Sequence record: SRR20825019_411
Reading direction: 5' to 3' (one strand)
DNA length: 62,248 nucleotides
Shown: in pieces, positions 1-62,248 of the stretch
Numbering within the stretch: the first letter of the stretch is position 1
Layout: each line of letters begins with the position of its first letter
The notes under the pieces: model-generated
What the model was told of the DNA's origin: nothing
Database searches by the model: none
The model's input: the letters and a program-made list of their open reading frames with translations, nothing else
Made by a program: the position numbers and the translations under genes

Positions 1-37
1 CTTCCGGCCGCGTGCCAAATATTTGAAGAACTTTCAC
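1..37 (-). CDS. wecB: UDP-N-acetylglucosamine 2-epimerase (non-hydrolysing), 5' end only; runs off the left edge
   Basis: Not in the ORF track. The minus strand from GTG at 37 reads (M)KVLQIFGTRPE, the diagnostic WecB N-terminus (GTRPEAIK motif). AAGGTGG SD-like sequence lies upstream. Confidence 0.8.
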   Translation of the reverse strand, partial: MKVLQIFGTRPE

Positions 38-264
38 TCTTACACCACCTTTTGCAAGTAAACTACGACATCATGCATTAAATGGATCATGTATCAATCG
101 CATAGTCTTGCCATCCTTACCTTAACAGTATGGCGTATGGTCTGCAGTCAACAGAGTTTTGGTCTTAAGTTCGGAGTAGCCTTATCCGAAGATACGAGCC
201 GCTAGATTGTTAGCGATACCAAAGCCAATGGTACCGCCTTTTATAGCGAAGTGCCTTAGACAAT

Positions 265-945
265 CTATTCGTTTAAATATGTTACCATCTCGCTACCCGG
301 CTCACTTAAAAAAATCATCCATTCGAAGAGGTTGTAATTTTGCGCATATTGCCACAACTGTCCTCTATTCCACTGATATGCGAGCTTGAGCTGCATCTTG
401 AGCAGTGCAATCTCTTCTGATGACATGTTCGCATATAAAATGATTCCCAAATGAACACGCTGAAAAAGCAAAAAAGGCTCAAACTTTGCTGTTTCTATTG
501 AAGTTTCCCAAGCTTTAAGAGCTTTATCATAATGATCCGGCCCCAGCACAACATATGCTGTTGCCAAGCGAAGCCAAGTAAATGTATTTAGAGGGGCTGA
601 TTTAAGTGCATCAAGCGAAGTTTCTACGGCCTTTTTAGCATAAAATAGGCGTTCTTGTTCTCCTTTGGCGCGGCGGGACCTTAGGATATACACAATCCCT
701 AGGTCTGAGAGCGCTTTTGGGTGCTTGATGAACTTTAGCGCTTCTAAACGAGAATCTTCCAAATGGATAAGATCCTTGGCAGAAACATTTTTTCCTTCAT
801 TAACACGGTATAGAATGGGGGTGCCTGGGATGAGCATTAGTTCGTGCAAAAAGCGAGGTAGACCAACAAAAAGTAGTACTGTACTTGCAGCTAGTAGCAT
901 GCCAGAAACATAATTGCGCGTAGTCCCTTTAGGGGAAAAAAACAT
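265..945 (-). CDS. Membrane-anchored TPR-like polysaccharide-locus protein (VpsP-like)
   Basis: N-terminal hydrophobic segment, then helical TPR-like repeats (ALKSAPLNTFTWLRLATAY, ALKAWETSIETAKFEP). Lies within the glycan locus. Confidence 0.5.
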   Translation of the reverse strand: MFFSPKGTTRNYVSGMLLAASTVLLFVGLPRFLHELMLIPGTPILYRVNEGKNVSAKDLIHLEDSRLEALKFIKHPKALSDLGIVYILRSRRAKGEQERLFYAKKAVETSLDALKSAPLNTFTWLRLATAYVVLGPDHYDKALKAWETSIETAKFEPFLLFQRVHLGIILYANMSSEEIALLKMQLKLAYQWNRGQLWQYAQNYNLFEWMIFLSEPGSEMVTYLNE

Positions 946-1020
946 AATCTTATATACCTATGGCAGTATCACTAGCGCTAATGATTGACGGATTTGGTCA
1001 ATTTCTGACCATTTTTTTGA

Positions 1021-2250
1021 TTATTTTAGGCTAACCTTGTCTAGTATTGACAGCATTCTTTGGGCTAATATCTTGCGATCGAAGTTTTTTGCTCCGAGCA
1101 CGGCACTTTGACTAATTTCATTGTAATAATTGACGTCTGATTTAACTTTTTTGAGAGCCTGACATAAAGCCACGGCATTCTCTGGCTCGAAAAGTAGTCC
1201 AGCGTTATGGGTTTGTATGATTTCCGCAGATTCGCCTTCAACACCATGAAGTATTGGAATTCCCATTGCCATGCATTCAAACATTTTGGATGGAATAACT
1301 GTTTTAAAGAGATCATTCTTCTTGAGATGAATGATTGATACATCTAAAAGTGACCAAAAAGAAGCTACTTTGTCCTTTGAGACGCTCTCAAGGAAGACGA
1401 CATTGTTGAGGCCTTTAGCGCTTGCTATCAGGGCAGTACGGTTTGCACCGTCACCCAAAAACAGTAGCAATACATCTCTTGCGTCGGGATCATTGATTAG
1501 TAATCTTGCTGCTTCTACAAGAGTTTCTAGCGCGTGCGCCATACCAATCGTACCAATGTATCCAACAATGAACCTTCCCTCTAGCTCTAGTTCGTTGAGA
1601 AGAAAGGTGTTTTTTTTCAATGGGCTAAAACGAGAAATATCAACACCATTGGTTATAACGTGTATTTTGTGCTCATAGATGCCGCGTCTGATCAAATTTT
1701 CCTTGAATGAGTGTGTTACTGCAATCACAGCACTTGCTTGCCTGTATAAAAACAGCTCAATCCTCTCAAAAAAGTCTAAAATCTTCGGGCTACTTATTGC
1801 CCCTACAGCTCGAATTGACTCTGGCCAAATATCTCGAAGTTCAAAGACAAATGGACGCCTCTTGACCGTGGCCGCCGCCCAAGCTGCACATGCAGCAAAA
1901 AATTGAGGTGATGTCCCAACAACTATGTCCACCTTGCGTACAAAAAATGAGGCAATGAATCCGGTTATCATGAAACTTGTATAGTCAAGAATACGCTTAA
2001 TGAAACCTTCATTGCGAGCAATAAAGCTCCACACTCGAATTACCCGAATGCCGCCAATGATCTCGCTTTGCCACAATTTGTTTTGATAGCCTGAAAACAC
2101 TCTACCTTGAGGAAAATTCGGCACACATGTGATGATTGTCACCATTCGTCCTGCGCTTACCCATTCTCTTGCGTGTTCATAAGTTCGGCTTGCCGGTGCG
2201 TTAGACTCAGGTGGAAAATTGTCAGTAAAGAAAAGGATATGCATCGTCAT
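1021..2250 (-). CDS. Glycosyltransferase family 4 (WbuB/WeeG-like)
   Basis: TDNFPPE N-terminus, PNFPQG, FELRDIWPESI and IPSKMFECMAMGIPI (GT4 EX7E-like region). Confidence 0.9.
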   Translation of the reverse strand: MTMHILFFTDNFPPESNAPASRTYEHAREWVSAGRMVTIITCVPNFPQGRVFSGYQNKLWQSEIIGGIRVIRVWSFIARNEGFIKRILDYTSFMITGFIASFFVRKVDIVVGTSPQFFAACAAWAAATVKRRPFVFELRDIWPESIRAVGAISSPKILDFFERIELFLYRQASAVIAVTHSFKENLIRRGIYEHKIHVITNGVDISRFSPLKKNTFLLNELELEGRFIVGYIGTIGMAHALETLVEAARLLINDPDARDVLLLFLGDGANRTALIASAKGLNNVVFLESVSKDKVASFWSLLDVSIIHLKKNDLFKTVIPSKMFECMAMGIPILHGVEGESAEIIQTHNAGLLFEPENAVALCQALKKVKSDVNYYNEISQSAVLGAKNFDRKILAQRMLSILDKVSLK

Positions 2251-2253
2251 AAA

Positions 2254-3885
2254 CTACCAAGATACTTCTAATTTTGATTTGCCCTTCACAAGCGGTATCA
2301 CTAATCGTTGGTTCTGTATGCACATACCAAACTCAGGATGCCAAGTTCCTTTTGAAACATATACTTTGCTTTGCGAAATCCAAGATATAGACCTGCCACA
2401 ACTTAGTATCAACTGTCCGCGATTGTCACCATCCTGTACTACGATTACATCAGGATGGATATGAAAGATAGCTTTAGCAGTAGTCGTGGCAACGACTTCA
2501 TCCGTTATCACTAGATTAGTCTTCGATAGTTTCCAAGAGCGGATATGGTCTAAGTTTTTCCCTAGCCTGGCATACCCGTCATGTGATGCCAGAATGGTAT
2601 AGGCTGCCCGAGAATGGTCGAATTCTAGGAGGTTTACGCGTGCCCTACGCGCCACTCGGAAGCCTCCCCAGACCTCAGAAGAGTTCTTCTCTAAGACCAT
2701 AACCGTTGAATGGGCCTCCGTGCTACGTTGCCGCAAACGTTCGATATCATTTCCGTAAACGGATGTCCCTGAATTTACAAACAAGCGGTTGTTAAACAAA
2801 GAGAACTCGAATGAAAGGGTATCGGCATGAGCATGGCCAGGTTGATAACTCGGTCCAACTTCTGCGACATCTGTGATCAGCGCAGCTGAGCCTACATTGA
2901 GCCTTACATATCCGCTAGCTTGATAATGCCTAATATCGCATTTAGTTTTCTTAAAGCAAAACCCTAGTCGTTTTGCATAGGACCTAATTTCGGGGTTATT
3001 TGGCGCTACGCCGAACGCGGCATCATTAAAAAAAGATATCTGATCGTCCGGATGGCTCATGTCATCTAACCATGCCATCATTGGCTTGACCTTTCCTTCA
3101 AGCGCCAAACGTAACCCATTGCTTTTCGGGTCCGGGAATGCCCTCAAGATATTAATGAGATCAAGTACATCTTCTATAGCTAGGGCATGATACATCGGGC
3201 TCAGTTCATATTGCCCTCCATCTGATAGAATCTGCTCTTTTAATTCGTTCAATAAGATTTCACTGCCTTTGAAAAATATGGAGCTTGCCTCTGGTCCATC
3301 AAAATAACAGCCTGCAAAAATCAGCGCCTTGGCATTGGCAAAAATGTGGTTACCCAGTAGATGCCACTCCAGTCGTCTACACAACCAACGCACCTGTACT
3401 ATAAGGCTTTCTCTTGCAACTGTGGACAGAACGAAGCCAGACATAGCGGCTTTGATCCAGTTCACTACGCGCAATGACGTCGGATAAGGTTCCCACCCAG
3501 ACCCGTGTGCAGGAGGATTTCGTGTAATCCAACAATCAATTAAATCCTGATGCCAGTCGTGTCGTTTATAGGCACCAAAGGCGTTTAGGTCATCAAAATA
3601 ATGTTGATTATATCGCCAAAGCTTGGAACGAGTGGTACTGTCCCAACCATCAATCTCGATGCTGCCTACTTCATTAAGAAACTGGAATTTTCTTGGCCCA
3701 ACCAAACTTGCGCCACGCCGCGCTGGGTAATGCCATGTACCAGACTGATTACGCAGGGGCGGAGGCGGCGATAGATCGACCTTCGGTTTCAGTAGATTGA
3801 ATTGAAGTCGTCTGATGATTTGAGATAGGCGCAAATGCTGCAATGTATGCCAATATAATAACGCTCTAACAAATATCTGCCGCAT
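2254..3885 (-). CDS. Heparinase II/III-family protein (WeeF-like)
   Basis: WEPYPTSLR, LLGNH, DGGQYELSPMYH, GHAHADTLSF and RSTEAHSTV motifs. Confidence 0.88.
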   Translation of the reverse strand: MRQIFVRALLYWHTLQHLRLSQIIRRLQFNLLKPKVDLSPPPPLRNQSGTWHYPARRGASLVGPRKFQFLNEVGSIEIDGWDSTTRSKLWRYNQHYFDDLNAFGAYKRHDWHQDLIDCWITRNPPAHGSGWEPYPTSLRVVNWIKAAMSGFVLSTVARESLIVQVRWLCRRLEWHLLGNHIFANAKALIFAGCYFDGPEASSIFFKGSEILLNELKEQILSDGGQYELSPMYHALAIEDVLDLINILRAFPDPKSNGLRLALEGKVKPMMAWLDDMSHPDDQISFFNDAAFGVAPNNPEIRSYAKRLGFCFKKTKCDIRHYQASGYVRLNVGSAALITDVAEVGPSYQPGHAHADTLSFEFSLFNNRLFVNSGTSVYGNDIERLRQRSTEAHSTVMVLEKNSSEVWGGFRVARRARVNLLEFDHSRAAYTILASHDGYARLGKNLDHIRSWKLSKTNLVITDEVVATTTAKAIFHIHPDVIVVQDGDNRGQLILSCGRSISWISQSKVYVSKGTWHPEFGMCIQNQRLVIPLVKGKSKLEVSW

Positions 3886-3916
3886 CTAGAACTAGTCCCC
3901 CTTATATATTCTTAAT

Positions 3917-6037
3917 CTACAATAGACTTCTGCCCAGTTCTATCGACACGCGACTCGACTCAATAATTTCGTCTAGCGGAATTGGAGAGCTTCCACCAAT
4001 CTTCACCGCATCAACAAAGGCGGCTACGCATGCATAATTACCCTTGTCTTGCTTCCATAAACGGCTCCCCTTAAACCCTTTCCAGCCATAAGTTTTAAGC
4101 TGCCGAAAATTATTCAAGATAAGGACGCGACCTGACGCGAATACTTCTAATCGTTCTTTAGCCAAGGCCTTGTGGCCATTCGCGAGATAGTGAATCACTC
4201 CGACGGAGCCGTCTTCAAACTCAAGACTGATTACAACCTTGTCATCTCTCACATCCATGGAGGGGTGCTTTCCTAAAGCAATAGCTTGCGCTTGGCTTAT
4301 CGGTGCACCTGCGAGGTGCCGAAGAAGGTCGATGAAGTGGCATCCTTCACCAATTATACGCCGTCCTCCTACGGAAATGTCTTGTATCCAATGACCGGCT
4401 GGTATTTCACCTGCATTCACGGTAACGATAAAATTCTTTGGCGCTTCAATACCCTCTAAAAGCTCCTTTATCCTTATAATCTGCGGTGCGAAACGCCTAT
4501 TAAAACCGAGCATCAGTAGCTGGTTCGGGCGAGAGCGTGCTTCCTGTTCTATCTCCAGTAGTTCTTCATTGGTTAGGCAAAGCGGTTTCTCGCAGAAAAT
4601 ATGTTTTCCTGCTCGAAGCGCACCTAAAACTTGCTCAGCATGAATATTATGGCGGGTACCTATTACTATGGTATCTGTGTTTAGATCGTCCATTACAGAA
4701 GCAGCATCAGAAGACGCATTCGAGAACCCATACTTTTTGCCAAAATGGACAGCACTAACTCCACCCTTGCTTACAATCGTGGAGAGCGACGCGCCTGCTC
4801 GCTTGAAAGCGGGAATCAAAACGCGTCCCGTATAATTCCCGGCCCCCAAAAAAGCTACGTTGGCCTTACTAGGCGTCTGAGATTGGTCAAGCAGAGTTAC
4901 GGTGCGAACTAACTTCTGTTTTGCTTTGGAATCGTTGTAATCAATGAGAATTCCCAGCGAACCCTCGTCAGATGTTAGTAAATCTAGGGCTTGTTTGGCG
5001 TCTTCGATTTTATAGCGGTGCGTAATTATTGGCGCAGGATCGAGTTTGGCCGATGCCATCAATTCGAGTACTGCTTCAAAGTTGCGCTGTTCTGTCCAAC
5101 GTACGTGCCCTATAGGGTAATCATTGCCTTTCTCCTCATATGCACGATCATAACGACCTGGCCCATAGGAACAGCTCACTTGAAATGTCAATTCTTTTTC
5201 ATAAAAGTCCGCCCGATTGAGTTGGAGCCCCGCCACGCCGACTAAGACGATGCGGCCCCGCTGGCGGCACATCTGTGCAGCTAGACTCATCGGCTGATCA
5301 CTGTCGGTTGAAGCCGTGATTATTACCGCGTCCACCCCGCGTCCCCTTGAAAAACTTATTGCTGCATCCAGTACATCCTGGTCTATCGCAGCGCATACCG
5401 TTTCTGCTCCAAATCGTCTCGCTAAAGCTAATCGGGTTTTGTCAAAGTCTATTCCTAACACGCGGCACCCGTTGGCCTTGAGCATTTGGACCGTTAAAAG
5501 GCCAATCACTCCAAGGCCTATAACTACAATATTCTCTCCTAACGTCGGTTTGACCAACCGGATGCCTTGTAACCCTATCGCACCAAGCACGGTAAAGCTT
5601 GCATAATCAAAGCTGACCTCTGGTGGTATTTTAGCGCACAGATTCTTGGGCACCGCGACGAATTCTGCGTGATTACCATTAGATACAACTCTATCGCCAG
5701 GCTCAAAACCTTCCACACCTGCACCTACAGCTTCTACGTATCCCGTATTGCAGTAACCCAAGGCCAAGGGTTGATCGAGTTTACTTTTTATAGCGTCGAC
5801 AGTAGCCATTAAGCCATCCGTCCCAACCTTTTGAAGAACCTGCCGAACCTTCTCCGGCTGTTGACGCGCTTTGGATATCCATCCAGACCTTCCAAATTTT
5901 ACCAACATTCGTTCAGTACCGGCAGAAATTAAGGTCGTTTTTGTGCGGATCAGTAGTTGACCGCTCCCTGCTTGTGGTACAGGCACTTCTTCCAAAGCCG
6001 TAGTACCATCCTTGAGTGACTGTAGGACTTGTTTCAT
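3917..6037 (-). CDS. Bi-domain oxidoreductase (Zn-ADH-like plus Gfo/Idh/MocA; WeeE-like)
   Basis: N-half has ISAGTE, GLGVIG and SCSYGPGRYD. C-half has GAGNY, CEKP, GFNRRF and GEGCHFID. Confidence 0.9.
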   Translation of the reverse strand: MKQVLQSLKDGTTALEEVPVPQAGSGQLLIRTKTTLISAGTERMLVKFGRSGWISKARQQPEKVRQVLQKVGTDGLMATVDAIKSKLDQPLALGYCNTGYVEAVGAGVEGFEPGDRVVSNGNHAEFVAVPKNLCAKIPPEVSFDYASFTVLGAIGLQGIRLVKPTLGENIVVIGLGVIGLLTVQMLKANGCRVLGIDFDKTRLALARRFGAETVCAAIDQDVLDAAISFSRGRGVDAVIITASTDSDQPMSLAAQMCRQRGRIVLVGVAGLQLNRADFYEKELTFQVSCSYGPGRYDRAYEEKGNDYPIGHVRWTEQRNFEAVLELMASAKLDPAPIITHRYKIEDAKQALDLLTSDEGSLGILIDYNDSKAKQKLVRTVTLLDQSQTPSKANVAFLGAGNYTGRVLIPAFKRAGASLSTIVSKGGVSAVHFGKKYGFSNASSDAASVMDDLNTDTIVIGTRHNIHAEQVLGALRAGKHIFCEKPLCLTNEELLEIEQEARSRPNQLLMLGFNRRFAPQIIRIKELLEGIEAPKNFIVTVNAGEIPAGHWIQDISVGGRRIIGEGCHFIDLLRHLAGAPISQAQAIALGKHPSMDVRDDKVVISLEFEDGSVGVIHYLANGHKALAKERLEVFASGRVLILNNFRQLKTYGWKGFKGSRLWKQDKGNYACVAAFVDAVKIGGSSPIPLDEIIESSRVSIELGRSLL

Positions 6038-6042
6038 ATTCG

Positions 6043-7164
6043 TTAGGCCTCGTCATTGAGTTGGTGTAATTCCTGTATCAAATTCAGGGTGCGTTCTACC
6101 TCATTGCAGCATACCATTTCAGCGGCATGTAACATCAAAATCGAAGATACTATTACTTCCGACCAAGCTCGAGTAGAGACAGGCTGGAATGGTTGGAGTA
6201 TGCTAGATTGATGCCCAACATCCTTGGGCCAACTGCGGATCCGATGGCGCTCCGTACCACGCCGAACTGTCATAGAGCGAAAATCATTAATTGTTGCAAT
6301 TACATCGTCCCATTGGATATTAATTGTCTCATTGATACCCTCAAACGGTTCCGTACGGGCTGTTAACATCAGCGAGAAAATGTCGCCTTGGTCAGAAGCG
6401 ATAGAAAGCGTAAAATTATCGTCCGGTTCATGCTCGTTGGCAGAAAGTAACTGCAATTTCACCTGACTAGGGAGAGAACCTCTCCAAGATAACATATGTA
6501 CAAATAAGTCAATCCAGTGCCCGGCGTTTCCACAGATACGAGTACCCTCACCAGGCTCGCGGTACCAATGTAGAGGATCAATCACGTGTCCCGATACAAA
6601 ACAACTAAGCGAAAGCGGTCCGGCGGGTACCTTTAACTGCCGGTGTAGATATCGAATCGACTTTGATAGAGGACGGTTATAGCCCGCATATATTCTACGC
6701 TCAGCGCCAAGAGTTTCCCTATGCAATCGAGATAACTGCTTAAAGTTGACCGCAATCGGTTTTTCTACGAATACGATTTTCCCACTCTTGAGAGCTTGAA
6801 TGGCGTAGTCTGTGTGTGAAGCATGATTTGAAGCGATATAAACATACTGAGTATCAGGATCATCAAGGGCGTCACTGGGAGTGTCCGCGACTTTAGGAAC
6901 CGATAGTAATTGCGCCATCGAAAAGGCACTCTTCAAATTCGGATCATAGCACCACAGTAACCGACGACCAAAAGTGCTCGTTAGATAGTACCCAATTGTG
7001 GCGAACCCAAATTGCCCACACCCAATAACTGCGATATCCGGCGCGCTATAAGACCTCCAAACTAATGTGGTCTTAATTCGGAAGCGCCCAATGACTTTAA
7101 AAAGTGTTCGTCTCAACCCATAGATCAAAACAAAGCGCCAGATCTTCGTTATATTTTCTTTCAA
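6043..7164 (-). CDS. Gfo/Idh/MocA-family oxidoreductase
   Basis: IGCGQFG Rossmann motif, ASNHASH, VEKP, GYNR and GHWID. Confidence 0.85.
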   Translation of the reverse strand: MKENITKIWRFVLIYGLRRTLFKVIGRFRIKTTLVWRSYSAPDIAVIGCGQFGFATIGYYLTSTFGRRLLWCYDPNLKSAFSMAQLLSVPKVADTPSDALDDPDTQYVYIASNHASHTDYAIQALKSGKIVFVEKPIAVNFKQLSRLHRETLGAERRIYAGYNRPLSKSIRYLHRQLKVPAGPLSLSCFVSGHVIDPLHWYREPGEGTRICGNAGHWIDLFVHMLSWRGSLPSQVKLQLLSANEHEPDDNFTLSIASDQGDIFSLMLTARTEPFEGINETINIQWDDVIATINDFRSMTVRRGTERHRIRSWPKDVGHQSSILQPFQPVSTRAWSEVIVSSILMLHAAEMVCCNEVERTLNLIQELHQLNDEA

Positions 7165-7213
7165 ATCTTTTCCTTAAAGGGGTGATTCCAGAACACACGG
7201 CCAATATGGCACT

Positions 7214-8656
7214 CTAGCGCTGTACCGCGTCAGTTTTTTTCTTTGGCATACACCAAATAATGGTGAGAACAATCAGGTAGATTGCTAGAAATTTAATAAT
7301 TGGCCAAGTGCTCGGGAATATCGATGCGCGAGGAGAAGAAACCACGTGCATGAAGAGAAGCGGCTGCATCAAGAAAAGAGTTCTAGAAATCTGGCTAAAC
7401 CTAAAATAGGCGCTAGTAAAAAATAACCAAATTAATATGTATACCGGCATGACTAGGGGGCCAAATTGTAGCGCTTCTGCTACAAAATTGGATCCAATAC
7501 CAGCTCCAGATAAATATGCTCCCATATTGAGTTGGCTGGAAAAAGTATGGTTTAAGTCTAGCCGAAGCATCGCCGCATTTTCCGACTGCCCCACAAGGTC
7601 GGCCCCATGTATCATATAACGAAACGGAAAAATTAGCGGCTCCAAGGCGAATACCGATCTAATTTCCACGTGGTTGTAGTACTCCAGCACAAGAGCTAGA
7701 GTATATTGCGCCTTGCTTAGCCCAATAATGAGAAATTTAGTCAGTAAAAAGCCGTCAACACTGGCTTCAGACCGAGCAAGCGCCATTATCACTAGGAAGC
7801 TGATTGCTCCAGAAATCAAAATAGCACTACGGCCAGCTTTGACCTTAAAGTCATAATACACTATTGCGTGCCAAATTATGAAGCATGCGGGTACGATCAA
7901 AGCCGACCTAGCGCCTTTTAATGAATCCAGTGTGGCGACGAGAAGAAATAGGATACCACCCCAAAGAAATTTTGATTTTCGGGGCATTGAGGCAAAAAAC
8001 ATGTAAAATGCTAGAGTGTTAACGGTCCTTATCAGGCCTATAGCAGGCACTCTGGAGATGCGATCTTGAAACAAGGATGTGTAAAAAAAAGAGTATCCTT
8101 GGGATGCCACCAGGCGAAATTGATCAAATAAGTCAATCAAGAGCGGTGGCAACGTGATCAGTAAAAGGAAAACCGCCACCTTATAAAGGTCAGCGTTAAA
8201 TGAAAAATGAAATATCCTTCTGGAGGCTTGAAATCGAAGGTGAACCCCAAAGGACCATATGAAGGTGATACACAAGCCAGAAGCTATGTAGGACTTGTTA
8301 ATGGATTCTACCGATAGGGAATTTGAAAAGTTTGTTGCATAGTTTAGTACTGTTTCGTCGAATCTAAAAGAGATAGCGGCGACAATGGTGCCAAACTGAA
8401 AGAAAACAAAATATATGCATGTGAACCAAAAGAGCCATGATCGAGCACGATCTGGTGACGCGATCGCTACTAGCAGACTTAGCAACGCGGCGATGCAAGA
8501 ATAGAATGCCGCTACAGTCAAACTCAAATGGGGAAGGTGATATAGAATCAAACCAATAGCCACACAAGGGATCAGAAAAAACGACCAGAGAAAACGATCG
8601 TGCCTTCTCTGTGTTCCTGTGGTCATCGCGTAATTATTCGTGCCTGGCAATGCCAT
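7214..8656 (-). CDS. wzy: O-antigen/polysaccharide polymerase
   Basis: About 11-12 hydrophobic segments, KGARS loop and GIGSNFVAE periplasmic motif. Lies between glycosyltransferase and oxidoreductase genes. Confidence 0.75.
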   Translation of the reverse strand: MALPGTNNYAMTTGTQRRHDRFLWSFFLIPCVAIGLILYHLPHLSLTVAAFYSCIAALLSLLVAIASPDRARSWLFWFTCIYFVFFQFGTIVAAISFRFDETVLNYATNFSNSLSVESINKSYIASGLCITFIWSFGVHLRFQASRRIFHFSFNADLYKVAVFLLLITLPPLLIDLFDQFRLVASQGYSFFYTSLFQDRISRVPAIGLIRTVNTLAFYMFFASMPRKSKFLWGGILFLLVATLDSLKGARSALIVPACFIIWHAIVYYDFKVKAGRSAILISGAISFLVIMALARSEASVDGFLLTKFLIIGLSKAQYTLALVLEYYNHVEIRSVFALEPLIFPFRYMIHGADLVGQSENAAMLRLDLNHTFSSQLNMGAYLSGAGIGSNFVAEALQFGPLVMPVYILIWLFFTSAYFRFSQISRTLFLMQPLLFMHVVSSPRASIFPSTWPIIKFLAIYLIVLTIIWCMPKKKTDAVQR

Positions 8657-8659
8657 TGT

Positions 8660-9889
8660 TTATGTGTCAATTCGTCTGTCTAGTTTTCCAAATATGTCGC
8701 ACGCTCGTTTAGCTTGCGCTATTTTAGAAAAACTCGTTTCATAAGTTCTCCTAGCATCTTGTGCAAGACGCTGGGCGAGGTCTGGGTTTTCGATAAGCGA
8801 CGCAACCTTTTCACCTAACTGTTTGCCCTCTTCAATGCCGCAAAGGAGTCCGTTTTCACCGTTGCGAATCATTTCGGGTACTCCCGAAACATCAGTTGAG
8901 ACGATGGGTTTTTCCAGCGCCATATACTCGGCAATCGTGCGAGGAAATGCTTCTGCTCGGCTTGGAAATAGACAAATATCTGCCGCTCGGGCATATTTAA
9001 GTGCATCATTGCGGTGCCCATAAAAGCGAAAATGGGCCCCCATCGGAGAATTCTTGATCTGGCTTACGATTGCTTTCCCGCCCCAAGGCTCTGAAATGAC
9101 ACCTACGACGTGAATAAGGAAGTGCTGGTAACCCAATTCACGGAGTCTTAGAGCTGTATCAATTAGAATGTCTTGTCCTTTTCGGATTTGAACTGAACCA
9201 ACGGCCACAAGGTGGGTTTTATTCTCTGCAAAACCTAGAGAAGCTTTTAGATTGTCCAAATCCTCGGCTCGTATTTCCGTCGTCGAAGCATCATCAACAG
9301 AATTCGGCAAGTAATAACAACGGGTTTTATCCGATAGGAACGGACGCCACCTATCAAGGCCAATCTTGGAAACAAATATTAGGTCATCAAATAACCTGAG
9401 GTACTTTGCAGCATCCTCAATCTCGGCACTTTTATCTGTGCCCTTGCTTTGCCAAACAAAGGATTCAGGGTTACCTCGGACAACACAGACCTTTCTGAAT
9501 TTATGATCACCCAGTATTCTGCTGGACGGATATAAGGAAGACCAAGAGTTCACAAAGATCATATTTTGCTGTTCTTTGTCGTAGAAGCCGGATAGCGACA
9601 AACGCTTGGTTGCTCCAATATTTTTTAGCTGAACCAGCGCAAAACGGACTATACTACGCAACGTGGATCGCGGATGATACTTGCCAGCGAGCCGCCAGAG
9701 CTTTCCCAAAGGTCGTGTGGGCATATTCCCGTAGGTGGTGGCAGACTTTGCCGAGCGTGGCAGCGTGTCGGAAGCCAAAACCGCCACGCCATCGTAATGC
9801 AAACGCAATAATTGGAGAAAGTCTACTCCTGACAACGATACACCACCGTTTCGGCTCGAACCCAACGTATCTGAAATGTAAAGTATCAT
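8660..9889 (-). CDS. Glycosyltransferase family 4
   Basis: VGSVQIRKGQD and PSRAEAFPRTIAEYMALEKPIV (EX7E). Confidence 0.9.
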   Translation of the reverse strand: MILYISDTLGSSRNGGVSLSGVDFLQLLRLHYDGVAVLASDTLPRSAKSATTYGNMPTRPLGKLWRLAGKYHPRSTLRSIVRFALVQLKNIGATKRLSLSGFYDKEQQNMIFVNSWSSLYPSSRILGDHKFRKVCVVRGNPESFVWQSKGTDKSAEIEDAAKYLRLFDDLIFVSKIGLDRWRPFLSDKTRCYYLPNSVDDASTTEIRAEDLDNLKASLGFAENKTHLVAVGSVQIRKGQDILIDTALRLRELGYQHFLIHVVGVISEPWGGKAIVSQIKNSPMGAHFRFYGHRNDALKYARAADICLFPSRAEAFPRTIAEYMALEKPIVSTDVSGVPEMIRNGENGLLCGIEEGKQLGEKVASLIENPDLAQRLAQDARRTYETSFSKIAQAKRACDIFGKLDRRIDT

Positions 9890-11079
9890 TTAACTGTGCT
9901 CCGGGTTTTTCGTTCATACGAAATAAGCAGGACAAGACCGAGACCGGCACAAAGGGACATTGCACCCAGGTAAGTTGTAAAATTCAATGGTAGAATTGTC
10001 ACCAGAATAGAAAAGCTGATTAGAACGATCATATTGCTTTGAGTGACACGTATGGTTTGCGAGCGCGCCACCAAAAAGTTAAAAGCTATATAATTATAGA
10101 TTGAGTGAAAGAGAATATAAGCGCAAAGCATTCCGAACCCCAAGACTTGTTCGGATTCCAGTTCTCGATTTAAGAACACCCAGCTGATAGGCTTGTTCAT
10201 CAGGAAACACAAAACACCGAGCATTGCTGATACTAATCCCGTTAATCGTGCTAAGCGCTGCTTTAGTGTTTCATCGCCATGACCTGATGCTAGAAAAGGG
10301 AAAATAACATTAACACTCGATGTAACCATTGTTGTCACCATATTTATCACTCGAATCAAAATCGAAAGTATAGCAACTGTCTCAAGATCAAAGAGCCGAG
10401 GCGCTAAGAGTAATACGATATGGGGCAACGTATTATGAGTGGCATTAAATGGTAGCATTTCAAGTACTGACTTCATGGTAGCAGTCAGGGTTACTTTATC
10501 GGTCATTTTCAAGTCAACCTGCCGTGCGACAGCAACTAACCCGATGATGTGCTCTGCAATATAGACTCCGATAATCAGACATAAAAATAATTCAAAATCA
10601 GATGGAGCCCTAATAAATATAACGAGTAGAAAAAGTAATACTGCACGAGTAATTGAACGACGAAACATAATAAATTTTTGTTTTAAGCGTGCTTGAAAAT
10701 AGTATTCACAAGAAATTGTACTGAAGAGCAGATGCGTAAACACCAATATAGCGACAAAGGATGCTTCAGGGGCGCTGAAATATATATACAGTGCAAAAAA
10801 GGGAGTCGTCCCTAGAAGTAATACGATGTAGGAAATGATACCGGAGACAATCAGTTTTCCTGGGTTGGAAAGAGTAGTGTTAAGTTTCTTAACCAATGCA
10901 AAATGTGGTGCTGTGATTAATAGCTGAACAAGTGCCGCAGCCGAGTTAACCAGGTACCACTTCCCTAGGTCCTCCAAATTAAGGACCCTGACGAGATAAA
11001 CGTTTAAAAATAACGGAAAAGCAACCAGTTGCAGTTGGTTGACTAAGTTATAACCGAGATTCATCCGTAAACTTACCAC
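9886..11079 (-). CDS. wzx: Oligosaccharide flippase
   Basis: About 12 TM segments with a Wzx-like N-terminus (NLGYNLVNQ...YLVRVLNLEDLG). Confidence 0.75.
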   Translation of the reverse strand: MVSLRMNLGYNLVNQLQLVAFPLFLNVYLVRVLNLEDLGKWYLVNSAAALVQLLITAPHFALVKKLNTTLSNPGKLIVSGIISYIVLLLGTTPFFALYIYFSAPEASFVAILVFTHLLFSTISCEYYFQARLKQKFIMFRRSITRAVLLFLLVIFIRAPSDFELFLCLIIGVYIAEHIIGLVAVARQVDLKMTDKVTLTATMKSVLEMLPFNATHNTLPHIVLLLAPRLFDLETVAILSILIRVINMVTTMVTSSVNVIFPFLASGHGDETLKQRLARLTGLVSAMLGVLCFLMNKPISWVFLNRELESEQVLGFGMLCAYILFHSIYNYIAFNFLVARSQTIRVTQSNMIVLISFSILVTILPLNFTTYLGAMSLCAGLGLVLLISYERKTRSTVK

Positions 11080-11080
11080 T

Positions 11081-12832
11081 TTAGCAGTACTCTTCCAGGT
11101 GGTATTTAATCCATTTGCTCAAAATCAATGCTCTATAATACTGCTGAGGTGTACGAGGAGTGGGGAGCCCAAATTTGGTGAGGCTGGGTAACCGTAGTCC
11201 GAGAAAGGCAGTTTCTCCCTTCGCAAACATGCCGCGCTTTGAAAACCCTAGATTTCTACCAAGCCTCAAGTTCAATTGTTCGACTAATGGGGTCTTTTCT
11301 CCACGCGGCAGACTCGCTAAGTCACAGTTTCCAATATACTCCAATAAATCGTTGTTTAGAAATGGCGTTCTGAACTCTTTAGAATGCCACATTGAAGCGC
11401 GGTCAGACTTTACAGTCAAATATTCAGACAGATTATTCATATATGCGTGGCGGTATAAGGTCAAAAGTTGATCCTCAGACGTATACCCTGTGGGCATTCT
11501 ATTTAGTTGCCATTGGCCGCGATGAAGCGCTAGGTCCGTTTCCAACATTTGTGGGGCACTCATGGGCAAACGGGATGTTAGCTTTCTCCATATTCGACGA
11601 AGGGTATCTGGAGCAGTAGATAATAAGCAGGCACCTGCTACACTCGCTGTGCCTGCCACTGTAGGCTTGCAGCCCAATCGTGTTAGATATCTCCGGTAGT
11701 TTACGTAAGATAGAAACAATTCGTCTGCACCGTCACCATTCAACAGAACCCGAATACTATCTGGCGTGGCCCCGACAATACGCAGCAGTAAAGGATAGGC
11801 AACATCCGATATTGGCTCATCCATTGAAGGTATCGAAGCTTCAATCAGCCCTTCCAGTTGCGTTTCGGGTACGTCTACCACGGTATGGGGTATTCCAAGG
11901 ATGCTCGCGACCTGAACTGCGCGATCGGTCTCTACATCACTTCCTCTCCCATATTTAACGGTCAGACAATCTAGTCGATAATCTAATTCATAACGCGCAA
12001 CGGTAGCCACGTAGCTGCTGTCGATGCCTCCAGAGAGCATTAGGCCCACAGGAACGTCCGCTAACAGGCGGTCGTGTAATGATTGTGTAAATAGTGAATC
12101 AAAGTGTTTTATCGAAAATGATTCACTCGTGTCGCTCAAAGAATTTCTGAATAGCGGTGGTTGGTCTTCGAGCTTCACTTTTCGTGTGGCAATATTGTAG
12201 GTAAGTACTTGACCTGCTTCCAGCTTATGAACTCCTTCAAATACGCAACAATTAGCTGGGGCATAACCAGAATGTAGGAAATAGTCCAAATAGGCATTGT
12301 TGAGGCGTAAGTTGCCGCTGTAAAGCTTTGAAAGCGCTAGAATATTTGATGCGAAAACAAAAACTTCGCCGTCAAATAGGTAGTAGAGGGGCTTCTCGCC
12401 AAAAAAATCCCGACATAGGGTTATCGTTTCCCTGTTTCTGTCCAAAAAAGCCACGGCCCACATCCCATCGAGGGACCTAAAGCATTCAAGTCCGTCTTCA
12501 ATGAATGCGGAGAGGAGAACTTCACTGTCACCCGAAGACCCAAATTTCACCCCTTGCCGGACTAGTCCGTCACGCAATTGACGGAAGTTATAAATTTCCC
12601 CGTTAAACACCATGTCCACTCCGGCTTTAGACATCGGCTGATCCGAATATGAAGAAGTATCGACTATCTTCAAGCGTCGATGACCAAGTAAACATCGAAA
12701 AGGACCCAAATCAGCAACTTGAAAGCGCTTTGTATCGGGCCCCCGTTGTTTCAGTTGGTGGGCGGCTTGTTCCCACCGAGAATTTAGATTCCCTCGAGAT
12801 ACAGGCTCGACAATGCCTGCTATTCCGCACAC
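11081..12832 (-). CDS. asnB: Asparagine synthase-like glutamine amidotransferase (glycan amidation)
   Basis: MCGIAG Ntn Cys, RGPD, FNGEIYN, LSGGIDSS and GDGADELF. Confidence 0.88.
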   Translation of the reverse strand: MCGIAGIVEPVSRGNLNSRWEQAAHQLKQRGPDTKRFQVADLGPFRCLLGHRRLKIVDTSSYSDQPMSKAGVDMVFNGEIYNFRQLRDGLVRQGVKFGSSGDSEVLLSAFIEDGLECFRSLDGMWAVAFLDRNRETITLCRDFFGEKPLYYLFDGEVFVFASNILALSKLYSGNLRLNNAYLDYFLHSGYAPANCCVFEGVHKLEAGQVLTYNIATRKVKLEDQPPLFRNSLSDTSESFSIKHFDSLFTQSLHDRLLADVPVGLMLSGGIDSSYVATVARYELDYRLDCLTVKYGRGSDVETDRAVQVASILGIPHTVVDVPETQLEGLIEASIPSMDEPISDVAYPLLLRIVGATPDSIRVLLNGDGADELFLSYVNYRRYLTRLGCKPTVAGTASVAGACLLSTAPDTLRRIWRKLTSRLPMSAPQMLETDLALHRGQWQLNRMPTGYTSEDQLLTLYRHAYMNNLSEYLTVKSDRASMWHSKEFRTPFLNNDLLEYIGNCDLASLPRGEKTPLVEQLNLRLGRNLGFSKRGMFAKGETAFLGLRLPSLTKFGLPTPRTPQQYYRALILSKWIKYHLEEYC

Positions 12833-14052
12833 GAGACACTGTCCAATGCTTCTTTTAGGATTTGGTGTAGTTTCTGCCGCTTCTTGAATGTGTCCAGTTC
12901 ATCTCTGTAGTCAAAGGAGATGAGCGGTGAATTTGTTACGCTTTCAAGGATGAGATTAAAAGTTGATCTGTAAGAAATGATTGCTATTGCTTTCGGGACT
13001 CGGCTTAGCTCCAATGTTACATCAACTTCATCGAGAATAGCGGGAAGGTATTTCCTCTTTGCTCGTGGATGGGGGCGGTAATAGATCTTGATTTTGTTTC
13101 CAAATCTTTCATGAATTTGCCGTATTTCCTCAGACTGCTCCGACTGGAGAGCCGGTGACCCAATGACCAATACGGGGAGTTTTTCTCCTTCCGGGTTAAA
13201 TAACTCAAGCTGCATCAGGAATTTCTGTTCGGATTGCAGAGGACGTTCAAAAACATACTGCAAGAATTGGTCTATAGCGCCCTTTGTGAAATGCAAGAGA
13301 TTCCATGTACCCTCCAGTTTGGGGGTAGGGCCAAACACCACCACTTTGTTTTCCTCAACACTCTTCATGGTTAAATCACCGTGCTGAATCATGGTTTTGC
13401 ATGGAATACTCAAGCTATCTACAAGCAGCGCCCAGCGGTCATAATGGTTTGATATCCAAATCTCGGATGGCCTCGCGCCAATAAGGTATCTGTATACCAA
13501 ATGCCACCGGTAACCCATATATGTGTATAAAATTAGATGCCATTTGCCGGGGCGAATACAGATTCGTGCTGATCCCATCCAAGTCTTCCATATAGCCCAG
13601 CAAAAGTCTTGGCAACTCACGGCCTTCGCAAAGTCCAAACGCGTCATACTTTCGGGCAAACATTCCGGGATTTCACGCCAAGGCAGATGAATATAGGTAT
13701 CTGGCAGGCGGCAAATATTTTCAACAGATGAAAGTGTCTCTACGGTAGACGACCCTAAGAAAACATTATGGGCGTCATCCAAATTCCCATGGAGCCGCAG
13801 GTTGCCCCTGAGACGTAGAACTATTATAGCGTCCCTAAACATAGAAGCTGGGAGCAATATAAAAAGCCACAATGGTATCAACGTCGGCAAAAGCCGAGCT
13901 ATGCCCCGAGCACCGAAAATTACAAATGGCGGTAAAAGATGCGCATGGGGAAGCCATCCTACACCATGACGTCCCGAATAATGGCGCGCATTAAAATCTG
14001 TAATCTGATATTCAGCACTTAAGGCGCGCTCGTAATGTTTATATTCGTACAT
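12820..14052 (-). CDS. Hypothetical protein; candidate nonulosonic-acid (legionaminate) transferase
   Basis: QHG, YRPHPR and ISYRST motifs resemble GT-B sialyltransferase-type HP and S-S/T motifs. No other obvious NulO transferase is in the window. Confidence 0.5.
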   Translation of the reverse strand: MYEYKHYERALSAEYQITDFNARHYSGRHGVGWLPHAHLLPPFVIFGARGIARLLPTLIPLWLFILLPASMFRDAIIVLRLRGNLRLHGNLDDAHNVFLGSSTVETLSSVENICRLPDTYIHLPWREIPECLPESMTRLDFAKAVSCQDFCWAIWKTWMGSARICIRPGKWHLILYTYMGYRWHLVYRYLIGARPSEIWISNHYDRWALLVDSLSIPCKTMIQHGDLTMKSVEENKVVVFGPTPKLEGTWNLLHFTKGAIDQFLQYVFERPLQSEQKFLMQLELFNPEGEKLPVLVIGSPALQSEQSEEIRQIHERFGNKIKIYYRPHPRAKRKYLPAILDEVDVTLELSRVPKAIAIISYRSTFNLILESVTNSPLISFDYRDELDTFKKRQKLHQILKEALDSVSCAE

Positions 14053-14182
14053 ATTTTTTAGGCTTAAGCCTCAAGGTGACTAAATGCCTCTTTCTTTAAC
14101 AACCTTAAGTCTGGTTTAATATAACTAATTAAAGCTTTCTTCGTGATTGTGTGGAGGTAACAGCGGCAAGTAAAACTTAAGG

Positions 14183-14608
14183 TTAGTCAATTTCACCTTG
14201 TCTCAAATTTTTTAGTGTGTCGTTGATGAGAGTCGAAGATGTGCCCTTAGTATAAGGAAAGTATATTACTTTAACTCCCAAGATTTTGAACTGTTTATCA
14301 TATTCTTCCCATTTTTTAGTTTTATACCAGTCGTCACCTACAAACATGATGTCAAATCTATACCTAGCGTGAGCCTCCAGCTTATCCATACTTGTCTGGG
14401 GTACGGCCAAGTCGGTGTACTTGATGTTGCGAATAAGTTCTATACGTTCTTCAAACGGAATAACGGACTTCTTTTTTTTGTAGGCTACAAGTTCATCTAC
14501 GGTAACTCCTACAATAAGTCGATCACACATAGACTTTGCGTTTCGCAGTAGGTTCAAATGTCCAACATGCAGTAGATCGAAGACGCCGGTTGTATATCCA
14601 ATGACCAT
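14183..14608 (-). CDS. tagD: Glycerol-3-phosphate cytidylyltransferase-like protein
   Basis: GVFDLLHVGH (HxGH), GDDW and YTKGTSST. Confidence 0.8.
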   Translation of the reverse strand: MVIGYTTGVFDLLHVGHLNLLRNAKSMCDRLIVGVTVDELVAYKKKKSVIPFEERIELIRNIKYTDLAVPQTSMDKLEAHARYRFDIMFVGDDWYKTKKWEEYDKQFKILGVKVIYFPYTKGTSSTLINDTLKNLRQGEID

Positions 14609-14609
14609 G

Positions 14610-16142
14610 TTACCCCCAATTGAGTTTTGCTAAACAGAAATTCTGAAAATGAGAATACTCTTTCATCTGAGTAGAATTTTGAAATGTTGCAGAAAACCCA
14701 ACTTTGGGGCGTTCAAGAACACCTTTTAAATTTACTTCTTGAGCTAAGCGTCGCAAGTAAGATTTCGAAAAGCCATCAACATGCCTCTGCTCTATCGGAA
14801 CTCGGTAAAGTAAGTTGAATAACTTAGGCGTAACAAAAGGAACGCGAGCTTCCTTTGAGGCACACATTGACGCTGAATCCATTCGTCGCAAAAGACCGGG
14901 TAAATGTACTTCGATAAAAAAGTCCTCTAAAAACTCAATGGGAAATTTGCCACGCATGCGATCACTCAACCAGTCTAGAGTGTCAGTATCTAAATCGACC
15001 ATTTTATTGTATGAATAACGTTCTGCAAAGTCAGTGACAGACAAATGGCTCAGACTGCTACCCCATTTAAAAATACGGTCATACCCAAACAACAGCTCGT
15101 CTGCGCCTTCGCCCGTAAGGACAACCTTTTCATTTTCACTCATCGATTTGCAAACAAGATAAATCAGACCTTCATTCGGAACACTCAAAGGTTCTCGACG
15201 GTAGTTTAGAATATCAATCCACGCTTGCTCAAGTTCTTCGTGGGAGATACTTACTTTGCGAAGGTCTACATTCAGGATTTTTGCGGTTTCGGCGGCCCCA
15301 CTGAATTCATTATTATTATTTAATCCAACAGTATAGCACTTATCTACTTTGGAAAGCGCCGAAATGATAGCGCTATCTAATCCGCCACTTAACAGAGATA
15401 CTGTCTGAAAGTCGTTAATCAGATGAGCGGAAATGGAATGACTGAGCTCCGCCCTGAAGGCTTCATAGTCTATCTCGATATTGTGTTTCGACGGATGCCA
15501 ATATTGCTTAACTCCACTTGAAGAATCATAAATGTATCCCGGCAGCAACTCCTTAACCTTAGTGAAAAAAGTCCGGCCAGCTAAAGGGCGCCGGAAGGCG
15601 CGCCATTCTTTTAATGAGGTTTCGGAAACCTCACTTCCCACTATATCGTTGACTATCGCAGCTTCTGAGCCAAAAATTATCTGTCCATTTTGGTCTGCGT
15701 AGAAGAGTGGCTTGATACCCAACTGATCCCGTGCTGCAAAAAAACTATCTTGGAGCGTGTCGTAGATTACAAAGGCAAACATACCTTCCAAATATTTCAC
15801 ACAATCAGAACCTACTTTTATATAAAGGTTCAGTAGTGTTTCACTGTCCGAGTGAGTGGTACACTTCAACTTGAATTGTTGCCGAATGCTAAGGTGGTTG
15901 TATATTTCGCCATTGTAGACTAGAATATATCGCCCACATGAAGAACTCATTGGCATGTTTGCTTCCGACGAGGTGTCGAGGATTGTAAGTCGGTTATGCC
16001 CGAGAGAGGCGCGATTTTTCTCGTCAAACCATAAACCAGTATAATCTGGCCCACGCCAAGACTGTCTTGCAAGAAGACTTGAAAGACCATTTTTAGGAAG
16101 GATTTTCCCTGAAGAAGAAAAGGCTGCAATGATGCCACACAT
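14610..16142 (-). CDS. asnB: Second asparagine synthase-like amidotransferase
   Basis: MCGI, RGPD, YNGEIYNH, RDQLGIKPL, LSGGLDS, GEGADELL and EARVPF. Confidence 0.88.
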   Translation of the reverse strand: MCGIIAAFSSSGKILPKNGLSSLLARQSWRGPDYTGLWFDEKNRASLGHNRLTILDTSSEANMPMSSSCGRYILVYNGEIYNHLSIRQQFKLKCTTHSDSETLLNLYIKVGSDCVKYLEGMFAFVIYDTLQDSFFAARDQLGIKPLFYADQNGQIIFGSEAAIVNDIVGSEVSETSLKEWRAFRRPLAGRTFFTKVKELLPGYIYDSSSGVKQYWHPSKHNIEIDYEAFRAELSHSISAHLINDFQTVSLLSGGLDSAIISALSKVDKCYTVGLNNNNEFSGAAETAKILNVDLRKVSISHEELEQAWIDILNYRREPLSVPNEGLIYLVCKSMSENEKVVLTGEGADELLFGYDRIFKWGSSLSHLSVTDFAERYSYNKMVDLDTDTLDWLSDRMRGKFPIEFLEDFFIEVHLPGLLRRMDSASMCASKEARVPFVTPKLFNLLYRVPIEQRHVDGFSKSYLRRLAQEVNLKGVLERPKVGFSATFQNSTQMKEYSHFQNFCLAKLNWG

Positions 16143-16172
16143 ATGCTTTGGTACCTCGCGTGTAGTTTGTAA

Positions 16173-17183
16173 CTATTTTTCGTGTCTGAGTGCTAAAAAC
16201 TGTTCAAACATATTGTCCAGTTCATCAATGTACGGCTGAAATCTACTGTCTAACTGGCCCACAACCTTCGATCTAAAAAAATCATTCTCGGGTCTTTTCC
16301 TAGGTAGTTTTTCTTGTTTCATAATCCGATGCGTTTCGCGTGTTTCATTCACGTTAAGAAAGGCACAAATGTCTACGACTACTCGTTTTGTCTCGATACA
16401 TAGTTCATCAAAACTAAACACACGGATATGCTTCCGTTGGTCTTTTGAGCAAGCAGAATAACCTTTCAAGTTTGTCTCCACACAAAAATGAATCATGAGA
16501 GTCAGGCGTTCGACTGCGCTCATTTGGGTATAATCGAAGTTGGTGTAGTTCATCATAAACATGGGGAGGGATCGTCCCTCCGTGCATACTGAGAATTGGA
16601 ACTCTCGCGGATCTACCCCTATCCGTTCGCCAAATCGTCTCCTCTGCCAATCAAGAATAAGCTCATATGGGTTTCTTATGATGTAAATAATATGAAGAGA
16701 TGAGCCCAGTGCATCAAAGAAAAGAGGCGCGCTACGCAATGCGTCGTGAGGGGCCTCATTCAAGATGGGTTTTTCGGTCTCAATTCGCTCTAAAACCGCA
16801 TCACCTTCTTTCATAAAAAGGCGGGCAATATACCGCCATCGATGCGCATTTTGCATCACGCCCGTGCTGTCTTTAGGGCGGAAGTTCACATCTCGGCTCA
16901 TCATAATATGATAGAGTTGCTGGTCAGCCTCCGTCTGAATATAAGTAATCGCCGCATCGTCGGAAATCTTTTTTAGCCAGTGAATATAGGCGATAAAATC
17001 AAATGGTGTATGATTGGATTGCTTTTCTATTCTCGTCAATGATCCCAGTATATGGGACAACATACCTTTACCCGAACTTCCAATCCCATCAGCAAATACG
17101 ATTTCTCTACAAAGTCGATTTTCCCGAACTAACTGAACTCTTGAGGGCCCCTCTGAAATTGCGTCCATTTTTCTCACTACCAT
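16173..17183 (-). CDS. Sulfotransferase-like (P-loop) protein
   Basis: DGIGSSGKGML resembles the 5'-PSB loop and IIYIIRNP resembles the 3'-PB motif. Start is uncertain (17183 or 17168). Confidence 0.55.
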   Translation of the reverse strand: MVVRKMDAISEGPSRVQLVRENRLCREIVFADGIGSSGKGMLSHILGSLTRIEKQSNHTPFDFIAYIHWLKKISDDAAITYIQTEADQQLYHIMMSRDVNFRPKDSTGVMQNAHRWRYIARLFMKEGDAVLERIETEKPILNEAPHDALRSAPLFFDALGSSLHIIYIIRNPYELILDWQRRRFGERIGVDPREFQFSVCTEGRSLPMFMMNYTNFDYTQMSAVERLTLMIHFCVETNLKGYSACSKDQRKHIRVFSFDELCIETKRVVVDICAFLNVNETRETHRIMKQEKLPRKRPENDFFRSKVVGQLDSRFQPYIDELDNMFEQFLALRHEK

Positions 17184-17977
17184 ACTCCCCACCCTCCATC
17201 TATATTGATAACCTGACCTGTTAAGTAAGCTGACATATCAGAGGCCAGAAATGCTATGACACCCTTGAAATCCTCCTCTGACGCCATCCGGCCCATTGGA
17301 GTGCGGTTTACATAACGATTTATGAATTGGTCGTGCTGTCCTCGCCTTATACCGCCCGGCGAAAAAGCGTTTACCCGCACGCTTGGTGCTAGCGTGGTCG
17401 CGAGCCAGCGGGTGAACTGGATCAAACCGCCTTTGGAAACACTATAGGCCGCGGGATTGGTCATTTGCGTGCCTTCATAGAGAGACCAGTCTGGTCCCCA
17501 CTGGCCGTAGATTGAGGCAACATTGACTATGTTGCCTCCACGTCCGTCGGCTAGCGTGGGTGCCAAAAGTTGGCACAGATGAAACGCTGAAGTTAGGTTG
17601 ACCTCTAGTGCCCGGCGCCAGGTCTCGACACTCTGCTGCTCAAATGGCACCGCCCATCCCGCCAACCCAGATGTGCCGACAAAGGCTGCATTATTGACAA
17701 GTATACTGAGGCTTCCATCAGCCTGGACGCGCGAAGCTAGAGCTTCCCGCTCTGCAGCGTCTTCAAGATCGCACGCCTCAGCGGTAGCGTTGATGCCGTG
17801 GTGTTGTTTTAACTCTGCCGCCAGTCTGACCGTGTCCGCGTCTGGCAGATCCACCAAGATAAGATCCGCACCCAACTCGGCCAGGCTATCAGCTAACACT
17901 CGGCCCAGATTTCCTGCAGCGCCTGTGATTAGCGCTCGACGACCTTCTAAATTCATCAGTGTCTTGAGATCAGTCAC
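17177..17977 (-). CDS. SDR oxidoreductase (PtmA/ElaC-like)
   Basis: TGAAGNLG, NNAA, SIYG, YSVSK catalytic YxxxK and SPGG. Confidence 0.88.
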   Translation of the reverse strand: MTDLKTLMNLEGRRALITGAAGNLGRVLADSLAELGADLILVDLPDADTVRLAAELKQHHGINATAEACDLEDAAEREALASRVQADGSLSILVNNAAFVGTSGLAGWAVPFEQQSVETWRRALEVNLTSAFHLCQLLAPTLADGRGGNIVNVASIYGQWGPDWSLYEGTQMTNPAAYSVSKGGLIQFTRWLATTLAPSVRVNAFSPGGIRRGQHDQFINRYVNRTPMGRMASEEDFKGVIAFLASDMSAYLTGQVINIDGGWGVW

Positions 17978-18678
17978 GTTAGCCCCGTTCGTTTTTTCAT
18001 CAAAAATTCAGCAATCTCGAAATCGAGAAGCGTATCAATGTCGATCGCGCGTTCTATCGGTACCGTAATAGCGCACACACGACCCGAAAAGACACCGTGT
18101 TTTGCCAATATATAGTTTGGATTTGCAATATAGGCGAAGGTGGTCATGTCATAGACGTTAGGTGCGTCCTGCCGGCGGACTACCACGTTTCTTGGGTTGT
18201 TGACTGGCACTACAGTGCCATCGCCTTGGGGCTTAACCATGTTGAACCAGGGGTTGCGGTGCGCTTCCGTCACGGCTACTACCATATCGGCCTGCCCCTC
18301 GCCATAGAGGTCAAGGCAGGTCACGATGTCTGCCGATGTGCGCAAGGGTGATGTAGTGGGTACTGAAATGAACGGATCGGGTAGTTTGCCGTCCTGTTGT
18401 TCAAGGAACCTGAGAGCATGGCGCCAGGCGTCCCACTCGGAAGCGCTATCGCTGGCCAGTTCGTCCGGCCGCATGAAGGGAACCTCAGCACCATAGTCGC
18501 GGGCCACATCGGCAATCTCAGGTGCGTCGGTCGATACAACTACGCGGCTAATGTCAGGTACCTCCAATGCTTGCTGGATTGCCCATCCGATTAGCGGTGT
18601 TCCCGCCAGCGGTCTGATGTTCTTGCCTGGTAGCCCTTTGGAGCCCCCTCGGGCAAAAACAAATGCAGTAAGGCTCAT
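17974..18678 (-). CDS. legF: CMP-nonulosonic acid synthetase (NeuA/LegF/PtmB/ElaB type)
   Basis: ARGGSKGLPGKN, STD, PTTSPLR, RRQDAP and DIDTLLDF. Confidence 0.9.
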   Translation of the reverse strand: MSLTAFVFARGGSKGLPGKNIRPLAGTPLIGWAIQQALEVPDISRVVVSTDAPEIADVARDYGAEVPFMRPDELASDSASEWDAWRHALRFLEQQDGKLPDPFISVPTTSPLRTSADIVTCLDLYGEGQADMVVAVTEAHRNPWFNMVKPQGDGTVVPVNNPRNVVVRRQDAPNVYDMTTFAYIANPNYILAKHGVFSGRVCAITVPIERAIDIDTLLDFEIAEFLMKKRTGLT

Positions 18679-19685
18679 GCCGCAGGTCCTCCAGTTGTCA
18701 TGCGGCGACCATCCAGAGCTGCGGAATGGCGCGCTATTTCAATCAACTTTATCACAGCAAGCCCATCGCTGCCGTTTGCAGCTACAGCGTCGGGCATACC
18801 AGACTTGATGGCAGCTAGCAGCGCGGCGATCTGGGCACAATAACTGGCGTCCCGGTCTGCCATTGAGATATGTAGGTCCAGCCACGCCCCGGCAGCGCTA
18901 TCGTATCGGGAGACGCTGCCTGCAATCGCATCCCAACGTATGCTGCCATCCGCCCCGATAGCAGTACACACCCGTATGGCATCGCGGCGCAGGAAATCCA
19001 TCGTCACTTGCGCCACTGGGCCGCCTTTCAACCCGAGTTGCAGCATAACGCAATCCTCAACGTCGATCTCCAGTTTGCTCTGGCGGCCAGTCCAGGCACT
19101 GACCCAGGAAATATCGCCAAACACCCAGCGGAGCATATCCAGTTCATGGCTCAGTTCCAGAAGCACACCACCACCGAGCACGGATCTGGCGGATACACTT
19201 TCTCGATAGTCTGTTTCGGGGCGCCAGTCGGGCAGGTACTGGCCCGTATCATGACGTATCGAATATATCTCTCCAATAGTACCCGCCTTTACTTCCGCTC
19301 GGAACCGCTGCAGTGTCGAAAGGAACCGCAAATTATAACCCACCTGCAGAATCAGGCCCTTGTCCGCACAAAGACCCAACAGGTCTGAAACGCCCTCGGT
19401 ACTATTCGAAAGGGGCTTCTCCACCAAAAGATGTGCTCCAGCCCGTGCCATTGCTTGAGCAGTTTCCAGATGAAACGGTGCGGGATTGGAAATTACCGCT
19501 AGCTGAGGCGCGAAATCTACGGCGTCCCGAAGCTGATTAAAGCACCCATTCGCATATGGTATGTCGCCCGAGTTTGCGGAATGGCGTAGTAGGCGGATGT
19601 CGGCATGTGGCAGCACGTCACGCAATAGCCGCAAGTGGCGGGTACCAATGCTGCCCAAGCCAGAAACTACCAGTCGGTCGATCAA
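18675..19685 (-). CDS. Gfo/Idh/MocA oxidoreductase (PtmF/ElaA-like)
   Basis: GLGSIG, VEKP, GYNLRF, GQYLPDWRP and GGGVLLELSHELD. Confidence 0.88.
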   Translation of the reverse strand: MIDRLVVSGLGSIGTRHLRLLRDVLPHADIRLLRHSANSGDIPYANGCFNQLRDAVDFAPQLAVISNPAPFHLETAQAMARAGAHLLVEKPLSNSTEGVSDLLGLCADKGLILQVGYNLRFLSTLQRFRAEVKAGTIGEIYSIRHDTGQYLPDWRPETDYRESVSARSVLGGGVLLELSHELDMLRWVFGDISWVSAWTGRQSKLEIDVEDCVMLQLGLKGGPVAQVTMDFLRRDAIRVCTAIGADGSIRWDAIAGSVSRYDSAAGAWLDLHISMADRDASYCAQIAALLAAIKSGMPDAVAANGSDGLAVIKLIEIARHSAALDGRRMTTGGPAA

Positions 19686-20497
19686 AGTGTCATCTCCAGA
19701 TGACGGCGCACGTTGACGTCTCCGATATCATCCCAGGTCGCTAGTTCAACGCCGCCGTCCAACAACGTATGGCGGGCTTTCTTGAGGCCGTCACCCACGA
19801 AATTGAACAAGTGGGCAGTTGCTACGGCGTCGACATGTTCATGAGCTAGGCCCTCGGCAAAATGCTTCGCATTACCCACGCCGCCAGCCAAGATGACTGG
19901 CAGGTTCCAGTCTTCTGGGAGCAGGTTCAGTGTATTGAGATCATATCCCTGGCCCGTACCGTCCTGATCGATAGAGTTGAGGTAGATTTCCCCCACACTG
20001 CCATTTGCGTGCCAACTCAATGCCTCGCGGACCGGCGCGTCTAGTTTCTGTCTGCCGTCTCGGGTGTAGATATTATAATCCTCTCCGCTCCGCTTTACGT
20101 CGACTGACCCAATTACACATTGTTGACCAAATTCGCGAGCGATATTACGAACAAGGTCAGGTTGTTCCACAAGGGCTGTATTTAGAACAACCTTGTCGGC
20201 GCCTGCTCTTAAGAGCGATCTGGCGTGATCAACACTACCAATCCCTCCCCCGGCAGCAATTGGGGCGAAACACCCTTCGGAAATGCGCGCCAGGGCCGTA
20301 GAGAACGCTTCTTGATCGCGTTTGCCTCGACTGACATCCAATACGATCAGTTCATCAATAAAGAAAGCAACATCGGAAAAGTTATAGTTGCGCTGTAACC
20401 AATCTAGACTGCCCACTTTTTGCAACCGGAAATTCCGGCTTAGCATGAACTGCCCACTATCGAAGAGCAGAGTAAAAATGATACGTTTCTTCAGCAC
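19682..20497 (-). CDS. HisF-like cyclase subunit of a sugar amidotransferase module (WbuZ-like)
   Basis: Start re-called at GTG 20497 (MLKKRIIFTLL), just after the HisH-like stop with GGAG upstream. Contains GGGI, GADKVVLNT and SIDQDGTGQGYD. Confidence 0.85.
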   Translation of the reverse strand: MLKKRIIFTLLFDSGQFMLSRNFRLQKVGSLDWLQRNYNFSDVAFFIDELIVLDVSRGKRDQEAFSTALARISEGCFAPIAAGGGIGSVDHARSLLRAGADKVVLNTALVEQPDLVRNIAREFGQQCVIGSVDVKRSGEDYNIYTRDGRQKLDAPVREALSWHANGSVGEIYLNSIDQDGTGQGYDLNTLNLLPEDWNLPVILAGGVGNAKHFAEGLAHEHVDAVATAHLFNFVGDGLKKARHTLLDGGVELATWDDIGDVNVRRHLEMTL

Positions 20498-20501
20498 AAA
20501 A

Positions 20502-21119
20502 TCACTCCGCCAGGAAATTGGATAGAAGTCGCAGACCATTGGTCTGGCTCTTTTCTGGGTGAAACTGGGTGCAAAAGACATTTTCGTGCTCATACGCGGC
20601 AACAAAACTACCACCATAATCACACAGAGCAGCGACGCCCGGCCTGCTTTCAACGCCAAGTCGATAGGAATGTACGAAATAAAAGTCCACTGGCCCCTCC
20701 ATCCCACCGAAAAGTCGACTTTGCACATCGAAACGAACCCTGTTGAAGCCCACATGTGGTACTTTAAACCCAGCCTGGCGTGGGATGCGGGTTACATCGC
20801 CGCTGAAGAAGCCAAGTCCAGCACGGCCACCGTCTTCTATACTATGGTCTGCCATCAGTTGCTGGCCAAGACATATTCCCAGAATCTTTCGGCCCTTGCC
20901 CAGTACAGCTTCCCTCAGGGCGTCGGCAAGGCCAGTATCTTCCAGCTTTCCCATCGCTTTGTAAAATGACCCTACACCAGGCAGAACTAGGCTGTCCGCT
21001 GTAGCTACTTCGGCAGGCGTACTACTGACAACCGGCTCGACCCCCAGATACCGTAGTGCGCCCAACACTGAATGCAGATTGCCCATACCATAGTCCACGA
21101 TGACGTGCGCCGCCCCCAT
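20502..21119 (-). CDS. HisH-like glutamine amidotransferase subunit (WbuY-like)
   Basis: DYGMGN, PGVGSF, GICLG nucleophile, FYFVHSY and QFHPEKS. Confidence 0.9.
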   Translation of the reverse strand: MGAAHVIVDYGMGNLHSVLGALRYLGVEPVVSSTPAEVATADSLVLPGVGSFYKAMGKLEDTGLADALREAVLGKGRKILGICLGQQLMADHSIEDGGRAGLGFFSGDVTRIPRQAGFKVPHVGFNRVRFDVQSRLFGGMEGPVDFYFVHSYRLGVESRPGVAALCDYGGSFVAAYEHENVFCTQFHPEKSQTNGLRLLSNFLAE

Positions 21120-21121
21120 AG

Positions 21122-22252
21122 TCAGACTACCGTGAAGAGGGGCTGCCAGCGCCCGTCAACTTTCTTGAACAGCTCCCTGTTAGCCCAGCGGTCTAGCACT
21201 GCGGAGAATTCTTCTGCGGTCATCTGGTAGTAGTTAAGATAGGTTCCGATAAATTCTTCTGGATAGTGGCCATCATACAGGCGTACCAAGTTCACCGCCT
21301 GTGCACGATCCATGGCGCCGCGACGGATCTCGATTGATGCGTCCTGGTTGGCACGTCCGAAGCCAAACTTCAGAAACATCAGATATGTATGAAGGGCATA
21401 TAGCGCCTGGTCATTCTGGGCGAAGTTGGTAAATGTACCAGCGTTTGAAACGTCTGCTTCCTGAAGGCCGCAATGTTCCTTCGCTACCAGATAGTTGCGA
21501 TACGGATCCCAGTTTTCAAAATAGGACCAGTGAGTGATTTCAATTGGCGTACGTTCAAGCTCACTGTCGGTTGGGAAGCGGAAGAAATTGAGGTCTGCAG
21601 CTGAAACGTCCTTCGATTTCTCAATAATTTTCTCGTAACCGCCTTCCAGATAGATCTTCTTCATATATGCCACGTTATAGATCGGGTTCTTGTCCGTCTC
21701 GGTTGTACCGCCATACTCAACTTCACCATCCTCACCATAGAAGATTAGACCGATGCCAAGACGAGCAGCCAAACGTACCGGGGCTGCCTGCATCGCGGTT
21801 AACCAGCCAAAATAGGGGAAGCCCATTTCCACAAATCCCCTGCGGTTCAGTATGCGCACCGCTTCATGGGCGACATTTATGCTAATGTGGTTATAGCCCG
21901 CTTCTACAAAATTGCGTAAATTGACGTTGCCTAGTTCCAGCGGCAGGGGCGGTGTAACTGTTACGCACAATGGGTTCATGCCGTATTTATGCTTGAGATT
22001 ATAGCTGACGTATGAGCCGTCCTTGCCGCCGCTAACTGGTACTAGCACGTCAAATTCGCCATCTTCGCGGCGGTGCTTGTTAAGAAGCGCTTCAAGTTCA
22101 TTTTCGCGGGAAACCCAATCGAGGGCCATTTTCTTTTCTGTCCACTGGCAGGCATTGCACCAACCACGCTTGTCAAAGCCGATTCGTGGGCGCGTGGACA
22201 TGGCCAGACAGTTGCTGCACCAGTGCACCTGATTATTTTCTGTGTTTGTCAT
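21122..22252 (-). CDS. N-acetyl sugar amidotransferase (WbuX/PseA/WbpG family; acetamidino formation)
   Basis: CxxC...STRPRI...CNAC, PP-loop VSGGKDG, GEDGEVEYGG and KFGFGRA. Start re-called at ATG 22252. Confidence 0.88.
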   Translation of the reverse strand: MTNTENNQVHWCSNCLAMSTRPRIGFDKRGWCNACQWTEKKMALDWVSRENELEALLNKHRREDGEFDVLVPVSGGKDGSYVSYNLKHKYGMNPLCVTVTPPLPLELGNVNLRNFVEAGYNHISINVAHEAVRILNRRGFVEMGFPYFGWLTAMQAAPVRLAARLGIGLIFYGEDGEVEYGGTTETDKNPIYNVAYMKKIYLEGGYEKIIEKSKDVSAADLNFFRFPTDSELERTPIEITHWSYFENWDPYRNYLVAKEHCGLQEADVSNAGTFTNFAQNDQALYALHTYLMFLKFGFGRANQDASIEIRRGAMDRAQAVNLVRLYDGHYPEEFIGTYLNYYQMTAEEFSAVLDRWANRELFKKVDGRWQPLFTVV

Positions 22253-22256
22253 TCTG

Positions 22257-23330
22257 CTACTCTTGAGTTTTGTCAGGGTTATATGAGAGTTCTTGGTTGG
22301 CACGCTCAAGATCGTCAGGACGACCTACATCCAGCCAAGGTTCGTGCATTGGATAGGCTACCGTTCGCAGACTGGCCGCACGCAGCCTATCAAAGAGAGT
22401 GGGCATATCACAATGCGAATAACGTTCGAGATGTTCAAGGGCTCGTGGGGAAAAGGCATAGATGCCAGCATTGATGTGGCTGCGAGATGTTGGTTTCTCG
22501 TCGAAGCCATCAATATCTACACCGTTCATCCGCACCACGCCGAATGGGTTTGTCCATTCATAGACCCGAACCGCCATAACCGCATCGGCATCGTGCCGTG
22601 TGCGGAAGTCAATCATCTGGCCATAGTCTATATCGGTCAGTACGTCGCCATTGGTTACAATAAAAGGGTGTTTAGGTCGTGGATCTAGCAGTGACAAGGC
22701 GCCTGCGGTGCCAAGGGGCTGTTCTTCGGTGACATAATCGATAGCCACGCCAAAGTCTGATCCATCGCCGAAATGGTTGCGGATCATTCCACCCAGATAA
22801 TTCAGCGAAAAAATGAAATGACTGAACCCCTGGCTGCGGGCCCGCTCGACTATATGTTGTAGCATCGGTTTTCCTGCCACAGGCAGCATGGGCTTGGGGC
22901 AGTTTTCGGTGTAAGGCCGCAGCCGCGTACCTTTGCCCCCAGCCATCACCACCATGAAATTTTCGCGTGCGGGTGGGGTATCGAGTTCTTCCCACAAATG
23001 CAGTCCAATAGGGCGGCCATCCTCATTCACTACAGGCACCTGATGCATTTTGTTAGCAGTCATCAGAGCACGTACCAGTTTACGGTCTGTGCCTTCCGGG
23101 ACAACCAAGGGTGTGGTATTGGCAATTTTGCGGACCGAGTCTTCCATCGTCAGGCCTCGCAGCAGACCACGACGAAGATCTCCGTCAGTGATGGAACCGA
23201 AGAGACGACCATCTTCGCGCACACACAGCACCAGCCGTATAGCGACCTCGTTCAGGTTTCTAATGGCTTCTGCAAGTGTTGCGTCAACTGGCAGGATTGC
23301 CCTGCGCCAGCGATCTTCGAGGTCGGTCAT
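22257..23330 (-). CDS. ptmE: CBS-domain nucleotidyltransferase (PtmE/LegX)
   Basis: Tandem CBS (TDGDLRRGLL), then MAGGKGTRLRPYT, PKPML, PLGTAG and NGD. Confidence 0.88.
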   Translation of the reverse strand: MTDLEDRWRRAILPVDATLAEAIRNLNEVAIRLVLCVREDGRLFGSITDGDLRRGLLRGLTMEDSVRKIANTTPLVVPEGTDRKLVRALMTANKMHQVPVVNEDGRPIGLHLWEELDTPPARENFMVVMAGGKGTRLRPYTENCPKPMLPVAGKPMLQHIVERARSQGFSHFIFSLNYLGGMIRNHFGDGSDFGVAIDYVTEEQPLGTAGALSLLDPRPKHPFIVTNGDVLTDIDYGQMIDFRTRHDADAVMAVRVYEWTNPFGVVRMNGVDIDGFDEKPTSRSHINAGIYAFSPRALEHLERYSHCDMPTLFDRLRAASLRTVAYPMHEPWLDVGRPDDLERANQELSYNPDKTQE

Positions 23331-23386
23331 AATTGGCAATCCAAGTTAGTGATAATAGAATTTACAAACATTATGGTGCCCTTGCG

Positions 23387-24553
23387 CTATTCCTGTGAAG
23401 AAAAGGGCACGTCAAAAAAACATTTAGGTTCCGGAGTTGGTCTCCAGCCCTCGATCACGCGCACTGTTCGTTCCGAGGCGCCGCCGTCTCCATAAGGGTT
23501 GACAACGTCAGTAAGGGCCGTGCGGAAGCCGGGAGCATAAAGCTGTGTGATCGCGCTAGAGATGGCATGACGGTCCGCTGCACAGTCAATCACGCTGACG
23601 GCGCGAAGGCGACCATCCTGCCGCGCCCCGATATTGATTGTTCCTTTGGAAAACGATGGTACTTCAATCAGGCCGCTGGAAGAATTGCCGACAACCCCGT
23701 CCACATGCGTTAGGGCCGACAGGTACCGTCGCTGCCCCAGTGAGACGCACGAACAGGCTCGGTCGCGATGAGCGGACACGAATCCCTCAATCATGGAGAA
23801 CAGCGCACGGCCTTCAGTATCAGCATTGGGCATGGTGAAGATCAGATGCGCGTCTATTTTTTCAAGCGCGGCCAGCAGTTCTGTCATCTGATTCCTGGGG
23901 CTGTTGCCTGTCGCGGTCTCAGGATGAAAGGTTACGATCAGGTTACGATTCCCAAGACGGAATCCCAGTGCTTCCTCAAGTTCCGTCCGGCTCATAGGAT
24001 CAAGTTGTAGGATCCCGTCGATGCCGAAACCGCCGACATTCCAAACGCGTTCGGGGGCCTCGCCCATCTGGATGATCCGCTGGCGATAGGGCTCGGTGGC
24101 TGCGAAATGCAGGTGCGCCATTTTTGTTATGGCGTGCCGGATCGCGTCATCGAACGCTCCTTTAGTGATTTCACCACCATGCAGGTGGGCAATAGGAATT
24201 CTGCCGATCAATGCTGCGCTTGCAGCAGAAAGAATTTCGAACCTATCGCCCAGAACCACAACCAGATCGGGTTTGAGCTGCGCATATGCGTCTGCAAATC
24301 CCGTCAGTGCTAGTCCCATGGACTTGGTGATTCCGGTTGCGGAATCGGAACTCAGCAACATTTCCACTTTCCAGTCGATCTTGTTGCCATCGGACTCGAT
24401 GTTTTTCCACGTCGAACCAAATTCTGGTGACAGGTGCATACCTGTCGCGATTAACTGGAGCTGACATTTGTTGGACTCCCGCAATCCCTGGATAACCCAG
24501 CGCAACAGCCCATAGTCGGCTCGTGAACCCGTGATGACACAAACTCGCTTCAT
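23387..24553 (-). CDS. legG: Hydrolysing UDP/GDP-sugar 2-epimerase (NeuC/LegG)
   Basis: TGSRADYGL, GDRFE, HLHGGE, DDAIRHAITK, GNSSSG and NPYGDG. Confidence 0.92.
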   Translation of the reverse strand: MKRVCVITGSRADYGLLRWVIQGLRESNKCQLQLIATGMHLSPEFGSTWKNIESDGNKIDWKVEMLLSSDSATGITKSMGLALTGFADAYAQLKPDLVVVLGDRFEILSAASAALIGRIPIAHLHGGEITKGAFDDAIRHAITKMAHLHFAATEPYRQRIIQMGEAPERVWNVGGFGIDGILQLDPMSRTELEEALGFRLGNRNLIVTFHPETATGNSPRNQMTELLAALEKIDAHLIFTMPNADTEGRALFSMIEGFVSAHRDRACSCVSLGQRRYLSALTHVDGVVGNSSSGLIEVPSFSKGTINIGARQDGRLRAVSVIDCAADRHAISSAITQLYAPGFRTALTDVVNPYGDGGASERTVRVIEGWRPTPEPKCFFDVPFSSQE

Positions 24554-25563
24554 ATGGTAATTTCCTCATCTTCGGCGAAACTGCGGGGCGCGGGGCGCCC
24601 TATCACTTCGTCCCAGCGCATGGGCGAAATGCCGGTGCCAGGGCGCTTGGTAGTGAGATTGTCGTCCGAGAATATATCACCCTTGGAAATTGCTTTGGCT
24701 GCCACAATGGATTTACGTGCAACCGCCTTGTTGTGGGCTTCCGATTTGGTTGGTCGTTTCGTTGCACTGCCAAGAGCGGCTTCGATGCGGCGAATACCAT
24801 AGATCATGGCAGCAAGTTCGTCAGGCTCAAGGCTCGCCGCATGGTCGGGCCCAGGCAGCGAGCGATCCAGAGTGAAATGTTTCTCGATTACGCTCGCCCC
24901 CAGAGCGGTAGCGGCAATTGCAACCTCGATGCCTTCGGTATGGTCCGAATATCCAACCGATACGCCAAAGACTTGGCCAATGGTTTGCATGGCGAGAAGA
25001 TTTACTTCGTCAATTGGCACGGGGTATTCGGTGGTGCAATGCAGTACTGTGACCCTATCTCGCGGCAATCCAGCAGCCTCTAGCGTTTCAATAGCAGCTT
25101 CGATATCGCCTAGAGACGCCATTCCGGTCGATAGAATCACGTTGTGCCCAAAACCTGCGATTCGGCGCAAGTAGGGTAGGTTGGTGATTTCACCTGATGG
25201 TATCTTGAATTGCTCAAAACCCAGACTGGAAAGATAATCCAGACTGTCGAGGTCGAAGCCAGTCGAGAAAAAACCGATACGTCGGTTTTTACAATGAGTG
25301 ATGAGAGCGTCATGATCTGCACGACTTAATTCCAGTCGCTTCAGCATGTCCAACTGGCTGTCCGTGTCGCCATCGTTACGGGTTTGGTAATCCGCTTTTT
25401 GGGCGGCAATCGAAGCGATTTTCTCAGCCTTGAAAGTTTGGAACTTTACCAAATCGGCACCGGCGGCTGCAGCCGCATCCACCAGCTTCTTCGCTCTGTC
25501 CAGATCGCCGTTATGGTTAACACCAGCCTCCGCGATCACCAATACATGTTTTTTTCTGTTCAT
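24550..25563 (-). CDS. legI: N,N'-diacetyllegionaminate synthase (NeuB family)
   Basis: IAEAGVNHNG, KFQTF, KIPSGE, LSTGM, GYSDHT, IEKHFT and a C-terminal AFP-like domain (KRPGTGISP). Confidence 0.92.
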   Translation of the reverse strand: MNRKKHVLVIAEAGVNHNGDLDRAKKLVDAAAAAGADLVKFQTFKAEKIASIAAQKADYQTRNDGDTDSQLDMLKRLELSRADHDALITHCKNRRIGFFSTGFDLDSLDYLSSLGFEQFKIPSGEITNLPYLRRIAGFGHNVILSTGMASLGDIEAAIETLEAAGLPRDRVTVLHCTTEYPVPIDEVNLLAMQTIGQVFGVSVGYSDHTEGIEVAIAATALGASVIEKHFTLDRSLPGPDHAASLEPDELAAMIYGIRRIEAALGSATKRPTKSEAHNKAVARKSIVAAKAISKGDIFSDDNLTTKRPGTGISPMRWDEVIGRPAPRSFAEDEEITI

Positions 25564-26192
25564 TGGGCTTGCCTTACTGGCGTGTGCTTGATTAGGGTTG
25601 CATCAGGCAGGTCATGTTGGATTACACAGCCTGCTCCAATCACGCTGTCTTTACCAATGGTAATGCCGTTTTTCAAAATTGCTCCAGAGCCAATGAAACA
25701 TCCTTCTTTCACGGTAACATCGCCATTGACGCGTGCGCCTGTCGCAATATGGCAGTGGTCGCCAATCCGTGCACCATGTTCCACTAAGCTCAGGCTGTTG
25801 AGGATACAGTTCTGCCCCACGGTCGCAGCCGCATTCACAACTGCGCCATGCATGACCAGTGTCCCGTCACCCACAGTAGCATGGCGTGACACATATGCCC
25901 TTGGTGAGGTGATAACAGGTAGACTGGCACCGCTCTGGATAGCGGCGTTGAAGGCATTGCGCCGAGAATCCGGAGACTTGATCTGGCCGATCGTCACTAA
26001 CATGGCGGTGTATGTAGCTACAAAGTTGGGTAGGTCTCTGTCGGTGCCGATCACTGGGTAGCCCAGCACATCGCCCCGTTGCGCTAGGGCGCGCTCGAAA
26101 ATACCACCGATGATGAAGCGATTGTCTGCCTCAATCACGTCGATTGCTGCTTTACAGTGACCACCACCACCGATCAGAAACAAGCGCGTCAT
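25560..26192 (-). CDS. legH: NeuD/PglD-type sugar N-acetyltransferase (LegH)
   Basis: IGGGGH plus hexapeptide left-handed beta-helix repeats and the VEH motif. Start re-called at ATG 26192 (ATGA overlap with the legC stop). Confidence 0.85.
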   Translation of the reverse strand: MTRLFLIGGGGHCKAAIDVIEADNRFIIGGIFERALAQRGDVLGYPVIGTDRDLPNFVATYTAMLVTIGQIKSPDSRRNAFNAAIQSGASLPVITSPRAYVSRHATVGDGTLVMHGAVVNAAATVGQNCILNSLSLVEHGARIGDHCHIATGARVNGDVTVKEGCFIGSGAILKNGITIGKDSVIGAGCVIQHDLPDATLIKHTPVRQAQ

Positions 26193-27373
26193 GCCAATGC
26201 TCCTACCAGATGTGCCGACGAGGGTACGTTGATAATACGGGCTGCAAGTTCCACCGTGGTCGATAGTACAGCACGTGGAGTGTTCGCGTAAATTGGCAAG
26301 GTATGCAACGGTTCCCACACAGGGCGGGCCATTAGGCCAGCGCTGTTCAGGGTTTCTAGCACAATGTCCCGAGCGGCGGCGACGCGCGGCGCCAACATCA
26401 TAGTATTCAGCCAGTAGTTGGATTTTGCTCCTTCGGGCTCAATAAAAAACTGGAGGTCAGGGAGACCCGAAAAAGCGTTGATGTAGGCCTGCGCTAGTTG
26501 ACGTTTTTGTGCTAGCCGTGTGTTAAGTTGTGCCATCTGCGCAACACCGAGCGCTGCGTTCAAGTTAGGCATGCGATAATTATAGCCGATTTCGTCATGC
26601 ATGAAAGCCCAAGGGTGTGGCCGCTTTGCGGTGGTAGTTAGGTGTCTTGCGCGACGCGCAAGAGTTTCGTCATTGGTGACAATCGCGCCACCACCACCCG
26701 TGGTCAGGATCTTGTTGCCGTTAAAACTAAGTGCCCCGACCGACGCCAAGCTGCCACACGGTTTGTTGCCATAGACGCTGCCGAGGGCCTCGGCAGCGTC
26801 TTCTATCACCGGCAGGCCAAAGTCAGCGGCAACCACGTTCAGACCGTTCATGTCCACAGGGTGGCCAAATACATGCATTGGCACTATGGCTACCAGGCGG
26901 CGCCCTGTATTCCTATTGTAGAGCTGGCCTTCCCGGTGTTCACCAATTTGCTCAAGATGGTCTCGCAACGCCACAGGGCTGATACCGAGCGTTCGTTCCT
27001 CAATATCGACAAAATGAGGGATTGCGCCCAGATGACTGGTCGCGTTGGCTGTAGCGATAAACGTTAGACTGGGCATCAGTACTTCGTCACCGGGGCGGAC
27101 ACCCACAATTCGCATCGACACTTCAAGTGCAGCGGTGCCGTTGACTACTGCGACGCTGTATCTGGTTCCGCAGGCTTTCGCTATTTCTGCTTCGAAGCGA
27201 TCTACATATTGACCAACGGATGACACCCAGCCTGACTGGATACAGTCGCTGACCAGAGCTACCTCGTCGCCTCGGAATTCAGGTTCATGCAAGGGCACAA
27301 AACCTTCTGGGGCCCCAAGGAAGCTATATAGCTTGTCCTTAATTTCACCTGCGAAGGCGGAATGGTTTGTCAT
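26189..27373 (-). CDS. legC: LegC-family PLP aminotransferase
   Basis: VPLHEP, WVSSVG, NGTAAL, EDAAEALGS, SFNGNKILTTGGGG and GYNYRMPN. Start re-called at ATG 27373. Confidence 0.93.
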   Translation of the reverse strand: MTNHSAFAGEIKDKLYSFLGAPEGFVPLHEPEFRGDEVALVSDCIQSGWVSSVGQYVDRFEAEIAKACGTRYSVAVVNGTAALEVSMRIVGVRPGDEVLMPSLTFIATANATSHLGAIPHFVDIEERTLGISPVALRDHLEQIGEHREGQLYNRNTGRRLVAIVPMHVFGHPVDMNGLNVVAADFGLPVIEDAAEALGSVYGNKPCGSLASVGALSFNGNKILTTGGGGAIVTNDETLARRARHLTTTAKRPHPWAFMHDEIGYNYRMPNLNAALGVAQMAQLNTRLAQKRQLAQAYINAFSGLPDLQFFIEPEGAKSNYWLNTMMLAPRVAAARDIVLETLNSAGLMARPVWEPLHTLPIYANTPRAVLSTTVELAARIINVPSSAHLVGALA

Positions 27374-27380
27374 GATGGTC

Positions 27381-28382
27381 TCAGATATTGTAGCGGTCAG
27401 TTTTAAAATGGGCCAGATTGGCAGGATCCTGAAACCAGATAGCTGTTTCGGCGAGCCCACGCACAAAGCCTTCACGGCCACCGAACTCCGGTGACCAGTC
27501 AAACAGTTTCTGGGCTTTTTCCGTACTTGCGAAGAGCCGCTCTACCTCGCTGGCAACCGGGCGCACCCTGTCAGCATCCAGAACAACCTCCACTTCAGTC
27601 CCCATTGCCTCGGCAATAACAGTAACGGTGTCTCCAATAGAGATCTCGAACGCGCTGCCGATGTTGGTGACCTCACCAACAGTATTTTCTTTGTTCATTG
27701 CTTGGATAAAACCCCGGGCAGTATCTCGCACAAAAGTGAAATCCCGGGTGGGATGCAGTGCTCCAAGTCTAATCTGACGTGCCCCCCCCGCGATTTGACC
27801 TATGATGGTGGGAATCACGGCGCGGGCAGATTGGCGGGGTCCATATGTGTTGAACGGCCTAAGAACAGAAACGGGCATGTCGAAGGACCGCTGGAACGAC
27901 AGGGCCATCTGGTCTGCTCCGACCTTTGAGGCCGCATAAGGCGACTGTGCATTGATTGGGTGCTCTTCCGTTATTGGTACAAATTGTGCTGTGCCATATG
28001 TCTCTGACGTTGAGGTGCAAACGGTGTGCGTGATATCGTGGCGCCGGGCGGCCTGTAGGACATTAAGCGTGCCAGTGACGTTGGTTTGCACATAGGCGTC
28101 CGGCGCATGATAGCTGAAGGGTATGGCAATCAATGCGGCAAGATGTAGAACCCGATCACAACCTTTAACTGCGTCATCGACGCCATAAGGGTCACGTATG
28201 TCGCCGGCGATCACGTCAAAATGCCCTTCCACGTCTGACGCTGCATTATCCAGCCAGCCCCAGGAATTGAAAGAATTGTAATGAATGAAGGCTCGTACAT
28301 CGTGGCCTGCGCGCACCAGTGCTTCCACGAGATGCGATCCAATGAAGCCGTCGGCGCCGGTTACAAGTATCTTTTGGGTCAT
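27381..28382 (-). CDS. legB: NAD-dependent 4,6-dehydratase LegB
   Basis: TGADGFIGSHL, YNSFNSWGWLD, HLAALIAIPFSY, STSETYG, SPYAASK and RPFNTYGPRQSARAVIP. Confidence 0.93.
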   Translation of the reverse strand: MTQKILVTGADGFIGSHLVEALVRAGHDVRAFIHYNSFNSWGWLDNAASDVEGHFDVIAGDIRDPYGVDDAVKGCDRVLHLAALIAIPFSYHAPDAYVQTNVTGTLNVLQAARRHDITHTVCTSTSETYGTAQFVPITEEHPINAQSPYAASKVGADQMALSFQRSFDMPVSVLRPFNTYGPRQSARAVIPTIIGQIAGGARQIRLGALHPTRDFTFVRDTARGFIQAMNKENTVGEVTNIGSAFEISIGDTVTVIAEAMGTEVEVVLDADRVRPVASEVERLFASTEKAQKLFDWSPEFGGREGFVRGLAETAIWFQDPANLAHFKTDRYNI

Positions 28383-28484
28383 ATTGCAGTTTCAACTATT
28401 CTAAAGAAAGTAAAAGTTTTGGGAAAAAGCCTTTGCCGATACACGTAGATATAATCCCTGTTGTTCCAAACGTCCACCGTAAGG

Positions 28485-28852
28485 TTATCGCCGTTTTAGG
28501 GCAAATCTATTGTCGTTACCCGCTTCCATTTCAGCCCGCAGATTTTTAGCCTTCGCCTTGAGAATTTCGTGCTCGTTGATTTTATGAGAAAGAAATTTTT
28601 TGGCAATTTCTGCATTTTCGGCGATGCCTTTTGGGGCTGGAATGTAAGCGTAACGGCGTCTGTCTCTTGCCGAAGTAAGGTTTCCAAGCTTTTTAGAGTC
28701 CTACGCCGATAAGCGCGTCGAGCGCATAGGGTGCACCAATGCTGATGCCGCCTACTTGGGCCAACTTGTGCAGAGACATTTTTGGTTTTCCAAAAGAATA
28801 CGTAGCTTGGTGAATCTTATATCCTCTTGAAATCACTCCGGCGTCCCACCAT
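28485..28852 (-). pseudogene. Frameshifted EPS-associated MarR-family transcriptional regulator
   Basis: Stitching frames on the minus strand gives MVGRRSD/QEDIRFTKLRILLEN/PKMSLHKLAQVGGISIGAPYALDALIGVGL/KLGNLTSARDRRRYAYIPAPKGIAENAEIAKKFLSHKINEHEILKA...*. This matches the family pattern (QED..F..LR.L..NP..SQR.LA..GIS.G..Y.L.AL..GL.K..NF....K..Y.Y.LTPKG) with three frameshifts. Confidence 0.8.
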
Positions 28853-29152
28853 AAACGCCTTCTTAATACCTGCGTGTCTGCTCCGCACGTTGTCTCACCA
28901 ATCGATTCTGGGACTTAACCTAAATAATTCGGCCAATAGTTGGGTGGCATTGTTCAATTTTTAGCGGTAGCATTCCTGCATGCCATAAACAATATCTTTT
29001 TAAAATAGTCACTTATAGAAAGTTCTGTTAAAAAACCTATTTGCCAGAGCATTGGAATCCCACTTTGATCCTAAACTAGGTATCTATCGCTCTAATGCGA
29101 TGGGTTCAAAATGAATCTAAACCTAACAAATCCGGATCGAAATGGCACTCGT

Positions 29153-30490
29153 CTATGCGCGGTCTCCTCCCGAAATCAGGTATGCTCCTGCTGCAAAAAG
29201 GCTTGTGAATAGGTATGAATTTGCGGGCATCTGCATTGAAAAGTCCACAACAGAATGGAGACCTAGCTGGACAAAAATTGAGACAGTAAGCATGATAAAT
29301 ACATCGTACTGCCCCCTCCCCCGCATAGCTGAAAACAGTTTAATAGCGGTATAGATAAACGATATAACCACAATGGAGCCAATTATACCGCCTGCGGTCA
29401 TATAGATTTCCAAAAGATCACTGTGCCCCTTGTTGATAGATACGGGAACAGGCCCAGGAAATACATCCAGTGTACGATATCGCGCAAACACTTCGGAAAA
29501 AGTCCCAAGTCCATAGCCCGTAAAAGGTCTTTCTTGAATTGCTTCAATAATATTCCCGTATATTTTATATCGCATATCATCTGGCTCGAAGTTGATCATA
29601 CGACTTCCATACATGCCCCCACTAAGTTCCAGCGTGACGGCAAAAAACAGGACTATCGACACGATGAACGCTATATTTTTTCTTGGTTCATTGCTGGCTT
29701 CCTTTGAAGCCTTCTTCTTATTTGAGAATAATGTAAGCAGCATAAGGAAGCTCGCGAACAAACTAGTTGATATTCCGCCCTTTGAACCTGTCAACAGTAG
29801 GCTGGTAAATATCAAGAACAAGCTTGAAATCAACATGGTAACTAAATAGTAATTTGGGGTAAAGAAATGTAATAATAAATGTCTACGCGAAATGTCTCTA
29901 CTTGGCCGTTGTAGGTAGCTCCATAATGTATAAGAAAGTATACATTGGAACCCCATGCCTGCATATGCAGCGAAGCTATTTCGGTTCACGAATGTAGATG
30001 TGAGCGCTCCATGTGACGCCCATTTTTTATACCAGAGAACAAAATTGTTGCCTGAGAAATATTCTGCCAGCCCATAAATGCAGTAAACTGTGACTATCAA
30101 TCCGGCGGTTAGAACAAACTTAGGAACGCAGGCTTTTTGCTTAAAACTGTTGAAAACTAGCAAAAACCAGACAATATGTGAGACTAGGAACAGGGCTGTC
30201 GTAATCGTATGTTGCGGAGTTGCAGACCACCCGAAAAGGACCTGCAGCATGCCCCAAAAGACCAGAAGAACAAGAGCCCCAATCAGAAGATGGAGTGCTC
30301 TAGGCACTGAGGAGAATTTTAAACTGTCCTGCCGCAAAACAAAAACAAAACCGAGTACACCAATATAGACGACCCAAAAGTATTTCCAAACCGCAGGGTT
30401 GCTAGCAAAAGGAAGCGGTGACAAAAATAACAATAAATAGATATATCTCACTGCACCAAGCTCCGCCGGTCCATAGCATGTGGAAGTCAA
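29153..30490 (-). CDS. O-antigen ligase-like (Wzy_C/WaaL) membrane protein
   Basis: Multi-TM. Contains STFVNRNSFAAY, TGSKGG, RPFTGYGLGTF, HSDLLE and HSVVDFSMQMPAN. Start is uncertain. Confidence 0.82.
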   Translation of the reverse strand: MTSTCYGPAELGAVRYIYLLLFLSPLPFASNPAVWKYFWVVYIGVLGFVFVLRQDSLKFSSVPRALHLLIGALVLLVFWGMLQVLFGWSATPQHTITTALFLVSHIVWFLLVFNSFKQKACVPKFVLTAGLIVTVYCIYGLAEYFSGNNFVLWYKKWASHGALTSTFVNRNSFAAYAGMGFQCILSYTLWSYLQRPSRDISRRHLLLHFFTPNYYLVTMLISSLFLIFTSLLLTGSKGGISTSLFASFLMLLTLFSNKKKASKEASNEPRKNIAFIVSIVLFFAVTLELSGGMYGSRMINFEPDDMRYKIYGNIIEAIQERPFTGYGLGTFSEVFARYRTLDVFPGPVPVSINKGHSDLLEIYMTAGGIIGSIVVISFIYTAIKLFSAMRGRGQYDVFIMLTVSIFVQLGLHSVVDFSMQMPANSYLFTSLFAAGAYLISGGDRA

Positions 30491-30970
30491 CTCGAATTGT
30501 ATTTGTCCCTGCAGAAACCGTGGGCTCCATTTTCATGACTCTGAGGTTAGATCTCTGACAACGACCGGTTTTTATCATACTTGCAAAGTGGGTGATAGAA
30601 AAAATCGAGAAACAGCTTGGTACTCCTCCCGGCGCCCCATGGAGGAACCCATTCCCGGTAGTCATCGCGGACCATATTAATATGCAGAGGTTTACAGAGG
30701 CGACAGGGTGAAAGCAGTTCCGCCGTTGGCCCTAGGGCTGCCCGAAATCGACGTGATGACATAAACATTTCCAGCCTGTTTCTAAACTCCCTAGAAAGCG
30801 ACTTGAAGGAGGTTGCACTCTGAAAAGTGGTCCAGTCGGTGGGGCGAACTTATAGTTTGCCGCTTTATACCTAATGCCGATCACAAATCACTATCGCCCA
30901 TATGGCTCAGAGAGAGTATCGTCACATATGATGCCTAGCACCACTGGTGTCCGTACCAATAATAGGACGT

Positions 30971-32152
30971 ATGTTTTCCAGAAAGAAGAAGATATCTTAC
31001 ATTGCCCGAGCTAAATTCCGCGACCAACAGAAGCGCTTCGGCATCAAACAATCTGACCGGCTGTCCCATATGTATGTCATCGGTAAAACTGGCACCGGCA
31101 AAACCACACTTCTTGAAAACCTGATCCTTCAGGATATCCGCGCGGGTCGTGGTTTGGTTCTGCTCGACCCACACGGTGATCTTGCCGAGCGTATCGCAGC
31201 CCGCATCCCATTATTCCGTTCTGACGATCTCATCTATTTCAACGCCACCGACCCGCGTCAGCCATATGGCTACAATCCCCTGCGGCGCGTGTCTGCGGAT
31301 TTACGACCTCTCGTGGCGTCCGGTGTGTTAGAGGTTTTCAAGAAACAATGGTCCGGTAATAGCTGGGGCGTGAACATGGAGCATATCCTGCGCAATGCCT
31401 TACTGGCGCTCTTGGACATGCCTCAGACGACGCTGGCCGACATTCCTCGTTTGCTCACGGACGAAGAGTATCAGACGACCGTTGTTGGCCATGTCACTAA
31501 CCCGCAGGTGAAGCGGTTCTGGGAGCAGGACTTCGAGGCGGGCGGTTTCAATCGGGCAAGTGCACTTGGGCCAGTGCTCAACAAGGTAGGTGCCTTTCTC
31601 GCGGACCCGATGCTGTACCGTGTGCTCACAACACCGGAGCAACCACTCTCTTTCCGACGCATCATGGACGAGCGTAAAATTCTGATCGTCAATTTGGCCA
31701 AAGGGCGTATTGGCGATGATGCTTCTTCCCTGCTTGGTGGACTATTGGTGACGATGTTGACGCTTGCAGCCTTCAGCAGGGCCGATCAGCCAGAGCGTGA
31801 GCGGGTTCCCTTTTTCCTCTATGCGGATGAGTTCCAAAACTTCGCCACGGATAGCTTTGCGAATGCCGTGTCGGAACTCCGTAAAACAAAGGTCGGGCTG
31901 ATTTTGGCTCATCAGCATTTGCACCAGATACCCGAGAATATCCGCGCGGCCATACTCGGCAATGTGGGCACCTTGATATCTTTCCGGGTGGGGGCGCAGG
32001 ATGCGCCCTATATGGCCCGAGAATTCTACCCGGATATCAGTCAGGAAGACCTGATCGGGCTTCCCAATTATCATATTTACCTGAAACTTATGATCAATGG
32101 CGTGCCGTCACGTCCATTCAGCGCAGAGACACTTCCGCCTCAATTTTCCTAA
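30971..32152 (+). CDS. VirD4/TraD(TrwB)/HerA-type P-loop ATPase, no TM anchor
   Basis: HMYVIGKTGTGKT Walker A, LLDPHGDL, LYADEFQNF Walker B, SELRK..GLILAHQ and LGNVGTLISFR. Start re-called at ATG 30971 (AGGA upstream). Confidence 0.85.
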   Translation: MFSRKKKISYIARAKFRDQQKRFGIKQSDRLSHMYVIGKTGTGKTTLLENLILQDIRAGRGLVLLDPHGDLAERIAARIPLFRSDDLIYFNATDPRQPYGYNPLRRVSADLRPLVASGVLEVFKKQWSGNSWGVNMEHILRNALLALLDMPQTTLADIPRLLTDEEYQTTVVGHVTNPQVKRFWEQDFEAGGFNRASALGPVLNKVGAFLADPMLYRVLTTPEQPLSFRRIMDERKILIVNLAKGRIGDDASSLLGGLLVTMLTLAAFSRADQPERERVPFFLYADEFQNFATDSFANAVSELRKTKVGLILAHQHLHQIPENIRAAILGNVGTLISFRVGAQDAPYMAREFYPDISQEDLIGLPNYHIYLKLMINGVPSRPFSAETLPPQFS

Positions 32153-32221
32153 AAGTAGCGTTAATGCCATTTATACGTTATCTTTGCACCCTATTGGCTA
32201 GCACAGCATGAGGGGGAAATC

Positions 32222-32743
32222 ATGGAATTGCTGTTCAAGCGCTCGCAGGCTGCGAGTGAGTTCGGTCGTGTTTCATTCAAACTATTTGGCAAAACTGAGT
32301 TTGATGACGAAGAGCATGCGCTCATCAAAAAGTACCGGTTTGACGAAGCGGTCTTGATCTACACCTACCAGCCAACACTCCTCAAACAGACACTTGTGAG
32401 AAGCTTCGGTGTATTTTTCCTTGCATGGATTGTCTTCTTTGCCCTGTTTGGTGCGAGCACGATGTTTGCCCTCGCGCTGGGGGTCTTATCAGGCGGTGGT
32501 TTCGGTTATTGGTATTATCATCAGAACCGGGAGACCATCTTTGTCCGCGATCTTATCCATGGCCGGTATTTCAAATGCGACAGCGTCATAGAACTGGCGC
32601 AGAAGGAAGCGTGGCTTGAAACCATCTGTGCCTTTCTCAGGCAGGTAATGGAAAGCGCCAAACATTGGGACGGTGAGGTTCGGTTTCCGATTGAGGCTCT
32701 TCCCAAAGATGAAGCCAAGAAGATGATCATTAAGGGCCTCTGA
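32222..32743 (+). CDS. Hypothetical two-TM membrane protein
   Basis: GAGGGGG SD, hydrophobic hairpin at about aa 60-100, and TGATG coupling to the next gene. Confidence 0.75.
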   Translation: MELLFKRSQAASEFGRVSFKLFGKTEFDDEEHALIKKYRFDEAVLIYTYQPTLLKQTLVRSFGVFFLAWIVFFALFGASTMFALALGVLSGGGFGYWYYHQNRETIFVRDLIHGRYFKCDSVIELAQKEAWLETICAFLRQVMESAKHWDGEVRFPIEALPKDEAKKMIIKGL

Positions 32744-35253
32744 TGCGCTTCCACATCGCGGCGCGCTTTCATGCTTTGGTAAACGGCCTGTTCCGGCCCC
32801 CGGAGGAGCGACAAACATGGTTCCTCTACCATAGGGTCCTGCGCCATCTGGAGAATGAAGGGCTGGAGGATCAGGCGGGCCGGGTTGGTCTTGCTCTCAT
32901 GCTTGCAGGCGACCTGGCTGATACCTTTGGCTTGTCGGAGGACCACCCACACCGGGAGAAGCTGGCGAGCTTGGTGGCTCAGGTGATCGACTATGAAGAC
33001 CTGTTTGTCTTGCCTCATATCGACTGGGACGTTTCCTACACGGTGGCGGAGCATTTTGACCTGCGCAGCCTGCTGCGCACGCAGCTTGATCTCATAAAGG
33101 ATTTTAAGGACACCTATCAGGCTATGCTGGATGCGTTCACTGTATCCCTGAACAGCTTGTATTCAGTGCCATTCCCGAACCCTGATAAAGCGGGAGCAGG
33201 GGCACAGACCTTTGATGCCGACATGCTGAGCAGTATTCCCCATTGCGGTGCGGTGGTGGAAGGCATGATCATGCCCTTTTTTGATGAGGACATTACCGAC
33301 AAGGATTTATTCCGCCGCTTGCGTCACAGGTTTGACTTCAACCTGGAGCGGGCGTCGGGAAAATCGCCGGATGTATCCCCCATCAAAGACCCTGAGAAGC
33401 TGGCGCAGACCTATCTGGCCGGAACACCCTTTCTGCCCTTTCTTGATGACCAAGTGATTATCTCTATCCCACAGTCAGTCCGCTTTGAGCATACCCATGT
33501 GCTGGGTGGCACCGGGCACGGTAAGACACAGCTTCTCCAGTATCTCATCCATCATGACATTGAGCAGGCCGCAGTTGATAAACTGTCCATCGTGGTGATC
33601 GATAGCCAAGGCGACATGATCGGCAAGCTCTCTCGCATGCAGACGCTCTCTCCCACGGCGGAAAACTCTTTGTCAAACCGGCTGATCATCATTGATCCTA
33701 CCGACATCGAGCATCCACCAGCGCTCAACCTGTTTGATGCTGGACGAGACAGACTGGAGGACTACACACCGCGCCAACGGGAACTGGCTTTCAATTCCCT
33801 TGTAGACATCTACGGGCGTTTCTTCGGCTCGCTCTTGGGTGCAGAGCTAACCGCAAAACAAGGTGCAGTGTTCCGTTATCTTGCGCGTCTAATGCTGACT
33901 ATTGAAGGCGCGACCATTCATACGCTGATTGAGCTGATGGATAATCCCGCCCCATTCAAGACGCACATCCAGAAGCTCGATCCCACAGCCAGACGCTTCT
34001 TTGAGCAGGAGTTCTCACGCGGCGGCTTCAGTTCCACCCGGCAGCAGATCAAGCAGCGGCTTTATACCGTGCTCTCGATCCCCACCTTTGACCGTCTATT
34101 CTCGGCCCCGAAGTCCAAGATCAGCTTTTTTGATGCACTGAACGACGGCTCCATCATTCTGGTGAACACGGCCAAGGACCTTCTGAAGGCTGATGGTGCG
34201 GCCATCTTCGGTCGCTTTGTATTGTCGCTTATTGAGCATGCCATCATGGAGCGGGCCACGCTCAGCGAGAACGAGCGTACACCCACGTTCCTCTATGTGG
34301 ACGAAGCTCAGGACTATTTTGACGAGACCATCGAGACAATGTTGGTGCAGGGGCGGAAGTATAATTTCGGCCTGACGCTGGCGCACCAGAACTTGGTTCA
34401 GCTCTCAACCCGGTTGAATGCAGTGCTGGCTGGCAATACAACGATCAAGCTGGCTGGTGGTGTGACGGACAGGGATGCGCGGTCTCTGGCATCCGACATG
34501 CGCACGACAGCGGACATGCTGCTCTCAATGAGGAAGAGCACAGATCGAACAGAGTTTGCGCTGTCGGTACGCAACAAGACATCACATGCCCTGAAGGTGG
34601 ATATCGAGCTTGGGTGCCTTGAACGCAGCGCCATGATGGCGGACGGCGAGTATGCGGACTTGCTAGCCAAAAACCGTGAGCGTGTGTGTTATGAGCCGGA
34701 GGCAATCCCGTCTCAGCCTGTTCGCAAGCCACAGGCTGCTATAGCAGCGCCAGAAACCGCCGACAACGCGCCGGAACCAGAGCATGCGGGCCATCGTGCC
34801 ATTCAGGAGCAAATCGCCGCCAAGGCCAAGAAACACGGTTTTGCGGCCAGTGTCGAATATGTGTTGCCAAATGACAAACGCATCGATGTGGCACTGTTTG
34901 GGCATGGCCTAAGGATTGCAGTGGAGGTGTCCGTCACGAACCGGCAGGAATATGAACTCTCCAACATTGAGAAGGCGCTGGAGGCTGGTTTTGGCACAGT
35001 GTGGATGGTGGCCCCAAACGCCGAGCACCGGAGCAGGCTGGAACAGTTTGTGCGGGACAAGCTGGCGATGGAAAAATGGTCTCGGGTGCTGTTCGGCTCA
35101 ATGGACAATGTGGCAGCATGGCTCGGGCGCTATGAGCCGCCAGCATATGATCGATCGCGCATTGCAGGATATGACGTCGAAACAGAGTTTGTGGTTCCTG
35201 AAAATGCCCAAGAGCATCGTTATCGGACGGAACGATTACGACTTCTCCTGTAG
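32743..35253 (+). CDS. VirD4/TraD/HerA-type ATPase with a C-terminal PD-(D/E)XK-like domain
   Basis: HTHVLGGTGHGKT Walker A, IDSQGD, LYVDEAQDY Walker B and QGRKY..GLTLAHQ. After a Pro/Ala linker the C-terminus reads H...VEYVLPNDKRIDVAL...IAVEVSVT. Confidence 0.8.
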   Translation: MRFHIAARFHALVNGLFRPPEERQTWFLYHRVLRHLENEGLEDQAGRVGLALMLAGDLADTFGLSEDHPHREKLASLVAQVIDYEDLFVLPHIDWDVSYTVAEHFDLRSLLRTQLDLIKDFKDTYQAMLDAFTVSLNSLYSVPFPNPDKAGAGAQTFDADMLSSIPHCGAVVEGMIMPFFDEDITDKDLFRRLRHRFDFNLERASGKSPDVSPIKDPEKLAQTYLAGTPFLPFLDDQVIISIPQSVRFEHTHVLGGTGHGKTQLLQYLIHHDIEQAAVDKLSIVVIDSQGDMIGKLSRMQTLSPTAENSLSNRLIIIDPTDIEHPPALNLFDAGRDRLEDYTPRQRELAFNSLVDIYGRFFGSLLGAELTAKQGAVFRYLARLMLTIEGATIHTLIELMDNPAPFKTHIQKLDPTARRFFEQEFSRGGFSSTRQQIKQRLYTVLSIPTFDRLFSAPKSKISFFDALNDGSIILVNTAKDLLKADGAAIFGRFVLSLIEHAIMERATLSENERTPTFLYVDEAQDYFDETIETMLVQGRKYNFGLTLAHQNLVQLSTRLNAVLAGNTTIKLAGGVTDRDARSLASDMRTTADMLLSMRKSTDRTEFALSVRNKTSHALKVDIELGCLERSAMMADGEYADLLAKNRERVCYEPEAIPSQPVRKPQAAIAAPETADNAPEPEHAGHRAIQEQIAAKAKKHGFAASVEYVLPNDKRIDVALFGHGLRIAVEVSVTNRQEYELSNIEKALEAGFGTVWMVAPNAEHRSRLEQFVRDKLAMEKWSRVLFGSMDNVAAWLGRYEPPAYDRSRIAGYDVETEFVVPENAQEHRYRTERLRLLL

Positions 35254-35271
35254 CGGGTGTATCAGTTCCTG

Positions 35272-36192
35272 TTAAAGCGCTGAGATTATCCTATCAAAGG
35301 ATGAGATTGCCTGATCGAAGGTGATTTTGTTGTCGTCCTGCGCGTAGGACATGGCATCTACATATTGTGTATATTCGGCTCGATATTCTTTTTCTTCAGA
35401 CGTCAGGATCGATTGAGCTTGGGTGACCCTGTCAGCCAGCGATTGTTCGGGGTCGGTGCCGCCCCGTCCTCGGTCTGCGGCAAAGGTGGCGTGAATCATG
35501 GCAATAAAATCCGTATTGGCCAGAGCCATTTTTTCTAGCGCGGAAAGGTCGTGCAGATGTCGGATGATGGTAGGGTCGTTCTCTGGGGAACCAAGTACCT
35601 GCTGGCGGTCTCTTGCTATCATGCGCCAGAGTAATGCGCTAAATTTATCAGCTGCAGTTTTGACCGGCGTAATGCAGGCGATATTGGCTTCAGCCTCGCC
35701 GCCCATAAATTCTGCTGTGAAAGAGCGTATAAGTCTATGCTCTACCGGCAGCGCTCCTTCTTTGAAGCTCATCTCCAGTTGAAGATTTGCTCGCAGCGCA
35801 CCGTCCAGTTGTTGTGTATGTGGATAAGAAATGTTGAAGCGGAAGAAGTTACTATTGTCTTTGGATATGATGTTTCCCTCTTCAACAGATAACGCCGAAT
35901 ATCCCCGTATCAGGCCAATGATTTCTTTCCGGTACGCTCTGCGTCCCGCTCTGGAGAGTGGCTCGCTGGCCATGACCTGAAAATCAATGTCCTCAGAAAA
36001 TCGCTGTATGAGGCCATAGCCTTTAGACAGGCTGGTACCACCTGAAAATACGGGCGTTATATACTCGGTAGTGTATTCCGATATCAATTTCAAAACCTGA
36101 ACCGCATACCAATCCTTTTCGATAAAGGACGGGGCAACGCCAAGTTCGGTTGCAATTTCCAGAATTGCCTCGGCGCTAGGCGTATTGCTCAT
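35272..36192 (-). CDS. abiEii: AbiEii/AbiGii nucleotidyltransferase toxin (type IV TA)
   Basis: IEKDW, FSGGTSLSKGYGLIQRFSEDIDF, DK..AL and RHLHDL. Confidence 0.9.
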   Translation of the reverse strand: MSNTPSAEAILEIATELGVAPSFIEKDWYAVQVLKLISEYTTEYITPVFSGGTSLSKGYGLIQRFSEDIDFQVMASEPLSRAGRRAYRKEIIGLIRGYSALSVEEGNIISKDNSNFFRFNISYPHTQQLDGALRANLQLEMSFKEGALPVEHRLIRSFTAEFMGGEAEANIACITPVKTAADKFSALLWRMIARDRQQVLGSPENDPTIIRHLHDLSALEKMALANTDFIAMIHATFAADRGRGGTDPEQSLADRVTQAQSILTSEEKEYRAEYTQYVDAMSYAQDDNKITFDQAISSFDRIISAL

Positions 36193-36592
36193 AGGTCACG
36201 AAGCTTCCATTATACCCAATCTTGCGAGATACGCGGCCCTTAACACCGATAACGCGGCCTGTAGGGACTTGGGTTGTCTTGCCCTCATTATAGGCCTTCT
36301 CGTAGCGGGACTGGGTGATTTTTACCCCACGTTTGACCAGTGCGGCTTTGGCCAGTTCCTGGATTGGCCGTTCGAGCGTTGGTTTGCCAGTGATTGGCGA
36401 AATTCTGCTGCGTGCGTAGACGCCCTGACCGATCTTAATGAGAAAGCCGGACTTGGTCATGCGTCTGAAAACGCGACCGATCTGATCATTACCGGACAAA
36501 TCTTTGAAATCGGCAGGTACGAATACAGGCACCGCACTTCGTTTTATGCGGTACTTCATTCTACTCTCCAATGTCTGTTTTATCGGCATCAT
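36176..36592 (-). CDS. abiEi: AbiEi-type (DUF6088-like) wHTH antitoxin
   Basis: VFVPADF, G.LIKIGQGVY and TTQVPTG. Overlaps the toxin start. Start re-called at ATG 36592 (or 36589). Confidence 0.8.
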   Translation of the reverse strand: MMPIKQTLESRMKYRIKRSAVPVFVPADFKDLSGNDQIGRVFRRMTKSGFLIKIGQGVYARSRISPITGKPTLERPIQELAKAALVKRGVKITQSRYEKAYNEGKTTQVPTGRVIGVKGRVSRKIGYNGSFVTYEQYA

Positions 36593-36705
36593 AACGGCTT
36601 TCAAATTTACGACATTATTGTACTGCAAATTTAAGACATATGCAATGAGTAAATACATTATAAATATATTAGGAATCATATAGTTATTTATATTCGCGAA
36701 AAATA

Positions 36706-36736
36706 CGAGTCATAGAATTATAAAATCTATGACTCG
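36706..36736. repeat. Perfect 11-bp inverted repeat (CGAGTCATAGA-N9-TCTATGACTCG) between integrase and abiEi
   Basis: Read directly. Could be an AbiEi operator or an integrase terminator. Confidence 0.75.
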
Positions 36737-36787
36737 CTGAATCGTTACCTGGTGCGACCGATATGGACGAAGGGATAAGCTCTTCGG

Positions 36788-37771
36788 CTAATCCAGCATT
36801 TGCGCCAGTTTCGTTGCGGACTCGTTATAATAAATCATCAGGCTCTTAAGGTCCCGGTGTCCGACCGTGCGTGCAAGAGCAAGTACATCGAGCTTTTTGG
36901 ACAGCCGTGTGATCGCCTCATGTCGGGTGTCGTGGAAGTGTAGGTTTGTGATCTCCGCTTTTGCCACTGCCTGCCGAAAGAAGGTCGAGGCCATCCGAGA
37001 ATCTATCCGAAGCGCTGTCTGGAGGAACTGGGTGCACAGTTCCACTGCCTTTGAGGAGAGCGGAACCTGACGCTGGTCCCCATTCTTGGTTTGGTCCAGT
37101 TGCACATACCGCTCGGCTAGGTGCACTGAGGAATCGTCCATACTGCACATCTCCCCAAGCCGCATGCCAGTCTCTATGGCAAGTAGGAAGTAGAGTCCCA
37201 ATAGCTGCCTTCTGGTGCGGATAGGGGAATACTCCTGATACCCTAGGACCATGATGATGCGATCGATTTCATCTTCGGTGATCAGGCGATCACGTGGACG
37301 TGGTTGCTTGGGGCGGTCAAGATCATGCACGGGATTTACTTTGAGCCAGCCCCATTCCTTGCGCGCCCTCGTGAAGACGGCGGAGATGAGATTGAGGTCC
37401 CGGTTCACTGTGCCCGGCGACACCTGCTTGAGGCGGGCATCTCGGAATTTCGCCGTATGCTGGGTCTTGAGGTCTACAAGACGAACGCGGGATAACGGAT
37501 CACGACCGAGAGCGTTTAGCCGGATGAGTTCCCAACGGGCTCCGCGCTTGGTCGGGGAGACTTCCTTGGCATAGCGCGTGAAGGCATCCCGTACGAGGAG
37601 GCGCTCTGCCATCGCTTCTTCAATGACGATTTTTCCCGACGAGATTTCGGCTTCTTTGAGGATGGCCCATTCCCGTGCCTCGGCTTTTGTGCTATATGTT
37701 GCGGACAGGTAGATACCCTGTTTTCGAACTTCGACGCGCCATTTGGTACCGCGTTTCCTGAATGTGGCCAT
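36788..37771 (-). CDS. int: Tyrosine recombinase/integrase (Rci/HP1-like)
   Basis: N-terminal arm-binding segment (MATFRKRGTKWRVEVRK). Intact catalytic set ETGMR, TKNG, FHDTRHEA, GHRD and YYN. GGAGA SD. Confidence 0.93.
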   Translation of the reverse strand: MATFRKRGTKWRVEVRKQGIYLSATYSTKAEAREWAILKEAEISSGKIVIEEAMAERLLVRDAFTRYAKEVSPTKRGARWELIRLNALGRDPLSRVRLVDLKTQHTAKFRDARLKQVSPGTVNRDLNLISAVFTRARKEWGWLKVNPVHDLDRPKQPRPRDRLITEDEIDRIIMVLGYQEYSPIRTRRQLLGLYFLLAIETGMRLGEMCSMDDSSVHLAERYVQLDQTKNGDQRQVPLSSKAVELCTQFLQTALRIDSRMASTFFRQAVAKAEITNLHFHDTRHEAITRLSKKLDVLALARTVGHRDLKSLMIYYNESATKLAQMLD

Positions 37772-37940
37772 TGTGTTCTCCTATCGATCTATGGCGTAAA
37801 ATGGGCACATCGCCCCAAATTTACACGCTCGTGACCTGATAGAATCAACTACCTCGCAGCACCCAGAGTATACAGTTAAACCTTTGAAAATACACGATTT
37901 AACACTATATGAGCAAAACTGAAGCGAACCTCTCTCTCGG

Positions 37941-37956
37941 CCTCTTCTGGGCACCA
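37941..37956 (+). repeat. att-site copy of a tRNA-Leu 3' end (CCTCTTCTGGGCACCA)
   Basis: Matches the 3' end (...GTTCGAGT-CCTCTTCTGGGCACCA) that I recall for alphaproteobacterial tRNA-Leu(CAG). It ends in CCA, the upstream bases do not continue the tRNA, and it lies 170 bp from the integrase start. Confidence 0.8.
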
Positions 37957-37960
37957 ATCA

Positions 37961-37986
37961 AAAACCCGCCTTAACTGGCGGGTTTT
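37961..37986 (+). terminator. Rho-independent terminator following the tRNA fragment
   Basis: AAAACCCGCC-TTAACT-GGCGGGTTTT followed by GTGTTTTT. Confidence 0.85.
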
Positions 37987-38215
37987 GTGTTTTTGGCCTC
38001 CCCTTGTCCCGCCTGAGTGAAGCTCATGCACCAAATTACGAGAGCAGGGATCACCGGTTAATAAACTAAGGTTCCATTGTGCTCTCCGGAAGCTATGTGC
38101 CCTTTTAGCCACCGGGGAAGGTGGCTCCTTAGTCACTGCTATACAGGGTCAGGCGTTTTCCGGGAGCCAGAGTGCTGGCTTCTCAACAGTTCAACACGTC
38201 AGGAGCCCTAGACCC

Positions 38216-38683
38216 ATGAAACGACGCTTTTTACCCCTCGCGGCCTCAGCCCTTGCCGCGGTATTCACAACTGCCAGCCAGTCAGACGAACAAACCCAGG
38301 AAGCCCGTGAACAAGCCAATCTGGAAAAAGCTGTTTATTGCATGGAAGTGTTGGAGGTTGAATTTGACCTCGAGACCGCAGGGCGCGAATGTTTTGGCAA
38401 TACCTATATCCAGCATTCCCCCCACGTGCCGGACGGCAAGGAAGGCGTTCTGGGCTATTTTGCAAAACGGTTTGAAAAATTCCCCAACGCCAAAATGGAC
38501 ATCAAGCGCGCATCTGCGGACGGTGATCTGGTTTGGATTCACCTGCATTTTCAGCGCACGCCCGACGTTCGCGGCAATGCGGTTATCCATATTTTCAGGA
38601 TGGAAGGCGGGAAATTTGTCGAGCACTGGGGCGTCGGGCAACCGGTACCGGAAAGCTCCGTTCACGGCAACTCAATATTCTAA
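38216..38683 (+). CDS. Secreted SnoaL/NTF2-like protein
   Basis: Signal-peptide-like N-terminus, YIQHSP..PDG, ADGDLVWIH and IFRMEGGKFVEHW. Confidence 0.85.
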   Translation: MKRRFLPLAASALAAVFTTASQSDEQTQEAREQANLEKAVYCMEVLEVEFDLETAGRECFGNTYIQHSPHVPDGKEGVLGYFAKRFEKFPNAKMDIKRASADGDLVWIHLHFQRTPDVRGNAVIHIFRMEGGKFVEHWGVGQPVPESSVHGNSIF

Positions 38684-38749
38684 GCGGGGCAAGGTGAGAA
38701 ATGGCGGTCCTTCTCGAGCATGCCGCCAACTCCCTAACCGCCTGGCGCT

Positions 38750-39769
38750 TCAGGTCTTCAGCAGGAAACGCGTCGCTGCTTTATAAAGCGCGTCGCGGCC
38801 GGTCTCCAGATGCATCAGGTGGGTTGCTTTAGGGATTTTAACGTCCCTGACCTCGGGTGAGTTTTGAAGCGCACGCTTGAGCCATGCCACGTCACCGTCG
38901 TTGCACACGCTATCCCACGCGCCGCGCACAATCAGTGTGGTCGCGGTTATGCGAGCGGGGTCATAAGGCATATTACCCGACCATGCGCTCATCAGGTCTG
39001 CAACCGGGCCATTTGGCGTTTTGACGGATGCGGGCGTGCGCAAAGCGCTCGTTTTATCTGCCTTCAGGTAGAGCGCCGCCCATACCGGGAAATCATCCTC
39101 TATCAGTACCTGCGCTTCACCCTCTGGCACGTCTTCCATAAAACGTGTCTTCTGCTCCTCCACTGTAATGAAGCGCCAGGGCCCAAGCGGCGGAACACCG
39201 TCCAAGGTCTTGCGCTGCGCGACAGGGCCAAAAAGCACAAGCCGGTCCACCAGCTCAGGGTAGTCGCCTGCAAACTTTCCTGCCGCTATCGTGCCCCATG
39301 AATGCGCAATGATCGACACCTTGGCGGCCCCTGTGTTGTCCATGATCGCCCGCACCGCGCGCTCAATCTGGTGCGCAGCCTCCGGCGCACGGCCAAGCGG
39401 CGCCCCTTCGGGCGGCGTGTCATGCATCATCTCGCTATAGCGTTCCGAGCGGCCATAGCCTGCAAAATCAAGCGCCCAGACTGAGAAGCCTGCACCATTC
39501 AGCGCGTCCGCCCATGAGCGGCCGTCAAAGCGGAAAAAAATCGAATTCTCAGCCGGAAATGTCGCCCCGTGGATATAAAGCACCGGTGTGCCCCGCACCT
39601 CGCCCGCGCTTTGCACCATGAGCGCAAGCCCGGGTTGGCCAGGCTGGCCAGCTGTGGCTGGTGCACCCCGCAGGTTGAATGATTGAAGTTCTGTCTCTGC
39701 CACGGCAGCTGATCCTCCCCAAAATACTGTCATGACTGAAAATAAAACGGTGCTCATTCTTTTAAGCAT
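38750..39769 (-). CDS. Alpha/beta hydrolase (secreted)
   Basis: YIHGAT, DFAGYGRS, AHSWG nucleophile elbow, GAWD and ATHLMH. Confidence 0.88.
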   Translation of the reverse strand: MLKRMSTVLFSVMTVFWGGSAAVAETELQSFNLRGAPATAGQPGQPGLALMVQSAGEVRGTPVLYIHGATFPAENSIFFRFDGRSWADALNGAGFSVWALDFAGYGRSERYSEMMHDTPPEGAPLGRAPEAAHQIERAVRAIMDNTGAAKVSIIAHSWGTIAAGKFAGDYPELVDRLVLFGPVAQRKTLDGVPPLGPWRFITVEEQKTRFMEDVPEGEAQVLIEDDFPVWAALYLKADKTSALRTPASVKTPNGPVADLMSAWSGNMPYDPARITATTLIVRGAWDSVCNDGDVAWLKRALQNSPEVRDVKIPKATHLMHLETGRDALYKAATRFLLKT

Positions 39770-39932
39770 GTGGCCTCCGGCGTGTTGAACGATGGACAGG
39801 GTTGACGGTGCACCACAGGTATCACCGGCCGCCTTATCAATGGTTCGATAAAGACCGAAGTATGCTTGGAAAGTTACTGTGAGCTTTGGACATGTGGAAC
39901 CACAAGAGAGCCGCAGGGCAGATCACCAGACC

Positions 39933-40421
39933 CTAAAGCTGTTTTTCAAAGCGCCAGATATCAAGCGGAAAGATACCACCGGATACCTCTGGCACATTGA
40001 GCTCAATGGTCTCGACACCCACGCGCACCCAGCCAGCTTTCTCATAAAACCGAGATGCCTGCTCGTTCCCGATCCCGCAGGCGAGCCAGGCCGTTTTATG
40101 GCCTTGGGCTGCGATACGCGCTTCCGCGTCCTGCGTCAGTTTGGCGGCAAGACCTGTGCCCCGCGCATCGCGGGAAACATACAGCTGGTGTAATTCATCC
40201 CCGCTGATCGTGGCAAAACCGAGCGGCGCACCAATGGGCCCAGAAACCCGTGTTTCTGAAAGCATAGGGGCAAGGCGCGTGCGAAAACTTTCAAGCGTTC
40301 TGTGCCGCGCCAGCTCAGGCGGCAGGATACCCAAGTGTGCATCCTGCCATCCGCTGAACCAAATCTGGGCCAGCGCGTCTATATCTGCCGTTTCCGGCTG
40401 TCGGAGGGGTAAAGTTTTCAT
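39933..40421 (-). CDS. GNAT acetyltransferase
   Basis: LYVSRDARGTGLA and N..A.RFYEKAGW. Confidence 0.88.
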   Translation of the reverse strand: MKTLPLRQPETADIDALAQIWFSGWQDAHLGILPPELARHRTLESFRTRLAPMLSETRVSGPIGAPLGFATISGDELHQLYVSRDARGTGLAAKLTQDAEARIAAQGHKTAWLACGIGNEQASRFYEKAGWVRVGVETIELNVPEVSGGIFPLDIWRFEKQL

Positions 40422-40441
40422 GTGTACGCCCTTTTACCCCA

Positions 40442-40855
40442 TCACCGCAGTAGGGGGTTTACGTGCTCAGCCTCAAGGCCACCACTGCCGTAAGGGCGGG
40501 TGAGAATCTCAAGCAAATGACCGTCCGGGTCAGGGAAATAAACACCGCGGCCATCATCCCAGTGATTGATCTCCCCCGGGTGTTTTTTGAACGGGTCAGC
40601 CCATATGGGCAACTCGAGCGCCTGAATGCGGCCGAAAATATCGTCAAACTCCGCCTCACTGACCTGAAAGGCAAAATGCCGGGAGGTAATTTCCTCATCG
40701 GTTTCAATGAAGTCGAGCGATGTATCCCCCACTTGCACCACGGCAAAAGGGCCAAGGTTTTTATGGGAGGCAAGACCTAGCAGGCTTGTATAAAATTTGG
40801 CGGATGCTGTTTTATCGCTGGCATGAATGATGGTGTGATTAAGCGTAACGGTCAT
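40442..40855 (-). CDS. VOC/glyoxalase-family protein
   Basis: LNHTII, HFAF and GRGVYFPDPDGHLLEI. Confidence 0.88.
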   Translation of the reverse strand: MTVTLNHTIIHASDKTASAKFYTSLLGLASHKNLGPFAVVQVGDTSLDFIETDEEITSRHFAFQVSEAEFDDIFGRIQALELPIWADPFKKHPGEINHWDDGRGVYFPDPDGHLLEILTRPYGSGGLEAEHVNPLLR

Positions 40856-41050
40856 CAAAAGCTCCAATAAGTGATCTGCCTAGCCTGAAATTTTCATACC
40901 ACCGGCTGCACCATGCCACCAGAGCGATCACGCACTGTTGAAACCAGCGCGACCTGCCGTGCACCAAGCCATCAGCCGCGAATGAGGACAGGTATGATGG
41001 CAAGGCCTGATACTTGTGGTATTGCATCATAGATGTGGGGAGGAAATACC

Positions 41051-41890
41051 ATGGCTAACACCGGAAAATTGCTCGCATTTTCACGCACTGTCTGGGCACA
41101 TGCGCCGCTCGGGTTGGCGCTGGTTCTGGGCTCGGTTCTGGGCTCGCTTCTGGCCGCACAAAATACCGCTGCTCACGCAGACGACGCTGGCTGGCAGGCG
41201 CTCTTTAACGGGAAAGACCTGTCTGGCTGGCAAATGAAGTTTGCGGGGCGTCCGCTTGGCGAGAACTATAAAAATACCTTCCGAGTTGAAGACGGTGTTA
41301 TCCGCGCAAACTATGATGACTATCAGGCCTTTGAAGGACGCTTTGGCCACCTTTTCTGGCAAACGCCCTATTCAAACTATCGCCTGCGTTTCGAATACCG
41401 GTTTACGGGACACCAGACAGCGGGCGCGCCAGGGTGGGCGTTTCGCAACAGCGGTGTCATGGTGCACGCACAAGCGCCCGAAAGCATGACGACCGATCAG
41501 GACTTTCCTGTCTCGATCGAGGTGCAGCTGTTGGGGCAGCAAGGCAGTGACGCACGGCCAACGGGCAATGTGTGCACGCCCGGCACCCATATCCACATTG
41601 ATGGGAAGCTGGTGAAAGACCATTGCATCACCTCCCGCGCGGGCACCCACACAGGCGATGATTGGGTGCATGCAGAAGTGGTGGTGAGGGGTGGCGCGCT
41701 TATCCAGCACCTTATCAACGGGGAGCTGGTAATGGAATACAGCCACCCGCAATATGACCTGCTTGAGCCGGATACCCGGAACCTCAAGCCCGCTTTAGCG
41801 GACCTAAGCCAAGGTTACATCGCGTTTCAGGCGGAGAGCCACCCGGTTGAATTCAGGAATATATATCTGAAACTGCTTGATACAGAATAG
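41051..41890 (+). CDS. DUF1080 / 3-keto-disaccharide hydrolase-family protein
   Basis: WQALFNGKDLSGW, NSGV, IEVQL and GYIAFQAESHPVEFRNI. Signal peptide. Confidence 0.88.
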   Translation: MANTGKLLAFSRTVWAHAPLGLALVLGSVLGSLLAAQNTAAHADDAGWQALFNGKDLSGWQMKFAGRPLGENYKNTFRVEDGVIRANYDDYQAFEGRFGHLFWQTPYSNYRLRFEYRFTGHQTAGAPGWAFRNSGVMVHAQAPESMTTDQDFPVSIEVQLLGQQGSDARPTGNVCTPGTHIHIDGKLVKDHCITSRAGTHTGDDWVHAEVVVRGGALIQHLINGELVMEYSHPQYDLLEPDTRNLKPALADLSQGYIAFQAESHPVEFRNIYLKLLDTE

Positions 41891-41948
41891 ATGAGGGCCC
41901 CCGCATCAAACTATCGACGGGGCTGCGGAAAGCGAGTACCTATGCGCC

Positions 41949-43091
41949 ATGACAACAGACACACCCACAAAGAGTGAGCCGCTTGAGATATTCCTCGCCA
42001 CCGTGCCGGGGCTTGAAACTGCCCTGCAGCGCGAGGCGCACAGCAAAGGCTTCAAAAACGCCAAATCCACGCCGGGCGGTGTAACCGTCACCGGCGGGTG
42101 GCCTGAGGTATGGCGCGCAAACCTTGAACTGAGGGGCACCAGCAAAGTGCTGGTGCGGCTCGGCAGCTTTCGGGTGCAGCATTTGGCCAAGCTTGATAAA
42201 CGCGCGCGCGCTTTCCCGTGGGGCGAGACGCTCAGCGCAGATGTGCCGGTGCGGGTGGATGTAACGTGCAAAAAATCCCGCATCTATCATGACAAGGCTG
42301 CCGCAGAACGCATTGAAAAAGCGATCCGTGCGTCACTGGGGGTGGAAATCTCAACTGAAGCCAACGTATGTATCAAGGCGCGCATATTTGACGATATGTG
42401 CACCATCAGCGTGGATACGTCTGGCGAGTTGTTGCACAAACGCGGCCACAAGGAAGCGGTGAACAAAGCGCCGATGCGCGAAAATCTGGCCGCGCTTCTG
42501 TTGATGGAATGCGGTTTCACAGGTGGTGAGCCAGTGGTAGACCCCATGTGTGGCTCTGGCACCTTTGTGATTGAAGCGGCGGAAATGGCGCTGGGCCTCA
42601 CGCCCGGCCGCAGCCGAGATTTTGCTTTTGAACAACTGAAAACCTTTGATGCCAAGGCGTGGCAAACCATGAAAGCCAACAGCATCTTGGATGATGCCAC
42701 AAGTGATGTGCGCTTCTTTGGTTTTGACCGGGATTCAGGCGCCATCAAGATGAGCACCGCGAATGCGGAGCGCGCGGGTGTTATGGGCATGACAGCCTTC
42801 TCCCGCCAGAGCATCAGCGAGCTTGCCTGCCCTGAAGGCGAGGCAGGCCTCGTGATCATCAACCCACCCTATGGTGCGCGTATTGGCGATGTGAAAAAAC
42901 TTACCTCGCTATACAGCTCATTAGGGGCAACGCTTGCGGCCCGCTTTGGCGGTTGGCGCGTGGGGCTTGTGACCAACTCGCGTGAGCTTGCGAAAGCAAC
43001 CGGCCTGCGGTTTGGCAAAAATACCACCGCGTTTTCACACGGTGGCATTCCGGTAAAGCTATATAAAACGCAGCCGTTACCCTTTAGCTAG
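41949..43091 (+). CDS. THUMP-domain class I SAM-dependent RNA methyltransferase (RlmL/YpsC-like)
   Basis: DTSGELLHKRG, APMRENLAA, DPMCGSGT and NPPYG. Confidence 0.88.
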   Translation: MTTDTPTKSEPLEIFLATVPGLETALQREAHSKGFKNAKSTPGGVTVTGGWPEVWRANLELRGTSKVLVRLGSFRVQHLAKLDKRARAFPWGETLSADVPVRVDVTCKKSRIYHDKAAAERIEKAIRASLGVEISTEANVCIKARIFDDMCTISVDTSGELLHKRGHKEAVNKAPMRENLAALLLMECGFTGGEPVVDPMCGSGTFVIEAAEMALGLTPGRSRDFAFEQLKTFDAKAWQTMKANSILDDATSDVRFFGFDRDSGAIKMSTANAERAGVMGMTAFSRQSISELACPEGEAGLVIINPPYGARIGDVKKLTSLYSSLGATLAARFGGWRVGLVTNSRELAKATGLRFGKNTTAFSHGGIPVKLYKTQPLPFS

Positions 43092-43103
43092 AGGCCGCAG
43101 CCC

Positions 43104-43463
43104 CTACTCTGCTTCGTGGCACACAAATTCAACCAACCGGCCATCCGGGTCACGAAGATAGCCCGCGTAATAATTCGGGTGAATATGAGCCGCGAGCGCA
43201 GGCGCGCGGTCAAGCGTCAACCCGGTTTTTGAAGCGCCTTCATAGATCAGGTCTACTGTGGCGCGGTCGGGCGCGCGAAAGGCATAGTGCACGTCTGTGG
43301 ACGGTGTGCCTTCAAGCACAAAAAAATCAAGCGATATGCCGTCCCCAAATCCCTTTGCCGGGCCGTCCACCGTTTGGCTGTAGCCCAGCGGCGCAAGCGT
43401 GGTTTTATAAAACGCCACTGTGGCTGTGAGGTCGCTTGTTTTGATTTCCAGATGATCGATCAT
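43104..43463 (-). CDS. VOC/glyoxalase-family protein
   Basis: MIDHLEI, HYAF and YYAGYLRDPDGRLVEFVCH. Confidence 0.88.
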   Translation of the reverse strand: MIDHLEIKTSDLTATVAFYKTTLAPLGYSQTVDGPAKGFGDGISLDFFVLEGTPSTDVHYAFRAPDRATVDLIYEGASKTGLTLDRAPALAAHIHPNYYAGYLRDPDGRLVEFVCHEAE

Positions 43464-43512
43464 TCTTGCTGTCTTTCTTATATATAGAGATGAGCTTATT
43501 TGGGGTTGGGGT

Positions 43513-44625
43513 TTACGAGCATGGGGCGCTTTCAGCCCCTTCGGTTACAACACACAGGGGCCGGTCATTGCCGCCAAGCCTGCCTGTTTCAACATCGGAA
43601 AGGATGGCTGCATAACCCGCCGCACCCGAGGGGGTTGTGACCATACCAGAGCCATGAAGCGCCTGCACGGCGCGGACCGCGGCCTCATCGCTCACCGTAT
43701 GGTAGTGCACATCAGCATGAGCCAGCACATCCACCGCAAGGCTTGAGGGAACCTTGCAGTCCAGTCGGTGCATGAGCGAGGCCCGCGGGTCTGCAACCAC
43801 CGTCAGTCTGCCAGCACTTGCGCTTGCCCTCAGGCACGGCGCAACGTCAGGCTCAACGATGATGATGGTGGGCTGCATGGGCCAGTGCAGGCGAATGTAA
43901 CGCGCGGTAGCGGCCGCAAAACTGCCCACACCCGCCTGCAAATAAACATGGGTGGGCCAGATGCCAGTGCCCGCAAACACCTGCTCCAGCTCGCTCGCCA
44001 GTATCTGGTATCCTTCCATCACAAGCGCGGGGGTAGTTTCGTCGTTTGCGATAGAAAAATCCGCCACGAGGAAAACCTTGTTACCCTTTGCGGCCTTTGC
44101 GGCATTCGCAGCGGCGGCACAGGCGTCTTCATAGGTGGTGCCCGCGATCACAGCCTCTGCGCCCAGACCTGCGAGGCGACGGGCGAAGCTTTCAGGCGCA
44201 CTTTCCGGCAGGAACACCTTTGCGCGCACGCCAAATATCTGCGCGGCTTTTGCCACCGCCATACCGTGGTTGCCCGCGCTTGCGCACACGAGGGTCACAC
44301 CGCTGAGCGCGGCGTTCTCTGCATCGCCAAGCCGCTCCATTGCGGGCCACAGCACCCGGCGCTGTTGGCCGAGAAGGCCAGCAAGAAGCTGCGCCACTGC
44401 ATAGATGGCACCAAGGCCCTTGAAAGCACCAAGGCCCAGCCTGCCGGTTTCGTCCTTGATATATATGCCGCTGCCATTTGGCGCCTTCACGGTGATGAGC
44501 GGTGTTGGCGCATAAAGCGCACACTGCGCCATAGTCGCACGCGCCCGTGCAACATCCGGTTTGAACACAGTTTGATGGATTGAAGGTGAAACCTGCATAA
44601 GCGCGCCCTGTTGTTTGTCGGGCAT
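43513..44625 (-). CDS. Fold-type II PLP enzyme, diaminopropionate ammonia-lyase-like
   Basis: KDETGRLGLGAFKGLG (PLP Lys), SAGNHG, VMEGY, QAGVGSFA and VTEG. Confidence 0.8.
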   Translation of the reverse strand: MPDKQQGALMQVSPSIHQTVFKPDVARARATMAQCALYAPTPLITVKAPNGSGIYIKDETGRLGLGAFKGLGAIYAVAQLLAGLLGQQRRVLWPAMERLGDAENAALSGVTLVCASAGNHGMAVAKAAQIFGVRAKVFLPESAPESFARRLAGLGAEAVIAGTTYEDACAAAANAAKAAKGNKVFLVADFSIANDETTPALVMEGYQILASELEQVFAGTGIWPTHVYLQAGVGSFAAATARYIRLHWPMQPTIIIVEPDVAPCLRASASAGRLTVVADPRASLMHRLDCKVPSSLAVDVLAHADVHYHTVSDEAAVRAVQALHGSGMVTTPSGAAGYAAILSDVETGRLGGNDRPLCVVTEGAESAPCS

Positions 44626-44721
44626 GAATATACCGCGCTATGGCGATATATATTGCGCGCGCATTGCTATTTGTGTGACTATTTTTGATCATACAATGGC
44701 AAAAAGTGATCGATAGATATT

Positions 44722-45192
44722 ATGATGACCGACCTTGACCATGCGGACCGTATCCTGCTTGCTGAATTGCAGCGGGACAGCACCACCTCGATCAACGACC
44801 TGGCGGATGCTTGCGGCCTTTCAACCCCTTCCGTGCAGCGCAGGCTCAAGAAACTCAGGGCATCCGGCGTGATTGAGCGCGAGATTGCGGTGCTGAACCA
44901 AAAAGCACTTGGGCAGGATATGACCTTCATCGTGCTGGTGGAGCTGGAACGTGAACGTATCGACCAGCTTGATGCTTTCCGCCGCATGGCAGCGAGGGAA
45001 AGCGCGGTTCAGCAGTGTTATTATGTGACCGGGGAGGCGGATTTTGTGCTTGTGTGCACGGCCGCAGACATGCAGGCGTTCGAGGCACTTACCCACCGCC
45101 TGTTTTTTGAAAATGGCAATGTGCGGCGCTTTCGCACCTCTGTTGTCATGAGCCGCACCAAGGTTGGCCTTGATGTGCCGGTGATGCCTTAA
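44722..45192 (+). CDS. Lrp/AsnC transcriptional regulator, divergent from the PLP enzyme
   Basis: LDHADRILL.ELQ.D HTH and QCYYVTGEADF. Confidence 0.92.
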   Translation: MMTDLDHADRILLAELQRDSTTSINDLADACGLSTPSVQRRLKKLRASGVIEREIAVLNQKALGQDMTFIVLVELERERIDQLDAFRRMAARESAVQQCYYVTGEADFVLVCTAADMQAFEALTHRLFFENGNVRRFRTSVVMSRTKVGLDVPVMP

Positions 45193-45206
45193 CCCGCGCA
45201 AGAGCC

Positions 45207-46004
45207 CTATTCGAAATAGACCATGCACTGGCGGGAAAGGGCCACCAGTTCACCAGCTTCGGTAAACAGCATGCCTGATTGCTGGCTGTAGCCGTCCTTC
45301 GCTGCTTCAAGCGTATAATCAAGGTAGAACCAGTCGGCTTTCACGTCCGCCGGCGGCATGAGAAACTCAAGCGACCAGCTGAGCGAGCTTGCCATCACCG
45401 GTTTGTTGTAGTGCGACATCATCACCGGTGGCGGGATGTCCGCAAGGCCCACAAGCGCTTCTGCAGGGTAAGCGCTCATGTCGCTTTTGTGTTTCACCCA
45501 CATGCCAAGGCGGCGGTCGCCTGTGTTCGACATGGGCACGCCGCCCCCGGTCCAGTGACCATCAAAATACTGCAGGAAGGGCGGCAGAAGGCGCCCGGCC
45601 CCCTGAAGAGGTGGCACGCTGTCACGCGGTTCCGGGTTGAACGCCACGTTGGGGGCTGCGGCTTTGGTGTCCCGCGCATCCCCAAAAGACGCCATGGCTT
45701 GCGCGCACACCGCATCACCCGCACGCACCTGCGATGTGGCTTGGGTGACATTACGCCCTTCACGCAGCACGCTTGAGACCACCTGTACTTCACCCGCAGG
45801 CGCGGGCCCCACAAAGGATACCATCAGCGAACGCATAGGCTTTGGTGTGCTCAGCGCCCTGTTCATGCCAGCCACCAGCAGGCCGCCCACAAGCCCGCCA
45901 TATGCTGCGCGACCCTGCATCCAGCCTGGTGTCAGCGTTGCAACAGCATCCGCGCTGTCCACATCGCCGAGAATGTCGCCAAAAAGCCGTTCCTGCATGA
46001 TCAA
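45207..46004 (-). CDS. Acyl-CoA thioesterase (double hot-dog, TesB-like)
   Basis: WMQGRAAYGG, LREGR, AD.PPP and SSLSWS. Confidence 0.85.
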   Translation of the reverse strand: MIMQERLFGDILGDVDSADAVATLTPGWMQGRAAYGGLVGGLLVAGMNRALSTPKPMRSLMVSFVGPAPAGEVQVVSSVLREGRNVTQATSQVRAGDAVCAQAMASFGDARDTKAAAPNVAFNPEPRDSVPPLQGAGRLLPPFLQYFDGHWTGGGVPMSNTGDRRLGMWVKHKSDMSAYPAEALVGLADIPPPVMMSHYNKPVMASSLSWSLEFLMPPADVKADWFYLDYTLEAAKDGYSQQSGMLFTEAGELVALSRQCMVYFE

Positions 46005-46216
46005 ACCTTCCTGATAATCTGAACTTCATGTGCGCCTTAGAGGTAGCGTATTCTTTAGCTGTGGCAAGATTTCATTCCCGTATACCCGCCCTCACATGCG
46101 CAAATAAGTCACGGGTGCATATAGTCCTTTTTTCTGCCATAAGGGTCTCTATAATATGGACATTGCCTGACATATCCTGTCAGGAGAGCAGGCAAGCAAA
46201 AAGATTGGGAGACATC

Positions 46217-46828
46217 ATGGCCATCCACTTCTACGAGGGCGACCTGCCAAGCGGGCTGGACTTTGGCGCGTCCGTCGCGATTGACAGCGAAACCATGGGC
46301 CTTCTGCCTCACCGGGACAGGCTCTGTGTGGTGCAGCTTTCAAGCGGGGACGGCAATGCTCACCTCGTGCGCTTCAAAAAGGGCATGTATGATGCCCCGA
46401 ACCTGAAGGCGCTGCTGACCAATCCGGATGTGCTCAAGATCTTCCATTTCGCGCGTTTTGATGTGGCTGTGATGAAAGCTTATCTGGGTGTGGACACGGC
46501 GCCGATATACTGCACCAAGATCGCCAGCAAACTTGTGCGCACCTATACGGACCGTCACGGCCTCAAGGACCTGTGCCGCGAGCTTGCCGGTGTGGACCTT
46601 GATAAACAGCAGCAATCAAGCGACTGGGGTGCGGACGAGATATCAGACGCGCAAAAAGACTATGCGGCCTCTGATGTGCTTTACCTGCATGCCTGCAAGG
46701 AAAAGCTTGATATGATGCTGGCACGCGAGGGGCGTACAGCTCTGGCCGAAGCCGCTTTCGCTTTTCTGCCGACCCGCGCCGCGCTCGACCTCAAGGGGTT
46801 TGAGCCGATGGATATTTTCTCGCACTAA
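46217..46828 (+). CDS. rnd: Ribonuclease D (short DEDDy 3'-5' exonuclease)
   Basis: AIDSETMGL, RDRLCVVQ, FHFARFD, CTKIASKL, QQSSDWG and YAASDV. Start re-called at ATG 46217 (GGAG SD). Confidence 0.9.
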   Translation: MAIHFYEGDLPSGLDFGASVAIDSETMGLLPHRDRLCVVQLSSGDGNAHLVRFKKGMYDAPNLKALLTNPDVLKIFHFARFDVAVMKAYLGVDTAPIYCTKIASKLVRTYTDRHGLKDLCRELAGVDLDKQQQSSDWGADEISDAQKDYAASDVLYLHACKEKLDMMLAREGRTALAEAAFAFLPTRAALDLKGFEPMDIFSH

Positions 46829-46841
46829 GGCAAATGAGTTG

Positions 46842-47600
46842 ATGTCGCAGATGAAGTCTGAACATTTTGGCAGCGCTACCACGGCACGGGAACGCGCGCG
46901 TGCGGCCTTGGGGCCGATGAAGATCGTGCCCGTCGGGCGCCACTGGGACAGCTTCATTATTGTCATGCGGCTTGTGCTACCCATCTGCGCGCTGGTGCTG
47001 GGCAGTGTTACCATTCTATGGCCCTTCATCAATGAAACCGAGGTCAGCTTCACTCTCTCACGCGAGGAAGTGGCCAAAACCTCAAGCGTCGTGCATATGA
47101 CCAACTTGCGCTATGTGGGCACAGATACGGGCAACCGCCTGTTCCGCATTGAAGCCAGCGCTGGCCAGCAGGAAGATGCAAACGCGCCCATAATTCGGCT
47201 AAGCGATATCCGTGCGCGAATGGAGTTGCAGCCCGACCTGCCCGCCTTTGTGCATGCCCGCACCGGCATATACCGCATGAAAGAAAGCACGCTTGAACTT
47301 ATCGGCGGCGTTTCTGTGCGGTCTGCGGCAGGTTATCAACTGGAGATGGACGGCGCGGAAGTGGACCTCAAGGCCCACACAGCCAAAGGCACCGGCAAAA
47401 TCAAAGGCGCGTCTGAGTTGGGACAGCTTGAAGCTGGCAGCATGGAAGTGCTGATCGATACCCACGAAGGTGTTTTTGAGGGCGGCGTCAGGCTGCACCT
47501 TGTGCCCCAACGTCCGGCGCAGGACGGCCCCAAAGCGCCACGGCTTACCAGCCAGCCAAGCAATACACCCAACAGCGAAACCGAGTTCGCAGGCACATGA
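46842..47600 (+). CDS. lptC: LPS export protein LptC
   Basis: Single TM (RLVLP...ILWP) followed by beta-jellyroll-like sequence. Sits before lptA-lptB. Confidence 0.8.
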   Translation: MSQMKSEHFGSATTARERARAALGPMKIVPVGRHWDSFIIVMRLVLPICALVLGSVTILWPFINETEVSFTLSREEVAKTSSVVHMTNLRYVGTDTGNRLFRIEASAGQQEDANAPIIRLSDIRARMELQPDLPAFVHARTGIYRMKESTLELIGGVSVRSAAGYQLEMDGAEVDLKAHTAKGTGKIKGASELGQLEAGSMEVLIDTHEGVFEGGVRLHLVPQRPAQDGPKAPRLTSQPSNTPNSETEFAGT

Positions 47601-48154
47601 GAACAGATATGAAAAAGCTTTTCCAAAAAGTCAGCCTAGCCACTGCAATCCTGACTGCTACCCTGTGTGCAATGGCATCACCTTTGCTGGCGCAATCGGT
47701 TCTCAAAAGCCATGACACCTATCAGGCCATTGATATCTCTGCCGAACGGCTGGAGATGAAACAAAAAGAAGGCCGGGCTATTTTCAAGGGTGCTGTGACT
47801 GTCAAGCAAGGCAAAATGACCCTGAACGCGGATACGCTGACTGTGTTTTACCAGGCTGAAAACGGCGTGGAAAACCCGTCAATCTCCCGGCTCGATGCTG
47901 AAGGGTCGGTCACACTCACCTCCGCCAGTGAAACACTGAGCGGTGAATGGGGCGTTTATGATGTGGACCGGCGGTTGATCACGCTGGGCGGTGATGTTGT
48001 GTTCACACAGGGCGATTCTACACTCAGGGGCAACCGGCTTGAGTTCGACCTCGTCTCAGGCCTCGCGAAGCTGGATGGCAACGCCAGCGAAGACGGCCGT
48101 GTGCGTGGCCAGTTTAGCGTGCCTTCCGCCAAGAAGCCGGACGAAAAGCAATAA
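47597..48154 (+). CDS. lptA: LPS transport periplasmic protein LptA/OstA
   Basis: Signal peptide, IDISAERLE, F.G.V.V.QG, LRGNRL and GRVRGQF. Confidence 0.88.
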   Translation: MRTDMKKLFQKVSLATAILTATLCAMASPLLAQSVLKSHDTYQAIDISAERLEMKQKEGRAIFKGAVTVKQGKMTLNADTLTVFYQAENGVENPSISRLDAEGSVTLTSASETLSGEWGVYDVDRRLITLGGDVVFTQGDSTLRGNRLEFDLVSGLAKLDGNASEDGRVRGQFSVPSAKKPDEKQ

Positions 48155-48404
48155 AATTCAGCCTGCCATCGCAAAACCAGCTTCACTGCGCTAATGCAAA
48201 CTGAGCGCGGCAATGCGGCTGGCCACAAGCCTTATTGATTAAGATAATACCAGCTGAAACCATTGCTTTTCACTGGCGTGATGCCCATGTTCATGGTTTA
48301 TTGAGGGTGGCTTATGCATAAAATGAGCCAAACGGGAAAGCAGGTCTTCCGGCGCTTTTAAGTGCCGGGCTGGGAAGGCCCCGCAAAAGGGATGGTTAGC
48401 GAGT

Positions 48405-49178
48405 ATGGATGGCAGCGAAAGCAGTCAACAAACAAAAGGGCCAGACGCCAATGCTGGCGAAGGGTTGCATGTTTGCGGTATCGGCAAAGCCTATAGTGGA
48501 CGGCCGGTCTTAAGGGACGTATCCCTTTCCGTGCACCGGGGCGAGGTTGTCGGGCTTCTGGGGCCAAATGGCGCCGGTAAAACCACATGCTTTTATTCCA
48601 TCACCGGGCTGATCGCCCCTGACCGGGGCCGGGTTGAGCTTGACGGTGTTGAAATCACCCATCTGCCCATGTACCGCAGGGCACGGCTTGGCATCGGATA
48701 CCTGCCGCAGGAAACATCAATCTTCCGCGGCATGACAGTAGAAGAAAACATCCGCGCTATCCTGGAAGTGGTTGAGAAAGACCGCGCGCTCAGAGACGCG
48801 ATGCTCAACGAACTTCTGGAAGAATTCTCCATCGCGCACCTTCGCAACACACCCGCACTTGCGCTTTCAGGCGGGGAGCGTCGGCGCTGCGAAATCGCGC
48901 GCGCGCTGGCGGCACGCCCAAGCTTTGTGTTGCTTGACGAACCCTTTGCAGGCATCGACCCGATCGCCATCGCCGACATTCGTGACCTGACCGCGCACCT
49001 TAAAGACCGGGGCATCGGTGTGTTGATCACCGATCACAACGTGCGCGAGACGCTCGATATCATTGACCGCGCTTATATTATTTACGACGGCCATGTGCTG
49101 TTTGAAGGCAACGCAGAGGCCGTGCTCAAGGACCCGGATGTCAGACGGGTTTATTTGGGTGAAAGCTTTAGCCTTTAA
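48405..49178 (+). CDS. lptB: LPS export ABC ATPase LptB
   Basis: GPNGAGKTT, YLPQE, LSGGERRR, LLDEPFAG, ITDHNVRETL and YLGE. Confidence 0.96.
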   Translation: MDGSESSQQTKGPDANAGEGLHVCGIGKAYSGRPVLRDVSLSVHRGEVVGLLGPNGAGKTTCFYSITGLIAPDRGRVELDGVEITHLPMYRRARLGIGYLPQETSIFRGMTVEENIRAILEVVEKDRALRDAMLNELLEEFSIAHLRNTPALALSGGERRRCEIARALAARPSFVLLDEPFAGIDPIAIADIRDLTAHLKDRGIGVLITDHNVRETLDIIDRAYIIYDGHVLFEGNAEAVLKDPDVRRVYLGESFSL

Positions 49179-49190
49179 GGAGGACCAACT

Positions 49191-50771
49191 GTGGCCTTAA
49201 CGCCAAGGCTTGATCTTAGACAGAGCCAGCAGCTGGTGATGACACCCCAGCTGCAGCAGGCGATCAAGCTATTGCAGCTCAATAATCTGGAACTTGCCGA
49301 CTATGTCGCGCAAGAGGTTGAGCGCAACCCGCTTCTTGAGGTAGGCGAACCGGGTGACGGCGGTGTTCCCGGCGACGATGGCGGTGAGCACGGCGGCACC
49401 GCAAATGATGAATACCTGCGCGAAGGTGGTGATGGTGGCGGGGACGGCTCTGACGGCATTGTCGCCGCTGACCGGGGCCTTGATAGCGCGACAGACACCT
49501 CATCCAGCGCGGATTCCGCCCTTGATACTGATTATGAAACCAATCTTTACAACAGTGATGCAGCGCCAGACCGCGTGAGCACGGAAACCAGCTCCGGCAG
49601 CCTTTCTTATGATGGCGGCGGTGCGATTAAAGGCAGCGGCGGCGGGTTTGACGACCGTGGGCTTGATCAAACGCTCGAGGGCGAAGAAAACCTGCATGAT
49701 TTCCTCTTGCGCCAGATGGCCGTGGCGGTACAGAACCCCGCTGACCGTCTGATTGCCACCCATATGATCGACCTTGTGGACGAAGCAGGCTATCTGAATG
49801 CCGCTGACCTTGGCGAGATTGCCGAGCGGTTGGGCTGTGAAGATGTAGATGTGGACCGCGTACTCACTGTGATGCAGACGCTTGAACCTTCAGGTGTGTT
49901 TGCCCGCAGCCTCGGCGAATGCCTTGCCATTCAACTGCAGGAGCTGGACCGCTTTGACCCGGCCATGGAAGCGCTGATTGATAACCTTGAGCTGTTGGCC
50001 AAGCGCGACATGGTGGCGCTCAAGCGCATCTGCGGCGTGGACCAGGACGATATCGCCGATATGGTCAAGGAAATCCGCGCGCTGAACCCCAAACCGGGGC
50101 TGGCGTACGGTGGCACGTCCGTGCAGCCTGTGGTGCCGGATATCTTTGTGCAAAAGAACCGCGCCGGCAGCTGGATTGTGGAACTGAACACCGACACCCT
50201 GCCCAAGGTGCTTGTAAACCAGCAGTACCTGACAGAGCTTTCCGATGTGGGCGGCAGCAAAGAAGCCAAAACCTTCGTCTCCGACTGTGTATCTTCCGCG
50301 AACTGGCTGGTGAAGGCACTTGACCAGCGCGCGCGCACCATTCTCAAGGTTTCAACGGCGCTGGTGAAAACACAGAGCCATTTTTTCGAGCATGGCGTGC
50401 GATTCCTCAAGCCCCTTACGCTCAAGGATATCGCGGACGAGATCAACATGCATGAAAGCACGGTCTCCCGCGTGACCAACAACAAATTCATGTCGTGCCC
50501 ACGCGGTATGTTTGAGCTGAAGTATTTTTTCACCTCGTCCATCTCGTCAGGCGACGGTGGGGACGCGCACTCGTCCGAGTCGGTAAAATTCCGCCTGAAA
50601 GAGCTTATCGACGCTGAAAGCCCGAAAAAAATCCTCTCTGACGATAAATTGGTTGTGATGATGCAGGCCGAAGGCATCGATATCGCACGCCGTACGGTGG
50701 CCAAATATCGTGAGGCGTTACGCATCCCGTCATCGGTACAACGCAGGCGCCTCAAGAACATGGGCTCGTGA
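49191..50771 (+). CDS. rpoN: RNA polymerase sigma-54 factor
   Basis: Region I QQLVMTPQLQQAIKLLQL, HESTVSR and RpoN box ARRTVAKYRE. Confidence 0.97.
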   Translation: MALTPRLDLRQSQQLVMTPQLQQAIKLLQLNNLELADYVAQEVERNPLLEVGEPGDGGVPGDDGGEHGGTANDEYLREGGDGGGDGSDGIVAADRGLDSATDTSSSADSALDTDYETNLYNSDAAPDRVSTETSSGSLSYDGGGAIKGSGGGFDDRGLDQTLEGEENLHDFLLRQMAVAVQNPADRLIATHMIDLVDEAGYLNAADLGEIAERLGCEDVDVDRVLTVMQTLEPSGVFARSLGECLAIQLQELDRFDPAMEALIDNLELLAKRDMVALKRICGVDQDDIADMVKEIRALNPKPGLAYGGTSVQPVVPDIFVQKNRAGSWIVELNTDTLPKVLVNQQYLTELSDVGGSKEAKTFVSDCVSSANWLVKALDQRARTILKVSTALVKTQSHFFEHGVRFLKPLTLKDIADEINMHESTVSRVTNNKFMSCPRGMFELKYFFTSSISSGDGGDAHSSESVKFRLKELIDAESPKKILSDDKLVVMMQAEGIDIARRTVAKYREALRIPSSVQRRRLKNMGS

Positions 50772-51038
50772 GTCGCTCATAGCTTTCCAAAAAGCCACCA
50801 AAAAAGCGCTCACCAAATCCCGTTTAGTTTCAAAAATTTGACATAAATCATTTCCCATTAACCACACTTAAACCATCTTTTGTGGTAGGCTGATTTAGTC
50901 GGCCGCAATGGTCGTCAGCGACCCCGGTGTCAAACGGGGACAGGCACCGGAAATACCGTGTCGCAACGCGGGCTACCACGGCTCGTATTGTCAATAAAGC
51001 TGCCTCCCCGGCAGCTGTAGAAAGGATGATTGGCACCT

Positions 51039-51620
51039 ATGGATATCAATGTTACCGGACGGAAAATGAATGTAGGCGCAGCACTCACCAGCCATGTTGA
51101 AGAACGCCTCGAAGCAGTCGCAGAAAAATATTTCAGCCGCACCATTGATTCAACAACCACATTCGTGAAAGAAGGGCACCTCTACCGAGTAGACATATCG
51201 CTTCACGCCAATCAAGGAATCAGCCTTCAGGCTAGAGGAGAGGCGGACGAGCCCTACGTCGCATTTGAGAACGCGACAGAGAAAATAGAAAAACAGTTGC
51301 GTCGATACAAACGACGCCTTAAGAACCACCACCACGCTCCGCAGCGCGATGTGGCCCTTGAGTTGGCCCGCGATACAGTTATCGCGCCGGAGACGGAAGA
51401 TGACACTGAAGCCCTCAATGGGGCAGATGATCAGCCGATCATCATCGCAGAGAGCAAAAAAGAAATTCCGCTCGTATCTGTGGGTGATGCCGTGATGCTG
51501 ATGGACTTGGCAGATGCCAATGCTTTTGTCTTCCGCAACCGGAAAAGTGAGACGCTAGAGGTGGTTTACCGCCGCCAGGACGGCAATATCGGGTGGATAA
51601 GCCCGGGCACAGCCGCCTAA
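51039..51620 (+). CDS. hpf: Ribosome hibernation promoting factor (long HPF)
   Basis: KQLRRYKRRLK and C-terminal VYRRQDGNIGWI. Confidence 0.93.
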   Translation: MDINVTGRKMNVGAALTSHVEERLEAVAEKYFSRTIDSTTTFVKEGHLYRVDISLHANQGISLQARGEADEPYVAFENATEKIEKQLRRYKRRLKNHHHAPQRDVALELARDTVIAPETEDDTEALNGADDQPIIIAESKKEIPLVSVGDAVMLMDLADANAFVFRNRKSETLEVVYRRQDGNIGWISPGTAA

Positions 51621-51663
51621 ACAGGCCCGCGGTAAGCGAATAGGAATAAGCCAGAGAGGTCCA

Positions 51664-51689
51664 CCGGACCCAACCATGGTTGGGTCCGG
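51664..51689. repeat. Perfect 26-bp palindrome CCGGACCCAACCATGGTTGGGTCCGG
   Basis: Read directly. Ends 14 nt before the ptsN ATG. Confidence 0.85.
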
Positions 51690-51703
51690 ACGAAAGAGAG
51701 ATC

Positions 51704-52165
51704 ATGGAGATCGAAGATTTGTTGTCGGCTGAGCATGTACTCGCCGATTTTAGAGCATCGAGTAAAAAACAGACTATTCAGGCACTGTCCCGCAAACTTG
51801 CGGACACGTTAGAGCTTGATAGCCGTATGGTATTCGACAAGCTCCTGGAACGTGAACGACTTGGCAGCACAGGTGTTGGCAAGGGCGTTGCTATTCCGCA
51901 CGCCCGCATTGATGGTCTTGAGCGCATCACCGGCCTTTTTGCCCGACTCGCCAACCCGATCGATTTTGACAGCGTGGATGATGTACCCGTGGATATCGTG
52001 TTCATGCTGCTCGCGCCCACAGACGCAGGTGCTGATCACCTGAAAGCGCTTGCGCGCATCTCGCGCCTGCTCCGGGACGAAAAAACATTGTCCAAACTGC
52101 GCGTGACCGCAGACGCCAGCGCTCTCTACGCCATGCTGGCGCAACCAGCGTCCAACGCGGCTTAA
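51704..52165 (+). CDS. ptsN: PTS IIA-like nitrogen regulatory protein
   Basis: RERLGSTGVGKGVAIPHAR (phospho-His) and GADHLKALARISR. Confidence 0.95.
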   Translation: MEIEDLLSAEHVLADFRASSKKQTIQALSRKLADTLELDSRMVFDKLLERERLGSTGVGKGVAIPHARIDGLERITGLFARLANPIDFDSVDDVPVDIVFMLLAPTDAGADHLKALARISRLLRDEKTLSKLRVTADASALYAMLAQPASNAA

Positions 52166-52252
52166 CGGCGTCGCCTTGAATATTCCGTAATTTTGCAGTA
52201 TATATGCAGTATGTAGTGAGTTGAAAATCACTGTGTATATAGGAGTGAAGTT

Positions 52253-52474
52253 ATGTCCCGATTAACGCTTGATCTGTCCAAAGATGTCGACAATCGCCTG
52301 ACCGAGATTGCGAAACGCGAAGGCATCAGCAAAGCAGAAGCCATGCGCCGGGCATTCGCGCTTCTTGCCATGGCGGATACAGAGAAAAGCAAGGGTAATT
52401 CACTGGGCATTGTCAGGGAAACCCAGGACGATCCTTCAAAGTTTGATGTCCTTGGCCGGGTTGTCGGAATCTGA
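52253..52474 (+). CDS. Ribbon-helix-helix (CopG-like) DNA-binding protein
   Basis: RLTLDL beta-strand plus L.EIAKREGISKAEAMRRA helices. AGGAG SD. Confidence 0.8.
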   Translation: MSRLTLDLSKDVDNRLTEIAKREGISKAEAMRRAFALLAMADTEKSKGNSLGIVRETQDDPSKFDVLGRVVGI

Positions 52475-52746
52475 TGAGCGGTAATCAAACCAGTGCTGGC
52501 GCAAGCTTTGACATAGACCAATATGCGCCCGAGGGTTCAGTCACATCTGTAGACGAAACCGAACGGCTCAAGCTTGCCCGCCAAGTTTTGATTGTCATGG
52601 CAATAATAATCGCGGGAGTTTTTATTGGTTGGGCGTTTGCTCCAGATAATGCTGCCCTCAAGGCGATCTTCGAGCTCATTAAAATCGGTGCTTTACCGCT
52701 GATAACCTTGATCGTCTCGTTTTATTTCCCCAACGCCAACAAATGA
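52474..52746 (+). CDS. Small two-TM hypothetical protein
   Basis: TGATG-coupled to the RHH gene. Two hydrophobic helices ending in IVSFYF. Confidence 0.7.
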   Translation: MSGNQTSAGASFDIDQYAPEGSVTSVDETERLKLARQVLIVMAIIIAGVFIGWAFAPDNAALKAIFELIKIGALPLITLIVSFYFPNANK

Positions 52747-52756
52747 CGTTTCTGAA

Positions 52757-53503
52757 CTAGTCAGAAAACTCGACCCGCACAAAATAGAGCCCATCAGGCG
52801 GCGCGTTGAAGCCAAGCGCCTGACGATCGCGTGCGTCCAGCGCCGCTTTCACATCTGCCTTGCTCCATTTGCCTTCGCCCACAAGCTTGAGCGTACCGGT
52901 GATGGACCTGATCTGGTGATGCAGGAACGAGCGCGCGCCAGCGTGCACACGCACTTCATCACCTTCGCGCTCAACCTTCAGGTAATCCATGGTCTTGACC
53001 GGGCTTTTCGCCTGACACTGTACATGTCGGAAAGTTGTGAAGTCGTGCTGACCAACTAATACCTGGGCCGCGTCATGCATCGCGTCCGCGTCCAGTGGGG
53101 TTTTCACATGCCACTTGAGGCCCCGATCAAATGTGAGCGGCGCGCGGCGGTTTGCAATACGGTAGGTATAGTGGCGCTTCAGCGCATCAAAACGCGCATT
53201 GAAGCTTTCATGAACTTCTTCAACCTTCACAACCGCCACCGTGTTGGGTTTCAGGTGAAAATTAAGCGCGCCCTGAAGCTGGTCTGAACTCATCACGCGC
53301 TCGAGGTCAACATGGGCGACCTGCCCAAGCGCGTGCACGCCCGCGTCCGTCCGCCCTGATCCGGTAACCCGGATCGCCTCGTGTGGCGCAAAAACCTTGA
53401 AGGCATCCTCAAGCGCCGCCTGTACCGACGGCCCGTTGTCCTGGCGCTGCCAGCCTACAAAGGGGCGGCCGTCATATTCAATGGTAAGCTTAAAGCGTTG
53501 CAT
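52757..53503 (-). CDS. truA: tRNA pseudouridine(38-40) synthase
   Basis: [22 protein letters not shown] and SFLHHQIR. Confidence 0.96.
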
Positions 53504-53505
53504 AG

Positions 53506-54432
53506 TTAGTCGCCTTGGCCAACTTTTTTGCCCGAAGGCAACGTGAAGCCACGCAGGATATCTTCGCGCGCCATAGGTCCCTTGCCCGCACGCTGTGCAC
53601 GGTCAATGCGATAAGCACCCTCGCCGCAGGCTATCAGCATCTCATCATCAAGGCACACCCCCGGCTCGCCCGACCTATCCTCTACGACCGTGCCAGCAAG
53701 GACTTTGAAGCGCTCCCCGTTCATCTCTGTCCAGGCACCGGGGAAGGGGCAAAGGCCACGTACATGGCGGTCAATTTCCGCCGCACTTCTATGCCACACT
53801 ATTCTGGCCTCCGATTTCTCGATTTTATGAGCATATGTAACGCCTTCAGCCGCTTGTGGCACCGCCACAGCCGTGCCCCGCTTTAGCCCCATAACCGCCT
53901 CACCAATGAGGCTTGCGCCCAACTCCGCCAGCCGGTCGTGCAGGTCAAGTGTAGTGTCGCGGGGGCCGATGTCTGTCTCCGCAAACGCAAGCACAGGGCC
54001 TGTATCAAGCCCAGCTTCCATCTGCATGATGCAAACACCCGTCTTCTCGTCGCCCGCCATGATCGCCCGGTGAATGGGCGCTGCCCCACGCCAGCGAGGC
54101 AGCAGGCTCGCGTGTACATTCACACAACCATATTTTGGGGTATCCAGAACGACTTGCGGCAGGATCTGGCCGAACGCCACCACTACTGCAACATCTGCGT
54201 TGAGGCTCGCAAATTCGGCTTGCGCATCAGAGTCGCGCATTGATTTTGGTGTGAAAACCTTCAGCCCTTCGGCTTCGGCAAAGGCATGCACGGGCGATGG
54301 TTTGAGTTTTTTGCCGCGGCCCGCAGGCGCTGGCGGCTGGCTATAAACCCCGATAACGTCATGGCCTGCGGCAATGAGCGCCTTCAGGGTTGGGAGGGCA
54401 AATTCTGGTGTGCCCATAAAAGCAACGCGCAT
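53506..54432 (-). CDS. fmt: Methionyl-tRNA formyltransferase
   Basis: [24 protein letters not shown] and GLDTG. Confidence 0.96.
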
Positions 54433-54456
54433 TATGCCCTCCAAAACGTTGGGAAA

Positions 54457-54978
54457 TTAAAGAATAGTGGCGTCTTTCGTCGCCTTGCGGACCTTCTTGA
54501 TGATCATATTGCGTTTCAGCTTTGAGAGATAATCAATAAAAACCACACCGTTCAGGTGGTCGATCTCATGCTGTACGCACGTGGCCTTAAGGCCTTCCAT
54601 CAATTCTTCCTGCTCTTTTCCGTGATAGTCGAAATACCGCACCTTCACGCTGGCAGGACGCTCAACCTCGGCATAGTGCTCCGGCACCGAGAGGCAGCCC
54701 TCATTATAAACGCTAAACTCCTCAGATTCCCAAGTGACCTCAGGGTTAACGAGGAATATAGGCTGGCGGCCTTCCTCTTCATCGCCTTCCGTATCAAGCA
54801 CAATCACACGCTTTGGCACCGCAACCTGGATCGCGGCCAGGCCAATACCGGGCGCGTCATACATGGTTTCAAGCATATTATCCATCAACCGGCGCAGGTC
54901 ATCATCAACCTGCCCAACAGGGTCGGACAAGGTTTTGAGAAGCGGGTCAGGTACGTTGATAATATCAAGCTTGGTCAT
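54457..54978 (-). CDS. def: Peptide deformylase
   Basis: GIGLAAIQ, EGCLS and QHEIDHLNG. Confidence 0.97.
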   Translation of the reverse strand: MTKLDIINVPDPLLKTLSDPVGQVDDDLRRLMDNMLETMYDAPGIGLAAIQVAVPKRVIVLDTEGDEEEGRQPIFLVNPEVTWESEEFSVYNEGCLSVPEHYAEVERPASVKVRYFDYHGKEQEELMEGLKATCVQHEIDHLNGVVFIDYLSKLKRNMIIKKVRKATKDATIL

Positions 54979-55054
54979 TCTTGGTTCCAAATAATCGGCG
55001 TTTGTCCCGCATTACCTATGGTTGGTGCCTGCATCCGTCAAGCCGAAAGCGGCA

Positions 55055-55399
55055 TCAGAAGTCTGAAATTGGCGCATCCGGGCTGTATTCACCCGCCATA
55101 TCCTCGATCTCAACAACCCACAGGTCATTATCGAATGATCGCTTTTTGGCTATACGGGCGTCTGCATCCACTTCCGCCTCGCCACCTTCGGGGCCAAGAC
55201 GACGCCAGATTTTCTCGCCATCAAAGTTGCGGGACTGCTCAAACGTCAGCACGCCTGCGCCAAAACGGTTTATCTTTAGAAGGATACCCCCGCGCGCCTC
55301 ATCACCTTTCGCCACCACAAAAGCAGGCATGTGGTTGATATGGCAGGTGCGCACATGCGCATCCACCCAAAGGCGAGAGGTTAATCTGTTTTCAGTCAT
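55055..55399 (-). CDS. DUF1491-family protein
   Basis: RL...WV.A, KGD...G.ILLK and D.DLWVVEIED. Confidence 0.82.
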   Translation of the reverse strand: MTENRLTSRLWVDAHVRTCHINHMPAFVVAKGDEARGGILLKINRFGAGVLTFEQSRNFDGEKIWRRLGPEGGEAEVDADARIAKKRSFDNDLWVVEIEDMAGEYSPDAPISDF

Positions 55400-55440
55400 A
55401 AGGGGATATGGCGTGCGAGCAGGAAATTGGTCAAGCCGAA

Positions 55441-55782
55441 TTATTCCTGAGGCTCGTCATCAAGCCCGAGAATATGTAGCCTGTCGCGGAACATTGTACG
55501 AATGTGTTCCTCATCCACCTCAAAGGTAACACCGAGCGACTCGCCCTTTGTCCAGGCTACGCGCGCAGGGATATCACCGCGCTCTGCCACCGCGAGGGTG
55601 ATTTTTGTGCCTTCCTTGAGCGGCAGGTCAACCCGCACACGGGCGCCGCCAAGCGACAGATTCCATATCTGGCAGGCAACCCTGTGTTTGCCCACCACAA
55701 GTTTTGCCGGCCACAAAACAGACCGCCGCCGATGCGCACGGTTGTCCCGGCCTTGCTCTGGATCTGATTTTTCCTGCGCCAT
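55441..55782 (-). CDS. PilZ-domain (c-di-GMP-binding) protein
   Basis: RAHRR (RxxxR) and NLSLGG ((D/N)xSxxG). Start re-called at ATG 55782. Confidence 0.88.
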   Translation of the reverse strand: MAQEKSDPEQGRDNRAHRRRSVLWPAKLVVGKHRVACQIWNLSLGGARVRVDLPLKEGTKITLAVAERGDIPARVAWTKGESLGVTFEVDEEHIRTMFRDRLHILGLDDEPQE

Positions 55783-55991
55783 ATTCTGCGCCCTTTTCAG
55801 CGTTGAAACGGCATTTTTGCCTGAGAGATACAGAAAGTCTAGCTCAGTTGGGTAAATCAAACGTCACCAACAAGTTAGAATTTTCAACAAACTCCATATT
55901 AACCTTCATGGCGTAAGCCTTTGCTGTCGCTTGTATGCAAGCTTAACATTCGCTACCAAAGGCGAAGGGATTATTTTGGGGAAAGCACCGC

Positions 55992-57389
55992 GTGGCAGAA
56001 GAAGCCAGTATTCTTATCATTGAGGACAGCCCGACACTCGCGCTCACGTACCGCGAATATCTGCGCTCCCTTGGGCTGCCGATAGAAATTGCTGAAACCG
56101 GCACCGATGCGCTCGCCCATATCGAGGCCGCAAACCCAACCGTCATCCTGCTGGACCTCATGCTGCCGGATATGGACGGGCTTGATATCCTCAAACGCGT
56201 CAAAGCCGAGAAAAACGAAGCAAGGGTGATTGTGATCACCGCCCATGGTTCGGTGAAGGTCGCCGTTGAGGCAATTCAAGAAGGCGCGACCGACTTTCTG
56301 CTCAAACCCTTTGCTGCTGAACGACTGGTAACAACGGTTAAAAACGCGCTTGAAATTCACCGCCTTGCCGGGCTTGTGGAACAGTTTGCCGGTGGCCGCG
56401 CCAAGCAGTTTGACCGCTTTATCGGCAATAGCGCACCTATGCTGGCGGTTTACCGCATGATTGAGGATTGCGCTGCATCAAAGGCATCCGTATTCATCAT
56501 GGGTGCGTCAGGCACAGGTAAGGAACTGTGCGCGGAATCGGTACACAACCAAAGCCCGCGCAAGGACAAACGTTTTGTTGCCCTGAACTGCGCTGCCATC
56601 CCCGCCAACCTGATCGAAAGCGAGATTTTCGGCCACAAAAAGGGAGCATTTACAGGTGCCTCAACAGACAGGGATGGGGCGGCGGTCACCGCCGACGGTG
56701 GCACGCTCTTCCTTGATGAAATTTGCGAGATGCCTCTCGACCTGCAGGCTAAATTATTACGGTTTATCCAAACTGGCCAGGTTGTGCCCGTTGGCAGCAA
56801 CACGCCCCGCGACGTGAATGTGCGTTTTGTCTGCGCCACCAACCGCACACCGTGGGAGGAGGTTGAGGCCGGACGGTTCCGGGAGGATCTTTATTACCGA
56901 CTTCACGTGGTGCCTATCCACCTACCGCCCTTGGCGGAACGCGGGCAGGATGTTCTGCTGATCGCAAGGCATCTGCTGGCCCAATATGCCGAAGAAGAAG
57001 ACAAGGATTTCGACCGCATAGAGCCTGACGCGGAAGCCCGGCTGATGGCGCACAGCTGGCCCGGCAACGTACGGGAGCTGGGTAATGTGATCCATAGCGC
57101 CGTGGTACTTAACGAAGGCCCTGCGCTCACCGCCCCAATGCTTGAGCGCCTGATGGGCCCCTCGCGACGGTTATCCGCGGCCAGACCTCAAAATTCTGAG
57201 GGTGTTGCAGCCAATCAAACCCCGATCCCATCACCTGTTTCAAACGAGATTGAACCGCTCGCGGTAAGCGAGCGAAAGTTGATCGAACGTGCGATTGAAC
57301 TTTCTGGCGGCAAGGTACGCGCGGCCGCCAAAAAGCTGGAGGTCAACCCTTCCACGCTTTACCGCAAGATCAAGGAATGGGAAGACTAG
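55992..57389 (+). CDS. Sigma-54-dependent response regulator (REC-AAA+-HTH), LuxO-like
   Basis: IEDS...LLDLMLPDMDG REC domain, GASGTGKE, ESEIFGH, GAFTGA, LFLDEI, WPGNVREL and HTH NPSTLYRK. Confidence 0.92.
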   Translation: MAEEASILIIEDSPTLALTYREYLRSLGLPIEIAETGTDALAHIEAANPTVILLDLMLPDMDGLDILKRVKAEKNEARVIVITAHGSVKVAVEAIQEGATDFLLKPFAAERLVTTVKNALEIHRLAGLVEQFAGGRAKQFDRFIGNSAPMLAVYRMIEDCAASKASVFIMGASGTGKELCAESVHNQSPRKDKRFVALNCAAIPANLIESEIFGHKKGAFTGASTDRDGAAVTADGGTLFLDEICEMPLDLQAKLLRFIQTGQVVPVGSNTPRDVNVRFVCATNRTPWEEVEAGRFREDLYYRLHVVPIHLPPLAERGQDVLLIARHLLAQYAEEEDKDFDRIEPDAEARLMAHSWPGNVRELGNVIHSAVVLNEGPALTAPMLERLMGPSRRLSAARPQNSEGVAANQTPIPSPVSNEIEPLAVSERKLIERAIELSGGKVRAAAKKLEVNPSTLYRKIKEWED

Positions 57390-57400
57390 AGGCGCACCCC

Positions 57401-57832
57401 TTAAGCCAGGGACGCCACCGCAGCAGAGGTTTTCGCCGACAAAGTAACCATCATCGTGCGAAGTTTTTCAGCCTGCTGAAGATAAGCGTTATAGGCCTTC
57501 TTATTGGGCATCTGGAGCTGTGGCGGGTTTGCCAGCCAGCTTTGTATCGTTTTCACATAGACCCGCATAGCCGACGTTGTTTCCTGCGACAATGCCTGCA
57601 GAAGCAGCACGGTGTTCTTCAACCCCAGAAGGGCGTTTTTATAGGGGTCGGTACCCTTGGTACTGCTATTCAAGCTGCTCGCCGCGGCCGAATAATCCGT
57701 CAGTACGTCCGAAAACTCCTCCAGAGTTATACTATCCGGATAAGAACGTTTCAGCGCACTACCTGCTGCCACAAAATCCTTGAGCGCCGCATCATAAAGC
57801 CCAATCAGATTGTCAAACGTATCTATCACCAT
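57401..57832 (-). CDS. Hypothetical all-helical protein, partner of the upstream ACD-like gene
   Basis: Strong GAGGAGG SD before ATG 57832 (alternative TTG 57862 overlaps the upstream stop). Amphipathic helical composition. Confidence 0.7.
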   Translation of the reverse strand: MVIDTFDNLIGLYDAALKDFVAAGSALKRSYPDSITLEEFSDVLTDYSAAASSLNSSTKGTDPYKNALLGLKNTVLLLQALSQETTSAMRVYVKTIQSWLANPPQLQMPNKKAYNAYLQQAEKLRTMMVTLSAKTSAAVASLA

Positions 57833-57858
57833 ATCCTCCTCGCGCTGCAGCAGCACAA

Positions 57859-59397
57859 TCAATCGCCAGCCAGATAGCTAAGCGTGCTTTCATATATTGA
57901 ATTGGTAAAACCCCACCAGGCAGCCGGGGGTAAACTCACTTTTGGCCATTGGCGAAACTCAAGGGCAACCGAGCCCCCATCCCCAAGGTTGTGGTTGTAG
58001 CCAAGAGAGATGGAGTTATATGCGGCATCGCCGCGGGACATCAGGTCTTTTGATGGAAAATGAAAATTTCGGGTCGGATTGGTATTTGCATTTGCTGCAT
58101 CACACTGCGCAACAGTTGCTACATATGTACCGCTACCCCGAATATAGTTGAGCCCGGAGGATATGCCCGCCGCCGCGCTATTGCTGGGAGGGGCAAGCAC
58201 GCTGTCGACCCACTCTCCCCGCTTGGGGCCAAACGCAAGTTTTGCTCCACCGTCACCGTCTGCCACCGGATAGGTGCTGGTGCCAATTTTGATCTCGGTT
58301 TCGGCAAAGCCTTTCAAGAGTACCCTGTTGTTCTTTTGGCTTTCTTCCCCGCCCCACGCCGTAATAATGACTTCGTCTGTAGAAAAAAGCGCCTGCACAT
58401 TGTCATCTAGCGCTGCATACATTGCGCTGAAACAGGTGCGCGACATCACGGTAAAGTATTCTTTGGAATAATCTTGCGCGGCACTCACCGCAAAGCCACA
58501 GTTCAGATACAGCAGTAGAAGAGTCATCAACCCACAGGCTTTATTGTAACCCTCATCGCTTATCGTTGTACCGTGGTCAGTTCTTTTGGCAGCGACCCAG
58601 TCCTCCGCTTTGCCAACGGTGTTCAGGATATCTGCACCAGGGAATAAAACGGTGGGGTCAACAAACAGCTTGTCACCATAATATACACGCTTTAACCCCT
58701 CGACCCTGGTACCGGACTGATTCACAAGCGTCCGTATTTCCAGATACTCTGTCTCATACTCACCTTGAATTGCCGCCACCGCCTCCCTGGCAGTACGAAT
58801 GGTGTCCCTATATATGGCTCGTTTTGCCTGATAGTCTGGCGAACGCTCGTCAAGGTCCGCCAAATTTTGCTTCGCTGTGTCCCACGCTGATTTATAGGGT
58901 TGAGCCTGCGCGCCATATTTGGCTTTAAGTTCTTTGGTGATTTTCCTGTCAAGCGCCTGCCGAATAGTGGCCACCGGTAACCCTTGAGCAAAACCCAGAA
59001 AACCGTTGACCTGCTCCAGCGGGATATCAAGTGTAACTTGGGGTGCACCTGCAAAGTCACGTTTTCGAACCTGCACAATCCCGCCATAAGCATCAAGAGT
59101 TGATGCCCACTTGCCGTCGCGCGCTGCAAGAGCAGCTATAATGTCACTAAAGACCCTGTCCTGACCGTCAAAATCATCCAGGATAAGAGTAATAAACTCC
59201 AACATCTGGTCCGTTGCCGCGGTTATTTCTTCGGCCTCAGAGAAGGGGACAGTTACAAATTCAAGAACAGCGTTATCACCCTCCACGCCATCGAGAAGGA
59301 TTTTCCAGCCCATATCAGCCGCCTGATAGATAACCTTCTGATACTCAACGTCACCCGTCACTTTTACGTCGGTTTCGAATTCCACTCCGATAGCCAT
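57859..59397 (-). CDS. Actin cross-linking domain (ACD)-like / glutamine-synthetase-fold ligase
   Basis: Ordered motifs IGVEFE, LLD, VLEFVTVP, APQVTLDI, LLLYL, KEYFTVMSRT and ALEFRQWP. Confidence 0.65.
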   Translation of the reverse strand: MAIGVEFETDVKVTGDVEYQKVIYQAADMGWKILLDGVEGDNAVLEFVTVPFSEAEEITAATDQMLEFITLILDDFDGQDRVFSDIIAALAARDGKWASTLDAYGGIVQVRKRDFAGAPQVTLDIPLEQVNGFLGFAQGLPVATIRQALDRKITKELKAKYGAQAQPYKSAWDTAKQNLADLDERSPDYQAKRAIYRDTIRTAREAVAAIQGEYETEYLEIRTLVNQSGTRVEGLKRVYYGDKLFVDPTVLFPGADILNTVGKAEDWVAAKRTDHGTTISDEGYNKACGLMTLLLLYLNCGFAVSAAQDYSKEYFTVMSRTCFSAMYAALDDNVQALFSTDEVIITAWGGEESQKNNRVLLKGFAETEIKIGTSTYPVADGDGGAKLAFGPKRGEWVDSVLAPPSNSAAAGISSGLNYIRGSGTYVATVAQCDAANANTNPTRNFHFPSKDLMSRGDAAYNSISLGYNHNLGDGGSVALEFRQWPKVSLPPAAWWGFTNSIYESTLSYLAGD

Positions 59398-59468
59398 GGA
59401 TATGAGCCCTCAAACTTTGCGTGGTCAGTACTTGAGGGACGGATGCAGGGTTTGTCTGTGAAGCTAAA

Positions 59469-59508
59469 AGAAAATGGCCAGAAGGTTCTCACCCTCTGGC
59501 CATTTTCT
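59469..59508 (-). terminator. Rho-independent terminator of maeB
   Basis: 14-bp stem AGAAAATGGCCAGA / TCTGGCCATTTTCT with T-rich sequence downstream on the minus strand. Confidence 0.85.
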
Positions 59509-59531
59509 GGTAACCGCAAAAATCTTGGTGT

Positions 59532-61829
59532 TTATTCTGCGTCCAGTTCCTTGCGGGCTTGTGCGAGCGCGTGCGCGGCACTTGCCGCCAACCCGGCCAT
59601 GTTCACAAGGTCTGACGCCGTGGCTGTCATGCGTGAAATCTGGATCGAGTGGCTCATGCCCAGAAGCATCGGGCCAACCACGCGGCCGCCGCCTAGCTCT
59701 GCCAACAGCTTATAGCCGATGTTAGCGCTGTGAAGCGCAGGCATCACCAGCACGTTTGCCGGGCCGGAGAGGTTCATGAACGGATACTGTTCCATAAGCG
59801 TGCGGTTCAACGCCACATCGGCCTGCATTTCACCGTCAAACTCAAAGTCCACATTGCGCTTGTTGAGAAGCGAAACAGCTTCCTGAATGTGTTTGGTTTT
59901 GTCCGATGGCGGGTTACCGAAGTTGGAGAATGACAGGAACGCAATGCGCGGATCATGGCCCAGGCGCTTCACGAAATAGGCCGCGTTTTGCGCAATGTCC
60001 GCCAGGTCTTCCGCGCCGGGGCGCTCGTTCACCGTGGTGTCTGCAATAAACACCGTGCGCTGTTTGGTGACCACGATCGACATACCAAACGGCCGCATGC
60101 CCGGCAGTGGGTCGATCACCCGTCGTACGTTCTTGAGCGCACGCCAATAATGCCGGGTTACACCGGTCACCATAGCGTCTGCGTCGCCCGTTGCCACCAT
60201 ACAGGCGGAGAAAACGTTCCGGTCGCGTTTGACAAGGCGCTGCACGTCACGCAGCAGGAAGCCGCGACGGTTCAGCCGTTCGTAAATATAGTCCACATAA
60301 TCGCTGGTGCGTTTGGTGTTGGCCGCATTCCAGATCTCGAACGCTGCGTCATCCACACCCATTTCACGCAATTTTTCGCGGATTGGTGCTTCATAACCCA
60401 CAAGGATCGGCACACCGTAACCGGCGTTTTTGAAGCCGATTGCCGCACGGAGGACTTTTTCTTCCTCCGCTTCCGCGAACACAACACGCTGCGGCGTGCG
60501 GCGCTTCAGGTCTTCAAACATGGTGGAAAGTGTGTCTGCCGTTGGGTCAAGGCGCGCTGAAAGCTCCTGCTCGTAAGCTTCCATATCCTCAATCGGCTTG
60601 CGCGCAACACCGCTGTCCATCGCGGCCTGCGCCACTTTCACCGGGATGCGGCGAATGAGGCGCGGGTCAAAGGGTGCCGGGATAATATATTCAGGGCCAT
60701 AATGAGGTTGCTGGCCGCCGTAAGCCGCCGCCACTTCATCAGGCACATCTTCACGCGCAAGCTCGGCAATCGCCTGCGCTGCCGCGATCTTCATTTCTTC
60801 ATTAATAGTCCGGGCCCGGACATCCAACGCACCGCGGAAAATATAAGGGAAACCAAGCACGTTATTCACCTGGTTTGGATAATCAGACCGGCCTGTGGCC
60901 ACGATCGCATCCGGACGCGCTTCCTTGGCGTCTTCCGGTGTGATCTCGGGGTCAGGGTTTGCCATGGCGAAAATGATCGGCTTCTCGCCCATGGATTTAA
61001 CCATCTCCTTGGTGATGGCACCGGCGGCGGCAAGGCCGATCACAACGTCAGCCCCCACCATGGCTTCTTCCAAAGTGCGCGCATCGGTTTTGATTGCATG
61101 CGCAGACTTCCACTGGTTCATGCCTTCTGTGCGGCCCGCATAAATCACACCGGTACGGTCTACCATGGTGACATTTTCATGCGGCAGGCCCATGGCCTTG
61201 ATCAGCTCGATACAGGCGATACAGGCGGCACCTGCGCCAAGGGCGACAACTTTGGTGTCTTTAAGTTCACGCCCGGTAAGGTCCAGCGCGTTAATGAAAC
61301 CAGCTGCGGTGATGATCGCCGTGCCGTGCTGGTCATCATGGAAGACAGGAATGTCCATCAACTCACGCAGGCGCTGCTCAATAATAAAACACTCTGGCGC
61401 CGCGATGTCTTCGAGGTTGATGCCGCCAAACGAAGGGCCGAGGAGCTTCACGCAGTTCACAAACTCGTCAATGTCTTCACTATCAACTTCCAAATCGATA
61501 GAATCTACATCCGCGAACCGCTTGAAAAGCACAGCCTTGCCTTCCATCACCGGTTTGGACGCCGCAGCACCAAGGTTACCAAGGCCCAGGATCGCTGTCC
61601 CGTTTGAGATAACAGCCACAAGGTTGCCTTTTGTGGTGTAATCATAAGCGGTGTCAGGGTCCCGTGCGATCTCCCTCACCGGTACGGCTACGCCGGGGCT
61701 GTATGCCAGCGATAGATCTCGCTGGGTTGCCATTGGTTTTGTGGGGGTTATTTCAATCTTTCCGGGACGACCGGAAGAATGGAACCTGAGCGCTTCCGCA
61801 TCCGTAAATTTGGAAGATTTGCTAGCCAT
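59532..61829 (-). CDS. maeB: NADP-dependent malic enzyme with PTA-like domain
   Basis: LAYSPGVA, SNGTAILGLG, KPVMEGK, INLEDI, FHDDQHGT, TGRSDYPNQVNN and a C-terminal DGEMQAD domain. Confidence 0.96.
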   Translation of the reverse strand: MASKSSKFTDAEALRFHSSGRPGKIEITPTKPMATQRDLSLAYSPGVAVPVREIARDPDTAYDYTTKGNLVAVISNGTAILGLGNLGAAASKPVMEGKAVLFKRFADVDSIDLEVDSEDIDEFVNCVKLLGPSFGGINLEDIAAPECFIIEQRLRELMDIPVFHDDQHGTAIITAAGFINALDLTGRELKDTKVVALGAGAACIACIELIKAMGLPHENVTMVDRTGVIYAGRTEGMNQWKSAHAIKTDARTLEEAMVGADVVIGLAAAGAITKEMVKSMGEKPIIFAMANPDPEITPEDAKEARPDAIVATGRSDYPNQVNNVLGFPYIFRGALDVRARTINEEMKIAAAQAIAELAREDVPDEVAAAYGGQQPHYGPEYIIPAPFDPRLIRRIPVKVAQAAMDSGVARKPIEDMEAYEQELSARLDPTADTLSTMFEDLKRRTPQRVVFAEAEEEKVLRAAIGFKNAGYGVPILVGYEAPIREKLREMGVDDAAFEIWNAANTKRTSDYVDYIYERLNRRGFLLRDVQRLVKRDRNVFSACMVATGDADAMVTGVTRHYWRALKNVRRVIDPLPGMRPFGMSIVVTKQRTVFIADTTVNERPGAEDLADIAQNAAYFVKRLGHDPRIAFLSFSNFGNPPSDKTKHIQEAVSLLNKRNVDFEFDGEMQADVALNRTLMEQYPFMNLSGPANVLVMPALHSANIGYKLLAELGGGRVVGPMLLGMSHSIQISRMTATASDLVNMAGLAASAAHALAQARKELDAE

Positions 61830-61970
61830 GGGGATTCCTCTGTTCTTTGGTGTTCTTTGGGTGGCGACAGACTAAAGAATGCTCTAAAAGCGGGGTATGT
61901 ATGCGGCATACTATGGCACAAAGCGGCTGACAATTGAAATCGGGCAGTAAACCGGGGGTAAGTTAAAAAA

Positions 61971-62248
61971 ATGGAAGGTAGCGCGCACTTGGGGCAGAAC
62001 GCGGATAATAACACGCGGGGGCAAACCGATAGCCCAACGACGCCTGAAAACAAATGGTCTCGCGCCGCATCCGCACCCGGCGCGACACCCATGATGGCAC
62101 AGTTTCTGGAGATCAAAGCAAACTATCCGGATTGCATGCTGTTTTACCGCATGGGCGATTTTTACGAGCTGTTTTTCGAGGACGCCGAGCAGGCATCTGC
62201 CGCGCTTGATATCACCCTCACCAAACGCGGCAAACATGACGGCGAAGA
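61971..62248 (+). CDS. mutS: DNA mismatch repair protein MutS, 5' end; runs off the right edge
   Basis: Not in the ORF track. In frame it reads [11 protein letters not shown]...[17 protein letters not shown]...[10 protein letters not shown]. The exact start (61971, 61989 or 62091) is uncertain. Confidence 0.95.

Follow-up and report, generated by a model that had tools for sequence, protein, structure and literature searches.

Two coupling-protein-like ATPases, one with a predicted restriction-fold nuclease domain, as a possible mobilisation module of an integrative island

What could two coupling-protein-like ATPases and a small membrane protein be doing in a chromosomal island with no linked T4SS? 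The question is raised by a trio of genes at 30971..35253, all on the (+) strand, of a DNA stretch of 62,248 nt (record SRR20825019_411, hereafter the window), for which a sequence-only reading had proposed either a DNA-transfer/mobilisation machine or a defence complex. The three ORFs of that reading (393, 173, and 836 aa) were all found intact (Table 1), and the coupling it had described between the small gene and the ATPase-2 gene is seen as a TGATG overlap of stop (TGA) and start (ATG) at 32741-32745. For ATPase-1, two starts are possible (30947 and 30971), of which the ATG at 30971 yields a product equal in length to its closest homologs; those from Kordiimonas are 77-85% identical. The trio genes are real and intact and not chance ORFs. 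ATPase-2 has full-length relatives at identities of 38-89%, and of 8000 candidates that were scored, at least 1959 proteins match it at E ≤ 1e-3.

Table 1. Coordinates of the trio and neighboring features within the window
Feature	Position	Strand	Remarks
O-antigen-ligase gene	29153-30490	-	
ATPase-1	30971..32152	+	393 aa; T4CP-like, NBD and all-alpha domain, no TM segment
Small partner protein	32222..32743	+	173 aa; conserved family without Pfam model
ATPase-2	32743..35253	+	836 aa
ATPase-2, N-terminal helical domain	32743..33447	+	residues 1-235; no family match
ATPase-2, T4CP-like ATPase core	33448..34692	+	residues ~236-650; Walker A, Walker B, all-alpha insert
ATPase-2, predicted C-terminal PD-(D/E)xK-fold nuclease domain	34792..35253	+	residues 684-836
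AbiEii toxin	35272-36192	-	PADLOC 2.6e-82; Pfam AbiEii 2.2e-30
AbiEi antitoxin	36176-36679	-	PADLOC 2.6e-46
Tyrosine integrase	36788-37771	-	327 aa
Right end of the island	37941-37956	+	16-nt copy, 3' end of tRNA-Leu(CAG)

The motor cores and the small partner protein

Every motif quoted previously is present, namely GKTGTGKT, YADEFQ, and AHQ in ATPase-1 and the Walker A sequence GGTGHGKT, the Walker B sequence YVDEAQ, and then AHQ in ATPase-2; Walker A and B of the P-loop nucleotide-binding domain (NBD) are invariant in 20 relatives. The profile search that had been suggested as a check places both ATPases above the cut-off of Pfam TrwB_AAD_bind (PF10412; 30.8 bits for ATPase-1 and 28.9 bits for ATPase-2, cut-off 20.5). 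The structure model of ATPase-2 contains a helical insert in the NBD at residues 343-452 (all-alpha domain), and its best match in Foldseek is TrwB (1e9s, E 1.8e-9, TM by target 0.55), followed by HerA, while ATPase-1 matches DotL and TrwB in sequence. In NCBIfam, CedD and CedB, two DNA-translocating ATPases of archaea, are matched weakly. These data support the earlier assignment of both proteins as TrwB/VirD4-like members of the T4CP/HerA superfamily, and the two cores are paralogous to each other (27% identity over 356 aa, E 4e-35).

A hydropathy scan detects no N-terminal TM segment in either ATPase, in line with what had been said of ATPase-1, whose hydropathy peak (1.71 at residue 259) lies in an internal segment conserved across ATPase-1 homologs. 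The N-terminal region of ATPase-2, described before as some 240 aa of unknown nature, has neither a family match nor a named structural look-alike and is confidently modelled as a helical domain of about 235 aa (pLDDT mostly 83-95).

In the 173-aa protein, residues ~58-100 make up a single, long hydrophobic hairpin, consistent with the two TM segments noted earlier. Its family comprises 1439 representative proteins at E ≤ 1e-3, and profile searches returned no Pfam model or other family match for it. The proposal that it supplies the membrane anchor in trans agrees with this hairpin but would apply to one clade only, as, of the 33 small partners in alignment A4, 10 contain the hairpin as an insertion of ~40 aa and the other 23 lack it, and three short-form relatives carry a TM helix in cis, on ATPase-2 itself. 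Because the hairpin is lacking in so many partners and most ATPases of the relatives have no TM segment, most of the family looks cytoplasmic.

The C-terminal domain of ATPase-2 and MOB_C relaxases

Residues 684-836 of ATPase-2, which the sequence-only reading did not mention, form a separate domain of restriction-endonuclease fold (model pLDDT 87) behind a disordered linker (655-682). Two alignments of this C-domain (A1, 20 sequences; A2, 32 sequences) show no variation at H684, Q688, E705, D715, E738, and K744; at E728, S730, and N741, A1 is likewise invariant and A2 nearly so. Every strong structural neighbor is a restriction-fold nuclease; Upx ranks first (9wuf, Z 10.1, rmsd 2.5, 101 aligned), others are AF1548 (Z 10.0), NucS (9.2), Can2 (8.9), and FokI (8.3), and the Cap4 nuclease is also among them. 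According to the model, the C-domain is a PD-(D/E)xK-fold nuclease domain with conserved acidic residues (E705, D715, and E728). MOB_C relaxases are likewise described as PD-(D/E)XK, restriction-endonuclease-like enzymes (PMC12857230), and PF13814 (Replic_Relax) is given as the MobC relaxase superfamily of CONJscan (PMC5357655). A Pfam scan of 32 C-domains produced no hit and hence no Replic_Relax match, alignment of A2 with the MOB_C genes of sister loci (A3) by hhalign gave a probability of ~2% (2.2%), and the winged-helix N-domain found in MOB_C is absent.

A relation between the two is suggested by their distribution in 80 related loci, in which neighbor families were looked for within 10 kb. 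Of the 74 loci that could be assessed, 71 have the small gene immediately ahead of ATPase-2, which bears on the conservation check proposed for the trio. A C-domain is present on 63 of 79 ATPase-2 genes, and none of these 63 loci has a Replic_Relax (MOB_C) gene within 10 kb. Conversely, 12 of the 16 loci whose ATPase-2 lacks the C-domain have such a gene nearby, in 11 cases immediately downstream. Of the remaining four, L047 has none in 5.6 kb, L056 and L064 are broken, and in L065 the contig ends. The C-domain sits exactly where sister elements have the separate gene, and two plasmids show the order small gene, short ATPase-2, replication-relaxation gene. On the tree, this complementarity of fusion and separate gene corresponds to about two evolutionary events and not to 12. 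The earlier statement that a relaxase is missing holds for canonical relaxases in the vicinity, but a nuclease domain occupies the place of the MOB_C gene.

Serine recombinases are found next to 30-32 of the 80 loci, an Xre-HTH pair next to 14-15, and ArdC, RadC, and DUF3768 next to 11, 9, and 6, respectively. The recombinases are of the serine or tyrosine type, and in 39/80 loci none lies within 10 kb. VirB4 is not clearly present within 10 kb of any of the 80 loci (at most one marginal VirB4-like hit), four complete-looking host genomes searched for VirB4 (PF03135) contain none, and the related loci show no consistent linkage to a replication initiator or a partition gene. The long form is represented by 61 loci with intact ORFs of 849-976 aa in many families. 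The tree departs from host taxonomy, and the spread of the module is patchy (4 of 32 genus genomes).

Island ends and exchangeable cargo

Between the O-antigen-ligase gene and the integrase, the window contains the trio, AbiEii, and AbiEi and nothing else, so that the reported lack of virB, HUH or Rep_trans relaxase, and rep genes in this interval is confirmed. The AbiE neighbor is represented by both the AbiEi antitoxin and the AbiEii nucleotidyltransferase toxin. Hallmarks of an integrative element are evident in the window, with an integrase and a tRNA-Leu attachment-site repeat. Identity with the nearest genome (G001) begins at this right end, which is mirrored by a 15-nt repeat after the integrase in locus L001; the left end of the island falls outside the window. 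L001 shows both ends and is a discrete island of 18.6 kb, extending from tRNA-Leu(CAA) to the 15-nt repeat, in which no tra or mating-pair formation genes occur. A complete tra region at the far end of the island, envisaged as a finding that would speak against a non-canonical system, was not encountered in L001, which is complete without one, or in positions 1-21 kb of the window, which hold glycan genes only.

Trio and integrase are kept in the window and in the Kordiimonas relatives L001 and L002 (integrase identity 68% and 95%, respectively), and the DNA between them differs. In this slot, with ATPase-2 on one side and the integrase on the other, lies AbiE, ParDE, or Dcm-HerA-Vsr, and a metagenome contig has 8298 other letters in place of window positions 35059-36816. 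Other defence genes are Pbe in L002, TmtA-like and Dcm-HerA-Vsr in L001, and TIR-SLOG elsewhere. On this comparison, the AbiE pair is swappable cargo and not part of the trio system; of the adjacency to AbiE and integrase, which had been taken to fit transfer or defence equally, both neighbors are present but only the integrase belongs to what is constant. No oriT was identified, and the DNA upstream is not conserved among four relatives.

Mobilisation and competing explanations

We give about an even chance (probability roughly 0.5) to the trio serving an integrative mobilisable island as its mobilisation module, similar to MobB/MobC of CloDF13 but with nuclease and coupling ATPase joined in one polypeptide. 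CloDF13 is among the MOBC1 plasmids, which are described as encoding their own T4CP, MobB, which also aids relaxation (PMC7431656); as far as this description and that of MOB_C (PMC12857230) go, a mobilisable element there brings its own coupling ATPase and a restriction-endonuclease-type enzyme and borrows a helper T4SS, and the short-form relatives here have a T4CP-like gene followed by a Replic_Relax gene. In contrast to CloDF13, the nuclease is fused to the ATPase and lacks detectable MOB_C sequence similarity, the TM segment is on a separate small protein or absent, ATPase-2 has an additional N-domain of 235 aa and a paralogous ATPase beside it, and the element is a chromosomal island and not a plasmid. 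Streptococcal IMEs of class 8 are reported to combine a VirD4 CP, a MobC relaxase, and a serine integrase (PMC5357655). From that account they are likewise compact integrative mobilisable elements with CP, PD-(D/E)xK-type relaxase, and site-specific recombinase, and serine recombinases are the commonest neighbors in the loci studied here; they belong to another phylum, however, and have a canonical VirD4 and a separate relaxase instead of fusion, small partner, and second ATPase, and the element in the window uses a tyrosine integrase. TrwB, VirD4, and DotL provide the best structural and sequence matches and share NBD and all-alpha domain, but identity is only 13-16%, extra N- and C-terminal domains are present, and neither an N-terminal TMD in the same polypeptide nor an accompanying T4SS with relaxosome was found (80 loci and four host genomes searched for VirB4). 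Own mating-pair formation genes (VirB4 etc.), as an ICE would have, are likewise absent from the window and L001.

The mechanism that we infer would start from an island inserted at tRNA-Leu, with the tyrosine integrase on the far side of the variable cargo slot. After excision, the restriction-fold C-domain of ATPase-2 might nick or otherwise open the island DNA, doing the job of the separate MOB_C relaxase in sister elements, a family described as cutting without a covalent intermediate. The TrwB-like motor of ATPase-2, probably cooperating with its paralog ATPase-1 as mixed or stacked rings, would then pass the DNA to the T4SS channel of a helper conjugative element, and the small partner, with the TM hairpin in this clade, would tether ATPase-2 to the membrane. 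Mobilisation is favored because trio and integrase form a constant backbone with varying cargo, because C-domain and separate Replic_Relax gene complement each other, because of the patchy spread and a tree unlike host taxonomy, and because recombinase, ArdC, RadC, and DUF3768 genes adjoin related loci. It is weakened because the C-domain has no detectable Replic_Relax similarity and no oriT was found, because the complementarity comes down to about two evolutionary events, because VirB4 is missing from the four host genomes and a recombinase from about half of the loci, and because the second ATPase is given no explained role. Moreover, most of the family looks cytoplasmic and T4CPs without their TMD have been reported as non-functional (PMC7431656), and fusions of ATPase and restriction-fold nuclease are also common in defence.

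Such a nuclease-NTPase defence system, in which a HerA/T4CP-like hexamer would load on invading DNA for degradation by the fused PD-(D/E)xK domain, with the small protein as regulator or membrane tether and the module as cargo like its neighbors, seems unlikely, though credible enough to be kept as a rival. HerA-NurA, SIR2-HerA, and MAD7/MAD8 likewise combine a hexameric FtsK/HerA-superfamily ATPase with a nuclease; structural neighbors of the trio include HerA-NurA, SIR2-HerA, and TdpAB as well as, for the C-domain, Upx, Can2, and Cap4; and the trio sits among defence genes, with mostly cytoplasmic-looking members and no VirB4 in the four host genomes searched. The suggested PADLOC search did return mad8 for both ATPases (2.4e-15 and 3.8e-13), but these scores are weak and generic, since the true HerA in L001 also matches mad8 (5e-18), HerA models reach 4.7e-46 for the latter versus 1.2e-7 at best for the trio, and true defence proteins in these islands attain 1e-46 to 1e-240. 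MADS is described as an operon of eight genes (mad1-mad8) that encodes a methyltransferase, a kinase, and two ATPase-nuclease modules, one of them MAD7/MAD8 (PMC13662399); the remaining seven genes are absent around the trio, whose neighbors are AbiE, integrase, and glycan genes. Also against defence are the all-alpha domain of T4CPs, the constancy of the module where surrounding defence genes change, the MOB_C relaxase gene that replaces the nuclease domain in sister elements, also on plasmids, and ArdC, RadC, and DUF3768 as neighbors typical of transferred elements. The comparative data fit mobilisation better than defence.

That the island might cut its own DNA and export it with its own motors, recipients taking it up by competence or another route, as for ICETh1 (TdtA) of Thermus or TraB of actinomycetes, is improbable. 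ICETh1 of Thermus thermophilus is described as a 14-kb island at a tRNA that encodes a recombinase, a hexameric ATPase associated with the membrane, and two nucleases on which transfer depends, and that, within this description, has no T4SS (PMC5365140). By description alone, the likeness lies in a small tRNA-inserted island with recombinase, hexameric translocase-like ATPase, and nucleases, and the scarcity of VirB4 and the CedD and CedB matches would agree; yet the partners of TdtA, a NurA-like enzyme and a type II restriction enzyme, come from separate genes, the trio has no linked channel or outer-membrane component, most relatives have no TM segment at all, the ATPases resemble T4CPs, whose docking sites are T4SSs, more closely than FtsK/TraB, and ArdC neighbors point to classical single-strand conjugative entry. 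Slightly less probable again is a role in maintenance of the excised circular island, in replication, resolution, or segregation and not in transfer. FtsK/HerA-type motors and nucleases serve chromosome resolution and end resection, the name Replic_Relax covers replication as well as relaxation, and the complex may be cytoplasmic; against this speak T4CP-specific features and the lack of a consistently linked initiator or partition gene. Finally, T4CP-like genes beside an integrase without T4SS could be what is left of a decayed ICE that lost T4SS and relaxase, and homologous trios would then be expected with both. This is very improbable and largely refuted because 61 intact full-length long forms recur in many families with at most one marginal VirB4-like hit in 80 loci, to which the complete L001 and the glycan genes in the left part of the window can be added.

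The analysis supports the earlier view of the module as non-canonical and finds it conserved; of the two functions then left side by side, mobilisation is preferred. The trio looks like a conserved backbone for DNA transfer, shared by a widespread family of genomic islands with defence genes on board, rather than a defence system or the remnant of a conjugative element.

The trio and the architecture of ATPase-2

The module consists of three co-directional open reading frames, as the sequence-only reading had claimed (see table), and the Walker A, Walker B and AHQ motifs which it assigned to ATPase-1 and ATPase-2 are confirmed; in ATPase-2 they are invariant in 20 relatives. Read from the ATG at 30971, ATPase-1 comprises 393 amino acids, the same length as its closest homologues. 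The proposed translational coupling is borne out by the overlap of the TGA of the small gene with the ATG of ATPase-2 (TGATG). The small protein, described there as having two transmembrane (TM) segments, shows one long hydrophobic hairpin. Between the O-antigen-ligase gene and the integrase gene there are indeed no genes other than the trio and the AbiEi/AbiEii pair, and the first 21 kb of the window contain polysaccharide genes only.

Features of the trio, its right-hand boundary and the predicted ATPase-2 domains
Feature	Position	Strand	Basis or context
ATPase-1	nt 30947/30971-32152	+	ORF reading
Small partner	nt 32222-32743	+	ORF reading
ATPase-2	nt 32743-35253	+	ORF reading
tRNA-Leu(CAG) 3'-end copy, 16 nt	starts at nt 37941		directly after integrase
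ATPase-2, helical N-domain	residues 1-235		AlphaFold model
ATPase-2, TrwB-like ATPase with all-alpha insert	residues about 236-650		AlphaFold model
ATPase-2, disordered linker	residues 655-682		AlphaFold model
ATPase-2, compact alpha-beta-beta-beta-alpha-beta-alpha domain	residues 684-836		AlphaFold model

Both ATPases score above the Pfam gathering score for TrwB_AAD_bind and match DUF87 and TraG-D_C (Pfam) weakly, and NCBIfam TraD matches are partial and far under cut-off. Among solved structures, ATPase-1 matches DotL and TrwB, and for the ATPase-2 model TrwB ranks first (E 1.8e-9), ahead of HerA complexes. To judge from their sequences, the two ATPases are paralogues, sharing 27% identity over 356 amino acids (E 4e-35), a similarity far above that to any solved type IV coupling protein (T4CP). 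For the N-domain of ATPase-2 and for the small protein, no family was found in Pfam, NCBIfam, PADLOC or PHROG, and no named look-alike or cluster in the ESM Atlas.

The sequence-only reading recognized the ATPase and the N-terminal region of ATPase-2, but overlooked the C-terminal domain (C-domain), which is distinct in the AlphaFold model of the whole protein (mean pLDDT 83) and was also folded on its own (pLDDT 87). The C-domain model matches only proteins of the restriction-endonuclease fold in VIA-align and Foldseek searches. In VIA-align, Upx (9wuf; Z 10.1, rmsd 2.5, 101 aligned residues) ranks at the top, followed by AF1548 (Z 10.0), NucS (9.2), Can2 (8.9), PaqCI (8.7), BspD6I (8.6) and FokI (8.3); Foldseek gave nothing at E<=1e-3, its best match being Can2 at E 1.3e-3. 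Nine residues (H684, Q688, E705, D715, E728, S730, E738, N741 and K744) are wholly or almost invariant; they make up an E...D...ExS pattern that is followed, in the next helix, by a conserved lysine. Together, fold matches and conserved residues argue that ATPase-2 combines an N-domain, a T4CP-like motor and a nuclease, its C-terminus being a predicted nuclease domain of the restriction fold. A Pfam scan of 32 C-domains returned faint restriction-fold matches and nothing else, and searching for homologues of this domain that stand alone recovered five close fragments and no others.

Relatives of the trio and the occurrence of separate relaxase genes

Full-length relatives of ATPase-2 show 38-89% identity, the closest among the candidates scored coming from Kordiimonas, and the best name among them is 'type IV secretory system conjugative DNA transfer family protein'. 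Relatives occur in 304 stretches of one-genome-per-species contigs, of which the best 80, each with 10-kb flanks, were surveyed (loci with L numbers). Profile searches found the ATPase-2 ORF in 79 of these 80 loci, and where at least 700 bases precede it, the small partner is the gene immediately before it in 71 of 74 cases, a linkage suggesting that the small protein is a partner of ATPase-2. In two of the three exceptions (L049, L070) a 119-aa ORF takes its place and ATPase-2 has an N-terminal TM helix; in the third (L064) the ATPase-2 ORF is broken. ATPase-1 is present in 48 of 79 loci (37 of 51 if only those having 9 kb or more on each side are counted), its position varies, and the exact order of the window was found again in 17 loci.

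With 1439 representative proteins at E<=1e-3, the family of the small partner is large. In 10 of 33 aligned members, which belong to the Kordiimonas clade and to a clade in which ATPase-2 lacks the C-domain (short form), an insertion of about 40 residues supplies the TM hairpin. Most ATPases of the family have no TM segment. In L049, L070 and L078, short forms with the different 119-aa ORF upstream, ATPase-2 itself bears a strongly hydrophobic N-terminal helix at residues about 12-36. The membrane anchor is therefore provided in cis, in trans or not at all, depending on the clade.

ATPase-2 carries the C-domain in 63 loci, and in none of them (0/63) is a Replic_Relax (PF13814) gene found within 10 kb; where the C-domain is missing, such a gene is present in 12 of 16 loci, directly downstream in 11. 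Among the four short forms without it, L047 has none in 5.6 kb, L056 and L064 are broken, and L065 lies at a contig end. PF13814 is listed as the MobC relaxase superfamily of CONJscan in PMC5357655, and MOB_C relaxases are described in PMC12857230 as PD-(D/E)XK enzymes for which a covalent DNA intermediate is not seen. Sequence similarity between the C-domain and Replic_Relax is not detectable (hhalign not significant; Pfam scan). In a FastTree phylogeny of 74 ATPase-2 sequences, from which seven truncated rows (L004, L005, L008, L031, L056, L064, L076) were left out, a split with full support has 11 short forms on one of its sides, and two sequences from Rhodoplanes lie elsewhere, so that the complementarity between fusion and separate gene reflects about two events, not twelve. 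Among 72,556 plasmids there are only two good matches, both of them short forms preceding a 'replication-relaxation family protein' gene. On these plasmids, L088 (NZ_CP081110.1) and L089 (NZ_AP019788.1), the order is small gene, T4CP-like gene and replication-relaxation gene, and the MOB-suite type given in PLSDB is 'non-mobilizable'.

Nearly identical ATPase-2 sequences carry discordant taxon labels (L040, L042, L036, L022, L059, L060 and others; Klebsiella MAG, Nitrotoga, Nitrosomonas, Saccharibacteria, Acidobacteria, Flavobacteriaceae, Pirellulaceae), the cause being either broad horizontal spread or wrong binning of metagenome contigs; the labels of several MAG loci are doubtful.

Island ends, backbone and cargo

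The genome nearest to the window (G001) is without the trio; from position 37941, the first base of the 16-nt tRNA-Leu(CAG) copy, the two sequences are 100% identical. G001 possesses an intact tRNA-Leu(CAG) 50.6 kb away from a repeat of the tRNA's own 3' end. No Rfam family was found in the window; since it has no tRNA either, the left end of the island lies beyond the start of the window or has decayed. In Kordiimonas aestuarii (L001) the same layout is complete within 18.6 kb and contains no tra genes, in the order tRNA-Leu(CAA), TmtA-like cargo, trio, Dcm-HerA-Vsr cargo, integrase and a 15-nt repeat. In L002, ParDE, an AbiEi-like gene and an integrase sharing 95% identity with that of the window come after the trio, whose other side carries a Pbe defence system; in L003 a serine recombinase lies directly upstream of the trio. 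One metagenome contig equals window positions 22500-31387 except for 3 letters, and another joins 35059 to 36816 through 8298 other letters replacing AbiE. The layouts of L001, L002 and the metagenome contigs indicate that trio and integrase form a constant backbone and that the slot between them receives changing defence cargo.

Cargo around the trio of relatives is rich in defence genes: PbeA/PbeC in L002 (3144-7998; E down to 1e-240), a TmtA-like NOV_C protein and Dcm, an unknown protein, HerA and Vsr in L001 (3810-8111 and 12748-18587), and Dcm, HEF_HK/Response_reg_2 proteins and Vsr in L003 (12994-20291). Among 32 genomes of the genus, four contain the trio, two of them in two copies, and PF03135 (VirB4) is found in none of the four. 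The two copies have diverged to about 41-43% identity in K. aestuarii (L001 and L029, same contig) and in the genome G022, and ArdC and a serine recombinase adjoin ATPase-1 in the second K. aestuarii copy.

In 41 of 80 loci (29 of the 52 of at least 21 kb) there is a recombinase of some kind no more than 10 kb away. Large serine recombinases near ATPase-2 were found in 30 of 80 loci by clustering and in 32 by profile, tyrosine integrases in 14, ArdC in 11, RadC in 9, DUF3768 in 6, and an Xre-type HTH protein with a 169-aa partner in 14-15. Fragments resembling Mg-chelatase/ComM (clusters C9 and C16; an N-terminal piece of about 494 aa and a C-terminal piece of about 190 aa) are found repeatedly next to the islands in L016, L024, L026, L033, L037, L041, L043-L045 and others, and also in L058, where one directly adjoins the serine recombinase, L059 and L080, which suggests that part of the island family is inserted in comM.

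Window positions 1-37940, including the nonulosonic-acid/O-antigen locus (NeuB, epimerase, Wzy, ligase), lie inside a strain-variable segment, with a GC content of 41-56%, compared with 55-59% in the shared flank. Its counterpart in G001 (C1:2261295-2312009) lies between tRNA-Leu(CAG) and the 3'-end repeat; the glycan locus, too, may be carried by an island or belong to a tandem array of islands. Other mobile DNA occupies this tRNA-Leu site in G001 (L087, 2915-4560 and 8199-10946): an HTH-HipA pair, a transposase of the IS110 family and a protein of 915 aa that has an integrase domain. Elsewhere in G001 (C1:474541-487354), two ORFs of 527 and 542 aa give stronger TrwB_AAD_bind matches (E 6e-27 and 1.3e-23); this genome has no PF03135 or TIGR00929 VirB4 match, and the pair may represent another kind of element.

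A proposed mobilization module and its alternatives

The closest known arrangement is that of MOBC1-type mobilizable elements. CloDF13 (MOBC1) has a MOB_C relaxase and a T4CP of its own, MobB, that also contributes to relaxation (PMC7431656), and streptococcal IMEs of class 8 combine a VirD4 coupling protein, MobC and a serine integrase (PMC5357655). By analogy, the trio might be a variant of a MOBC1-type mobilization module whose coupling ATPase and nuclease have become a single protein, a reading to which we give about an even chance (roughly 0.5). In a more tentative version, the TrwB-like motor of ATPase-2 would carry a restriction-fold nickase in cis, replacing the non-covalent MOB_C relaxase, and with its dedicated small partner and the paralogous ATPase would constitute a self-contained 'cut-and-couple' machine. 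Such a machine would plug the defence cargo into any passing type IV secretion system (T4SS), or, for the TM-less majority, might use an undescribed route. On this version, there would exist widespread, unnamed mobilizable islands that lack a classical relaxase, employ this motor-nickase machine and are typed as non-mobilizable by the standard tools. The literature outside subscription journals yielded no description of a T4CP fused to a nuclease or of this family of islands.

Several points weaken the mobilization reading. Scans for repeats, promoters and terminators and an alignment of upstream DNA yielded no oriT candidate, the fused domain shows no homology to MOB_C, a helper T4SS was not found in the hosts, and the reading does not account for the second ATPase. 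Also, most relatives seem to be cytoplasmic, and T4CPs without a TM domain are reported as inactive in PMC7431656. DNA export without a T4SS, as in ICETh1 (PMC5365140), seems improbable. That the trio is the remnant of a decayed ICE is essentially excluded; no VirB4-like ORF was found in the 80 loci save one marginal match (E 5.7e-4). A defence system would retain the logic of joining an ATPase to a nuclease, but we consider it unlikely, since the trio stays constant while the defence genes around it change and the PADLOC matches are generic, mad8, the PADLOC lead, being matched by true HerA as well. If the trio nevertheless acts in defence, it would be a new T4CP-derived type of nuclease-NTPase.

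For many genomic islands, among them ones that shuttle defence systems, a route of transfer is not known. If the trio is a mobilization device, it would provide a transfer mechanism for a large island family and an example of a coupling ATPase fused to its DNA-cutting partner. This would bear on how non-covalent relaxases of the MOB_C and MOB_H types pass DNA to the T4CP, a question addressed in PMC12857230, and would expose a gap in the typing of mobility, both short-form plasmids being labelled non-mobilizable by MOB-suite.
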